Of a stretch of DNA of 64,000 bases, positions 1-64,000 are shown piece after piece. Under the pieces are notes generated by a model, which worked only from the letters and a program-made list of their open reading frames with translations, had not been told where the DNA came from and ran no database searches. Made by a program: the position numbers and the translations under genes. Source of the stretch: Blasia pusilla (lineage: Eukaryota). The DNA lies in assembly GCA_050084515.1 (NCBI GenBank), contig CM114271.1:42160001-42224000 (forward strand), read 5' to 3'. Position 1 is the stretch's first letter, and each line of letters begins with the position of its first letter.

Positions 1-15
1 GGGCCGAGTCGAGAT

Positions 16-419
16 TGTTGGATTCTCAACATCCACTTCTCTAAGCACCATTAATCTGATCGGCCCCCTTGTATGAGGAGAAGCCTAGATTGATGGTTCC
101 GACTTAGACATTGAAGAGTCATAGTAATATGACGTAGGTGGTTTGAGGAGTAGCTTTACTAAGTTTATCTAACCCTATATTGCATCAAGGGAAAAAATTT
201 TCTATTAATAGAAACGAAGAAAAATAGGTAAAAACCCTACTTTTCTCGAGTAGTCAAATAGTCGGGAGCCGCAGCGGTAGCGCATTCTCGTATGTCGAGT
301 TATCTCCCAATTCAGGTTCCATCGAAGCTCTTCTGTGAGCGCACGGACGGACTAGGCCACTTTGTATCTCTAAGTTTTGTAAAGATTTCAGTGATTTCGT
401 CACTTTCTGTTTTCTCACA
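16..419 (+). mobile_element. Solo LTR of the Ty1/copia family at 28682-33723
   Basis: TGTTGGATTCTCAAC...TTTCTCACA is the reverse complement of the LTRs at 28682-29132 and 33232-33723, minus their GC-rich internal segment. There is no adjacent PBS or PPT. Confidence 0.9.
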
Positions 420-1839
420 GTTGTAAACTAAGAAAACTATGAAGGTTGAGCTTGATGAGGGGCCGAGTCGAGAACTCGGAAAGTTAGAACGCTGATTGAA
501 CCAGACCCGACTAACATGAGTGTGTGTTTGGGTGTAGATCAAGATTGAGAGTGTGTCCTACTTAACGCACGCTTTCGCAACATTAAAGATTTACGTTCAA
601 AGAGAGTAGATGCACGATCGAGAGCTTGGGAGCTCATTCTCTCTTTGTTGAACCTCTTGGCATGAGACAACGGAGCTATGGTCCTCCTTGCCTCATGTAT
701 GTAATCCAAGCCTCTCAATAGGAGAGTGGGTTTGGTTTGACATCAGAGAGATGGAGTTGTGCACCTTATGAGATATTGTGAGAGTGTTACTTGATTTACA
801 AAGAGAGAATGAGAGCTACAATGCACAAGCTTGTTGATGTCTTGCTATGTTTTGAGGTTAGGAACCATGTTTTCCATTTGATAGCTCACAGGAGTGCTCA
901 TGGGAGCAAGAGCCGTCTTCTGGGTGTTGTTTCTTTGCAATTTCTTCGTACGAGAGAGTGGCGCGCGAACGCATCGCCCAATTGTTGGTAGAAATTAAGT
1001 ATGGGAGCAAGTTTCTCCATGTTGGTGCTCTTGAGAGCATTATGTAGATTTATAGTTCATGTTTGTATAGGTTTTCAAATTTTTTGGGAGAAATCAATGC
1101 GGAAGCGTTGCCAAAATTTGTGGAGAAGGGTAGGTCATTGGCTACACCACAATAGCTGCCAATTTTTTATGAAAGGTTGAATGAAGAAATCAATTGACGA
1201 CATTGTAAATTAGAAAGTTGTACACATTGTCAAAGAAACAATGCAAAATTTGTACATTTGAGCACGAAGTTGTGACCATTTCTGTGGCTTCCATAGCCAA
1301 TTTGTGAAGGAAGAAGAAATTTCAAAATTCTTGGTAAAATCCTTCTTTGAGAGGTAGAAAAAAGTAAGAAATGATTTCATCCTAGTGCATAAGACAAGAG
1401 GAAAAAGTGATTTGAGGGTAACATCTAGTGGAAACTTTATTTAGTCGGTGTTGGCCCAAGATTTATGGGGCTTAGTGAAGTATAAGCCAAATGTGAAATA
1501 ATTTTAGTGAGTTGAATCTTGTTTTAAGGGTTTAGTGAAGTGGGAAGAAAAAAGATTTTGACTTTTTAATAAATTTAAAATAGAACCATATTTATCCACA
1601 TGTGAGATATCATAATTATTTTTGACTTTCATCGTCCAGGCCGTCCTTGCTCCATCTGTGTGGCCATCATTAACGGTGTCAATGATCATTCGCGGAAAAT
1701 TTCTTCACCATTGTTGATTGGACGGTAGACATCAGGTCCAACTGTTCTTCAACCATGCAAGTCCACTCAAGCATCACTGGCTACAAACAAAGGGAGAGGA
1801 AAAGGAAAAGAAAAAGGGAAGACATCAAGGCCTAGAGAT

Positions 1840-2217
1840 ATTAACGAGGCATCTATTTCGAGTGGATGTGATCAAATCATTTGGATAGGAAGAGTTCAAA
1901 AAATTAGGAGGAAATATGGAGCCAAGTTTTCTCAATCTAGACATGAAGTGGATTTTCGAGATAGACCTGCCCCTCTAAATGAAGGTGGCGAATCTGTATG
2001 CCAAGTCATGTGTAATTGGTATAAGCCAATAAGCAATAGCAAGAACAAGTTTAAATATAATGAGGTAGATACTAGATGGATTGATATTGAGATGGTATTG
2101 AGCTTGGTGACCACGCGAGTTACAAGCAGGTGTCTAGTGAAGACATGGACTTCAGATGAAAATGATAGAAAGGCCCTTGATAGATTTTTAGAGGAGAACC
2201 ATATTTTGAGGACATGA
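1840..2217 (+). pseudogene. Degenerate coding remnant, possibly DNA-transposon derived
   Basis: Protein-like frame (IWIGRVQKIRRKYG...WYKP...FKYNEVDTRWIDIEMVLSLV) with no intact upstream gene. The family assignment is only an impression. Confidence 0.25.
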
Positions 2218-2293
2218 TGTCCACCCTGTTCATTCTTTGCAGATTCTTCTTATTAAAGATTAAGTTACAGTCAAGCTCATGAGACACCTGAAC

Positions 2294-3365
2294 TGTTACA
2301 TTTGGTACTCACACGAAGTAGGGAAGATTAATCTTGGTTAGTTAGTTAAGCGCCATTGTCTTAACTAGGATTAGTTAATCAGAGTTAGTCTAACTCGAGA
2401 CTATGGTTAAGGTAAGGGTTAGGGTTGCTTGTACATGCCCTATATAATTGAGAAGGGAACCAGCCTCCACTCATTCTCTCATTGCAAATTTTGTTCTCCA
2501 TGTTGGTGTGTAAGTGTGAGAGTCGTTTCCCACCAATTATGCTTCTTTAGCAATTTTCCACATGGTATCAGAACGATAGAAGAACATCACTTGAAATTCT
2601 TGGTATTTGAGGAGAGAAGAGAGGCAAGAGAAGGCACAATTTTAGTTTGGGAGAAGGAAATTTTATTCACAGCTCAGTGGGTGCAAATTTCAGGTGGAGC
2701 TTTGACGGTGATAAAGCTTTGGAGGCGTTTATGAAGGCTTTCCCGGTCGATTAAGCTATCTGGGTCTGCAACGGCTAGAATATTGCCAAAGGCTGGTTCT
2801 AGCCGTCTTGAAGAGCTTGTTGAGAGCTTTCCAACGCACCCAAAATTGTTTGATTCTGACATTGTGAGCTCCTGTAGTAGCAATTTCAGTGTAGGAAAGT
2901 GCAATTAGTGAAGAAAAGTTATGCAGTTTGCTCTCTACATGCCAATTTCGACTAGTTCTTTCATACAGTTGATCAATTTTGGCAAATTTCAAGTCAATTT
3001 CTATGTAGGAGTGGTCTATGCTTCAATTGGAGCAATAGAGAGCCTTAAATTACGTTTTTGTGAGTGAAATCGTTCGTCATGGAGTATTCCTCATCAACAA
3101 TCACATGCGAGAAGCTAGACAAGCATAATTACAATGTCTGGAAGTTTCGCATGAAATAATTTCTCATGGATCAAGAAGTATGGGAGCTTGTCACAGGTGA
3201 TGAGGCCAAGTTAGAAGGTGACTCAATAGACTTGAATGTTCGCGCTTGGAACAAACGCGCAAGGCAAGTAATCCACTACATTTCAATAACGATCAGTTTG
3301 CCAATGATAGGTCACATTCAAGATGTTGATACTCCGAAGGAGGCCTAGGATGCATTGTGTATGGT
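2294..3365 (+). mobile_element. Truncated Ty1/copia element (5' LTR, PBS, gag fragment) of a second family
   Basis: Candidate LTR TGTTACA(2294)...TTCCACA(2562) with TATATAA near 2441, followed by the Met-i PBS TGGTATCAGA (2563-2572). Gag-like EKLDKHNYNVWKFRMK*FLMDQEVWELV...PKEA* at about 3079-3348 contains stops. Confidence 0.75.
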
Positions 3366-4129
3366 CATCACTCACTATGCGAGAGATTCTCCGTCTTATC
3401 ACCTGTTACCTTCTCCACTTCTTCCTCTCTCTAGCACCGTGGAAGATACCAAGGAATATCTAAGGATAAGATCTATCCAATGAGGATAGTTTTAGTTGCA
3501 GCAAAGTTAATGCAAGCTTCGGATGTTTTCACTAATGGAATCATATCTCAGGAGAAAGGAAATGTGACATACCACCAGAAGTCTACTCCTTCAATGATAT
3601 ACTCTACTCTTCTAAAGTCTGGTGCCTAGTGCCAAAGGAATGGCCCAAGATTCTCCACAAACTCTGTGGCAATGCTTGGGAATTTGGAAAATGACTCCTC
3701 ATGATGCACTAATGGCTAGATTTGGTGAGCTACCAAAGGAAAAAATTCATTCCACAAAAATGTGTGATCATATTCCTCCTTTACATCTTGGTTACCATGA
3801 ATGATGACCCCAATCTCCTCTCTGTAACAGCCCTAAAAGCATCCTTAGAATGTTGCTACCAAAATAACAAATCATTACCACAATTGCACAGAATGGCTCT
3901 AAAAGTGGCATCAATTCATGATCTGTCAAGAAGGCTCTGTTAGAGGAGCTGTGCAAGACTCACATAGTTGGGATAAGCACCAAAATATTTAGGGAAGGAG
4001 TTGCAGTAAGTCTGAGTCTTCTATTGGAAGGATGTGCAAAATTACCACTCTTTCATGAACACTAGAGAGATTGCATCTATGTGTCTATCAGATAGAGTGC
4101 CGACTGTCCAAAATGTGGCCATTCTACAG

Positions 4130-4670
4130 GTTGATATATATCTCATATGTGGCAATGCAATGCGCTACAATGGACCAAATATGATATATTACAAGCAGGT
4201 AATGTGTGAAAGGTTTTAGGTTGCGATGTTGATGATGTTAACCTTTCATGCATGCTGCATTTTGATAGCTTTATTTTGGTTCCTCATAGGATCTTGTTTT
4301 TTCCAGGCACGGGCTATCAAGGATATAGCTCGGAGGGCATTGGAAGGTATTAGAAGTAAGCTTGGAGGGGAAATTTGGAAACCTGTATCCCACAAAAAGA
4401 AACCACCTCCGCCCAAGAAACTTCACTCTAAGAAACCAACTCCCAGCAAAGTGCGATTTGATGTTGCAAGTTCAGACTTTGCCTCAGGTGCAACATTGGC
4501 TGGGGATGGAGAAGTCGGGGGATGGTCTAATTCTACTGTGGATGCGGGGAAAGCTAAGAAAGGGGCATCAATGGAGAAGCTGGTGGGCATGGGTGAGGAT
4601 TCTGAAAGTGCGTGGGCCTTCCAAATTGGTTCTACTGAAGGCAAAGTTGATGAACAAGACGAGCCCTCAG
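4130..4670 (+). pseudogene. Bromodomain-protein gene fragment (exons 4130-4198 and 4307-4670), interrupted by the MULE
   Basis: Spliced translation VDIYLICGNAMRYNGPNMIYYKQ|ARAIKDIARRAL matches the bromodomain B/C helices with the conserved YN. GT-AG intron 4199-4306; next donor GTATAT at 4671. Upstream exons were not found. Confidence 0.7.
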
Positions 4671-5377
4671 GTATATGGGGGCTGGTATTCTGGCAGGAGA
4701 GAGGAAGAGAGAAGAGGAAGAGAGGAAGAGAGGAGAGTCTCTCTTAAAAAGAAAAGGGCCAAATCCGCCTCCTCTCTTCAAAATGTTTTGATATATTTGA
4801 AATTTTTGTTTGCTTTCAAATTCATGAAATCTTTAGAAGAGAGTAGGTAGTGGTCCACATTCAAGCCTAAAGAAACCTCCTTTTTCCAAGGGGCGAAAAA
4901 CAAATAGACATCATAAGACCACTACAAACATTTTTTCATCACTCTCCATGTGAGCCTAAGTTTCTTCACATTGCCTGTCTTAGTCTACAGTAAGTTGTGC
5001 TGAGGGATATTTTTGTTGGAGGACCATTGGCAACTAATTTGACCAGAAGTAGCAATCTCATCTCAATGAAAGGTTCAAATAAAGACCAACTTTGTGAAAT
5101 GTGAACATAGGAGACGATAATTAAACCAAAAGATTGTTAGCTGTCTGGAGTAAAGAGGAACTAAAGTCCCTTCATTGAGATCCTAAATCTGATAAACCGA
5201 GAAGCTGCACCCCTCCCAACCTGTCGGAATTTTACAGGTTCCAACTCTTGCAACCCGTGGGAATCAGATGGCTTGCACCCCTTGCAAGCAAACTCACCAT
5301 AACAAAGGAAAGATTTTGAGAAGTGATTCCATTCCACCCTGCACCCATGAAAATCCAACTGTTTGGGAATCCGAAAT

Positions 5378-6510
5378 GGCAATCCGACAGGTTATAGGAA
5401 TCCAGCACGTCTTAGAGAAGAAAAGAAGCCTAAGACTGGTTTGACGATACTAGGGGAACGAGCCAAAAGTGAAGAAGCCCGCCATAATACCTCGGAATTT
5501 GGTCTCCCAGGGAAAGAGTCCGATCACTCAAGTAGCCAACCTGTCGAAATCCGACAGCTTGTCTGGAAACGGTTGAAAAGTTGCAGTGGTCAAAAAGTGA
5601 AAAGTTACAACCCGTCGGAATCAGACGGGTTGCAAAATAAACATTCTGAGTAGCTATACGAACACAATCGACAAGTCCAAAAAAAATATTCAGCAAACTT
5701 TTACAAACACCATTATCGTTTGAAAAAATCTCGTCCTTTATTACATCCGAAGGAAGCTCGGAAATGTACATTTGATCTAGTCTATGATTTCTTCAGCCTC
5801 GTCATCTACAAATTTACTCCTAACTCTCCTAGGTTCATGTACAAAAGGAATGTCCTGGGATACAAGTGGCTCCTCTGGCCGATCGTAGACGGGGATCAAA
5901 AATGTTGGCGAATTTGAGAGCCTTGGCCCCCCCCTAAGTACACCATAACAGTCCCATGTAACCTGATTTGAGTCCCACCGCCTTCCTCGGCAGTATATCT
6001 TGTACGCTCTGCAATGTGACACCCATCCAGTATCAATATGTGCTCTGTCCTTGGAAATACCATCATGGCAATCCAATAAGTAGTAGGAATCCTACACCTC
6101 TTAGAGAAGAGAAGAAGCCTACGCCTTGTTTGACGATACTAGGGGAAGGTGCCAAAGTGAAGAAGCCCGCCAGAATGCCTCTAAAGTTGGACTAACAAGG
6201 AAAGAGTCCGATCACTCACGCAACCAACCTGTCGAAATTTGACAGGTTGCCTGGAAGTGGTTAAAAAGATGCAGTGGTCAAAAAGTGAAAAGTTGCAAGC
6301 CGTGGAAATCCGACGGGTTGCAAAATAAATTGTCCGAGTACATAGACGATCACATTCGACAACACCAAAAAAGATATTCAGCAAACTTTTACAAACACCA
6401 TCATCGTTCAAAAAAATCTTGTCCTTTATTACATCGGAAAGAAGCTCGGAACTGTACATTAGATCTATTCTATGAATTCTTTTGCCTCGTCATCAAATAA
6501 ATCCCTACTC
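5378..6510. repeat. ~440-bp direct duplication in the element's subterminal region (5378-5815 and 6068-6510; mirrored at about 20310-21480)
   Basis: Both units run GGCAATCC...CTTAGAGAAGA.AAGAAGCC...GCCTCGTCATC...TACTCC and contain palindrome copies. Confidence 0.8.
5777..6076 (-). CDS. Small conserved ORF/exon of unknown function in the transposon (counterpart 20755-21075, +)
   Basis: GWVSHCRAYK.YCRGRRWDSN.VTWD.YGV.RGGPRLSNSPTF.IPVY.RPEEPLVSQDIP...RRVRSKFVDDEAEEIID* is open and nearly identical in both copies. The start is uncertain. Confidence 0.4.
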   Translation of the reverse strand: MDCHDGISKDRAHIDTGWVSHCRAYKIYCRGRRWDSNQVTWDCYGVLRGGPRLSNSPTFLIPVYDRPEEPLVSQDIPFVHEPRRVRSKFVDDEAEEIID

Positions 6511-6550
6511 CAAACGCTGCAGTCAAGCTGGGTCCTTGAGTTCTTTGAAC

Positions 6551-9500
6551 TCACTCGTCATCGTCCGAGAGCTCTTCCAGAATTACAGTCGGCCTTGCCC
6601 TCCCGATTTTTGGAATTGTGGGAAGTGAAGATGGTGTCACTACCAATGGTGGGTTTGGAACTGGAGCTCTTGGCTTCAGAGGAGAGTTGTGCGCCCCAAC
6701 TAGCCTGTCGTAATCTGCCTTTGCCTCTTTGCAAAGGTCAAACAGTTCTTGCCTTCCCTCAAGGCAGAGAATGTTCATGCCACTCTGCCAGGCGCCTCTG
6801 ATACTCGCCCCTGAAAGGCCCACTAAGTCGAACACCAAGTCACCCGGCCTTGAGTAGAGCTCGATGAGCGTTTGCATCAGGGCTGGTGACTTTTCCCTTT
6901 CTCCAAGTAAGGGGGTACCGTCTTGCATGTAAATTCCCGAGGGAGAATTGTATAAACTGTCTAAGCTATACCGATCGGAGCATGGATCCATAGGATACAG
7001 GATCTTAAACACCTTGAAGTTGTGCTCGGGCCGAACAAAGCAGTTAACATGGGAGTGGTCCATCTGTAAAGAAGCACGTTGGAAACAATGTTGGCAACAA
7101 GAAAGAGCTACTTGACCATTGGTCTACTCTCAGTATGGTGACAAAATGTGCAACACGTCCCCAAAGTACTTCGCTTAACCCCAGAGAACTTCGTTATAAT
7201 CCTAACATTAGAGCAACCTGTCGGAGTCCGACAGGTTTTCTTACAAGAGTTAGTGATTTTTTTGTCCATGAGCAATCTATCAGAAGGCAATAGGTTGCTG
7301 GCTTAGAGCAGCCCATGGTTGGTTAAGAGCAACCCGTCGCTTTCAGATGGGTTGCATCATTCCAGAAACACAAGGAAAAAGCATAAGCACTTGCAACCCG
7401 TCGGGTTCCGACGGGTTGCATTCACCCAATGGAGACTTGCGGTAAATTTGCAACCCGTCGCTTTCAGACGGATTGCACCACCGAAGTCTCCAGCTCAAAC
7501 AATCCGACGGGTTGCATGCAGAGATGCAACCCGTCGGAGAAAAACAATTTGGATACAGATTTAGAGCCCTTACCCGGATTTGACTCGTCGCGGATCGGAG
7601 TGGGTACTCGTTCTTGATGACCCACGATTGCGCCGTCCTCCATTTCAGCGCTCTCTTGACGCACTGCAAGTTGAAGAGCTCGTCCTCGCTCCCTCCAGTC
7701 AAAACAAAGAAATAGGCCCTGTCACTGAAATAAGCCTCTGTAAGGGAAAATAGGAGCGCGATCTGGTCATAAGAAAGAGGGACATTCCAGTCTAGGACCC
7801 CGTCGGACGGATTCTCTTCCCACAAGTGCAACCACGAGGGCAAATCAGTGACTAGGACATCCACCGCCACCTCTTCGACCTCCCCATCGACCGTCTAGGG
7901 AGCATGCCCGTTTTGTTGAAGCTTCCGTCCCAGCGTTGTCAATTTGTCGATGGCGGATGTCGACGCTTGGGAACTGAAACTTTTCAGCTCATCCAGAAGA
8001 TTCGTGCAGTGAATGATGACGCTTGTCCAGATCGTTGTTTCTCTATGTCTTCCCAAGGATGATGGAGTGTATTCCACGTCCTGGTCTGCTCCCTGGGACA
8101 ACCCTGGCGCCTCTCGCTTCCGCTTCTCCCGAGTCTGCGGTCGGCTTGTTGGGGTCTCTATTACCTCCGACTCTGGTGGAGTTATTTTTGCAGAGGACCT
8201 GGTCTGACCCTCTCTCCCCGCTCGCCCGGACGATTCCGGCTCTCGCCTTGAATTTTCAGCCTCTCTTTGGGAAGACTCGGCCTCGGAATTCTTCGATCCC
8301 CTCGCCTTGGCTTTGAGACCCGCTGTAGATTTGTCCTTGGCATTGACGACCTTGGACACCAACTCCACTGTCTCGAGGGCTTGCTCCTCCCCATCTCCTT
8401 CGAAAAAGTTTTCAGGCTGCACAAAATTGGGGATGTCGTCCCTACCTGAGGCCACTGCATCATAGAGCAGGCGTAGATCTTTCTCGGTTATGTCCTCAGG
8501 GTCGTTGAAGTCCAGCCAGATCGGGAAATTCTCCACCTTCCAATCGGACATGCTTTGAGCCATCTCCATGTCGTACATGGAAAATGTCTCTCCATCAGGC
8601 AAAGAAGCCCACAATTTGCAGGTTGCCGGTATTTTTTGCCATGTATGTGCATTCTTACAATGGAGGAGGTACTTGAACACCATGCGTTGGGCAACTCTTA
8701 GTCGAGATGCATCGGCTGTCTGCTCCTAAAGATCTCGCTTCTTCTTTGCGAAATCCCTTTTCTTTGCCTCTATTTCTTCATCAAGGTCTGCCTGAGGGAG
8801 GATGCGATCCTTGAACATCGTCTTGAAACCTGGGTTTTTATGGGCTTGTCCCGTATGTAATCCAGCCAAAGTTCAAAATCTTCAGCATTCTCTAGGTTTG
8901 CTTCCTCCGAAACTGGCTCTATTCTTTTCAGCTCCGCTTGGAGACCCACGAGCATGGACTTCCCGAGAAGCCGCAACGCGTCCCAGAATGACCATTCATG
9001 GAGCCAATGGGAGATCACTGGATCAGAGACATCCGGAGGTTGGTGTGCCGCCCTCTTTTGGGCCTCTGTGCCCTTGAGACTAATTTTCATCAGTCGGATT
9101 CTCTTAAATTTCAAAATTCCAGACAAGGCAAATCGATGCACGCGATCGAGAGACACTTTCTCCCCAATCCGACTGTGCGGATCTTCATCCCTCTTCCGCT
9201 AGTGCTTGATTATCGCCTTCAGCTCCTTGAAGAAATCGAGGCCAAGTTCGGAGCTGAGAATGGCGATGTAGCGCTGCATCTTGCTTGCCATGTACTTCGT
9301 AGCTGCAGATACTGCAGCTTGGATGAACTTAGCACGCTCAGACATAGACACTTTCTCCCTCCGCTCGAGCTCCAATGCAACGCTCTTCTTGGCGGCCTGT
9401 ATCTTCGACCAGCAAAGGATTGTCACGACTGCATCTTGGGAAATAAATGTATTTGCCCAAGTTTTTTTTTTATGATAGCACCCTTTGCCAGCATCTCACT

Positions 9501-9613
9501 TATAAGGGCGTCGCCCAAGAACGCCTTATACTCTGTCGGGTGCATCGTTAGCACTTTCTTCACCCGATCGCAATCCTAGATCCAGTGGTGGGACGTTCCC
9601 CTCCGATACAATC
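6551..9613 (-). pseudogene. ParB-MTase cargo gene, outer copy, 3' exons (9613-7574 and 7063-6551): beta-class N4/N6 DNA methyltransferase-like domain
   Basis: AVDVLVTDLPS (motif IV-like) precedes EKSPALMQTLIELYSRPGDLVFDLVGLSGASIRGAWQSGMNILCLE (motifs X-I-II-like). GT-AG intron 7573-7064. Several in-frame stops and frameshifts. Confidence 0.8.
7213..7540. repeat. Array of 29-bp palindromes in the MTase intron (outer copy)
   Basis: About 7 copies, e.g. TGCAACCCGTCGGGTTCCGACGGGTTGCA at about 7392-7420. Confidence 0.9.
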
Positions 9614-9662
9614 CTGCACATCCAAACTCAATATAAGAAATTTTGCAAGCTACATGGGTTCC

Positions 9663-10310
9663 TGCAACTCGTCGGACTCCGATAGGTCGTCACAACTCAT
9701 GGTCGGAATGGTAGCTACAAGCTAAATTTTGCAACCCATCGGAGTCCGACGGATTGCATTCAGATTTGTGATTTCCAGGTTTCAACCCGTCGGACTCCGA
9801 CAGGTTGTCAGATAATTTGTATTTAGAGAGTGGTTACCGCGAGAAAAGTGAACATATCAACCCGTCGGAGTCCGACAGGTTGCGCAATTTCAATTAAAGC
9901 TGCAATTTGACGCCAAAAATCTAGCTCCCCTACTCCGATCACCTTCCCGTGTCAGCGAATGCAACCTGTCGGACTCCGACGAGTTGCTTTCGGCCAAAAA
10001 CATCCAAAAACATCTGCCAGTCAAGCAACCCGTCGGACTCTGACGAGTTACTTTCTTCCAAGAACATCCAAAAATAGCGGCCGGTCGAGCAACTCGTTGG
10101 ACTCCGACGAGTTGCTTTTAGCCAAAAACATCCTAAACCAATGGTCAGTCAAACAACTCGTCGGACTCCGACGAGTTGCTTTCGGCCAAAAACATCCTAA
10201 ACTAGTGGTCAGTCAAACAACTCGTCGGACTCCGACGAGTTGCTTCCGGCCAAAAACATCCCAAAAATAGTGGCGACTCAAACAACTTGTCGGAGTCCGA
10301 CAATTTGCAA
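9663..10310. repeat. Palindrome array in cargo-gene intron 2 (outer copy), partly a ~64-bp tandem repeat
   Basis: About 10 copies of CAAC(C/T)CGTCGGACTCCGACG(A/G)GTTG. Spacers from 9960 to 10310 are related to each other (..GGCCAAAAACATCC..). Confidence 0.9.
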
Positions 10311-10721
10311 CAAGAGGAGGTGCGGTAAGAGGAGAGGAAGAGAGGAAGAGAGGAGAGAGGAGAGAGGAAACTACCTTCAACCGAAATAGATACTTTTTTT
10401 TGAAGAGAGTTTCCGTTGGGTTGAAGAGAGGAAAATTTTTGTTTGAATTTTGTTGCACTTTTTTGTTCATATATTAAGCAGTCCCCCAGTTTTTTTTTCC
10501 TCTTCCATATTTTGGCAACCCCTCTGAGTCCGACGAGTTCCAAATTGCTCAAAATTTAGAAAACTGAAAAATTGGTGGAATCATAAGTGTGGAACCAATC
10601 ACTTTTTCCATCCAAGGTCTGGAAAAAATCTGTCATTTGCCCGGGGCTGAATAGAGTTCAAGCTCAAAGTGAAGGTTGAGAAAAACAATAAAAGTACAAT
10701 CTAAAACCTCATTTTGCATCC

Positions 10722-13700
10722 TCAAAGTGGTTTGTTTAAAATACTTCGAACTTCTTTGAGGAATAGAATTGGTTGGTGGACTCCTACTCCTACCTCCGAC
10801 TCTCTTAAAACTACCAGCAACACATAGTACATGTGTTTACAAGGGAAATACCTTTTGCCACTTGTCTCTCTTTGGACAAAGTCATCACATGAACATGTGG
10901 GAAAGCAACAGATGTGCACCACATACACCCCTGTGACACTTGAATTTACAGTGTTGTTCCTGACCCAATACATCCTTCCTATTCCATTGCCACTCAAGAC
11001 ATCTTTCATGGCGATGATCTCCATTTTTGCCTCCCGAGTTGATGCAATTCGCTTTGCTCTCTCCACCGTTGGCCTGCACATTCTGTTTCTCTTCACCCCA
11101 TTTCTAGACTCAAACAGAAATAATGGATTGAGATCATCCACCTTCTCCGGGTACATGTTGACATCAATCTTGGGTTGAATACGAAATGCGAAGGTCTCTG
11201 TAATGCGAACATGCTCCGAACTTCCCCCGTCTACGAGTCTGAAACCGGCACTTGTAAGATTGTCCACTTCGTCTTGAGTGTAGTTCGTACCTACGGCGAT
11301 GGGCCAAATCGTTGGGGTATTCCCGGGAGCTCCAATGGCAGCCGGATAAGACTTCTAGAAAGCGCAAGATTCATTTGGGCAGAAGTACTTCAATTGATCC
11401 CCGGTCCTCGTGAAACAATCAAAGGTTTTGAGTCCCCAAAACCGAGGCAGTGGTCGTCCAGTCCTTGTACAGTTCTATTTAGGAAAGTGCCGCATGCTCT
11501 CCTAATGCCATCAGATCCTGCCCTGCAGGTGGGTCCACGTCCTGGGTTGCTCCGAGATATATGCCACCGTTTTAGGTTGCAATCCACCTCCATTACCGGA
11601 ATCCCATATTGTTGAACCACCCCAGTGACAGGATGTTGCGAACTTCCAAGAACGGAGGGCTTTTGAAATAAAACATTCACTGATTTTGGAGAAGTAACTC
11701 CATCACGATTTGGGACGGGTCCGGGGTTCCCGAATACCTGGGCGGTGTAATTTCCTCATCCAAATCAATCACCGGATTCGTTCCTCGATGCTGCCTCTTC
11801 ACCTGCCTGAAGTCAAGATACTTATCTGGTCTCCACGAGTCTCGCTCGGACTGCTCTACCACCATCTGTATGGGACGTCTTGAAACCCGCCCACGAATAT
11901 CCCCACCAATGTATATGTCTTGCTCGAGTGGAGTTCCATCTACGCACCGGTTGAAGGCTTCCACATACATTTTTTCATCACCAGATCTCACAGCCGCCCT
12001 GACATAGAGCTCGTAGATCGACGGCCCCTTTCCTTTTGTTATGCCTTTTGTGAGGAAGATATGGGATGCTGTAGATTGTAGCATTGCTCTTGCCTGGTCT
12101 TGTTGGCATGCCTCCACAAGTGAAATTCGTTGGCATGCTTGTGACGACCTCTAGGAGGAATGAACACTTTCTGCTCCACTTGTGTTGGGGCAGAGGGCAT
12201 TTTCATGAACGTTCAATCCCTGCAACGACGGAAATGTTAGAAGGGAACGAAAATAACTCAAGAGTCAAAGAAATAAGCGACCTGTCGGAACCAGACGGGT
12301 TGCAGGCCCGAGGCATCCCATGAACGACTCTGCAACCCAACGGAAACCGACGTGTTGTAATCTTAAACCCACCTACTGCAACCTGTCGGAACCAGACGGG
12401 TTGCAAGCCCGAGGCATTCCATGAACGACTCTGCGACCCGTCGGGTCCCGACGTGTTGTAACCTTAAACCCACCTACTGCAACCTGTCGGAACCAGACGG
12501 GTTGCAAGCTCGAGGCATTCCATGAACAACTCTGCGACCCGTCGGGTCCCGACGTGTTGTAACCTTAAACCCACCTACTGCAACCCGTCGGAACCAGACG
12601 GGTTGCAAGGCCAAGGCATCCCATGAACGACTCTGTGATACGTCGGGTCCCGACGGGTTGCACACTCGGGTTGCACCAAAAAATCTGGATGCAATCCGTC
12701 GGTTTCCGTCGGGTTGCACACTCGGGCAACCCGTCGCATCCGACAGCTTGCTTGGTTTCTTGGGTTTGAAATCCATATAGTTCCCACGCTTCTCACCGTG
12801 AGCTACAACTTTACAAACAATTCTCAGCGTGAGCTTGACAAGACAAAATAGTGAACTCACCTGCCGCATGAAGTTTCCCCATTGTCTCATGCGTACAGTC
12901 CACCAACTCAACCAAGAGCACAACTCTTTGTACTTCCCCTCAATCGCATGCTTCCTCCACCACCCATGAAGTTCTTCCTGGCATTCCATGGCCTGCTTCA
13001 AGGTTTTGCTATCCTTGCAACGTTGGAGTAGAGTCACATGCTGTGTCCTCTTATTCTCCTTGATGCAAGATTTGGTGTACCGGTCACTGATCGTTGCCAA
13101 TGGAAAGCATCCGACCTTTCCTCTCCGGTTGAACCTCTCCACCCGAGAACACTTCCCGGATAGCAATCCACCCAGGTTGTGCATTGTCCGCCATGAACCC
13201 ATAAATTTCGGAGGTGGCCTTTTGTTTTCCTTCACCACCTCCAATAAGAGTAACCAACATATCTTCAAACCGCCAACGTCTTTCGCTTTACTTCACAGAC
13301 AAATATAGTTTTGAGTCCCTTCTCCACATGGTCATAAACGTGAGCAGCCATCGTCAACCATCCGTTCAGCACTCAGAGCAAATATCAAAGCTTACCCAGC
13401 TCCCGTAAAGATCTTCCCCTTCCCTCATTCGATCTATAAGATCGAGGCCACTCGACGGACCTGAGGTTGACATTTTTAAGACATAGATCCTGGATCCCTC
13501 GCCTCCTTGGCCCATGAAGCGCCATCTCTCGAATGAATGGAAATCTGGAGTTGGCCTTGATTCGCGATGGCATCCATTTCGGCCGTCTTTCCATCCGAAC
13601 TCGTGTTTGACGCAAACAAATTCGAAAGCATTCGGGATCAGCGAGAAATGCGAGATTTTCCCAGTTGTTTCTCCTCAACCGTGATCTCGCCTGTCTAGGG

Positions 13701-14859
13701 ATTTCAAGAAATTTTTCACAAATTTGTGATGCCGTTAGAGCTTGATCACTCCGGGCTTTGAACCCGGAGAGTTTTCAGAGACCTCGGCTACTTTCTTCGC
13801 CACATCCTCCTTGATGTGTCTTTGAATTGCATCGGTCACAGGATGAGTGTGGGAGCCAACATGAACTGCCAGCCTTGTATACTCTGACGTGGAGCCCAAG
13901 TCGTGGACAATGAAAAATATGTATGCATGACACGCTCCAACGCAGAAGGGCGATGCCTGACAATGAGGACATCGATGGCCTCCCGGCCGTATGGTGGCAC
14001 CGACCTCGTATGGAGTTTCTGCATTCTTGGGAGGGAATTGCGACGTATTGACTCGCCCGTTGCGCTCTAGATACAGGCATGCTGGACTTCTACACTACAA
14101 GGCTCCCACGCATTGGCGGCGGGAGATAATCCAAGGACCATTTGGAATTGAAGCACTGGTCCGTTGAAGCCTGCACCATCGATGACAATCAGACTTTCTG
14201 TCCATACCCTTCAGGCATCCTCCATCCTTCTTTTGAGCAGGAGCAGCAAGTGGAGGCAACTCAAAAATGCAATTACCATCGTACGTGGGCGGTAGCTTGT
14301 CGACGAGAATGTGCTTGAACATTTTCAAGGCCAGAGACGAAAGCAAACTATTGCCTGCTACTCGCAAGAGGAACGAGTAGGCGGATAGAGGGCCTGATTG
14401 GTGTCCGACAGATCCACTGAGGTTGATAACATCCGGAATCTCTTCAGGAAGAACAACATTGTTACGAGCATGTGAAGTTGGAGTCGAAGCCGGATATGCA
14501 GAGCTTGGAGTTGCAAACGTAGAGCTCGGAGCACTAGGAAATTCTAGACCATCTACTTGGGAAACAGACCAATTCAGGGGCAGGCCGTAAACTATGTATT
14601 GACCATTTGCTAGAGGTAGGAGATTCCATACTTTACGGTCTGAGGTCACTGGCTGGACCGTCTCACCTATTATGTCTTCCGTACCGTCCACCCTAACATC
14701 TTTGGATACAAAGATGGTTCCAATTTGGAGAAGAAATCGAAGACAGAAAATTTTCATCCTTTGCTATGAAAGACTCACGAGCTTGGGGTCGAATGATTTA
14801 CGATTGAGGAAGGGTCTGCCAGGATGAGCGCCACAAGTGAGCTTAACATAATTATCCAT
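10722..14859 (-). pseudogene. MULE-type DDE transposase with N-terminal GCM/WRKY-like Zn domain and C-terminal SWIM finger (stops, frameshifts)
   Basis: Manual translation: CVGAL*CRSPAC...CPHC...C...HVGSHTHP (about 14112-13820); WVSFD (~13385); GFMADNAQPGWIAIREVF...AFHW (~13200-13100); NTSGAESVH (~12170); CSCDDF...FPCKH SWIM (~10895-10830). Intron 12860-12220; probable short first exon from ATG 14859. Confidence 0.85.
12277..12750. repeat. Palindrome array in the transposase intron, with ~103-bp tandem units
   Basis: Repeated CAACC(T/C)GTCGGAACCAGACGGGTTGCAAG...GACCCGTCGGGTCCCGACGTGTTGTAACCTTAAACCCACCTACTG. Confidence 0.9.
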
Positions 14860-15039
14860 TCCAAGAAGATTCCAATGGGAGGAGACGAGAATGAGAATGA
14901 GAATGAGAATTTTTAATTTATAGTGAATAGGAAAATGATACTTCGATGATTTTTCTTGACAAGATGAATTCGGTGGGTGACATTTGCGACACAATGGATC
15001 CATTCAGAACACATTCAATTCTGTTGCAATATGTTACCG

Positions 15040-15760
15040 GATTTGGGAAGCAGAGGGTTGCGCATCACACTTGGAACTCGTCGGAGTCCTGGTAACTCAA
15101 AAATTACCCGAAGCTAACCGAAGCCTGCAACCCGTCGGCTTCGGACGGGTTGCACGCTTCTGCCAAACATTGTCAAAGCGAGCAACCCGTCGCTCTCCGA
15201 TGAGTTGCTCGGATACCGCTCCTTCTTGCCCGAAGATGCCCGAGGCGTGCAAACCGTCTGTTCCCGACAAGTTCCGCGGGTGCCTCACCTATTTGCCCAA
15301 AGACGGCGAGGCGTGCAACCCGTCGCCCTCCAATGGGTTGCGCAAGGGCCTCGCCTTGTGGTGCAGCCACCCGAACTCCGACGACTTGCACGGGAAGCCC
15401 GCATTCTTAACCCTTGATGAGGGAAGCGTGCAACCCAACGGTCTCCGACGGATTGCCCAAGATATGTCCCGTTCCCGTCCCAAACACGGCGGAGGCGCGC
15501 AACATGTCGGTCTCCGACGGGTTGCGCGGGTACCTCGCGTTCTTTTCCAAAGACGATGGAGGCGCTCAACCCGTCGGTCTCTGACGGGTTGCTCGCGCAC
15601 GTGGCGACGTACCCAGGATGGCGGAGGCGCGCAACCTGTCGGACTCCGACGGGTTGCCATTTTTCACGTCCGGACTTCCGTAACCTCCGGCACGTCGCCG
15701 TCGAAAGGACGACGGGACCCAACGGTCAGCCCAACGGCTAGAAAAGTATAAATAGGGCAG
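15040..15760. promoter_or_regulatory. CpG-rich divergent promoter region with ~11 palindromes and a TATA box for the cargo gene
   Basis: Lies between the two head-to-head genes. TATAAATA at 15747-15754 is conserved in the outer copy (23575-23582, minus strand). Confidence 0.6.
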
Positions 15761-17176
15761 AAATCGCTCATTTCCGGTTTCTCATTTCGCGATCTTCATT
15801 CCTCACTCTCCCGCGCAGCAGTTGATCAGATACGAAGGGGCGTTTCACACGGTGACACATCGCGAGTCGATAGGAGGGAACGAGAGCAAGACGATTCGAC
15901 CAAACGACAGCGAGACGGTTCGACTGAACGATCGCAGGACGATTCGAGCTACCCATCAAGGCGATTCGAGCTCCCCATCTTGACATCAGCAAGGCGATTG
16001 ATCAAGGGATTCGTCATGGACATAGGTGGAGGCATTTCCGGAAAAAATGACGAGGAAAAAATCACAAGCCAACAAGTCTGGGAGCTTCACCCCGAAGTCC
16101 ATTAGGACTCCTGCTTCAGCATCTCCTGGGCCTCGTTCGGCGAATGAAATTAGGCAGCAGGAAATCGAGGAGCGGGAAAGGGAAGCGGAGATGCACAACC
16201 AAGTGCTTCTTGCGAGACGTGTTCAAGAGGCGCTAGATAAAGAGAACGCAGAGGCTGAGACATCGCAGGCCTTGAAGAAGTGATAGCCATTGACGATAGT
16301 CCTGCCCGTCCAACCGCAAGTGTTGAGATGCGGGAAATGTCCCCCATGAAGTCCGGGGACACAATCAACATAGTGGAAACGCCAGAAGTTGAAATCGATG
16401 ACGACGAGGTCATGAGGACCGCCAGCGTGGAGATGGTGGACATGGCCGAAGAAGCCGGAGAGCGGTCATTCTCGACTCCAAGCCCGGCGGAGGACATCGA
16501 CCTCTATCGGATCAACGAGTTCCCAGTCGATTTGCCAGCTTCTGTCTCAGACAAGTTAGCTGGTCAAGAAACCGACCCCATTTTTGAGCGGGTAAGAGAG
16601 GATATGGGTTTTTTGAATTATGTGAATTGCAATTCATTGGAAATTCAGTGTAGCTTATTCATCTTGTCCCGATTTTGACAGGTGGTAAAGCAGATGGCAC
16701 TCATGGAGGGCCACAACGCCCCGAGGATTCCACTCTGCCGATTGCGGACAATGGAATACGTCCGTGAAATTGAGTCCGATGAGGACATCGCGAAGCTTAA
16801 ACAATCAGCGGCGACAACATCCTACGTCGACAGATTTCCTCCCTTCTATGTTCAGCCTTACGACGAGCATGGAACCCAAGCTCTGGTTACGGAGGAGGAC
16901 TTGGAAAAGCTCGACACATTCTGGAGGATGCGAGACCAGGATTTCAGAAGGCAAGTTGAGGGCACGGAATTCAGCTGGATGAGGAATCTGCATTTCTTCA
17001 TCTGGGATGGAAATCACAGGTTCATGGCGTGGACCAAGTTTGCGGAGGAGTGGACCAACTCATTGGAGGCACATTTCTGCGTGAAGGTAGTGGTCCTTCA
17101 CCCATTCCCTCATCACATGGCGACGGTGGAGATGGCAATGCATGCCATCAACACGTGAGTATCTTTAACACTTACG

Positions 17177-17705
17177 CAACTCGTCGGACTCCGACCAGTT
17201 GCTCGATTGATGAATGGGTTAGGTTTGTTTTTGCCGAAAGCAACTCGTCGGACTCCGACGGGTTGCTCGACTCCACGCTTTTTGGATGTTTTTTTAAGAA
17301 TGCAACTCGTTGGACTCCGACTAGTTGTTCGATTGACCACAGATTTAATTAGTTTTTGGCCCAAAGCAAACCGTCAGAGGGTTGCTCGACTTGCCGCCTT
17401 GTCAGGATGTTTTTTGAAGAATGCAACTCGTCGGACTCCGACGAGTTGTTCGATTGACTGCAGGTTTAGAAGGTTTTTTCCCCAAAGCAACTCGTCGAAG
17501 TCCAATGGGTTGCTTGCCTCAAAACTGTTTTTGGCCGATATCAACCCGTCGGAGTCCGACGGGTTGCATTCGGAAGTTAGTTCCCCAAATTTCGCGTCAA
17601 ATTGCAAGTTTACATTCAACTACGCAATCTGTCGAACTCCGACGGGTTGCTATGTTCACGTTAATATGTTCAGTTGCACAACCCGTCGGAGTCCGACGGG
17701 TTGAA
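17177..17705. repeat. Palindrome array in cargo-gene intron 2 (inner copy)
   Basis: About 9 copies; perfect CAACCCGTCGGA-G-TCCGACGGGTTG at 17542-17566. Confidence 0.9.
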
Positions 17706-19301
17706 ACCAGGCATTAGCAAATCTGAATGCAATCCTCCGGGTGTGTCCGATCCAGTGATCTCGCACGGGCTACGCGAATGGTCATTCTGGGACGCATTTC
17801 GGGTTATCGGGAAGTCCGTGGTGGACGGTCTGCAAGCGGAGCTCAGAAGATTAGAGCCCATCCCGGATGAAGCAAACCTTGAAAGTTCTGGGGATTTCGA
17901 GGTTTGGCTCGACGACATCCGGGACAAGCCAACCAAAAACCCATGATTCAAGACCATGTTCAAGGTTTGCGTCCTCCCTCAAGCAGAGCTTGAAAAAGAA
18001 GTAGAGGGGAACAAACGGGATCAAGCCAAGAAGAAGCGAGATCTACAAGAGCAGACGGCCGATTCTGTTTGACTAAAAGCTGCCCAACGGATGGTCTTCA
18101 AGTACCTCGTCCAGTGTAAGAATGCAGGTACGTGGGGAAAATTACCGGTAGCCTTGAAATTGTGGGCTTCGCCGCCGGATGCAGAGGCATTCTCCATGTA
18201 CGACATGGAGATGGGATAGCACATGTCCGATTGGGAGGTGGAGAATTGCCCCATTTGGCTCGACTTCAACGACCCTGAAGACATCACCGATAAGAATTTA
18301 CGAGTGCTTCATGATGCAATGGCCTCAGGACAAGACGACATCCCCAATTTTTTCCAGCCTGAAGACTTCTTTGGCGGAGATGCAGAAGAGCAGGCCCACG
18401 AGACAGCTGAGTTGGCTTCCAAGGTCCGCACAACCAAAGACAAATCCACAGCGGGTCTCAAAGGCAAGGCGAGGGGAGGCAAAAATTCAGAGGCGGAGTC
18501 TTCCCAAAGAGAGGCTAAAGATTCAAGGCCAGAGGCGGAATCGTCCAGGCGAGCGGGGAGAGAGGGTTGGACCAGGTCCTCGGCAAAAAAAACCCCACCA
18601 GAGTCTGAGGTCATAGAGACCCCGACAAGCCGTCCGCAGACTAGGGAGAAGCGGAAGCGAGAGGTGCCAAGGTTGTCCCAAGGAGAATACAGTCCATCAT
18701 CCTTGGGAAGACATAGAGAAACAACGACCCGGACAAGCGTCCTCCTTCAGTTCACTCCTTTACTGGATGAGCTGAAGAGCTTCAGTTCTCAATCGTCAAC
18801 ACTAGCAATTGATAAATTGGCAATGCTGAGACGGAAGCTCCAACGAAACGGGCACGCTGCCTGGACGGTGAATGGAGTGGTCGAAGAGGTTGCGGTGGAT
18901 CTCTTGATCGCCGATCTGCCCTCGGGGTTGCGACTTTGGGGCAAGAATCCATCGGACGAGGTACCTCAGTGGAATGTGCCGCTCTTCTTATGACCAGATT
19001 GCGCTATTGTTCTCCTTTGCACACGCCTATCTGAGTGACAGGGGCTGCTTCTTGGTGTTGACTGGAGGGAGCGAGGACGAGCTCTTCAACCTCCAGTGCA
19101 TCAAGAGGTCGCTAAAGTGGAGGACGGCGCAATCGTGGATCATAAAAAATGAGTACCCACTCCGATCCGCGACGAGTCAGATTCGGGTAAAGCTCAATTC
19201 CTGTACTATAATTTCAATTATATTTTCATGATGTGTATAATGAGTTTTCATCTCCGTTGAGTGAGTATAATGAGTGTCAATCTCCGTTTTTTTTGTCTGT
19301 G

Positions 19302-19690
19302 AGCAACCCGTCGGAAGGCGACGGGTTGTTGGCTTAGCGCAGCCCATGCTCGACTAAGAGCAACCCGTCGGTTTCCGACGGGTTGCATCTCTCCCACATA
19401 CATAGGGAAAACCGCGGTGTACCTGCAACCCGTCGGAACCCGACGGGTTGCAGTTGCTTTTGGTTTTTCCCAATTGCTTTTGGTTTTTGGATGCAACCCG
19501 TCTAATAGCGACGGGTTGCTCTCAGGCAAGCATGGGCTGCTCTAGGCCAGCAACCCGTCGCCTTCCGACGGGTTGCTCACGGACAAAAACAACGGAGCCC
19601 GACGGGTTGTTTTAGTCCCTGACCAACCCGTCGGAAGGCGACGGGTTGGTCCGGGACAAAACAACCCGTCGGACTCCGATAGGTTGATCC
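19302..19690. repeat. Palindrome array in the MTase intron (inner copy)
   Basis: About 8 copies; TGCAACCCGTCGG-AAC-CCGACGGGTTGCA at 19424-19452. Confidence 0.9.
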
Positions 19691-22112
19691 AAAGTCAGTA
19701 ATTGAAAATGTCCTCAAGCCGACTTCTTTAGTTGCTGACATTGTTTCCAACGTGCTGATTTACAGATGGACCACTCCTACGTGTACTGCTTCGTTCGGCC
19801 GGAGCACAATTTCTAGGTGTTCAAGATCTAGGATCTTGTGGATCCATGCTCAGATGGGTACAACTTAGATAGTTTGTACAATTCCCCCCCGGGAATTTAC
19901 ATGCAAGACAGTACCCCACTTCTGGGAGGAAGGGAAAAGTCGCCAGCCCTGATGCAAACGCTCATCGAGCTCTGCTCAAGGCCGGGTGACTTGGTGTTCG
20001 ACTTAGTGGGACTTTCAGGGGCAAGTATCAAAGGCGCCTGGCAAAGTGGCAGGAACATTCTCGCCTCGAGGAAGGCAGAATCTGTTTGACCTTTGCAAGG
20101 AGGCAAAGGCGAATCTGAAAGGCTCGTTGGGGCACAACTCTCCACCAAAGCCGAGAGCTCGGTTTCCGGACCCATCCTTGGTAGTGACTCCATCGTCACT
20201 TCCAACAATTCCAAAAGGAGGGCAAGGCCGAAAGTAATTTTGCAAGGCTCGGACGATGACGAGTGAGTTCAAAGAACTCAACGACCAAAGCTTGACTTTG
20301 CAAACATTTGGAGTAGGGAGTTTTTTGATGATGAGGCAAAAGATTTCATAGAATAGATCAAATGTCTGATTCGAGCTTTTTCGGATGATATAAAGCAGAA
20401 GATTTTTTCGAACGATGGTGGTTCTTGTAAAAGTTTGCTGAACATTTTTTGTCTTTTCAAATGTGATCGTCTATGTACTCCACGGACTTCTATTTTGCAA
20501 CCCGTCGGATTTCTCCTGCTTGCAACTTTTCACTTTTGACCACTTGCAACCGTCGGATTTTCTTTTGCAACTTTTCACTTTTGACCATCGCACCTTTTTA
20601 CCACTTCCAGGCAACCTATTGGATTCTGACAGGTTGCCTAATCGGACTCTTTCCCTGTTGGTCCAACTTAAGAGGCAGTATGGCGGGCTTCTTCCCTTGG
20701 CACCTTCCCCTCAACTCGTAAAGGCAGGCTTAGGCTTCTTTTCTTCTCTCAGACATGTTGGATTCCTACTACCTGTGCGATTGCCATAATGGTATTACCG
20801 GGGACGGAGCAGATATTGATACTGGATGGGTGTCACATTGTAGAGCGTACAAGGTATACTGCCGAGGAAGGCGGTGGGACTCGAATCATGTTACATGGGA
20901 CCGTTATGGTGTACCTAGGGGGGGGCCAAGGCTCTCGAATTCGCCAACATTTTCGATCCCCGTCTACAATCGGCCAGAGGAGCCACTTGTATCCCAGGAC
21001 ATTCCTTTGGTAGTGTCACCGAGGAGAGTTAGGAGTAAATTTGTAGATGACGAGGCTGAAGAAATCATAGACTAGGTCAAATGTACATTTCCGAGGTTCC
21101 TTCGGAGGTAATAAAGGACGAGATTTTTTCAACCCATAATGGTGTTTGTAAAAGTTTGCTGGAATATTTTTTTGGACTTGTGGATTGTGTTCTTTTAGCT
21201 ACTCAGAATTACAATTCTGCAACCCGTATGATTCCAACGGGTTGCAACTGTTTGCTTTTTGCCCACTGCAACTTTTTTACCATTTCAGGCAAGTCAGCCG
21301 GATTCCAACAGTTGATCGCTTGAGTGATCGGACTCTATCCCGGTGAGACCAACTTCTGACGCATTGTGGTGGGCTTCTTAACTTTTGGCTCGTTCCCCTA
21401 CATTCGTCAAACCAGTTGTAGGCTTCTTCTCTGGTCTAAGATGTGCAGGATTCCTACTACCTGTCGGATTGCCATTTCGGATTCCCAGCCTGTTAGATCG
21501 TCGTGGGTGCAGGGTGGAAGAAAATCACTTCTAAAAATCTTTCCTTTCTTTTGGTGAGCTTTCTTACGGGTTGGGAGGGGTGCAGTTTCTAGGTTTCTCA
21601 GCCTTAGGATCTTATGTGTTCACATTTCACAAAGTTGGTCTTGAGCAGACACTATTCATAACCAACAGAAAGTTGGTTATGGGGCAATTTAGGGGAGGCC
21701 ATGATCTGAGGCAAAATCCTCGCAAAAAGAGAGGTTGGCATCCGGGTGGTCCTCCAACAAAAATACCAAGGGCACTGCTTTTTGTTGACCGAGACAAGGA
21801 ATGTTAAGAAACTTAGGCTCACATAGAGAGTGATGGAAAAATGTTTGTAGTGGTCTTATGATGTCTCCTTTTTTCTCGTCCCTAGGAAAGAGGAGGTTTT
21901 TTTAGGGCCAAATGTGGACCACTAAATACTCTCTTCTAAAGATTTCTTGAATTTGAAAGCAAACAAAAACTTCAAATATGTCAAAAAGTTTTGAAGAGAG
22001 GAGGCGGATTTGGCCCTTTTTTTTTAAGAGAGACTCTCCTCTCTTCCTCTCTTCCTCTCCTCTCTTACTCTCTCCTGCCAGAATACCAGCCCCCCAACAA
22101 GAGGAAACTTAC

Positions 22113-23313
22113 GTGTTCATGGCATGCATGGCCATCTCCACCATCGCCATGTGATGAGGGTATGGATGTAGCACGACTGCCTTCACGCAAAAATGCGCCT
22201 CCAATGAGTTTGGGTGCTCCTCTGCAAGTTGGGTCCACGCCATAAACCTGTGGTTTCCATCCCAGATGAAGAAATACAGGTTCTGCATCCAGCTGAATTC
22301 CGTCCCCTCAATCGCCCTTATGAATTCCTGATCTCTCATCCTCCAAAATGTGTCGAGAGCTTCCAAGTCCTCCTCCGTAACCAACGCTTGGGTTCCATGT
22401 TGATTGTAAGGCTGAACATAGAACAGAGGGAAACTGTCGGCGTAGGATGCTGTCGCTGCGGATTGTTTCAGCTTCCCTATATCCTCGTCAGACTGAATTT
22501 CGCGGACGTACTCCATTGTTGGCAATCGGCAGAGTGGAATTCTCGGGCCGTTCTGGCCCTCCGTCAGTGCCATCTGCTTTACCTCCTGTCACAACGGGGA
22601 CAAGGTCAATAAGCTACACTGAATTGCCAATGAATTGCAACATGGGCCTTCACATAACTCAAAGAACACAAATCATATATTACCTGCTCAAAGATTGGGT
22701 CGGTATCTTGGCCAGCCAACTCCTCTGGGACAGCCGCTGGCAAGTCCACTGGAAACTTGTCGATCCGATAGAGGTCGATTTCTTCTGCCGGGCTTAGAGA
22801 TGAGAATGACCGCTCTCCTGCTTCTTCAGCGATGTCCACCATCTGCACGCTGGCGGTCCTCATGACCTCATCGTCCGTCACTTGAACTTCGGCCGTTTCC
22901 GCTATATTGATTGTGTCCCCGGACTTCATCGGGGACATTTCCTACATCTCAACACTTTCGGTTGGACGGGCAGGGCTTTCTTCAATGGCAATCGCTTTTT
23001 CCCTCAAAGCTTTTGCCAATTCTGCTCTCCTCACCGACGCGTCCAGACGCTTCTTTTCATGCTTTTCGTCGGCGATCCTTTTCTTCAAGGCCTGCGATGC
23101 CTCAACCTCTGCGTCTTGTTTTTCGAGCGCCTCCTTTACACGTTTTGCAAGAAGCTCTTGCTTATGCATCTCCGCTTCCCTTTCCCGCTCCTCGATTTCT
23201 TGATGCCTTATCTCATTGGCCGAACGAGGCCCTGGAGATGGTGACACAAGAGTCCTCATGGACTTGGGAGTGAAGCTCCCAGCCTTGTTTGCTTGAGATT
23301 TTTTCCTCGTCAT
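22113..23313 (-). pseudogene. ParB-MTase cargo gene, outer copy, 5' exons (23313-22684 and 22585-22113; ParB/Srx domain)
   Basis: MTRKKSQANK...; second exon with YFFIWDGNHRFMAW; in-frame TAG at 22942. The gene continues at 9613 once the inner element is removed. Confidence 0.82.
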
Positions 23314-23669
23314 TGTTCCCAAAATGCCTCCTATGGACAAGGAAATTGCTATCTGTGCACGATGAATCGCCTCGAGGAGTTGCCTTGATGAGTCGCCTTG
23401 CTGATGTCGTGATGAGTCACCTTGATGAGTAGCTCGAATCGTCTCACGTTCTTTCCCTTGAATTGTCTCGCGATGAGTCACAGTGTAAAGCGCCCCTTGG
23501 TATCTGGTCAACTGTTGCGCGGAAGAGCAATTGAGATCGCAAAACGAAAAACCGGAAACGAGCAAACCCTCGCCTATTTATACTTTTCGAGCCGTTAGGC
23601 TGACCGTTGGGTTGCATCATCATTCCGACGGTGACGTATCGGCCGTTATGGAAGTTTGGACGTGAAAAA

Positions 23670-24230
23670 CACCAACCTGACGGCTCCAACGGGTTGCACG
23701 CTTCCTGCGGGTTCCAGGCATCCATCCTCCTGGCAACCTGTCGGAGACCGACACGTTGCTCGCCTCCGCCATCTTCGGACAAGAACGCGAGGTACCCATG
23801 CAACCTGTAAGAGACCGGTGGGTTGCACACTTCCCTCATCTTGGGATAACAAGGCCGGCTACCCGCGCAACTCGTCGGAGGCCGACACGTTGCACGCTTC
23901 TTTCATGTAAGCGTTAGAAACGAACGGATTGCCTGAGTGTGCAACCAGTCGAAAACCGACGGGTTGCATCAAGAATTTTGGTGCAACCCGTATACAAGTA
24001 TGCAAGTCGCATGTATACAAGGCTTGCAAATAGTTTGACCGGATGGGTTTCGGATGACTTGCACTTGGATCTTCCAACCCGGAGTGGCCAAAGGTTCTTG
24101 CAACCCGTCGAAATCGGACGGGTTGCAGTAGGTGGTTCCTGGGTGTTGCAACACGTCGGGACCCGACGGGTTGCAGAGTCGTTCATGGGATGCCTCGGCC
24201 TTGCAACCCGTCTGGTTCGGACAGGTAGCT
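23670..24230. repeat. Palindrome array formed by fusion of the promoter array and transposase-intron array (outer copy)
   Basis: Left part resembles the inner promoter (reverse complement). From about 24100 it matches the inner intron at 12220-12410. Confidence 0.8.
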
Positions 24231-24286
24231 TATTTCTTTGACTTCTGAGCTATTTTCGTTCCCTTCTCACATTGCCGTCGTTGCAG

Positions 24287-26357
24287 GGATTGAACATTCA
24301 TAAAAATGCCCCAACACAAGTGGAGCAAAAAGTGTTCATTCCTCCTCGAGGTCGTCACAAGCATGCCAACAAATTTCACTTGTGGAGTCATGCCAACAAG
24401 ACCAAGCAAGAGCAATGCTACAGTCTACAGCATCCCATATCTTCCTCATAAAAGGCATAACAAAAGGAAGGGGGCCTTCGATCTACGAGCTCTATGTCAC
24501 GGCGGCTGTGAGATCTGGTGATGAAAAACTCTATGTGGAAGCCTTCAACCAGTGCGTAGCATGAACTCCCCTCGAGCAAGACGTACACATTGGTGGGGAT
24601 TTTCGTGGGCGGGTTTCAAGACGTCCCATACAGATGGTGGTAGAGCAGTCCGAGCGAGACTCGTGGAGACCAAATCTTGACTTCAGGCAGGTGAAGAGGC
24701 AGCATCGAGGAACAAATACGGTGATTGATTTGGATGAGGAAATTACGCTCCCCAAGTATTCGGGGATCCCGAACCGCTCCCAAATCCATGATGGAGTAAC
24801 TTCTCCAAAATCAGTGAATGTTTTATTTCAAAAGCCCTCCGTTGCTGGAAGTTTGCAACATCCGGTCGCTGGGGTGGTTCAACAATATGGGATTCCGGTC
24901 ATGGAGGTGGATTTCCACCTGAAACGGTGGCATATATCTCGGAGCAACCCCGGACGTGGACCCACTTGCAGGGCAGGATTTGATGGCATAAGGAGAGCAT
25001 GCGGCACTTTCCTAAATAAGTATTGTAGAAGGACTAGACGACCACTGCCTGGGTTTTGAGGACTTAAAACCTTTGATCATTTCACGGGGATCAATTGAAG
25101 TAATTCTTCTATCCAAATGAAACTTGCGCTTTCTAGAAGTCTTATCCGACTGCCATTGGAGCTCCGGGGAATACCCCCACGATTTGGCCCATCCCCGTAG
25201 GTACGAACTCCACTCAAGACGGAGTGGACAATCTTACAAGTGCCGGTTTCAGACTCGTAGATGGAGGAAGTTCGGAGCATGTTCGTATTACAGAGACCTT
25301 CGCATTTCCTATTCAACCCAAGATTGATGTCAACATGTACTCGGAGAAGGTGGATGATCTCAATCCATTATTTCTGTTTGAGTCTAGAAATGGGGTGAAG
25401 AGAAACAGAATATGTAGGCCAACGGTGGAGAGAGCAAAGAGAATTGCATCAGCTCAAGAGGAAAAAATGGAGATCATCGCCACCAAAGATGTCCATAGTG
25501 GCAATGGAACAAAGATGCACTTCGATAAAAATGAGTGATGGAAAACCCATCGGAAGTACAAAAGAGGGGGACTCAAAGAGTCAAAACCTGAAGGCCACAA
25601 CACGACCAGAAAAGGAAGAAGGGGGCATTCCCCCTAACGATTTAAACTCACCAACAAAGCAGAGACAATATCAGCAACAACAAGAGAGCTATGACTACTA
25701 CTAAGTGGGCCTCTAGCGCCGGCATCTCCCCTGACTGAGCCCCGCAAAATCCCATTAGCCTGGCACGCTCCAACGCTATGGAGACCGCCGCTACAATCTG
25801 AGTCGCAGTAGCTAAGGACAACCCATTTCTCGAGTGGAGATGATGGGCGCGATCCGTAAGGAACGCAGTCGAACCTCTCCCCCATAGCCCCATACATCTC
25901 TATGGCCAGGGGATGAAGATGTGTCCTCGTGTAGTCGATTGTAGATATGTGTCTTCTTCGCCGCCGCTCCTTGTAGCATTCGCCCTTGGGCCACCACTTG
26001 GGCTCGCACTGCCTCCCGCGTAGGATCTATGACTACCACGTCCGCCACAACCACCTCAGCCTCACGTGTCATGTAGAGATCGGCACGAATGAGGGAATAG
26101 GAAGGATGTATTGGGTCAGGAACAACATTGTAAATTCAAGTGTCACAGGGGTGTATGTGGTGCACATCTTCTGCTTTCCCACATGTTCATGTGATGACTT
26201 TGTCCAAAGAGAGACAAGTGGCAAAAGGTATTTCCCTTGTAAGCACATGTACTATGTGTTGCTTGTAGTTTTAAGAGAGTCGGAGGTAGGAGTAGGAATC
26301 CACCAACCAATTCTGTCCCTCAAAGAATTGCGAAGTATTTTAAACAAACCAATTTGA
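24287..26357 (+). pseudogene. 3' exon of the MULE transposase in the outer copy (SWIM finger), interrupted by a LINE fragment
   Basis: Colinear with 12219-10722 (reverse complement); FPTCSCDDF...FPCKHMYY. The 5' exons are absent. Confidence 0.88.
25510..26093 (-). mobile_element. 5'-truncated non-LTR retrotransposon (restriction-like endonuclease type, CRE-like)
   Basis: Absent from the inner copy; GGAA is present on both sides. VVADVVVIDPTR...AAAKK..Y and AVSIALERA resemble the ORF at 59763-60482. Confidence 0.75.
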
Positions 26358-28681
26358 GGATGCGAAATGAGGTTTTAGATTGTACTTTCATTTTTCCATA
26401 ACCTTCACTTTGAGCTTCAACTCTATTTTGCCCAGGGCATATGATAGATTTTTCCCAGACCTTGGACGGAAAAGTGGTTGGTTCCACACCTATAATTCCA
26501 CTGATTTTTCAGTTTTCTAAATTTTGTGCAATTTGCAACTTGTCGGACTCACATGGGTTGCCAAAATATGGAAGAGGAAAAAAAACTATGGGACTGCTTA
26601 ATAACTGAGCAAAAAAGTGCAAAAAAATTCACACAAAAAGTTTGCTCTCTTCATCCCAACGGAAACTCTCTTCAAATCATAGGAAACTCTCTTAAAAAAA
26701 AGCATCTCTTTCGGTTGAAGGTAGTTTCCTCTCTCCTCTCTCCTCTCTCTTCCTCTACTCTTACCGCACCTCCAGGTATATTCTTGTCAGCTTGTTTGTT
26801 GAGTTATCTGTTGTGTATCCACCAAGTGAGTCGGCCATGTGTTGTCTCTGAAGGGTCTAGAGGCGTGAAAATTACCTTCAGGGTATCTTGGCCCTGCTAG
26901 AGTGGGGTCCTCTCTATTTTTGGGTTCAGGAATTCAATTTGCTTCGGGCTCCCTTGAGTAAGAGTTTTATGTATGTGGTTGATGATATCCATATTGGAAT
27001 GATTCTTTAGCCATTCATTTCACTTCTAAGTGGCCTAGTTCTTTGTTGTAACGACATAATTTTGAATGAGTCATGTAATGAATACTAGAGAGTTTCTGTC
27101 TCCTTGCATCCACTCTCCTTAATAGTTCATATCAGTGTCTTCAGGTGGTTTGTGCTTTGTAATGAGTATGACCAATTGGTGTCACAGTGAACAAGAACAC
27201 TGAATTTGTGAGTAAATCCCAATATCTATTGGAGCTCCCAAATCAGGTCCAATTACTGGCACTTTGTCTAGTTGCTCTACAGTAGGTGTCCAACAAAGCT
27301 CTGGTGCACGTGCATTGTCCAACTATTCCTCTGGAGGTGTTCAAACAGGATCTAACAGTTCAATGTCAGGCTTCTCCCCTTGAATACCAAAGTCAACGCT
27401 TGGTGGGGATACGATATTGAGTTATTCTTCAAGAGGGTTGCATAGCATTTATATAGGATCGTCCACCCTCTATCCTTCAATAGTTTCATAGTCTGGGTCA
27501 GGTGTCAGTAATGTATCGAGTTATGGTCTTTCTATTTCAAAGTCACGGCATGGTATTGGTGCTATGTCAAGTTTCAATACCACAGGTTTACAATCACGTC
27601 TGCTTGAGCCAAACTAGTCATCTGGAGCTTCTCAGTCAGGGATAGCAGAAGTTGCAAGTATGAACTATGCATCTGGAGCTAGGAAGTTGGGCTCAGCTGT
27701 AGGCAACATTACAGCCTATCAATCAGCAAGTGGGCAAGTTGGGCTAGTTTTTGGGACTAGGTATCCCATGGCATTATCACAGCCATGCCTCGGTGGAGGG
27801 ATGATCCCCTGTTTCTCTTATGGAGTGGTTCAACCAAGTATGGTTGTAATACCTGGTTACTCTTCTGCGGGAAGTGGACAATCGACACTCGTTACAAGTG
27901 GAATGTCTAATTTCTCCTGCGTTCCTTCTCAATCTTCAAAGCTGCTACAATGGTAAGTAATCAGAGAGACTTAAAGGCTATGGAAAACCTCCAGTGAAGA
28001 AGACCCACACAATATTAAACTGCTGCATCGATCCTAAGGGTAGTTCCCGCACTTCGGCCCTCCAAGCTGCTCCAAGTGGAAATTTCTTGAAATGCCTTAG
28101 CTATCAAATCTACGGATCTGTGCCTTCAACTTGAAGCAGAGGTGCTAGAGAAAGCGATGTTGTTAATGCTAGTGTGTGTGAACAATTGGTGGTATGAAGA
28201 TGCATGAGGAAAGTCGACTGTTGTGATAGCTGGGGTCTCCTCCTTTGAGCAAATCAGAAAAAGAGATCTGTAGGTTTTTAGGATTCTTGTGTTTCTTGGA
28301 CAAAAATTGGGAGGGGAATGAGTCAATGAAGAGGAAACGGAAACTCAAAAAGATTGGGACACAGCAAGAGATAAGGCCAGCTGGTTGCAAAGAGGCATAG
28401 TCGGGAGAAGCAAGAGAAGAGAGGGGCAAGTGGACTGCCATGTTTGGGTGTGGGAGTGGTTAATTAGGGTGGTGGGAGTGAGTAGGGAGCTAGATTTTAT
28501 TGTTGACAGGGTGGGTTGGAAGTGAAAGATTGTTGGAGCAAAAGAGGGTTTATTGTAGGTTGTCGTAGATTGTAGTACCTAGGTATGAAAAGAAATCAAT
28601 GCATGTCCATAAGAACCAGAGGCCCTTTCCTACTTCATCGATCATATGTTCATGACTTCAAAAGTCATAGTTTCTAGAAAT

Positions 28682-31600
28682 TGTGACAAAATAGAAAGTG
28701 ATGAAATCATTGAAATCTTTACAAAACTTAGACATACAAAGTGGCCTAGTCCGTCCGTGCGCTCACACAAGAGCTTCGATGGAACCTGAACATGGAGATA
28801 ACTCGACATACGAGAATACGCTACCGCTGCGGCTTCCGACTATTTGACTACTCGGGAAAACTAGGGTTTTTACCTATTTTTCTTTGTTTCTATTAATAGA
28901 AAAATTTTGCCGGGGCTGCAAGCTTGGACCCCCACGACGCATCAAGGTGTCCCGTACCTTGATGCAATATAGGGTTAGATAAACCTAGTAACACTGCTCC
29001 TCAAACCACCTACGTCATATTACTATGACTCCTTCGACGTCTAAGTCGGAACCATCAATCTAGGCTTCTCCTCATACAAGGGGGCCGATCAGATTACTGG
29101 TGCTCAGAGGAGTGGATGTTGAGAATCCAACACCCCCCCTCAATATCCACTCTCATGTGGACTACTATCTTGGACCTATGCCAAGATCCTTCAGATGTCG
29201 AAGAAGCTGATCTCCGCTCAAAGCTTTCGTGAAGATGTCTGCACGGTTATCCTCTGTTAGACAATAGACTAACTTCAAAACCCCTCTCTTGATCAATTTA
29301 CGAACAAAGTGATACTGGATCTCTATGTGCTTTGTACGAGCATGAAACACAGGATTATGTGTTATGGCAATGCAACTCTGATTGTCACACCACATTACAG
29401 TAGCATTTTCTAGTGCTTCTCCTATGTCCTCCAATATCCATCTCAACCATACTGCTTCACAAGAAGCATAACAAGCCGCCTTGTACTCTGCCTCGGTAGA
29501 AGAAAGAGCCACTATAGGTTGCTTCTTGCTGACCCATGACACCACACCTGATCCTACCAAGAAGCAATAACCCGAAACTGATCTTCGAGAATCTGAATCT
29601 TCTGCCCAATCTAAGTCACAAAAACCTGTCATTTCCGTCCCTGCTCCATAGGTGATGCCGCACTCGATAGTGCCTTTGATGTACTTCAAAACACACATCC
29701 CTGCCTTCCAATGGTTCTCACGAGGTTTAGTTGAGAACCTACTCAACACTCCCACATCGAAGCTAATGTCTGGTCTAGTGTTACACAAAAATATCATACT
29801 GCCTACAAGCTTTCTGTACAACTTTTCATCTATCAATGGTGAAACATCCTCCATCTAGAGTTTCAACTCTACCTCCATTGGAGAGACCACTGCCTTACAC
29901 TCGGTCATCCCGAATGCCTTCAAGATTTCTCTAGCATACTTCTGCTGAGAGAGAAAAATAGAATTTGACTGTTGCCAAATTTCCAGCCCATAAAGTAGTG
30001 CAGAAGACCTAAATCTGACATTTCAAACTCAGATTTCAACACTCCCTTCATTTCCTCTATTTTCTTATTGTGGTCTCGTGTGCTGATAAGATCATCCACA
30101 TACAGGACTATCAACATATACATCCCATCTTTGCAAAACACATACAAATTTGCTTCTGACGGACTCTTGATGAGACCCTTCTCTCGAAAGAATGTATCTA
30201 TTCGTTGATACCATACCCTTGGGGCTTGCTTCAACCCATACAATGCTCGATGAAGTAAACAAACTTTCTCTTCTAATCTCGGTGTCTCAAAGCCTGGTGG
30301 TTGAGAAACATATACCTCCTCCTTGAGACTCCCGTTCAGAAAGGCAGACTTCACATTGTATTGGTATACAGACCAACGTCTTGTTCCTGCAACCGCTAGA
30401 ACAATTCGAATGGTTTTCATCCTTGTAGTAGGAGCAAAAGTCTCATAGTAGTCAAAACCTTCAATTTGTGAGCATCCTTGTGCAACCAACCTCGCTTTGA
30501 ATTTATCCAATGTACCGTCCGACTTGTACTTGGTCTTGTACACCCACTTGTTGCGTATTATCTTCCTGTCCTTTGACTTTTCAACTAAAGTCCAAGTTTC
30601 ATTTCTCTGAATAGCGTCCATCTCCATCTGCATGGCCTCTCTCCATTGAGGATGAGCCAGGGCCTCATCCAAGCATGATGGCTCTTCCACCTTCAAGACC
30701 TCTGTCATCAGGGCCATGTTGAAGAGATGTGCGGAAGCTCTATTCTGCTCCTCTAGTCTCTTGGATCTCCTTGGATATGTAACAACTTCATCAGTTGCTG
30801 GTGGATCCTTACCATGCAAGAGCTGCTTTATCCACTTAGGGTATGACGACCGTAGTGGAAGAGCAGGTTGCTCTTGATGATATGGTGTAAACATTGGTGG
30901 TGTGCTCTGGTGGGTTATCTCTTCGTTTGATGATAATGTGGACGGACCACTCATATCCGCCACTTGACGAGGCTGTTCGTGGAACACCACATCACGACTC
31001 ACAAGCATCTTCTTTTCCTCAAAACACCAAAGGCGATAAGCTTTAGACTCATCATTGTATCCCATAAAGATGCACTTCGTGCTCTTGGACTCCAGCTTGG
31101 TCCTCGATGCTTCAGGAATATGTACAAAACACTCACTACCAAAAGTCTTGAAATGTTGGACTGATGGTACCTTACCTGAGTATGATTGATGAGGAGTCAT
31201 GCCTTGCACTAACTTGGTAGCACTTCTATTTAGAATATATACGGCAGTATTAACAGCTTCAACCCAAAATCCTTCTGTCAAACCTTTTGCTTTCATCATA
31301 CATCTTGCCATCTCCACCACTGTTTGGTTTCGACGCTCAACAACTCCATTTTGTTGTGGTGTATGTGCCGTGGTTAACTGTCGCTTGATTCCATGCTCCC
31401 CCAAATATTCTTTGAATTCTGTTTTCTATTGATAAGAATTCTCCTCCTCGGTGCAAAGCTTTTGTACCTTCTTTCCTGTCTCATTCTCAACCAGCTTATG
31501 CCATACTTTAAATTTTCCAAAAGCACTTGCCTTATCATGAAGGAAATACACCCACATCTTCCTACTATAATCGTTGACAACTAAAAAGAAGTAGGAAGAA

Positions 31601-33723
31601 CCACCTAATGCCACTGTTCTCATTTTACCACAGAGGTCAGCATGTATCAACTCTAGAGGAGCCTTTGCTCTATTGCTGGACTCTTGTGGAAATGGTTGTC
31701 GGTGTTGCTTGCCCATCATACAAGCTTCACAAGTATCCGACACTCCAAAAATTATTGGTAAATCAGCAACCATGCCAGATTTCTGCATCTGACTTAGTAA
31801 GGGAAAGCTTAGGTGACCAAATGTTTAATGGCACAACTTACTAGTACTGAGATCTGTACCTACACTTGTCGTGAAAGCATACAACTCGTAGATATTTCCA
31901 CATTGTATACCTTCACCCACTATTTTCCCATTGGCATCCTCAATGACTGCTCCAGTTTTCTTGAAACGAACTTCTAGGTCATGATCACATAATACTGCCA
32001 TTGAAATCAAATCTTGCTTAAACTCTAGTACGTACTGTACATCAGTTAACTTCTTTTCATCTCCTTTTTGTGAGACTAGAGAAATTGTGCCTTTCCCTTC
32101 TACAGGGCACTTTGCATTATTCCCAATAGTAACAACGATGGGCTCCTGTAGAGGCTGTAAGGAGCTATACCAATCCTTATGATTGGTCATATGACTAGAT
32201 GCTCCACTATTGAGCACCCATGCATCTTCACTCTTTGACTTAGTGAAATGTTCTGCCTGTGTGCAAAACTCTTCTATTGCTACCCAAGTATCTACTTCAT
32301 GTTCTCCTAGTTCTACAGAATTTCCAAACTCCTTCTTAGGTCTTAAACAACCGTTCTTCTCATCCTGACTCCTCTTTCTACAATCTTTGATAAGATGACG
32401 TAGCTTACCACAATAAAAGCATTTGAAGGCTTTTCTTGGAAATTTCTTCTTGACATTCGAACTGTAATCCTGATTTCTACCTCTCTGTACGTTGGCAGTA
32501 AATGCTGCATCACTTCCCTCTCTTGCTTTGAAGCGCATTTCCTCTTCTACCAACATAGCACTAAAATGTTCAAAAGTAAGCGGCGTGGGTCTTACTTGAG
32601 TATTCAGTGCAGTGATCAAACTGTCGTACCTTGGAGGAAAAATCCTTATGCACCTACGTGCCAAATCTTCGCTAGACTTTGAAATTCCTACGGATGCCAT
32701 CTGATCTTGAAGATTCTTGATCCTTGTAAAAAATTGCTCCGCGCTTTCTCCTTCTGAAAATTTCTCGGACGTAAGATGATTCTCCAGATTTTGAATCCGA
32801 GTCTCATTCCTCGTTTCATACTGATTCTTCAAAATGTTCCACGCCTCAGCAGCAGTGGTTGTATGTTGAATGAGAGTCATGACAGAATCAGTTACATTCG
32901 TGACAATCGCATATAGAGCATCAACGTTTCTGCGTCTCCATGCCAACAATACAACAGGATCGATATCCCCAGATGAAGATGAACATGCAGAACTCAAAGT
33001 AGCTTGAGGATTTGAATCGACCCCTTTGGCCCTTTCCCAGATTTCAAATTATTCGAGGACAGTTCTCATTTTGAACTTCCACAACGTATAGTTAGACCCA
33101 TCTAACTTCCCTTCACCCAATGGAGGAGGGAGAGCACGAACTGACGAAGAAGTAGCCATCTCTCAAGATTTTGTGCAAACATACTAGATCGCCAGATACA
33201 AAACACTGGAAAACCTACTGCTCTGATACCATGTGAGAAAAGAGAAAGTGATGCAATCACTGAAAATTTTACAAAACTTAGAGATACAAAGTGGCCTAGT
33301 CCGTCCGTGCGCTCACAGAAGAGCTTTGATGGAACGTGAACATGGAGATAACTCGACATACGAGAATACACTACCGCTGCGGCTCCCGACTATTTGACTA
33401 CTCGGGAAAACTAGGGTTTTTACCTATTTTTCTTCATTTCTATTAATAGAAAAAAATTTCCGGGGTCTGCAAGCCCGGACCCCCGCGTCGTCTTGGCATA
33501 CCAGGGGTTGCGCCCTGAACCCCCGCGACGCATTAGGGTACCCCGCACCCTGATGCAATATAGGGTTAGATAAACCTAGTAACGCTACTCCTCAAACCAC
33601 CTACGTCATATTACTATGACTCCTCCGACGTCTAAGTCGGAACCATCAATCTAGGCTTCTGCTCATACAAGGGGGCCGATCAAATTAATGGTGCTTAGAG
33701 GAGTGGATGTTGAGAATCCAACA
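28682..33723 (-). mobile_element. Full-length Ty1/copia LTR retrotransposon (degenerate)
   Basis: 5' LTR 33723-33232 and 3' LTR 29132-28682 (TG...CA); PBS TGGTATCAGAGC at 33231-33220; PPT TTGAGGGGGGG at 29143-29133; 5-bp TSD GAAAT at 28677-28681 and 33724-33728. Confidence 0.96.
29165..33159 (-). pseudogene. Copia gag-protease-integrase-RT-RNaseH polyprotein with stops and frameshifts
   Basis: CFYCGKLRHLIKDC knuckle; WVLNSGASSHM protease; PQQNGVVERRN integrase; YGLKQAPR and LYVDDL RT; SSTEAEY and ADIFTKAL RNase H. Confidence 0.95.
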
Positions 33724-33728
33724 GAAAT

Positions 33729-34067
33729 GCCACGTAGGAGACCAAAAGACCATGTTTTGGCCAGTCATGCAATGCTCCTTGGCAAGTCTTTCATGACTTC
33801 TCTGAAAATATATGACTAAGAATTCATGATTTACGACTAGTACTCTATTTTTTATCATAATAAACTTTTTAATTATCCATTTTAATTCCACGTCTTACAA
33901 TTTCCTCAACCCATGACTCATTACATGACTCAAATAATTTGTTTATGACTCTATGAGTCCTCAAGACTGTTTGAGTCATGACGTATTGAGGCTTGTTTGA
34001 AATAGAGTCATTTGAATTATGTATTCATGAGGCGTTGAGTCACCAAAATGCCTATTTTCTTCTAGTG
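33729..34067. mobile_element. CACTA (En/Spm) element end with GACTCA subterminal repeats; probably the target of the copia insertion
   Basis: Many ATGACTCA/TGAGTCAT motifs ending in ...TTTTCTTCTAGTG (reverse complement CACTAGAAGAAAA) at 34067. Confidence 0.6.
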
Positions 34068-34079
34068 CAAAGACCAAGT

Positions 34080-35672
34080 TGCGACAGATTGTAAGAGTTG
34101 ATATTGTTTCTTCTCTTCTTATTTCTCCTGTATGGGACTTGTCTCTAATGTTTTTTTTTATTATCTTAAATGGTCCATTTTTTTGTTTCTGCTTTAGGGT
34201 GGACATTTTTTTTTCATCTTCCAACCCATCGAGTTTCGAGGGGGCTTCAAGCTGGAAATGGAACTTGGATGACTGAAGATGTATGCAAAAAATTTCATGT
34301 CTTATGATATTTGCAAACCTCGGAAGAAATTCTTGCAATGGGATGATAAGCACAACTTATCTTGACATGTCCTACAACCCGTGGAATTCCAACAAGTTGC
34401 ATTTCTCAATGCAGCTTGTGAAGCTCTCCTTTTGAACCCTTTTTGATTTCTTGATGTGATTCAACCTATCGGATTTCGATAAGTTGCATGTGGAGACTGA
34501 CTATTGTGAATTTTGGGACCCTTCCCTCTATATCTTTTTTCGTACTTAGGTTATGTCACGAGGAAAAAAACTATTGAAATAGGATAGGTCTTCATAGCAA
34601 ATTAACTTTATGAATCTCAATCCTGTCACGCAACCTATCAGGATCCAAGATGTTGCAGGTCTGGATGATTGTCTGCTATTAGAACCCATCGGAAACCGAT
34701 GGGTTACTTGTCTGCAGGCAACAACTAGAGGTAGCCAGTGGAGGTCTCTTTCTGAGCCCTTTTTGTTTTCATGATATCATTCAATCTGTTGGATTCCAAC
34801 AAGTTGCAGGTCCTGAGTACTCACTACTGTGGACTTCAGATGACTTCCCTCTTTCAATTTTTTCGTTCCTACCAAGATTATGTCACAAGTAACAAATATT
34901 TTGAAACATGGAACGTCTTCATAATTTTTTCTTTCTTGTTACCCTTATGAATTTCAATCCTGTCATGCTACCTGTCACTATCCTAGACTTGCTTCTAGAT
35001 CTGGTGAGGCTTTCTAGGGCGAGTGTTAGAGCCGTATGGTACAGTGGAAGAAACATTTCAGAAGAATAGTTGCTTCCTCTTCGATTGGAGGGGAAGAGGA
35101 AGCAACTATTTGCACTCTACCACTAGGCAAAGGTAGATTACGAGAGAGCAGTTGGGAGTTTACTAGTTGCCTCCACGGCCAAGTGCACCCGACTTCCTTT
35201 AAGTTCATGACTACTTGTTGACATATCAGAGATGCCAACTCATATGAGTTGGCAACCTGTGCTAATTTCCACCAGTATGTTACCACAAATCACCTTTACT
35301 TTTACTTCACCAATCATATTTCATCTTCCCTATTTTGCCCTACAAATCAAAATTCCACCTATAAATTCGTTGATGATGGGGGGTTGGTCTCTCTAGTATG
35401 AGAGAGAAGCAAAACACTTTTGCACTTTCATGAGTGATTGTTGACAATAACATTTCCATCTTCACATCTTGGTCTGAAAAAATGTGGTTAGTTTTTCCCC
35501 CAAAGTGGTGCACTTCTTACTCTCTTTTAAAAATTTCTTGCATTTGAAGTAGGGGAGAAACCTCAAAAATTGAAGAAAGTTTTGAAGAGAGTTTAAGGAT
35601 TTGGCCCTTTTTTTTTAAGAGAGACTCTCCTCTCTTCCTCTCTTCCTCTCTCTTGCCAAAATACCAGCCCCC
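34080..35672. mobile_element. Older truncated relative of the MULE ParB-MTase transposon (one end only)
   Basis: 35515-35672 matches the element end (GGATTTGGCCCTTTTTTTTAAGAGAGACTCTCCTCTCTTCCTCTC...AATACCAGCCCCC). About 6 decayed palindromes lie at 34220-34810. The left boundary is approximate. Confidence 0.8.
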
Positions 35673-35699
35673 ACTCGTCAGCATCAGCATACTAACACT

Positions 35700-37273
35700 T
35701 TGTCGTCCACTCATCAATGTAGAGGGTCCATCTCGACCCCAACCATGTAGCTCTCCTCAAACCACATAGCCCTCCCTACCCATGTAACTTGTCTACTATG
35801 GTTAGTTACCCTTCAACCATGAACGTCGTCCCAACTTTGTAACTGGCACTTACTTTGCCCCAACTCCTACCTGGTACCCTCGTTACCACATTCGGTTCTA
35901 CTTCGTCCCAAATTTACTACGTTCCTTCTCGAATCATGGCTCCTTCCTTCTACTCACAACCGTGTCCCCATGCGTGCGACCTCCTCACACGTTGTCTGCA
36001 TCACTCTAGGTGGCTGCTCTTCTCATACCTCGCCATTACCTTTTTGTCACTCTGTTCACCCTATGTGTCAGCTTCCCCTTCAGACCCTGTACTCATGCTC
36101 CGGCTAGTTGTGTTACCACCTCACTCCTTCCTCGGTTCCCGCTCTTCAGCCAAGCCTTACCCCAACCTCGGAGTGTACTTGGCTTTCCACCTCCGTCCAA
36201 ACCTGCTCAGCCCCACTTTCCTATGTTGAAGGCACGAGGCCCTATGCCCGGCCTTTCAGCTGTCCGTTCAACCCCCAACTCTAGCTCCTGCGTTTAGGCT
36301 GCACGCCACCCTATGCGCCAATCCCTTTGCAGCCCGAACCGACCTTGTACCCATGCACTTCCCAACCCCACTCTCACACCCACAGCATCCTATGCCCCGC
36401 TACTCTGCTCCTTCCTTCTCAACCCGCGCTTGACGCTCCTACGTGCGTACTCCGACGCAACTCCCACTCACTTCCTTTAGGCCCAAGCCTCTCCCAAGTG
36501 TGTCTTCCGAGACCCACATCCCTTTTTTGCCTCTTCATGCAACGAGCTCCATAACTCCCGTCTTGGATTCATAATGACTCTCCCCTTCCAATCGTGTCCC
36601 TCTACACTATGGAACAAAACTCCGAGCTCCCACACTACCCACCCACATTCTGGTCAATACGCACCAACGATATCTACAAAAAATGAGCAACGCTTTTGCG
36701 CATGACCCTTCGATAAAATAAAGGAGAACCAGCATTTTTGGGCTCCCCACCGAGGCAACTTGCTTGCCTACCTACGAACAAAGAATTCCCCCTTGCCCCC
36801 TCGCATCTTTATCATGTAAAAATAAGAGTAAAATGGTAGACTCGGCCTAAAACTCCACTCCTCAATCTATATCGACATATTGAGCCTCGTCCACCCTATG
36901 CTATCAGGGAATCCGGACGCTATCAACCCTTGTCATATCTCAGACACAAACAAGAGAGGTGCTCCAATGGCCCAACATGAGAAAGATGGCCTGGGAAAGC
37001 CATCTCTCCCCCTTATACTGGTGTGGGAAGAGCCAAAAGGCTCTTCCCCTAAAAGTAGCAATCCTCTTGGTAACTTGCGCGCACACGTTACCAGGGATGG
37101 GTGACCTGCTCAACAAGTCACCCGAATGTGAAAGACCCAAACAAGAAAGTCATTATAAACTACATTCTTGACAGAATGGACCTATCCTCAACCCCATCCG
37201 ACACCTCATGACAAAGTTACATCTATGTCGTCGCCGCGATAGATCCCTACCTATCGGCTACTCAGATGTGACA
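35700..37273 (-). mobile_element. 5' LTR-like repeat (37273-36814) and leader of a gypsy-like element related to 47-52 kb
   Basis: Minus strand TGTCACATC...TTTTTACA aligns with 51606-52093 and 47030-47355; the downstream leader resembles 47356-47500. Confidence 0.65.
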
Positions 37274-38679
37274 ATGAGAAATGATGGGTATAGCCATGGA
37301 TGGAGCTAGTAATTGGTGATAGCTCGGGGTTGGAGCTTAGGCCATATTGCGGGAGCTAGACATGAGGGGGAGGTGCACATGCATAGTGCAGCGTGCTCGG
37401 GAGGAGCCAAGAGCGTTAGAGCTAGGTTTGAGGAGGGCCACCGAGGGGCCCAATTTGGGAGGAGAGCAAGGGCTCATAGGGAGCCGTGCAATGTACCGCA
37501 GAGTGGACGGAAGCCGGTGGACAAGAGAAGAGGTTGGGATTCAAGAAGGAGGTGTGATCAAAGCAACTACAAGAGTGAGGGAGTGAGGATTGAGGAGGAA
37601 GGGAGTGGGATTGCATAGGGAAACGGGCCCGCAAAGAATTAATTGCGGAGGAAGGCAGGGAATAGAAGAGTTTGGGGCCTGCAGGGTGGAGGTATGTAGG
37701 TGTGAGAGGAGGCCTCAACCGACGAAGCCACAAGTGTGCAAAGCTAGTCAAAGGGAGGTGCACACGACCGGAGGCTTAGAAGGAAGGAGTTAATGTAGGA
37801 GCAACCACATAGGGTTGCGTACGGAGCTAAGAGGGCTATAGGTTAGGGGGGAGAGCGGGACCAATGGAGCCAAGGAGCACACTTCCATAGGGCAGTGTGC
37901 AACGAGGAGAAAATGAAGGGTTGTGGTTGGGGCAGAGAGAGAAACTGTTGAGGCATAGGGTTGTGTGCCCTCAGGACTTGATTCTATGCGTGCAGGATCA
38001 AAGTGACCATAGAGCATCATCATTTTTCTACACGCAAAAATTTTGGGCGCAGAATTGGCCCAAAGTCCTTGACTCCTTGCGACCCATTTCATAGAAATTT
38101 GTACGTAAGTAGTTAAGACCAATGGGTTTTTTCTTCATGAACCGTAGGATAACTTTTTTGGACGTAGAAAATGGTTCGTCACGACCTCCACACGTGCCCA
38201 TGGAATAAATCCCTTAGACATGGGTAGGGAGGCCAAAAGGTAAGAGATGAGGCCGTGCATAGGGCGGCGTGCCACTTGGAGGTAGGTTGGGGGTGAAAGT
38301 GCAAAGAGAGAGACGGGCGTAGTAGAAGCATAACTGCGTAATGCCATGGTTGCAAGTGTGGGTAGTGAGTTAGATTATAACCCCAAAGTGCAAAACAGCA
38401 AGAAGCAAAGGGTAAAATAATCAAACTTTCACTTTTTGCAAAGACATTTCATGTACGTTTTCGTTGATACGTGACAAAAGAGAATAAGTTTTTGTGTTTG
38501 TATTACTTGTGGTACCCAATTAACCAGGTAGGGCTTGTCTAATTTTCAAGGAATTTACCAATAGATGGATGGACCTTCATCGATGAAATGACTGAGAATA
38601 TACTAATTTATCAATTTTTATAATACTTTTATGTTCATCATTAACTTTTTGTTTTGAATTGGTATGTGTGTAGCTCCGT

Positions 38680-40202
38680 TTGGGAGATGAAGTATATCTT
38701 ACGCAACCAAAACTCAGCCATAATATTTTGGGTCATGGAGTAGTTTCAGGTTTGAGTGGACGAGACAAGTTCCATGGAAAGGATATAGGTCCTGGATTAG
38801 TTCGAGTGGACCTTAAGGATACAACGCAACCGGATTACCAACTATGGGAGTCGAATACAATGGACAAACCTGCTCAACTCACACTTGAAGATGCAGTTGG
38901 AACTTCAATCATTTGGCCAGAGTTGAATCTGAGGAAGCTAGATCATAAGGATCTCTAGCTTTTGTGATTTTCAAAAATGTTTAAACTTTCACAATGATTA
39001 CATCAAGTCATTCATTTGTAGTTTGGCCTCCATTTGCACTTGTTCCTTCTTTCAGATTTCTATGTACATACTTTGATTCTTCCACACAATGAATCATCTA
39101 TATTTTGGTTTCATCAATTAGAGAATGATTTGATTATGATGTACTTGTTGTTTTCAACATTCATTGTAATTGACATTTGCATGTAGTTTGAAATTACTTG
39201 CTCAATACATGTCCTTCTTCTAGACCTTCATATTGAGATTCAATCTATCATGACCATTGTCTACTTGTATTGACATTACTGCTTGTTGGATCTGAGAGAA
39301 TCTCTAATTATGTTAAGAGGATCATATTACTCAGACGACCACCACTTGGATTGGACAATAACTCCCGTGATCAACACTATCACTAATATAGGAGGAGAAA
39401 TGATAAATTGTCAATACAATATATGATCTAGTGATAAAACACAACTGATAGAGTTATGTGAATGACTAATATATTATGTCAAATAGCTCAGATGACCAAG
39501 ATAATATTTTGTGTCATAATAAAAATAACTAATGTAGTTATGATGTTAACTAATACAGTCAATACAATGATTCAAATTGTTAGGACATATGACTAGTACA
39601 ATCATTAATGACTCAAACCATCAATGAAATATCTCAATTAGTCATAAAATACAACTATACCACATATGGAGATTACTAAAATTGTCATAAATACAAACCC
39701 ATCTAATCATATTTAATGACTCGTATAGTTATAGGAAATGACGTAGTCAGTATGTATGACTGAATCATTTCAACTATGTGTCAAAGTGTCATTTGTTCAT
39801 ATCATTACACATGTCATTATCTTGTTGATCCATAAAAATCCAGCGTTCATAAATATGATACGTGGCAATAGAGGATTTGATGCTCACTATGCCACATCGT
39901 TTTATGACTAAGTCATTACCTACACATGTCTTGCAATGGTGGTTGTACAACGGTCTTCTTGCCATGTCATCCGCTAGCTTGACACTCTAACGTGTCACTC
40001 ACACGTGACATCTTAGTCATATATCAATTACTAAGTAGCTTATAGCTTCAGTCATTTACCAATCTGGTAGTCAGAGTCATTTCCTCTAAATGACTTGGTT
40101 TACATGACTCTAATGGTTATGAGTCATCGTGAGTCAATTATCGTGAACAATGACTCAACCTACTCATTTATTAGAGTCATATAATTAGAAAATTTTCTAG
40201 TG
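38680..40202 (+). mobile_element. CACTA remnant: TnpA/Tnp1-like last exon plus 3' end
   Basis: GHGVV...FHGKDIGPGLVRVDL...LTLEDAVGTSIIWP (38680-38958) resembles the En/Spm Tnp1-like domain. GACTCA repeats and the terminus ...TTTTCTAGTG at 40202. Confidence 0.7.
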
Positions 40203-40499
40203 GGATCGACCAGTGTGTTGGGAAGATCAGCATTGTGTGGTGTGTAGATGTGACCAACGATATGGATTGTGTAGCGATGTGTATGCACACGACATAAGCC
40301 ATAAGTTTTACAAAACCAAAAAGCGCAGCCTAAAATTTGAATATCTCAACTGAGTCTCGTCTAACTCTAATCATCGCAAAATCTATGTTTGAAAAATTTG
40401 GGCTTCATACACCATAATAGCCATCCCAAAAACATACTCAACATAGGCTCAACCCAAGTTTATACAAAAGTTTCTTCATCAAATCTTGATAACATTTGT

Positions 40500-42800
40500 G
40501 TATGCTAGTTGGCATAACTAGTTGTGGGGGTTTGGGGCATCATCAATGTTGTGTCAAGTGCTTGTAGAACTGTAAATAATTAGGGAATCTTAACCCATTA
40601 CCCAGCTCTTCCCACATATGGATCTAGCTCCCATCTCCTTGTGGCTTAGTCACTTTCATAACATCCCAAGTAACCATGACAACAACATCAACGTGTGTTG
40701 CACCATATATAAATTCACTATCATGTAAGTCTGCACTCATATCATGATATTTTGTAGATGCTATACGCTAGTTGGATGGCCTTGGATATGTCTTAGATGT
40801 CGATGAAATCATCACAAAAGTGTCACATGCCTTCACATCTTTTGTGTTAAAGCGGGGAGAATTTGGAAGTGTGATGCCTACCTTTCGTAAAATTTTGAGG
40901 ATTCAAGATTTAGAGTAGGAATTAGTGTTAGATTGAGAGTAGATATGTAGGATTAAGGAAATGGAAGATTGGAATTTTATAAATTTGTTATTATAAGGAG
41001 TAAAACACACTGGGATTTGAGTCAAGACATTGTAGAGATATGGAATGGACTTCAAGAATACGACAAAGAGGTAAGAGACGACGAAGACTCAATCTAGAGG
41101 AATGATAAAAAGAAGAAAGAATGATGAGGTAATCAAGGTGTAGTCTCAAGGGATATTTGAGGGGAGAAGAAGTAAAACAAACACTCCTTAAAGAAGAACA
41201 AAATATTATGAATAGCTATCTTGGGAGAAGATGATGAGGACTTCGTAAAGAATATTAATGAAGAGCGAAGACCAAAGACTTTTCTAACAAAGATTGTAAA
41301 GAGAAGGAAGAACAAGTTCAGAGCACTAAAAGATACGATGCTTCAAAAAGGTGCATCCAAGAGGTGCAACATAAGAACCAACGGATTTAATGAGATCAAC
41401 ATGAGACTATGATAGATCTTTGATAAGGTAGTTAGGCAAGTGTCAAGAACTACTGTAGTAAAGAAAGGACAATTCCCTTCTAATGTAAGACCTCAATTTT
41501 TTCTATTCAAGAAGAGCTTAAAGAGAGAGAAGACATTATTATGTGTGTAGGTAGGAAGATTTTTAGAATGATCCGACCTCAAGAAGAAATAACTTCTTAA
41601 GTCTTATAATCTTTGGAAGTTCTCATGTATTTTTTATGAGATAATAAAATGCTTAACTTCCTCATTGTGATGGTGCGGAGGAGTTAATCTTGATCTAATT
41701 GGGTCTCCGGAACATGGGGAATGGTGGTGTGTAAATCTTACTAAAAGATTTTGTAATGATAAAGATGTAAGAAATCTGTTAGATAGAGTAACCTACAAGG
41801 GCGGATTAAGTTCCAATAGTAGGGAGAGCCATTGGATCATTGCAAAACCGATTCATAGTCATGGTTGTTGTTTCAAGATTTACCCATTGGCAAAAGTTCT
41901 CATCCACTATCAATTAAAGGTTTAGGTTATAGATCAAGTTTGGATTTTGCAAGACCTTTATCTTTGACAAAACATCATAATAGTTATGTGTAGGTGATAG
42001 TTGAGTACTTCTCGGAGTGGGTAGAGTTGGTTGCATTACAAATGAGAGTAGAATATGCATTCCAAGGTCGAGTGCTAAGTCATAGTGGCATACCAATTGA
42101 ATTTTTGACAGATTAGGATATAGAGTCCCATGGCGAATTTCAAGCCTTCTATGATCAAGCATAAGTTGTACATTAAGTTTGGATTTTTGTAAGGCTTTTA
42201 TCTTTGACAGAGTATTATCATCGTTATGTGTTGGTGATAGTCAAATATTTCTCGGAGCGCATAAAATTGGTATGCAATCCTAGATCGAATGCCAAGTCAT
42301 TATGGCGCACCAATTCAATTGTTGACAAACAAGTGTATAAAATCTCGTGGGGAGTTTCAAACCTTGCATGATCAGCTATAAATGAAGTTGAAAAAACATC
42401 ACAATCGTTATATGTTGATGATAATCGAATACTTCTTGGAATGGATAAAATTGATTGCATTATGATTGACCGAACACAATACACATACATTCCTAAATGA
42501 ATCATGGCTAAATCATCGTGGCTCACCATATGAAATGTTAACACACTAGGATATAAAATTTCATAAAATGTTTCAATTCAAGTGTGATTAAGCATTATCA
42601 TCCCCTGCACTATTAGGTAAGATCATTATGAAGTGGAAGCTCGAGAAAAAGAGGTTATTGAAGTGGTGACGAGGGATTTGAGCATTTATAGTTTGAAGGA
42701 AGATCATCTCGCATACTATGATCTAAAATTGTCATACTTGACGGCGAGATGCATTTTAATCGAGCATACATTCTTTCCCTACTTGTTTTATGATGGAGAA
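40500..42800 (+). mobile_element. Highly decayed gypsy-like pol remnant with a triplicated integrase segment
   Basis: Three related blocks (about 41925-42165, 42170-42375, 42400-42560) read like RYVLVIV.YFSEW.ELV...VLSHYGAP, similar to the integrase at 62100-62240. Confidence 0.5.
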
Positions 42801-43487
42801 ATTGATTTTCTTGCGACAATGTAATGCAATACTAATGAAGTGTTGTAACTTGACGATCTTGTAGGTAGATACTAGATTTTTCTCCATGTGCAAAATTATT
42901 GATCTTGTAGATAGATAGTAGTTTCTTCTCCATGTGCAAAATTATTGCAGAGAGTTCTACCTACACTTCATGAACCACTTCCACGACATGGTGCTTTCCG
43001 ATAAGGGTTCTTCAGCTAGTTGACTTACGCAAAGGGTTCTCAAGCAAGCTGCATTTAGGTCAGAGGACAATTCCCAATTGAGAGCTCAATGGAACGGTGG
43101 GATGAATATGTAACATCATGGTGTCAGTTCAAGATCACAGTTCAAAATAAGAGCAGAGCAACCATCGAGGTTTACAATTGAGGGCTGGTGATATTAGATG
43201 CAGTTTACAATTGCGGGAGGCAAACTTTCTCACTTCACTTGAAAATGCAGTGAATCACTTGAATAGTCAATGCTCCATTAGATGATATCTTGCAATTTCG
43301 AGATTTCACTCGATTTCATGAAGGTGTAGTACTTGATGTTGATGCTTAGCGGGTTAGATTGTGAACTATATCGGACAGAATTATCTTTACCAGACTACCG
43401 TGGCACCAATCGTAGAATTCTGCTACTGCGGTTGCTCTCCAAGAATTGACACTTAGTAGAAAAACTAGGAAATCATCAACGAGAGGT

Positions 43488-44273
43488 TTAAACAAAGTGC
43501 ACGCGGACATGCAACGAGCACGACTGGCACGGCAACACTAGAGAACGACCCTCACAAAGTTGCTCACTTCTAATTCCTGCTGTTGGTACGAATTCACCCG
43601 CTTGATCGCGGCAATTGCTAACCCCCATGTCCTTCCTCAGGTAGCCTACTTCCTTTAATACATTTTGTGCCAGACGATAGCGATCACCGCACCTGCATAA
43701 ATACGTGTACTCTGTCTCCTGATCCTCGTTCACAAAACACCAATCCATTTCTAGAATAGAAATGTCTTCCCCAATGACTTTTGTAGGTTCTTCTTGTGAG
43801 CTGATAACATTAGCTAGCCGTTGGCTAGCGAGATATTTGTCATATTCAAACCTTGATCGAGGATCTCTAAGAACTTCCCACGCGTTTTGAACCCTCAAGA
43901 ATCGAGCAAGCGTATCATCACACACCTCTGGCTCTTGTGCAGATGACTGATTCTTTCGAAACTCGCCACCGAGCTCTGCATAAGTGATTGAAGAGCTTAG
44001 AAGCGGGACACCAACAGAGCGGTCTTCATCTCCAACACTAGTTTCTACGTCACGGGATGGTCTCGTACCGACTGACGATAATGAATAATTCTCTCGAAAG
44101 TTCTGAGATGGCTCACTGATAGGATCCAACTCTGCTGCCGTACCAGAAAACTTATCGGGATGTAACGCCAGAATAACAGCACGATACTTGGATCTAATTT
44201 CTGCGTAATCTGCCGTCGTGTGAGCTCCCAATACTTCGTAGTGAGACAAGCATGTTGCTTCATCTCGTTCCAT
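43488..44273 (-). CDS. DPH4: Diphthamide biosynthesis protein 4-like (J-domain + CSL Zn finger)
   Basis: Intact 261-aa ORF: HYEVLG...LHPDK...FLRVQNAWEVLRDP J-domain, and CRCG...CQSCSL CSL finger. Confidence 0.9.
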   Translation of the reverse strand: MERDEATCLSHYEVLGAHTTADYAEIRSKYRAVILALHPDKFSGTAAELDPISEPSQNFRENYSLSSVGTRPSRDVETSVGDEDRSVGVPLLSSSITYAELGGEFRKNQSSAQEPEVCDDTLARFLRVQNAWEVLRDPRSRFEYDKYLASQRLANVISSQEEPTKVIGEDISILEMDWCFVNEDQETEYTYLCRCGDRYRLAQNVLKEVGYLRKDMGVSNCRDQAGEFVPTAGIRSEQLCEGRSLVLPCQSCSLHVRVHFV

Positions 44274-47029
44274 AATTCAGACCTTTATCTTTCAGGACGT
44301 GTTCAGCTTCGCTTCGCCTCACCTGGGAAGCCCAAAACTATTCGCTTATAAGATAGGGGGTCCAGACTCTAAAACGTCTGAGGCGATGTCCAAATAGTGA
44401 TCCCCCAGTACCCTACACAATACCGACATAAGAAACTTGTAAACAGGAGAAAAGGTGCGAAGTGATTGTTCTTGATAAAAACTTGGCTGTAAATCCTAAA
44501 CCTGGTGACGGTGATCATCGTACCACCGGAGGATCCAGTAATCCTTCAAGGCAGCCTAAATCAGCGAGGACACCTGCCAAACAGACGACGTAACCATCAT
44601 ACCCCTTAAAACATTTGGGGACAAATGCGCAATATACAACATAAATTTACTACCATAACACAGGAGACTTTCCGAAGGCAATATACAGTCGAAGAAAGTG
44701 GACCGGAATGTTGGCCAGGAACCCGAAACCCTTCCCTGAACGAAATTACAAAGATCTCCTGGCCCAACAATCGGAAGACCAATATACACAAAGTCACAAA
44801 AGCACCCTAAACGATGCAGTCCCCGAACGCAGTACATGAACTCAAGTCATCAAACCCCTGCCAGTTTCATGGCTCTCATTCCGAGAATTACTCTATGATG
44901 AACGGTCGGACAAAGAGTCGAGCCATAAAACCGGCCCATTCAACGCACGAGAGAACTGAGCGACAGGAGGGCTGAAATAGAAACCGACAGAACCCGAAGC
45001 CTTTCCTAGATTTCCCTGCGTCCACTACCAATTGCATAACCACTAAACCTGAACCACAGAGAAATGTCAACCCTAAACTCTAAGCTTGCACTGACGACTC
45101 CCGAATCCCAAAATACACCAGAAACATAGCAAAACCTAAAACCCTCACCATAAACCCCGAGTGACGAAGCCGCAAGATTCCTGAAAGCTGCAAGATCACA
45201 AAGAAAGAAACCTCTACCCCACCGCGCGCTGTAGTACACCGAACCCGAAGACAAGGCCCACGACAAACACAGGCTATCCACCCACTACAACCCGGACAGA
45301 CCAATTACCCTAAGCCACGAGGCCACGAGCAGGACGAGGAACACCATCTCTCCCGTTCGATCTATCTAAAAGCATGGCATATCCGTAGTGCACGGATCAC
45401 GAGCACCTCAAGCAGAGAAACCTCAAGTAGCAGCATACCCCGAGCGAGGTGTCATTGCACGCAACGCAGCCAGACTCGAGGAGCTCGGAACGAACGCAAA
45501 GAGAGCTAAGAACCCGTAGAGACGAGACCAACTATAATCAAACCGCTGCAAGCACACAGCCATCCCAATACCCAATAGCCCGAGCAGCAGCCCAACCCAC
45601 GCGTGACACACGCACACAGAGTAGAAGAATTTCGAGCAGAAGCAGTCAGAGTGAAGACACCGCGTGGACAAGACGAACGCTGATGAGGCCCCGAGCCATC
45701 ACCATGGCCAGCGGGGATTAACATGGTCATGAGCATTGAGGCGGAATGGGTCATGGACGTCATCATCATGCTAAGATATTTATCGTTTCGAATTTGAAAT
45801 GTTTAAGAGGTCGGGCCGGGTTGCACTATTCATACTTGCCCCCAAACTTCAATCCGCAATGGTCTTGTCATGCCGCCACTATGTGTTCCTACCTAGTCCA
45901 TTTTGATTGCTCCTTCATTGTATGAAGATGCGTTTCACTTGCTAGCCCATGATAAAATCCTCTCCTATGCTAGATGATCTATGGTTGCTATACAATGTGT
46001 GCTTTGTGGGATGTTTGCCCTCTAATTTTTTCACCTGATGTCATTTATTTTGGAGATCCGTGGTTCTATGGCTTCATACCTATATGCGTGAAGCTTCTTC
46101 TGTTTGTGGTGCAGGATTTGCATGATGCAATGCTAGTCATTCCTTGCTCCTTCCTTGCGGGATCGTTCGGCAGGTTACTTGTTGCGTATCTCTTCGTTTG
46201 CTTCACTCTGTATTGTCCACGTAGCTAACATAGGAATGTAGATTATGGGGAGGGTGTGGAGTTATCAACGCCGTGGCTTGCATTTGGGGTTCCTCGTGTA
46301 CCTTTCCCACAGTTGTAGGTTCATCCACGAATCTCGAGCTCAACAAAATTCTTTCCACATTAATCACACAGAAACCATTCCAGAGAACATCACGACGTTT
46401 TACCATCTCTTGCCGCAACTCTCTTTCCACCTTTCTCAACCACCATCTCTTATTGCTACTTCCCTCCTATTGGTCCAAAGCAACGTTGAAGCAGTTGCCT
46501 CCAAACATTTGATGGTTTCCTTACAGAGTCCGGCCTGCCCATGTCATTATAGGCGGAATTTTTTCCGCATGAAGGACAAGTAAACCATTTCGTGCAAGGA
46601 ATCCATTCTATCTTTCACACTTCCCAAAAAGGTTGTAGATCAAAGAATTTAGTTGGATCCTAGTATAATATGATAATATTCCATCATTATGGTCTTATGG
46701 TTTAGTAGGTCAGAACTTTAAAGGACACATACTTTGTTGCAACCACATTCAAAATAGAATTCAGCATTAGACATAAGAAAAGAGAATTTTCTTGACGAAT
46801 GCCCTTAACTGAAAATGACATTGCACCGTTAACATGTTTTGTTGTGCATTAATCATAACTTTATTTGTATTGGTATGAAAGATGTCATCGAGGTAATTTG
46901 TTTTTAGGGGGCCCGGAGCATTCACACACTTTGATCACCAACCGTGGATGCCCAAAGTGTTATTAATAAAAGCCTCTCTAACACTTAATGAGAGAGGATT
47001 TTACACACAAGGTGATTTTACTATACGAC

Positions 47030-50000
47030 AGCGGTAGGTGATCCGTTGATAGAGTCAACGGTCATCCGGTAACTTGTGCATGCAGGTTACCGTTGATAGG
47101 GCTATTTTTGGGGTAGAGCCTTTTAGCTCTTCTCAAGGTTATAAGAGTGAGGAAGATGGCTTTCCCAAGCCATCTTTCTCATGTTCAGCCTTAGAAGCGC
47201 CTCTCTTGCATAGACGTGTGTGGGTATGTAGGAGTTAAGGTGCTAGCATCCGGATTCCCTCATAGCAAAGGGTGGATGTGGTTTGATATGCCAATGTAAA
47301 TTCATGAGTGGAGTTTTAGGCTGGGTGAGTTGTTTTTACTACTCTTGATTTTACATTAGAAAGATATGAGGGGGCAGGGAATTTGTTGTTTGTAGGCAGG
47401 CAACCGAGTTGCCTTGGTGGGGAGCTCCTCGAGACGGTGGTTGACTTTTTGTTTATCATTTTTAGATTTGGGAAGCCGTGCGCCGAAGCGTTGCTCATTT
47501 TCTCATGATTTTTTCTGGCAACAGAGTAGGATAGACCAGTAGCAGAGTGATGGACAGGAGTGCTCAACTATGGGGTCGTTGAGGAGTGGCGCATGTTGGG
47601 AAAGAGAGAGAAGTTCAGCCTTTCAGGTCTTATAGCCGTTGGGGGCTGTCAAATAAAGGTGGCCAGGCTACGCCATAGCCGCCTAGGTTAGGGTTAGGTC
47701 GCCTAGGCGTAGAGATACCTAGTTGCGTACGATAACGAGGTAGGTAGCCACAAAGTGCACAATGGCAGAGGGAGCCGAGACGGAGAGAAAACCGCAAATT
47801 GGAATGAAGAGTCACGTCGCACCCGGAGTGCGGAAGGAAGTCGGGATCAGAAGAAGGAAAAGCGGAAGCAAGAGGGGAGTGGATCAGTCGCATAGGACCA
47901 TGCGGAGGGTTGTGTCAATGTTCAGGGAGAACCAAGGTTACCTGTTGAGCTGGCCGGAAGAATTTGAGATTTTTTTATTCAATTTGTCACTTATTCTGCC
48001 AAAAACCGAGGGTTCGAGAAAGGTGTCCTTTGTTTAGCCGACGGGAATGAAGAAATCTTCAAAAATTGCAGGTCGGTTTTGTAGAGACCGGAAATGTACC
48101 GGTTGTCACGAAAAAACTCCCCGGACCCTGGGTTGCGTGGGCAAGCTCCCTAGAATTCGGGAGGTACATACGTACCTGCTAGGTACGCTGTACTTTCGGG
48201 CAGTTAAGGTGGGTTGAGAGAGCATGGGGAGTTAATGCGGGCTCAGTAACCTCGCCCTCGCCCGCACTTAAGTCTGGGGATGAGAAGGCAGGGTCGTGTG
48301 TCCGTAGGGAACTGCGCTAGTGCAAGTGTAGCAGGGACGGGGTCAGCCGGAGGCAGGAGGGCTAGGTCGGGAAGAAAATAGGCCGAACGGGGTCTGAGAA
48401 GGGAGGGAGCCACAAAGTTGGGAGCAGGGTCCGGGGAGTTTTTTTTGACAACCGGTACATTTCCGGTCTCTACAAACCGGAGCGGAAATTTTCGAAGTTT
48501 TCTTCATTCCAGCCAGCTAAACAGGTACGAATACAAAGGACACCCTCCCTAAACCTTCGGTTTTTGGCCGGTAAGTGACGACCTGAATCAGAAATTCTCA
48601 TATTCGTCCGGCCAACTCAACACGTAACCCCGGTTCTCCCCGGACATTGGTTGGGAGGAGCCCTACACAAGGCGACGTGTCCAGGGCCGCGCAGACGGAG
48701 GTAGAGAGTAAGGAGTTTCGGGGAAGGAAAAAAGGTGAGACGGGCAGACCGCGGGAAGCAGGGAAGCAAGCCGCGAGGTAGCGGCAAGAAGCAGGAGCCG
48801 GAAGGGCGAGCCGGGGGCCAGAAGTGGCGATCCAAGAGATGGGAAATCTGGCAGGTGGAGAGACGTTGGGGAGTAAGAGAGAGGGCGTCGAGACTTAGGG
48901 AGACGTAGCCGGGGCGTCGAAGTGGGCTACCGCAAAGGCCACAGACGGAGTAAAGGTGGGTTTATGAGGTTGAGGGAGGACATAATAAATTGGATGAATG
49001 CAAGTAGGACCAACGTGGTAGGTTGGACGTGGTTGGTTCACATTACCAAGTTGAGGGAGTCTAACGTATTTGGGGGAGATACGTAGTTGATGTGGGTTAC
49101 GTAGTAGGAGAGATTTTGGGCACTTGGTGGTTTAGTGCGGGGAGTATGATTTACGGTGAGATTCACTATCTTGAAAGTCATTGACGGAGTTTGACTTGCA
49201 AGTACTTTGGCGACGTGTGTCGAGATGAGTGATCTGTGCCGAGAGTTGCGGTGGAGTGCAAGAGGTGGATATGCATGTGGTGATGTCCACAAGGGTTTAG
49301 GGTGCATCTCCACAAGTAGCTTTCATTTGTTCATGCGAGGTTTAACGTGTGTTTGAGAGAGTGTCGTGTTATAGAGGTTGCCACACCACATGGATGAGTG
49401 AGTGTTGACGGTGCTGTAGATTGGAGGGCGTGTTCAGGTTACCCATTCGAGTCCCTTTTCCCGCACTTATCTTGTGTGATTGAGAGTGCTAGGTATCGGG
49501 TAGTTGTTAATGTTAGATGGGTGTAGCAATGGTGACGAGTGTAGTCTCCATGCATGTGTAGCATGTTGGTGGATATATGGTGGTTGCTGAGTAAGGGTAT
49601 ATGACCCGAGAGTATGTTTGTGACTTAGGTGAGTTAGTCAGGAGGCTCATGGTGGGTCCGCTGATGGATGATTACATAGAGTTCCAATATTTATACTCTG
49701 TAAAGATCGATGCCTGGAGGGTGTATCGGGCTCTAGGGTATGTATCCACTAGTGATCGTGACGCGTATGAAGGGATAGTGAGGACGGAGAGACCTTCACC
49801 ATCAACCCAGAGACTAGATGGAGAGGATGGCACTGAGAGTGGTGAGGTGGCAAAGACCTCTCGTGGTAGAGGACCACCGAGTTTCAATCCTACAGTGGAG
49901 TTCTTCCGACATTTGGGGAGAGCAACCAGGGTATGCCGACCGACAAGTTGAAGAGTCTATAGGATTTTCAGCGGAGATCGGGGGAGAGTCTGAGGGAGGC

Positions 50001-52241
50001 GTTCACACGCATGCGACGATTGATTGTTGCCACATATGGGGTGAGTGAGGCGCAATCTGTATAGTATTGGTACCGGGTGCTGGACAAGGAGCTACGGACG
50101 AGAGTTTGGGATGCGATGTTGCTTCACATGGCGAAGCCCACATTGAAGGTGGTCTTGTGGTCACCACTTGCTCCTCACTTGGAGGCACTTCATACACCGT
50201 GGATGGTGCCTCGACGACCGGTAGTACCCACGGGTGAGGCAGGTGCGTCGACGTCACACGGAGTTGGAGACACAACTCCTATGCCGGCTCGAGAGGAGCA
50301 GGTGTTGAACTTGTTGTTGGAGGTGGCCACTAGGGTGAGTCAGACTTCGTTGTTTTCCGCCAGGGAGTTGGCGACGTTGGGAGTTGGACCAACTGAGGTG
50401 TTCTGGCTGGCTGCCAGGTTGTGTGAGCGTGGAGAGGTGACTTCCTCTTGTTCAAAGGTTGTTGAGGAGGTGATGGACTTGCCTTCAGAGTAGGTGCTTG
50501 GGACATTCCCCACTAAGTCATGGCATGTTGCGGCGACAAAGTTGGTAGATATGCCAGCTATGCCAGCGATAGAGCGAGCCATGATCACACCAGGTGTGGT
50601 GTTGTTGGATAACCAAGCTGGAGTTTTTTGCTTGGTTAGTCCCACAGGTATGGTGTACCACCCGCAACGTGTCCTACTTGATTCGGGAGCGTAGACCTTG
50701 ATGTTAGAAAAGGTAGCGTGTTTGGCGTTGGGATTACAAAAAGGTGACATCAAGCGTTGTCCCTTTCAGATACAAACCTCTATTGGGGGCATATCACCCA
50801 CACAGTACATGACTCGACAGGAGTTGGTGGTTAGACTCCAGCCAGAGCATGAGTCATATAGTGCGATGGTGCATACTCGGGAGATTACGTTACCGACACA
50901 GTCGTATGATGTGTTGGTAGGGAGTACAATGTTGTATCCCCTTGGATTCATTCTGGATTTTTGGGAGGAGACAATTTCTTATCGACTTGGGTGGCGATGA
51001 GGTGATGGACGGGTGAGCCATCTACCGATGCAATTTGCAAGGGGTAGTGATGGTCAACCACGTGAGGATACAATGACCATGTTGGCAGCATTCACAGGTG
51101 GTGTTGGCTGATCAGGAGGGTTCGGGGAGAGGAGCAAACATGCGGAAGACTTTCCTATAGTGGATAGTCCCACGGAGAGACATGCCAGGGTGGGTGTCTC
51201 TTCCCATGGTGGGGAGCTTCTTTATTGTTGTTGGGGAGGAGCATTGAGATGTGTGGAGTGCAGACGAGCTCGTGAGGAATGCGTAGAGCAGTGTCTATGT
51301 TTGGAGCAAGGTACGAGAGTGTTAGATCTCTTAAGAGGGATCAACATGGCGGGTTCTTGCAGTGTCGTAGTGTTGGCAACACGGATGGTGCTAGATGTGC
51401 ATAGGATAGTAGATCTTGTCAAGTACATATGTGTGTGCTATTTGGAGTTAGGGGGACCCAACTGCCAACTAGGGGGGCGGTTGTGGGATCCCTTTGTATA
51501 TGCGTGAGTATATTTTGTTTTTGTGTTGGGGAAGATCGATGTTGTGTGGTATGTAGATGTGACCAGCGATGTGGGTTGTGTAACGATGTGTATGCGCATG
51601 ACAGCTGTCACATCTTATTTTGACGTAAGTAGAGTTCTATCGCGTTGACAACATAGAGAGTAAGCGGGTTGTTTGGGTGCAACTTCATCTCGAGATTTAG
51701 GATGAGATTGGCGACAGGTTTGTTGTGTCGGGAACGTTGTTTATGGCGATTTCCCTATTTTGGTTTTAGTCCGGCAGGTAATCCGTTGACCAAGTCAACG
51801 GTCCCTTGGTAACCTGTGCACACAGGTTACCGTTGGTAGGGCTATTGTTGGGGGAAGAGCCTTTTGGCTCTTCCCAAGGGTATAAGAGTGAGGAAGATGG
51901 CTTTCCCAAGCCATCTTTCTCATGTTGAGCCTTAGGAGCGCCTCTCTTGGATAGACGTGTATGGGTGTGTAGGAGTTAGGTGCTAGCATCTGGATTCCCT
52001 CATAGCATAGGGTGGATATGGTTCGATATGCCGATGTTGATTCATGAGTGGAGTTTTAGGCCGGGTGAGCCATTTTTACTACTCTTGATTTTGTTGTGGG
52101 GTCCCTTTGTATATTCGTGAATATATTTTGTTTATGTGTGGATCTACCCGTATGTTGGGGAAGATCGATGTTGTGTGGTATGTAGATGTGACCACTGATG
52201 TGGGTTGTGTAGTGATGTGTATGTGCATGACACTAGTTACA
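47030..52241 (+). mobile_element. Degenerate gypsy-like retroelement without recognisable RT/integrase, with A...B-A-B terminal repeats
   Basis: Repeat A 47030-47355 matches 51772-52093; repeat B 51482-51605 matches 52095-52241; PPT AGGGGGGCGG at 51471-51480; aspartic-protease-like RVLLDSGA...YDVLVG at 50670-50930. Confidence 0.7.
47916..48649. repeat. Long imperfect inverted repeat (47916-48130 and 48425-48649)
   Basis: For example TTTGTAGAGACCGGAAATGTACCGGTTGTCA..AAAAACTCCCCGGACCCTG versus CAGGGTCCGGGGAGTTTTT..TGACAACCGGTACATTTCCGGTCTCTACAAA. Confidence 0.85.
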
Positions 52242-54025
52242 AGTACAATACCTATATCATGAACGATAGATGCACATTACTTATCTTAGTATTGATCAAT
52301 GTGGAAAAATCAAGTCGGGAAATTCTAGATAAGTTATGAGGGGTTGGTGTATCTGTCTTAGAAGGCTTTGAAAATGATGGCTGGCAAGGTTTAGCATAAA
52401 CCAAAATTTTGAGTTTTTTTTGAACATTCAATCCCAAATTTTCCATTGGCTATACCATCATTGACATGATACCTATTTTTGAACCTTAACATGGAAATCC
52501 AAAACCCAAATATTCCTTAATTTTTCTCAAATATAAACTGAGAATTCCATATCCCATATTTGATTTTAATATTCTTTTGAACCTTGATGGTTGGCCATAT
52601 GGCATGCCATTGGTAAGAAAAACATGAAAATATCATTAAGTAGGGGCCCTTTGGTGAGAAAATAACATGTCACGTTTGGAAAAGGACAAGAAATGTTGGG
52701 CAAGCCCTAACCACATTTGAACCAAGGTTTTGCATAAGACGGATGTGAGTTTATCTACATGCAAATTGTGAACTCGAATACTCTGCAAATGTTCTCAAAT
52801 ATTTCATGATAATTCAATTTTGAATATTGTGCTAGATCTTGATTTGAAAATACTAATTCATGGTGGACTATGCAAAATTATCGGCAAGTGGCCAACTCCC
52901 ATTTTTAAATTACTTAAATACTAACATCATTATTCCTGAAAATTTCTTGCGTCTCCTTTCTCAAGTTTGCCACTATTGGCCCACTAGCAAAAACCTATAG
53001 AAGAATGGACAACACTTTCAAACCAAAAATCAATCTCATCCTCATGGCAAAGTCTCCAATGATTCTTCTCATCAAGAAAATTTTACTATCCATTCGTCCG
53101 AAGCGTCCGAATAGGCGTTCATCACTAGCTTCAAGTACATCCTTTCGGTTAATCCTTACCATGAAAGGTTCCCGAAAGTTTCGATTCTTGAAAGCCTTCA
53201 CTGGAAGACATAAATATGACTTTGGGACATTGCCACGCTAAATTCAAAATGAAGTCTAAGACTAGTGCTACACGTTTCAAATCGAGGCAATTCCCAGGGT
53301 TGAGAAAAGGAATGAAAATTGTAGTTTTATGAAATTGGATTTGAAAGTGGGGCATCTCCAATCCTACTAAATTGCCCCACCCAAGGTCTTGATCAATACT
53401 TGGAGAGGTTGGGAATGAAGCTAGCTTTACTCAAAATAATTCAGGAAGTTTAAGTTACTCCACGCATTACAGATCCACAAGTGGCGCCTTGATGAATGAT
53501 GTTAAGCTGTAGATGAGGCGGACGCTTTGTAGTTTCGTTTCCTCGTGGATTGAGGACTGCTCTTCACCGTCCACGACCATCGCGCCACATACTGAGAGGG
53601 CCAAGGTGAAGGCTAAGGGCTCTCGGAGGAAGATGGAGGGAGGACAAGCCTGAAGCATGATCAACCCGTGAAGAATGGAGCGACGGAAGTGAGCAGGATA
53701 AGAGGTGGGTCGATTTGATTAAGCATCGGCAAATGGAAGAAGGATCTACGGGAGAAGAAGAGAAAGTGTGTATAAAACGGTGAAAGTAGAAAAGAGGGGA
53801 ACTCAAAGAGTATGCGAAGGCTACGTCCGGACCCGGGAAAAATTTTGGGAGGCCTCCCCTACCGACTAAATTCACTGAGGGCAAAAACTACACCTTGAGA
53901 AACATGATGAGAAAACTTCTAACACCATCGTCTCTCGTGGCATGGACATATCACAACGCCCATCAGTTTGGAGAGGATGCAAAGCTTTAAAGAGCCGCTT
54001 CCTACAGGAGAAGGATTGACCGTCC

Positions 54026-57000
54026 CTAGGGGAGAGGGATACTTTGTGGGAAGTTGAAGACGTTTTGGGGGTCCCACTTGGACTTGAGGGCTTCGAGGCG
54101 CGGGAGGTTGGAGCCGTAATAGGCAGAAAGCGGCATTTCGCTGTCGATGTAGTTCTGGTACGCTTCGGACGACGAGAAGGGGCGCACTGCGCTCCAAATG
54201 TGCTTCATGAAAGCGGTGCCGTTGGCTTCGGCCGCCGGGCGCCCCTGCCAGTACGAGAACATCTGGATGCTGAACAGCGAGTTCCGGTGCACGAAAGCGG
54301 TGGTGCCCGGCCGGACACGGTTGATCGCCGAACCTGAGCCTCCGAACAGGTCGAAGATGAAGTAGCTGGACGTGGGCCCGGCCTGCAAGGCCTGGATGTA
54401 GGCTTGGATCCCTGCTTCGGGAAAGCCCGAACTTTTCGAAAAGATCGACTTGGACTTGAAGGTGGCGGTAGGGTAGTTGAAGTTCTTCAGGTCGAGGATC
54501 GACGGAGGGTCGGTGGCTTTGAAGCCTCCGTCCGTGAGGACGGACGTTATGTAGTCGACTTGGGACTGAACCGAGCTCTTGGGAGCGGGTACTTTAGTGA
54601 GGAATTTCGACAGCAGCGTTGAGAGCTGGGCCTGAGGGCCAAGGAAGAGGCCGAAGAAGGTGTTCCCGCCCGAAGGGTCTTGATACAGGGAGGCAGACAC
54701 GTCGGCGGGGGCTGTGAGTCCCCAGCTCTGGAACGCTCGCACTGTCTGCGCCTGTTGGCTTTTGTCGAAAGAGAAGCTGAAAGATGTCACCTTTTTCGAT
54801 ACGTCGAATGTGTTGAATGTGAACTGCGTCACAATGCCTGCGACACAGAAAACTCGCACTAATCAGTCATCTCGACATCGGAGTGAAAGGCGAAACGAAA
54901 TCAGGTCTAGTAATACGCACTCGCTAGCTAAGAGCCTACCAACGGGCTCATCGTATCAACGAATTAGAAGAAGTCGAAGGATGAGAAGATATCCAATATC
55001 GGTGGACCTGGAACTTTGAAACCGAGAAGAGAGGGGAATCTGAAAGGCAGGGCGTACGAAGGGCAGAAACGAACTATCGTTGGAATCTCAGTAGAAACCT
55101 AGCGGGAATCGGTTGACCATTAAGGCATGCATGCATGAGCTTCGACAAGAGTGCGAGAGATAGAGGGATTAGAATTCCAGTATGACTACCATCTGTATCG
55201 TTGGAAACGAGGATGAAAGACTGCATCGATTGTCTGGACCTGAGACTCTGCACATAGTTTCACACCAGATCTCTGGCTCCCGTGGCTCCTTTGGGTTCCC
55301 GTGGACAAAGCTAAACTTCAGTCATTCATTCTCTCTCAATTGTAGGTGGGGGAAGGGTGAATACCCGCACGCACGCACGCACACTTATGCAAATGCATGG
55401 ACATAAAGCTCGAACGCGACAGGAGAATCAAACTGTGCCAACTCCGTAAGGTCCCTTACCGAAGGAGTTAGCCCCAGCACCCCTAAGGGCGAAAAAGAGA
55501 TCCGGATTCCGAGTGGCACTCACTGTCACAAGCACCCCATTCCTGTTGACTAGTTTGGCCTCCACGAGACTGTCACACATAACCCCCCACTTTCTGGACA
55601 GAAAACCCCATCCGCCCCCGAGAACGTGGCCTGCCACCCCAACACTCGGGCACGTTCCGGAGGGAATGGAGACCTTGCCCTGATTCCAAAGTGCCAGTTT
55701 CATAGGTCCTAATCTGGAGCCAGCGCCCACTGTCGCTCGCTTCGTGATGTTGTTGTACCTCACTTCGTTCAAACCTCCCAAATCCACCACCAGGACCCCA
55801 TCTCGTCCCCCTGCGCAGATCCACATTAGATGCTTCGAAAGCTGGTGGGGCCATTTGCTCTCGCTACTGCAAAGTACAGTGGTATAGTGATGATCTGATC
55901 TGTGTATCTAGAAAACTCGAACGATGGAGGTACAATTATTTCTAGCATAGATAAAAATCTAGGAAGATTTTATTCCTGAAAGACGAAAACTCGGATCAAG
56001 ATCCAGAACCCCATAAAAAGTCAACGATGGTGTCCTCAGGATTTCTGGAGTAGTCATTTTGTAGACGTACTCGATAATCTATCTAGGAAGGGAAGATTCA
56101 ATTTCGTAACATGCGCGCTCTCCTCTCCTTCCACTCGAAAGAAATTGGATATTTGCTACATTCCTTTCAAGAAAACTACCCAATAGAACCCTTTGGCATA
56201 AAATAGTAGTGTTCAATCATGGACAGCACGGTGTCGGGGTTCGTCTTCAATTCTGGGCCTTTCGATGTTGGGTTGGGAATCACCGCTCAAGCCCGTAAGT
56301 TTTGCTTCTACAGGCATACATCAATAAACATGAATGCACGTTCGAAAGTGCTCGAGCTTGAACTTTCACTCAAGCTTGTAATTTCTAGCTAGTGACTCAA
56401 GATGGTCGGCATGAAGTCTTCATAGTCTGTTACCTGAGCCTGGTCACTATCTCCCGCACGTAACGTACCTACGAAAACACTATAATCTCTCGCAGAAAGT
56501 CGTGCATCTGATCACAACTGCTGTGGCCACTGTGGAAGTCAGTGCTGCATGGCCCGCGGAGAACCACATGATGCACCTCCTGGTTGGAGGAAAGGAGAAG
56601 CCTAGGACATACCAAGCGAATAATCTTCGTAAGAATGACCTCCGCAACGAGGGGCGATTCCGATTTTGAGCTTGATTGCACACGTGACTGCATTTTGCAC
56701 ATGGGCAGTGGTGGTTGCAAACACGATCGCTGCTGGAGAGTACAAGAATCTCTGATTGAAGACGTGTCCTCGTGCGGCATTGTAGTCTGCACTTCCTGGT
56801 AGAACCACTTTCGCCTTGCCCGGTCGTAGACAGTCGCTGATCTCAGTTGAGGTCGCTAGCAAAACTCTTGTGGACTGCTCTTCCACAGAGCATTCCAAGT
56901 CAGTTCCATAACACTCAGTAGGAAGAAATCGTGTACCACACATACTAATTTGAAGCACAAGTACAAACAAAGGAGGAGACGATAAAAATCGTTCGATGTG

Positions 57001-57568
57001 AAATAGCAGAAAGCTCACAGAGCTATGGGGTAATTCTTTTCATTATCTTACCAAGGGACCTCATTTTAAGAGTACTCGTTAAGGTGTGCCTCCTTGGAGA
57101 ATATAAGTGATTTCTAATGCATGAATGAATGAACGAGAGATAGAACTGATTTCATTCTCTGGCTTGCAGCTGATAGGAAATTTTTCTCGCCAGTGGGGAA
57201 ATTTCGATACGTGCACCAAAATTTCAAATTTAACTTCAAATGCGTTTCTAGGATTGAATTCTAGAAATCTTTTTTTCATGTCAAGAACAAACGGCACCCT
57301 ATGTTCACTTCACCTTTGTACAGCATGCTGGTCCAGGACCAATATACCTCTGATGGGCAAGTCCATTCCCATAACAGCATCAGGGGTGACCCCGGCTCCG
57401 GTTGGAAGCCCATCCATGTGAGCAGGATAATACCTATATTTCTTGCCACTGTACGTCGTCCCGATGGGGGGGATCTTGGAAGCGCATCCATGTGAGCAGG
57501 ATAATATCTATATTTCCTGTCACTGTACGTCGTCCCGATGTGGGGATCTTGTTATGGTGAAGCTCCAC

Positions 57569-57620
<52 letters not shown>

Positions 57621-57733
57621 ATCATTAAGGAGAAAAAAAAGAGTACCCTGACGGTGATGGCTTGAAGCGAGAAATGCAGAAACATGAGGAGTAGCAAACT
57701 CCTCAGTGGTGTAATTCGTGTCCTAAACTCCAT
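54026..57733 (-). CDS. Secreted berberine-bridge-enzyme-like / AA7-type FAD oxidase (exons 57733-57647, ~56913-56613, 55810-55460, 54837-54026)
   Basis: Signal-peptide-like first exon; RCGGHSYE (His-FAD); GTCPSVGVAGH (Cys-FAD); DLFFALRGAG; AYQNYID...YYGSNLPRLEALKSKWDPQNVFNFPQSIP. The last two introns are phase-consistent; the exon 2 acceptor is uncertain. Confidence 0.88.
57573..57618. repeat. (GA)n microsatellite in the first intron of the oxidase gene
   Basis: Uninterrupted AG dinucleotide run of about 46 bp. Confidence 0.95.
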
Positions 57734-59639
57734 CACGCTCGTCCCTTGCTCCAATCCAGCACTCTTTAAATTCGAGGATCAATCAATGGGAATATCGATC
57801 ACTCTCGTTGATATCCGAAAAAGCAGACCTTCACTCAGATATACAGACCCCAAAAGGTAGTTGCCCTTCCTGGATCCAATCGATCTGAGTCTCCCTTGAT
57901 CTAAATTACCGCCATCGAACCAAGAAGGTTCTGTCCCGAAGCAGTTCTAAACTTCTCCCGGATCTCCTGGCTATTACTAAGTTGCACCAACTCGACGCCT
58001 ACTTCATTAAGGGAGCACTACTCGGTGGACGACCATTTCCAGTTCCGCCGAGCGAGGGAAAGCAAAGCGTACATCCGCGTCCTGGAACAGATCGAATCCT
58101 CCAAGTTAGCATCTATCGATAGATCACGAACGGTATATATGTATATTACTCCGGTCGAGAATCGGTAGCGTTTCAACACATGTGCAATGATCGACTGATC
58201 TCTCCATTCGATGAACATATGAACCCCATGCACACTGACCAAAGCTGCAGACCTCTAGTCAATCCCATCGAGCCACCTATATAGTTATTACAAACCCAAC
58301 CCATATGACATCCAGAATAGACCATAACCTTTTTTGGATAAAAAATATATCACACTACAGTAAAGAATCCGTGATCCTGCACTTGTGTTGAATTGAACAA
58401 TTTTTAAGTCGGCATCTTCGCTTTCAGCATGATGTGATCTCCAGGTCTCATTTACAACTTCCACATCTGGAAACATGTTTTTCTTCTTTTAGTACGGTAC
58501 ACCACCAAGATAACAAGCGATATATAGATCTACCTTCCTTCCTATCATCATGATCCCTTCTCCTCCTCAAACAATACTATAAGACCGATATCCATACTAT
58601 TATTCTGGATCTCATACCACCGGTGTGGTCAACGCCTGAATTATCGATCTCTTCGGACTCGCAGAGTGCACCAAAAGTGCCTCCGGCAGAAATTACGCAA
58701 CGTCGAGCGGCCATGGCAGGGAAGCCGATAATGACATTACATCACGACGGGTCTTCGTGCTATCATCACTGGGCTCTCCATCGATGATGATCAATCCTCC
58801 AGCTGGGACGAGCTGTCTACCTCGACGTGATTGTTTCTTGACACACATGGGGTCAATTATGGGGGAATCCTTACTTGACCAGCCCTGGCAACTTGGCGAG
58901 TCGAATAAACATGGATACGGGGCATATATTGCGTCGAACTTCTTCCACGGGTAGAAGTTCTACTTCTCCAGGAAGTTCTCCTTTGAGAATTCAAGGGATG
59001 AGAGACGAGCTGATGATTAGTCGTCCGATCTGATGGGCCCGCAATGGTTAGGAACTCGCATTGATCATGTTACATGTATAGCTTCTGAGTTACGTGGTAA
59101 TATTGTCAGACTTGCTCCGGTGGTGACGAGGATGGACTTCGACTTGCATTGAATTTGGAGAAATCGTGGGTCAGCGTACGTTGGGGGATGGGGAGTGGGG
59201 TTGTGTTGAAGAGGCTTAATTTAGTGCGAACAATTCTTTTCTCTCTGAAAACGGGGGCTGACATACCATTGACTTAGTTGATCGATCTGGATGCCTTGGA
59301 TGAAGCTAGACTAGAGAAGGTTCTTTGGACACCTCTATCCATTGCCAACTTTAGACTTGAAGGATTTTTAAGAAAAAGGGTATGAGATTACAACTGTAAA
59401 AACCGGGTTGAAAACTCCCCGTGAAATTGAAGAATTCAAAAAAATGGGATTTTTTTATTCTATTATCATGTGAAAACAGACCGGGCAATGGGCATGATGC
59501 ACAATTTACGTATTCCTAAAAGGATGTCAAAAAAATTCCTAATATCGAAAAATCTTTACCTCGTACAAATTAAATTAACCTCATCGACACCACAAACTCT
59601 ATTCCTTTAAATTTTTTTTACCAGCCAATCGAAGAAACC

Positions 59640-60501
59640 ACTTTATTATAAAATAAACCTCAAAAGAAGACAAAGAAAGGTAATAACAACTCAAAAGAGG
59701 AGTAAAAAAATGCATAAAAGAATGCAAAAAGAAAATGGCAACAAGCCCACGTGAACACCGGCTCAACGAGCAACACGATTGATTGCTTGAAACAAATCTG
59801 ACAAGAACACGAGTGGTTGGTCAGACGTGAATGGACGACGAGGCGAGCGACCTCCCACCACCTCCGCACGACGTATTAATGCCAAGGCTTGTGCACGTTG
59901 TAAGGCCATTGAGATGCATTGCCTAAAATAAATAGTAACTACCGACAGAGAAGGACTACGGGAAGGGGCAAGGTGATGATTCTCGAGGGAGTGGTGAGCA
60001 CATGTTTTCAAGAAAGTATCAAAAGACACATGTAAATGACCGAATACTTCCACTGCAAACGGAATAAATCCGTCAGTCGCATGTCTCATAGCATAACTTA
60101 ACTCCTTGATTCTTGCTGCAGCTTCGGCCGCCAAACCTTTGGTATGTGCAGCTCTACACACCAAGTCAGAACGTGTTGGATCAGCAACCACCACATCACC
60201 TAGTGTCCGGAATCCACCTCGAGACATAACAAGATCCACTCTCCGACGAGAGGTTACTTGTGTGGTTGAAGGTAGGACGTGGATTTGCTCTTGCCCAACG
60301 GTATATCCTGCCGTACGAGCCACCGATGCTACCGCCTCTCTAATGACATCATGTGTGGCCGTTCGTTCTCCACCATGTGCATATCGGAGAATATGGATAC
60401 CCTTGGCATCAATAGGATCCCCGCATACACAATTTGGCACACCTAAGAGAGAAGGATGGGGAAGTCCAAGACGTAACCGCAAAGTTGTCGAGAATATACT
60501 T
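59640..60501 (-). mobile_element. 3' part of a CRE-like non-LTR retrotransposon (Zn knuckle + restriction-like endonuclease), interrupted by a gypsy element
   Basis: LRLRLG...CVCG...H...GGERTATHD...RRVDL...GDVVV...K..Y...FIPFAVEVFG...ISMALQR. Confidence 0.8.
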
Positions 60502-63500
60502 TGTGGTGCAAATCCACATCGTCATACAACATACATCGCTGACATACCATACGCACATACATACATAACATAGACGAGAGTATCCACAAACGCAAGTGTA
60601 CCACAACTCGGAAATCCGTGAAAGACCTATTGTCATAAAACACGTTTACAATCACATACAATCGAGCCAAACCCACTCCACGATGAGAGAATCTAGGTCG
60701 AAGCTTGCGGGAAACACCATAGCCAAGAGCTCTACTCACTACCAAGGCTAAATCCCAACGCAACAGGCTCAACTCAAAGAATCGATCGTTTCTTTGAGGG
60801 CAAGCCACCTTATATCCTCCAACCTAAGAGCGGGCCCTATTGGGAAAGTCACCCCCAAGTGAGTAACCCCCAACCCTATGTATGGAACCGCATCTCTACC
60901 AAGCCACTACGGTCCTATATAAGGAATGGCCTCTACCAGACACCATACTCTACGACATAATCCGTATGGTCATGACAATTAATCGTGCGAATCCACATCG
61001 TCATACAACATACATCGACATACCATACGCACATACATACATAACATAGACAAGAGTATCCACAAACGCAAGTGTACCACAACTCGCCCCCTAATTGGCG
61101 GTTAGGTCCTCTAACTCCCAGGTAGCCCTATACATCTACTACATGCTATACACCTTCTTGGGTGCCCGAATCAGAAGGCCGGGTGCTAGGTTGCCCCATC
61201 GTTAGTCGCACATCCGTAATCCATATCATGCAAAGATCAAGTCATCTACCTCTCCTAAGTACATCGAGGACAAACCCACCTTCCAAGAGGAACAACATCC
61301 AAACGTGGAGTCAAACACATCATGTGCCAACCCCTAGAACACCGATCACACACCAACATACGGGCTGCGTTACCAGCAGACCCACACAACATGCACCTCA
61401 AGCTAGCACGTATCATGGCTAAGCTTGGGTCAACAGTACCATCCACATTTGGAAGATGACATGGCGCACAATTACGCACATGGTCCTTCCAAACAACTCC
61501 ATCACGACCCTCCAACATGAGAACTCCAGAAGCTAACACTTCACGCACTCGTAAAATAGTGCGGCATGCCGTCACATCCAACGTTGTCGGGCAATCTGCA
61601 AATAGACATAGTCCCCACATGGAACCTACGAATCGATGGTCGATAACCTCCACCCCGAATGGTTGCATACCGCAACGTATCCCTATGTTGAGCAATGGCA
61701 AGATTCTCAAAGGCTGTTGGCATAACTCTCCGAAAGAGCTCCGCCCGCTGAGAACACACCCTCATCCACATCTCTGGGTCATCAAGATTCACCACCTCAC
61801 TAGACTCCCGACGAATTGCTGCTGGCAAGTCTGGATCTCGGCCGTATAACAGAAAATAAGGTGAGAAGGAAGCCAAGGATGCTTGGCGATGAACCTATAC
61901 CCCATGGCTAACCATGGCAACCGAATATCCGGTCTCCAAGATGCCCATTCTCAGAGGCCATACTTGCGCAATGCCCTCTTCACCGCCTCGAACCACACGC
62001 TCAGCCAAACCATCCGCCTCTGGATGATCTCGAGACGTGGTCCAATGATCAATCAACGCCTTGTCACACAAGACCTGAAACTCACCCCAAACTCAGACTC
62101 TGGTCGGTCAAGACTTGGTGGTGCACCAAAATGACTAAGCACTCTATCCAAAACGCATACGCCGTTCCTCACTTGCCTTGTCCGTAATGCCACCAACTCA
62201 ATCCACTTGGAGAAGTGCTCCACCATCACCAACACATATCGATGATGTAAATACCAACGGTAACGGTCCCCAAAGTCCACACTCCAACGGTAACAACCCC
62301 ATAATAGGCAAGGGGTGTAATTGTGGTGTAGGGGCATTAAATGATGCCCTCACCCGGTCACAAACCATACAACGTGACACCAACCATCTGCACTGAGTAT
62401 GCATGCCACGCCACCAATATTGGCCAAGGAGTAAGCTATACGACGCTTTACCCCAAAATGTCCCAACTCCTCATGGGCATGTCGCACAATGCGCTCTCTC
62501 TCGAGCCAAATGTGGCACTACTGTACTCTACCATCCTCCCACACGCGGAGAATATGTGTTCCTCCAATCGATACCTCTTAGCACGTTGAAGAACACGGTC
62601 TCGCTCCTTGGCACTCACTATGCCTGGCACCATACTTGGTCCGTAGGAACTCCAACACCAACGCATCATCATGAATATCACGCTGATCCGCACCACCATC
62701 TCCAACCTTAGGATCGGAAGGTGGCCATCTACCCCTCGACTAGAGTAAGATATCATGTGGTCCTCCATACTAGAGTCCACCTAACCAACATGAAAAGGCG
62801 GATGCATGCCAACCTAGCACCATCTCCTCATCAACCTCGCCATGCCATCTAGCCCCAGTTGTATCCTCTTGGCTAGTACATGGGTTCCTACTCAACCCAT
62901 CAAGATCAAGGTTGGCAACCAGGTCTATGTACCACCCGGAAGTCATACTCTGTAAGATAAGAGCCCACCGTGCAAGCTTCCCCGTAAGCTTGTCCGACTC
63001 CATCAACCACTTGAGCGGTGGTGATCAGTAACAAGGGTAAAGCGGTGCCAAACAAGTAACACTTAAAGTGTGCCACAGCCCCACACTCTTGCCAAGCACT
63101 CTCCCTCATATGAACTATAGCGCGACTCATTGCATTATTCGAACGACTTGCATAGGCCACCACAAACTCCATGTGCTCATCATCATGTTGTGTCAACACC
63201 GCCCAAGTCCCAACCTACTCCAATCAATGTGTAATCGAAATGGGCGCCCTCGATAGGTCTCCTCAAGATAGGCGCCGCCACCAATCGGGCCTTAAGCTCC
63301 ACAAAAGCTCTCTCTGATCATCTCCGCAAAGTGCCACTCTTGATCTGATTTCAACAATTGGTTCAAAGGCTTTGCCATAGCACTAAATCCCTTCACATAC
63401 CTCCGATAGTAGTTCGCCAATCCCATGAATGCTCGAACTCTACTCACATCTATCGGACGCGGAATAAGTGCAATAGCCTCCATCTTTGCTTGCTGAACTC

Positions 63501-64000
63501 CCAAACCACCTGGATAGATCACATGACCCAAGTACTCAACATCCTCATGGAAGAACTTACACTTTCCTGGATGCAAACGTAGACCATGAGCTTTCAACCG
63601 CTCAAACACCATCTCCAAATGTATCTGATGCTCCTCCACCGTGTTACTGAACACCAAGATATCATCAATGTAACACCGAACAAAATCCAACCCTGCTAGG
63701 ATCCTGTCCATCACTCTTTGAAACTCGGCAGGTGCATTCTTCAACCCAAAGGGTAAGAATTTCCACTGGTACAAACAATCCTTGCCATGAGAGTTGACAC
63801 CCCAAAATGCTGTCTTGGCCTTGTCACTCTCCCGAATCGGCAATTGATGGTATCATGCCCGAAGATCCAAAGTACTGAAAATCTTTGCCTATCCCACCAC
63901 ATCAAAGATCTCCTCAGGTGTAGGCATGGCATACCTATGGGCCTTGGTTTGCCAATTGATAGGACGGTAATCTCCACACATCCGCCTATCCGTGTAGTTG
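60502..64000 (-). mobile_element. Ty3/gypsy retrotransposon (RT-RNaseH-integrase-PHD), frameshifted, running off the window end
   Basis: LPFGLKNAPAEFQR and CYIDDIL RT; VAYASR and KLARWAL RNase H; EHFSKW and SPYFLLYGRDP integrase; C4HC3 PHD at 61255-61400; PPT at about 61083-61096; terminal repeats at 61081-60978 and 60605-60502. Confidence 0.92.

Follow-up and report, generated by a model that had tools for sequence, protein, structure and literature searches.

Arrays of a 29-bp palindrome in the non-coding DNA of a nested transposon family and two candidate proteins that may bind them

Results

Two nested elements and a divergent fragment

The 64-kb stretch of DNA that we analysed (the window) contains two copies of a transposon, E1 and E2, one nested in the other, and a third, divergent fragment of the same family (Table 1), where a preliminary description of this DNA had taken the region for a single element. 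On both sides of E1 lies a 9-bp target duplication free of mismatches, ACAAGAGGA (10310-10318 and 22097-22105), and the ends of E1 are uncertain by 2 bp, the string shared by the two flanks being 11 bp long. The termini of E1, GGGGGCTGG... and GAGGTGCGG..., are G-rich and GA-rich, and the two ends align with each other as GA-rich imperfect terminal inverted repeats, with much of the match made up of simple sequence. From a central region, gene Y runs leftwards and gene X runs rightwards. E1 is inserted at the edge of the intron-1 array of E2, 0-2 bp from an E2 palindrome, and the X-side part of E2 is colinear with E1 17176-22094 in inverted orientation at 68-89% identity. E2 is itself bounded by a perfect 9-bp duplication, CAGGTATAT, at 4668-4676 and 26773-26781, and it is without the 2.4 kb present at ~12.7-15.1 kb of E1, so that its central and Y-upstream arrays adjoin. 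Together, E1 and E2 hold 66 palindromes in 22.1 kb (29 of them in E2), and the remaining five are in the divergent fragment, which aligns with E1 over its terminal ~170 bp (35500-35672) at 77% and otherwise matches E1 only through 34 nt of its GA-rich simple repeat, at the Y end. The palindrome-bearing DNA consists of members of one cut-and-paste transposon family, of which E1 measures 12 kb.

Table 1. Elements, coding segments and palindrome arrays in the window
Feature	Position	Strand	Palindromes	Remarks
E1	10319..22096		37	11,778 bp; nested in E2; delimited by self-comparison and target duplication
E1 single palindrome	10514..10542		1	195 bp from Y end; E2 counterpart at 26534-26562
Gene Y, conserved coding block	10731..12216	minus		C-terminal SWIM zinc finger; candidate binder
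E1 Y-upstream array	12276..12718		9	in 101-bp (55+46) repeat; tenth, with 2-nt centre, at 12726
E1 central array (interval first flagged)	15126..15658		9	spacing 48-69 bp; located between Y and X
Gene X, exon with DGNHR	16679..17155	plus		possibly ParB/sulfiredoxin-like
E1 intron-1 array of X	17175..17705		8	
E1 intron-2 array of X	19302..19688		7	perfect copy at 19424-19452
Gene X, methyltransferase-like exon	19766..20300	plus		C-terminal part; AdoMet-binding motif region
E1 X 3' non-coding region	20496..21246		3	scattered, at 20496, 20610 and 21218; by cluster, 20496-20638 (2) and 21218 (1)
E2, X-side part	4677..10309	minus	21	
E2 X 3' region	5215..6322		6	in pairs: 5215-5277, 5535-5634, 6223-6322
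Gene X, methyltransferase-like exon, E2 copy	6554-7123	minus		
E2 intron-2 array	7212..7553		5	
E2 intron-1 array	9663..10309		10	64-bp period
E2, remaining part	22106..26772		8	X first coding block (minus), central region, Y (plus)
E2 central array	23732..23968		4	
E2 Y-upstream array	24099..24230		3	
Third family fragment	33.7-35.7 kb		5	divergent; degraded palindromes at 34373..34808 (~34.4-34.8 kb)

Genes Y and X

Gene Y has 103 database relatives at E <=1e-3. In tblastn their alignments begin at 12216 and end at 10731, and relatives of the long form match 14493-13906 in addition. The SWIM zinc finger is matched in the Y copies of the window at E 0.0012-0.014, at or below the curated score, and lies above that score in three relatives. 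Pfam scans covered 18 ORFs first and then 41, namely 39 of the 82 sense-strand E1 ORFs of at least 40 aa and two of E2, with ORFs in arrays or nested in longer ORFs left out. The set of 41 gave no MULE or DBD_Tnp_Mut domain at E <=1, and 18 full-length Y relatives gave none at E <=0.01. A model of a Y relative reached pLDDT 74 and is confident over residues 200-490, and its comparison with the PDB returned no fold match at E <=0.001, so Y is not assignable as a DDE transposase or to any other named fold. A two-copy complex prediction for the C-terminal half of a Y relative, made without an alignment, scored 0.00 with the fold uncertain, and it counts neither for nor against a homodimer.

In gene X, the DGNHR motif is invariant in five sequences, the two window copies and three relatives. 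Those three came from a near search; in broader protein searches, neither the DGNHR exon nor the X segment that precedes intron 2 had a relative. In the Atlas neighbour cluster of this exon, ParB_N occurs in 11% of the members, which we treat as no more than a language-model lead. Pfam gave DUF1015 alone, at E 0.002 and below its curated score, and the exon had no PDB profile match, no PHROG match and no phage tblastn match; its AF2 model, built from a two-sequence alignment, has pLDDT 37. Differences between E1 and E2 by codon position are 15/15/40 in this exon, which indicates purifying selection, and 40/29/62 in a further set; from such patterns, the proteins of the family appear to have been under selection while E1 and E2 diverged.

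The C-terminal part of X resembles DNA methyltransferases, with the same 55 residues matched in four libraries: Pfam N6_N4_Mtase (E 1.5e-3, 19 bits vs the curated 26.7), PHROG DNA methyltransferase families (E 7.5e-5, 3.3e-4 and 4e-4), M.RsrI in the PDB (E 0.036) and, in a tblastn search, a methyltransferase from a phage (E 5e-3). Beta-class N6/N4 DNA methyltransferases carry the catalytic motif (D/S)PP(Y/F/W), and at the expected place both copies of X read DLPS by eye, in a half of the domain that no profile aligned. A PDB sequence search with the next X segments gave no relevant match. Neither a helix-turn-helix nor a ParA partner was found in the scanned ORFs, the best match being the Brinker DNA-binding domain at E 0.069, and a literature search on ParB, methyltransferase, transposon and SWIM together had nothing relevant among the matches listed. 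X and Y are both candidate binders of the palindromes.

A long palindrome confined to non-coding DNA of the family

The 29-base palindrome TGCAACCCGTCGG-N3-CCGACGGGTTGCA has 71 matches in the window at <=8/26 arm mismatches, as against ~0.2 expected by chance (in 20 block shuffles, each gave 0 or 1 match, with 1 in 4 of the 20), in line with the ~70 copies first reported. At <=3 mismatches there are 24 matches, and 100 dinucleotide shuffles gave 0. None of the 71 copies lies in an inferred coding segment and none lies beyond the three family members, just as had been claimed. All of the clusters previously listed were recovered, with nine copies in the interval 15040-15730 that had been flagged, but the list had omitted the single copy at 10514 and the five degraded copies at 34373-34808. 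The word subterminal, which had been used for some copies, is loose, the nearest copies lying 195 bp from one end of the element and 540-880 bp from the other. The spacing, described as mostly 50-70 bp, is 46-76 bp in 45 of the 70 successive distances. An extra palindrome at 12726, beyond the 71, has a 2-nt centre.

The motif has sharp edges, with ~0 bit of information in the 12 nt flanking each side and a maximum of 1.97 bit inside it. Its geometry is fixed, as the preliminary description had noted for the promoter, although the constant 3-nt centre is better described in another way: there is 0.7 bit of information at each of positions 14 and 16, neither of which was used in picking matches, so the motif consists of 14-nt arms around one free base (GGA-N-TCC). 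The centre is A-N-T in 37 of the 71 copies, i.e., GANTC. The best-kept bases are CAAC at positions 3-6 and T10, and each copy contains two inverted CCGAC cores. When we searched the window for half-sites at <=2/12 mismatches, 109 of 123 sat in catalogued palindromes, in the same inverted arrangement, and only three lay outside the family. The exact 24-base pattern of the motif had 0 matches in 185,579 bacterial and archaeal genomes, a search that covers identical sites only, and among the matches listed in a literature search on the motif strings there were only primers, in papers on other subjects, and no transposon.

Arrays turn over while their arms stay alike

The central array of E1 lies upstream of the gene X TATA box, TATAAATA, at ~15749, and its last 2.7 units form a tandem repeat of period 67 with 76% matches in Tandem Repeats Finder. 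The Y-upstream array of E1 precedes the conserved ~500-aa Y coding block. Intron 1 of E1 X opens with the 5' splice site CACG/GTGAGT at 17155, and differences between E1 and E2 in the array that it holds fall by thirds as 51/42/37, without the third-position bias of the preceding exon. Intron 2 runs from 19187 to 19765 with GT..AG ends. In the 3' region of E1, the frames 20442-20786 and 20734-21072 have no codon-position bias, and the 3' region of E2 contains a duplication of ~450 bp (5376-5827 vs 6065-6518). Frames that run through the arrays (e.g., 14981-15751) were rejected as genes; they are without homologues, and the array frame tested was without codon-position signal. Copy numbers differ between E1 and E2 in the central (9/4), Y-upstream (9/3), intron-1 (8/10) and intron-2 (7/5) arrays, and the young sub-arrays are plain tandem repeats, with a 101-bp period at 92% and a 64-bp period at 84% in Tandem Repeats Finder.

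The comparison of arms with spacers that the preliminary description had called for gave a clear contrast, in favour of that description. Arms of the same array are 0.73-0.84 alike, compared with 0.30-0.59 for its spacers, and the shuffled-spacer baseline, at which the spacers of most arrays lie, is 0.29-0.50. Between the arrays of E1, arms are 0.76 alike and spacers 0.41, as against 0.43 for shuffled spacers, a contrast that could alternatively arise if cores had been seeded separately into different contexts. Between E1 and E2, over four arrays, arms agree in 382 of 441 columns and spacers in 404 of 618 (Fisher p 1.4e-15, with columns that are non-independent). The isolated copies of the 3' region, three in E1 with their E2 counterparts, agree at 0.82 (78 columns), and their surroundings agree at 0.83 (1620 columns). 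The isolated copies are thus no better kept than their surroundings, and this counts against a role as binding sites in the place where orthology is unambiguous.

CpG content

The consensus has four CpGs, as had been noted for each full copy, and the inner CpG is most often replaced by TG or CA, which agrees with the earlier attribution of C>T and G>A variants to CpG decay. Overall CpG loss is mild: the ratio of observed to expected CpG is 1.28 in the palindromes and 0.84 in the remaining element DNA, and across 36-64 kb of the window it is 0.72. Between E1 and E2, 0.59 of CpGs are kept in the palindromes vs 0.44 elsewhere in the elements, and this better retention is what protection from methylation would give.

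Pairing and folding of the arms

Pairs 3-6 and 10 have the same bases in 53-67 of the 68 distinct copies, with 0 double-sided changes, and 17% of arm cells are unpaired. Mismatches read on the sense strand comprise 43 G·U and 43 A·C, so decay of the arms is symmetric between the strands, with no transcribed-strand bias. The outermost pair is UA in 25 copies, AU in 10, GC in two and CG in one. Compensated cells number 36 vs 20.7±3.7 in shuffles, a count reached by 0/500, and a second run gave 36 vs 19.8, reached by 0/5000. This excess is modest, and the cell counts are inflated by duplicated units; counted as pairs, double-sided change occurs in 8 vs 6.6 in shuffles, reached by 111/500. We therefore do not take covariation as proof of a hairpin, since the cells beat all shuffles and the pairs do not, and many of the copies with compensation arose as tandem duplicates.

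As DNA, the consensus has a folding energy of -16.7 kcal/mol; the 71 copies average -8.5 (DNA) and -14.1 (RNA) kcal/mol, and control 29-mers taken from the elements give -1.5. In intron 2 of X, an inverted repeat with 108-nt arms, present in E1 alone, has the perfect palindrome at its centre, and the intron folds into a hairpin with a stem of ~150 bp (MFE -343 kcal/mol, z -24). Among the nine array regions scanned, the E2 intron-2 array and five further regions have no inverted repeats of at least 36 nt, and the other two have 37-48-nt inverted pairs only. Rfam matches at E <=1 were to mir-584 (31 bits vs a gathering score of 80) and to a snoRNA model (25 vs 37), and we regard both as chance. 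Neither G·U tolerance nor an Rfam family at its gathering score, both signs of structured RNA, was found in the palindromes.

Discussion

What the palindromes may be for

We give about an even chance to the reading in which the palindromes are clustered double-stranded DNA sites for a dimeric protein encoded by the element, with X or Y as the candidate. A symmetric dimer would bind the palindrome, with one half-site, (T)GCAACCCGTCGGA, recognised by each of its monomers, and sites every 46-76 bp fill the DNA that is free to vary, that is, between the divergent genes, in introns and in the 3' region. The factor from any one element would in this way reach every member of the family and hardly anything beyond it. 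In the manner of VANC and TnpA, binding might switch on transcription of the family or maintain it, and it may act by opposing host cytosine methylation of the CpG-rich arrays. The nine copies upstream of the X TATA box, together with the equal numbers of G·U and A·C mismatches (43/43), place the signal at the level of DNA. The third fragment also counts for binding, in that it retains recognisable palindromes though it is nearly unalignable to E1. Further points in its favour are the density and family specificity of the copies, the sharp edges and fixed geometry of the motif, the constant bases of the inner pairs, the contrast of arms with spacers, the better-kept CpGs, the differing copy numbers of the arrays and the selection on the proteins of the family. 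Counting against binding, 29 bp is long for a transcription-factor site, neither X nor Y gave a firm match to a DNA-binding domain in the searches described above, and the excess of compensated changes is outside what a pure half-site model predicts. The preliminary description had offered sites for a dimeric protein or hairpins; the suggestion is partly supported, with sequence-specific binding to double-stranded DNA fitting better than hairpins.

The palindromes might instead act through structure, either as DNA cruciforms or hairpins that aid recombination, replication or transposition, or as RNA hairpins in intron transcripts that engage small-RNA pathways or a double-stranded-RNA protein, and this we consider unlikely. 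They do fold far better than control 29-mers, compensated changes do exceed shuffles, the arrays are mostly intronic, and intron 2 of E1 X has its long hairpin (z -24), but that hairpin occurs in E1 alone, and a stem of 13-14 bp is short for Dicer. One array per element sits upstream of the X TATA box, G·U equals A·C at 43 on the sense strand, 17% of cells are unpaired while the inner pairs are constant and never covary, and no Rfam family reaches its gathering score; the compensated excess itself is explicable by duplicated units and template-switch correction of near-palindromes. Another explanation makes the arrays functionless by-products: through slippage at replication, fold-back synthesis and template switching, the palindromic core would bring about its own local multiplication and repeated re-perfection, and non-coding DNA would tolerate the result. 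We hold this to be rather unlikely. The quick change in copy number between E1 and E2, the plain tandem repeats of the young sub-arrays, the E1-private inverted duplication centred exactly on a perfect palindrome and the isolated copies conserved only like their surroundings all speak for it, and confinement to non-coding DNA is expected of any 0.5-kb array, because one placed in an exon would ruin the gene. Yet simple unit duplication followed by neutral decay does not leave spacers at the shuffled baseline in most arrays beside cores that are 73-84% alike. The recurrence of one core at six or more separate locations in each element, amid unrelated spacers, and the persistence of cores in an otherwise near-unalignable fragment are further points against. 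CpG-rich cores would also be expected to decay faster, yet their CpGs are kept at 0.59 vs 0.44, and 29 bp is probably short for homogenisation by gene conversion.

The DRE/CRT core is CCGAC, which each palindrome has twice in inverted orientation, and sites for host factors can occur in arrays within retrotransposons. The palindromes could on these grounds be sites for a host transcription factor of the DREB/CBF type, making the element stress-inducible like the retrotransposons that carry heat-shock elements. We find this very improbable, as the conserved block spans 13-14 nt per arm, the best-kept bases, CAAC (3-6) and T10, fall beyond CCGAC or on its margin, and a general host factor has no need of a long motif private to one family. 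Binding by an element-encoded protein also has a more specific form, to which we assign a low probability, in which X is a eukaryotic descendant of the ParB-methylase fusions of bacteria and phages and the arrays are loading sites like parS or sopC, with the 14-nt arms read by a dimer. GANTC, the centre in 37 of the 71 copies, is the site type of CcrM/HinfI-class adenine methylases. X would then mark the DNA of the element with a methyl group other than 5mC or, if catalytically dead, would cover the arrays and protect them against cytosine methylation by the host. Such a tether could also steer new insertions to the arrays; compare the position of E1, 0-2 bp from an E2 palindrome.

Very few transposon families, namely VANDAL and Spm of Arabidopsis and maize, are known to make factors that read arrays of a private motif and reverse silencing by the host, and the generality of a self-motif anti-silencing strategy rests on those cases. 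In the family described here, the cis side is unusually clear, with a long palindrome of sharp edges and fixed geometry in ~30-37 copies per element. The proteins of the trans side belong to no characterised family, one being methyltransferase-like and possibly ParB-like and the other having a SWIM finger and 103 database relatives. If X were the binder, it would link the DNA-marking machinery of bacterial mobile elements to a eukaryotic case of epigenetic conflict, and if the arrays are neutral, they are a clean example of palindrome-driven repeat turnover. The site and its candidate binders form a directly testable pair.

Comparison with known systems

E1 and E2 have features in common with Mutator-like elements (MULEs). 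Both have the 9-bp target duplication (the range of the class is 9-11 bp), and the family shares a C-terminal SWIM finger and self-nesting and, possibly, terminal inverted repeats, which here are imperfect and GA-rich. It differs from MULEs in that a MURA-type transposase domain was not found in the 39 of 82 E1 sense-strand ORFs scanned or in 18 Y relatives, and the fold of Y is unmatched. The ParB-parS systems (parS, sopC of F and the KorB operators) offer a second likeness, in that a mobile replicon there has a dimeric protein that reads arrays or sets of palindromes, as is proposed here. In sopC, 43-bp units with one inverted repeat each are arranged in tandem, and X has a possible ParB/sulfiredoxin-type motif. 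A difference is that no ParA partner was seen in the scanned ORFs, and an integrated eukaryotic transposon needs no partition. Fusions of ParB with methylases have been described in bacteria and phages (PMC5512222; PMC4738411).

The closest known cases are the motif arrays of VANC/VANDAL21, in which VANC is an anti-silencing protein of the Mutator-like VANDAL transposons of Arabidopsis, and of TnpA/Spm, from the En/Spm (CACTA) transposons. The 12-bp TnpA motif of maize begins with CCGAC, and TnpA prefers it in inverted, tail-to-tail pairs. Spm motifs are terminal, whereas the arrays here are spread through the interior of the element, and CACTA elements have CACTA termini and a 3-bp duplication, whereas this family has a 9-bp duplication with G-rich and GA-rich termini. 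In Spm1, TnpA binds high-density CCVTCGCAAA clusters and this leads to hypomethylation (bioRxiv 10.64898/2026.08.24.746577). An element-encoded regulator, dense clusters of cognate sites, local hypomethylation and activation of its own family (bioRxiv 10.64898/2026.08.24.746577) are together what we propose here by analogy.

In VANDAL21, VANC21 binds arrays of YAGTATTAY that lie in introns and upstream regions (PMC5735166; PMC10398659). The VANC21 motif is 9 nt long, asymmetric and in one orientation, whereas the motif here is a 29-bp palindrome (PMC5735166). The accessory protein here appears methyltransferase-like, and binding and hypomethylation, which have been demonstrated for VANC, are here predicted. 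No VANC-type Pfam family occurred among the scanned ORFs (18, then 41). The likenesses are nonetheless several. In both, here as far as the window shows, a family-private motif reaches high density only where the element is non-coding, in accessory-gene introns and in upstream DNA (PMC5735166). The VANC target arrays described there show turnover of units between related copies (PMC5735166), and in both systems motifs borne on tandem repeats, with periods of 64, 67 and 101 bp here, gain and lose units (PMC5735166). In both, the target is set by motif density and not by single sites, and accessory genes lie beside a transposase-type gene (PMC5735166; PMC10398659).

Results

Self-comparison of the window, together with two global alignments, showed that what the preliminary description had treated as one element is two nested copies of a single family, E1 and E2. 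The element ends align as GA-rich imperfect inverted repeats, although simple sequence makes up much of this match. The string common to both flanks of E1 is 11 bp long, which leaves the exact boundaries of E1 uncertain by 2 bp. The third family fragment is alignable with E1 only over its terminal 170 bp, plus a 34-nt GA-rich simple-repeat match to the end of E1 that carries gene Y. From the nesting and the target duplications, we conclude that the family was mobile, with a cut-and-paste type of integration. The 9-bp duplication and the SWIM finger of gene Y point towards a Mutator-like affinity; no transposase domain was found among the E1 and E2 ORFs scanned, among 18 full-length relatives of Y, or in the fold search of the Y model.

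Coordinates of features in the window
Feature	Position	Strand	Details
E1	10319-22096		11,778 bp; perfect 9-bp duplication ACAAGAGGA on both sides
E2	4677-10309 + 22106-26772		10,300 bp; hosts E1; own perfect duplication CAGGTATAT
Third family fragment	ends at 35673		far more divergent
Gene Y, conserved block	12216-10731	minus	~500 aa; tblastn with Y relatives
Gene Y, N-terminal extension	14493-13906	minus	long forms only; tblastn with Y relatives
Gene X intron 1 of E1, 5′ splice site	17155		between CACG and GTGAGT
Gene X intron 2 of E1	19187-19765		GT..AG
Palindromes of the central E1 array	15126-15658		n = 9
Additional palindrome	12726		2-nt centre
Ty1/copia retrotransposon	28682-33723		LTRs 28682-29132 and 33232-33723; TG..CA ends; 5-bp duplication GAAAT

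The Y half of E1 (10319-17163) is 89–96% identical to E2 and the X half (17160-22096) 72–93%, mostly 78–88%, and the two halves may have had different histories (e.g., subfamily recombination) or be under unequal constraint. A 2.4-kb section found only in E1 (12720-15100) encodes the N-terminal extension of the long (~750 aa) Y relatives, and two inserts of ~0.6–0.7 kb each are found only in E2 (9040-9750 and 25509-26094). E1 lies in intron 1 of E2's gene X (10281-10318 / 22097-22125), 16 nt past the 5′ splice site, and the array of E2 begins with a palindrome only 0–2 bp away. Such a position would fit palindrome-tethered insertion, although as a single case it may be due to chance. Elsewhere in the window, the Ty1/copia element has gag, integrase and reverse-transcriptase frames broken by stops, and a relative of its LTR, either solo or a fragment, is at 16-422; an unrelated repeat family occupies three sites in the right half of the window (36742-37221, 47032-47425 and 51678-52092; 72–89% alike, both orientations), and a 74-bp tandem repeat is at 57402-57551.

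Each element has two genes, Y and X, both transcribed outwards from the central region. Y is a member of a sizeable uncharacterised protein family: 103 relatives, each standing for a cluster at 50% identity, were found at E ≤1e-3 among 1.84 billion cluster representatives, and 36 of these reach E ≤1e-10. The family has conserved cysteines and a C-terminal SWIM finger, the sole family recognised in Y, which scores weakly in the window copies and exceeds its curated score in three of the relatives. An AlphaFold model of one relative (31 sequences in the alignment) is confident for residues 200–490, and no solved fold matching it was found. The start of gene X follows TATAAATA at ~15749. Immediately 5′ of the X TATA box are two direct copies of CCCAACGG (15715-15740), a word that recurs at the E2 counterpart (23604-23700) and may be a promoter element in its own right or the remnant of a half-site. 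In the C-terminal X exon, ~55 residues resemble the AdoMet-binding region of DNA methyltransferases, with matches of modest significance from four libraries; where we presume the catalytic motif to lie, in the half that no profile aligned, both copies by eye read DLPS. Another X exon has an invariant DGNHR motif, which we treat only as a lead towards a possible ParB/sulfiredoxin signature.

Differences between E1 and E2 at the three codon positions (15/15/40 and 40/29/62) are dominated by third positions in X exons, an excess that both an array (51/42/37) and the 3′ region lack. Long open frames through the arrays (14981-15751, 17159-17704 and 12474-13292) were considered as genes and rejected, having no homologues and no codon-position signal where tested; they stay open because the repeat units contain no stop codons. 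X intron 2 of E1 contains an inverted repeat with 108-nt arms (19282-19389 and 19490-19597, 89% complementary) centred on a perfect palindrome (19424-19452), and the folding energy computed for the intron RNA is −343 kcal/mol (z −24). The E2 counterpart has no inverted repeat of at least 36 nt, so this inverted duplication is private to E1.

The palindrome motif itself is real. A scan at ≤8 mismatches across 26 arm positions found 71 matches in the window, close to the ~70 of the preliminary description, and 0 or 1 in each of twenty block shuffles at the same threshold; TGCAACCCGTCGG-N3-CCGACGGGTTGCA has 24 matches at ≤3 mismatches and none in 100 dinucleotide-preserving shuffles. The scan recovered the clusters already listed, including nine copies (15126-15658) within the interval 15040-15730 flagged in the preliminary description, and turned up one more copy at 10514 and a degraded group of five at 34373-34808. 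As had been claimed for exons, none of the 71 overlaps the inferred coding segments of X and Y. Successive palindromes are 46–76 bp apart in 45 of 70 cases, and 109 of 123 half-sites (≤2 of 12 mismatches) are inside catalogued palindromes, isolated half-sites being rare; within the window, only 3 of the 123 are located beyond the family. When all 71 copies are aligned on the palindrome, positions 2–13 and 17–28 carry 0.8–2.0 bit and the twelve flanking positions on each side ~0 bit. Positions 14 (A, 73%) and 16 (T, 72%), neither of which was used in picking copies, carry 0.7 bit, position 15 is free, and 37 of the 71 have the A-N-T centre. The repeat unit can thus be described as a 29-bp near-perfect palindrome in which two 14-nt arms flank a single free base, which confirms and sharpens the original observation.

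Arms are conserved above spacers, a comparison that the preliminary description had itself proposed. Within arrays, arms are 0.73–0.84 alike and spacers, each compared in whichever of two orientations aligns better, 0.30–0.59, against 0.29–0.50 when shuffled; between different E1 arrays the values are 0.76 for arms, 0.41 for spacers and 0.43 for shuffled spacers. Between E1 and E2, the four large arrays match in 382 of 441 arm columns and 404 of 618 spacer columns, and overall identity is 0.859 in arms, 0.709 in spacers and 0.853 outside arrays; in repeat arrays, however, alignment programs tend to match core with core. Three isolated copies in the E1 3′ region, whose orthology with E2 is clear, show no extra conservation (0.82 over 78 columns vs. 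0.83 over 1620 columns of surrounding sequence), which counts against the core-over-spacer contrast. CpGs are kept between E1 and E2 at 0.59 in palindromes and 0.44 in remaining element DNA, and CpG observed/expected is 1.28 in palindromes, 0.84 in other element DNA and 0.72 at 36–64 kb.

Discussion

The best-supported reading, to which we give about an even chance, is that the palindromes are putative binding sites. Neutral palindrome-driven turnover would account for the changes in array copy number (E1/E2: 9/4, 9/3, 8/10 and 7/5) and for the inverted duplication in E1 intron 2 with its perfectly palindromic centre, but it fails to explain how cores stay alike beside spacers of the same array that are at shuffled level; we consider it unlikely. 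It is highly improbable that the palindromes are sites of a host factor built on a CCGAC core.

A structural role, as cruciform or RNA hairpin, is quite improbable. Two results speak for it. Folded as DNA, the consensus reaches −16.7 kcal/mol and the copies average −8.5, against −1.5 for control 29-mers, so that on paper they form good hairpins. Compensated cells number 36 against 19.8 (reached by 0 of 5000 permutations) or, in a second shuffle test, 20.7 ± 3.7 (0 of 500), although related rows alone can beat every such shuffle. Many compensated copies, however, are tandem duplicates of one another, pairs with any double-sided change number 8 against 6.6 in shuffles (reached by 111 of 500), and inner pairs 3–6 and 10 have no double-sided changes, their bases being simply kept. 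Of the copies with transitions on both sides at the inner CpG, 8–9 are compensated and 2–3 are not, in part because the two arms share a bias towards TG. On the sense strand, mismatches of the G·U and A·C types are equal (43 each), so the would-be transcript gives no hint that an RNA stem is under selection; each element has one array upstream of the X TATA box, and no Rfam family reached threshold. The preliminary description had offered protein binding or hairpins: the kept inner bases favour binding to double-stranded DNA, and the mismatch counts and the array upstream of the TATA box speak against the hairpin. In our view the palindromy points to a reader that recognises double-stranded DNA symmetrically, and duplication of units, together with the mutation process of template-switch correction of near-palindromes, would account for the modest compensation excess.

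If the palindromes are binding sites, the arrays would offer closely packed recognition sites to a dimeric protein of the family itself, placed wherever the element tolerates them, and a factor made by one copy could then locate every copy of its family. Three of the features observed agree with the predictions of this model: better CpG survival in palindromes, fast change in copy number between E1 and E2, and persistence of cores in the third fragment, which is otherwise unalignable. Candidate binders, judged by their domains, are Y, with its zinc finger and conserved cysteines, and X, with its methyltransferase-like and possibly ParB-like parts. ParB-methylase fusions are recorded in bacteria (PMC5512222), and ParB-HTH-methylase fusions in some algae and chytrids (PMC4738411). 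Among the papers listed by literature searches on the motif strings and the domain combination, none was relevant; repeat databases and subscription journals may hold a description.

Two published systems work as proposed here. According to PMC5735166 and PMC10398659, introns and upstream regions of the Mutator-like VANDAL21 contain arrays of a 9-nt motif to which that element's VANC21 binds; these arrays consist of tandem repeats in which units come and go, and methylation is removed on binding. A preprint on Arabidopsis Spm1 (bioRxiv 10.64898/2026.08.24.746577) describes TnpA as binding high-density motif clusters and causing hypomethylation and activation via host demethylases. Transposon-encoded regulators with private motif arrays are a known class, and what is unusual here is the long palindromic site combined with uncharacterised proteins.
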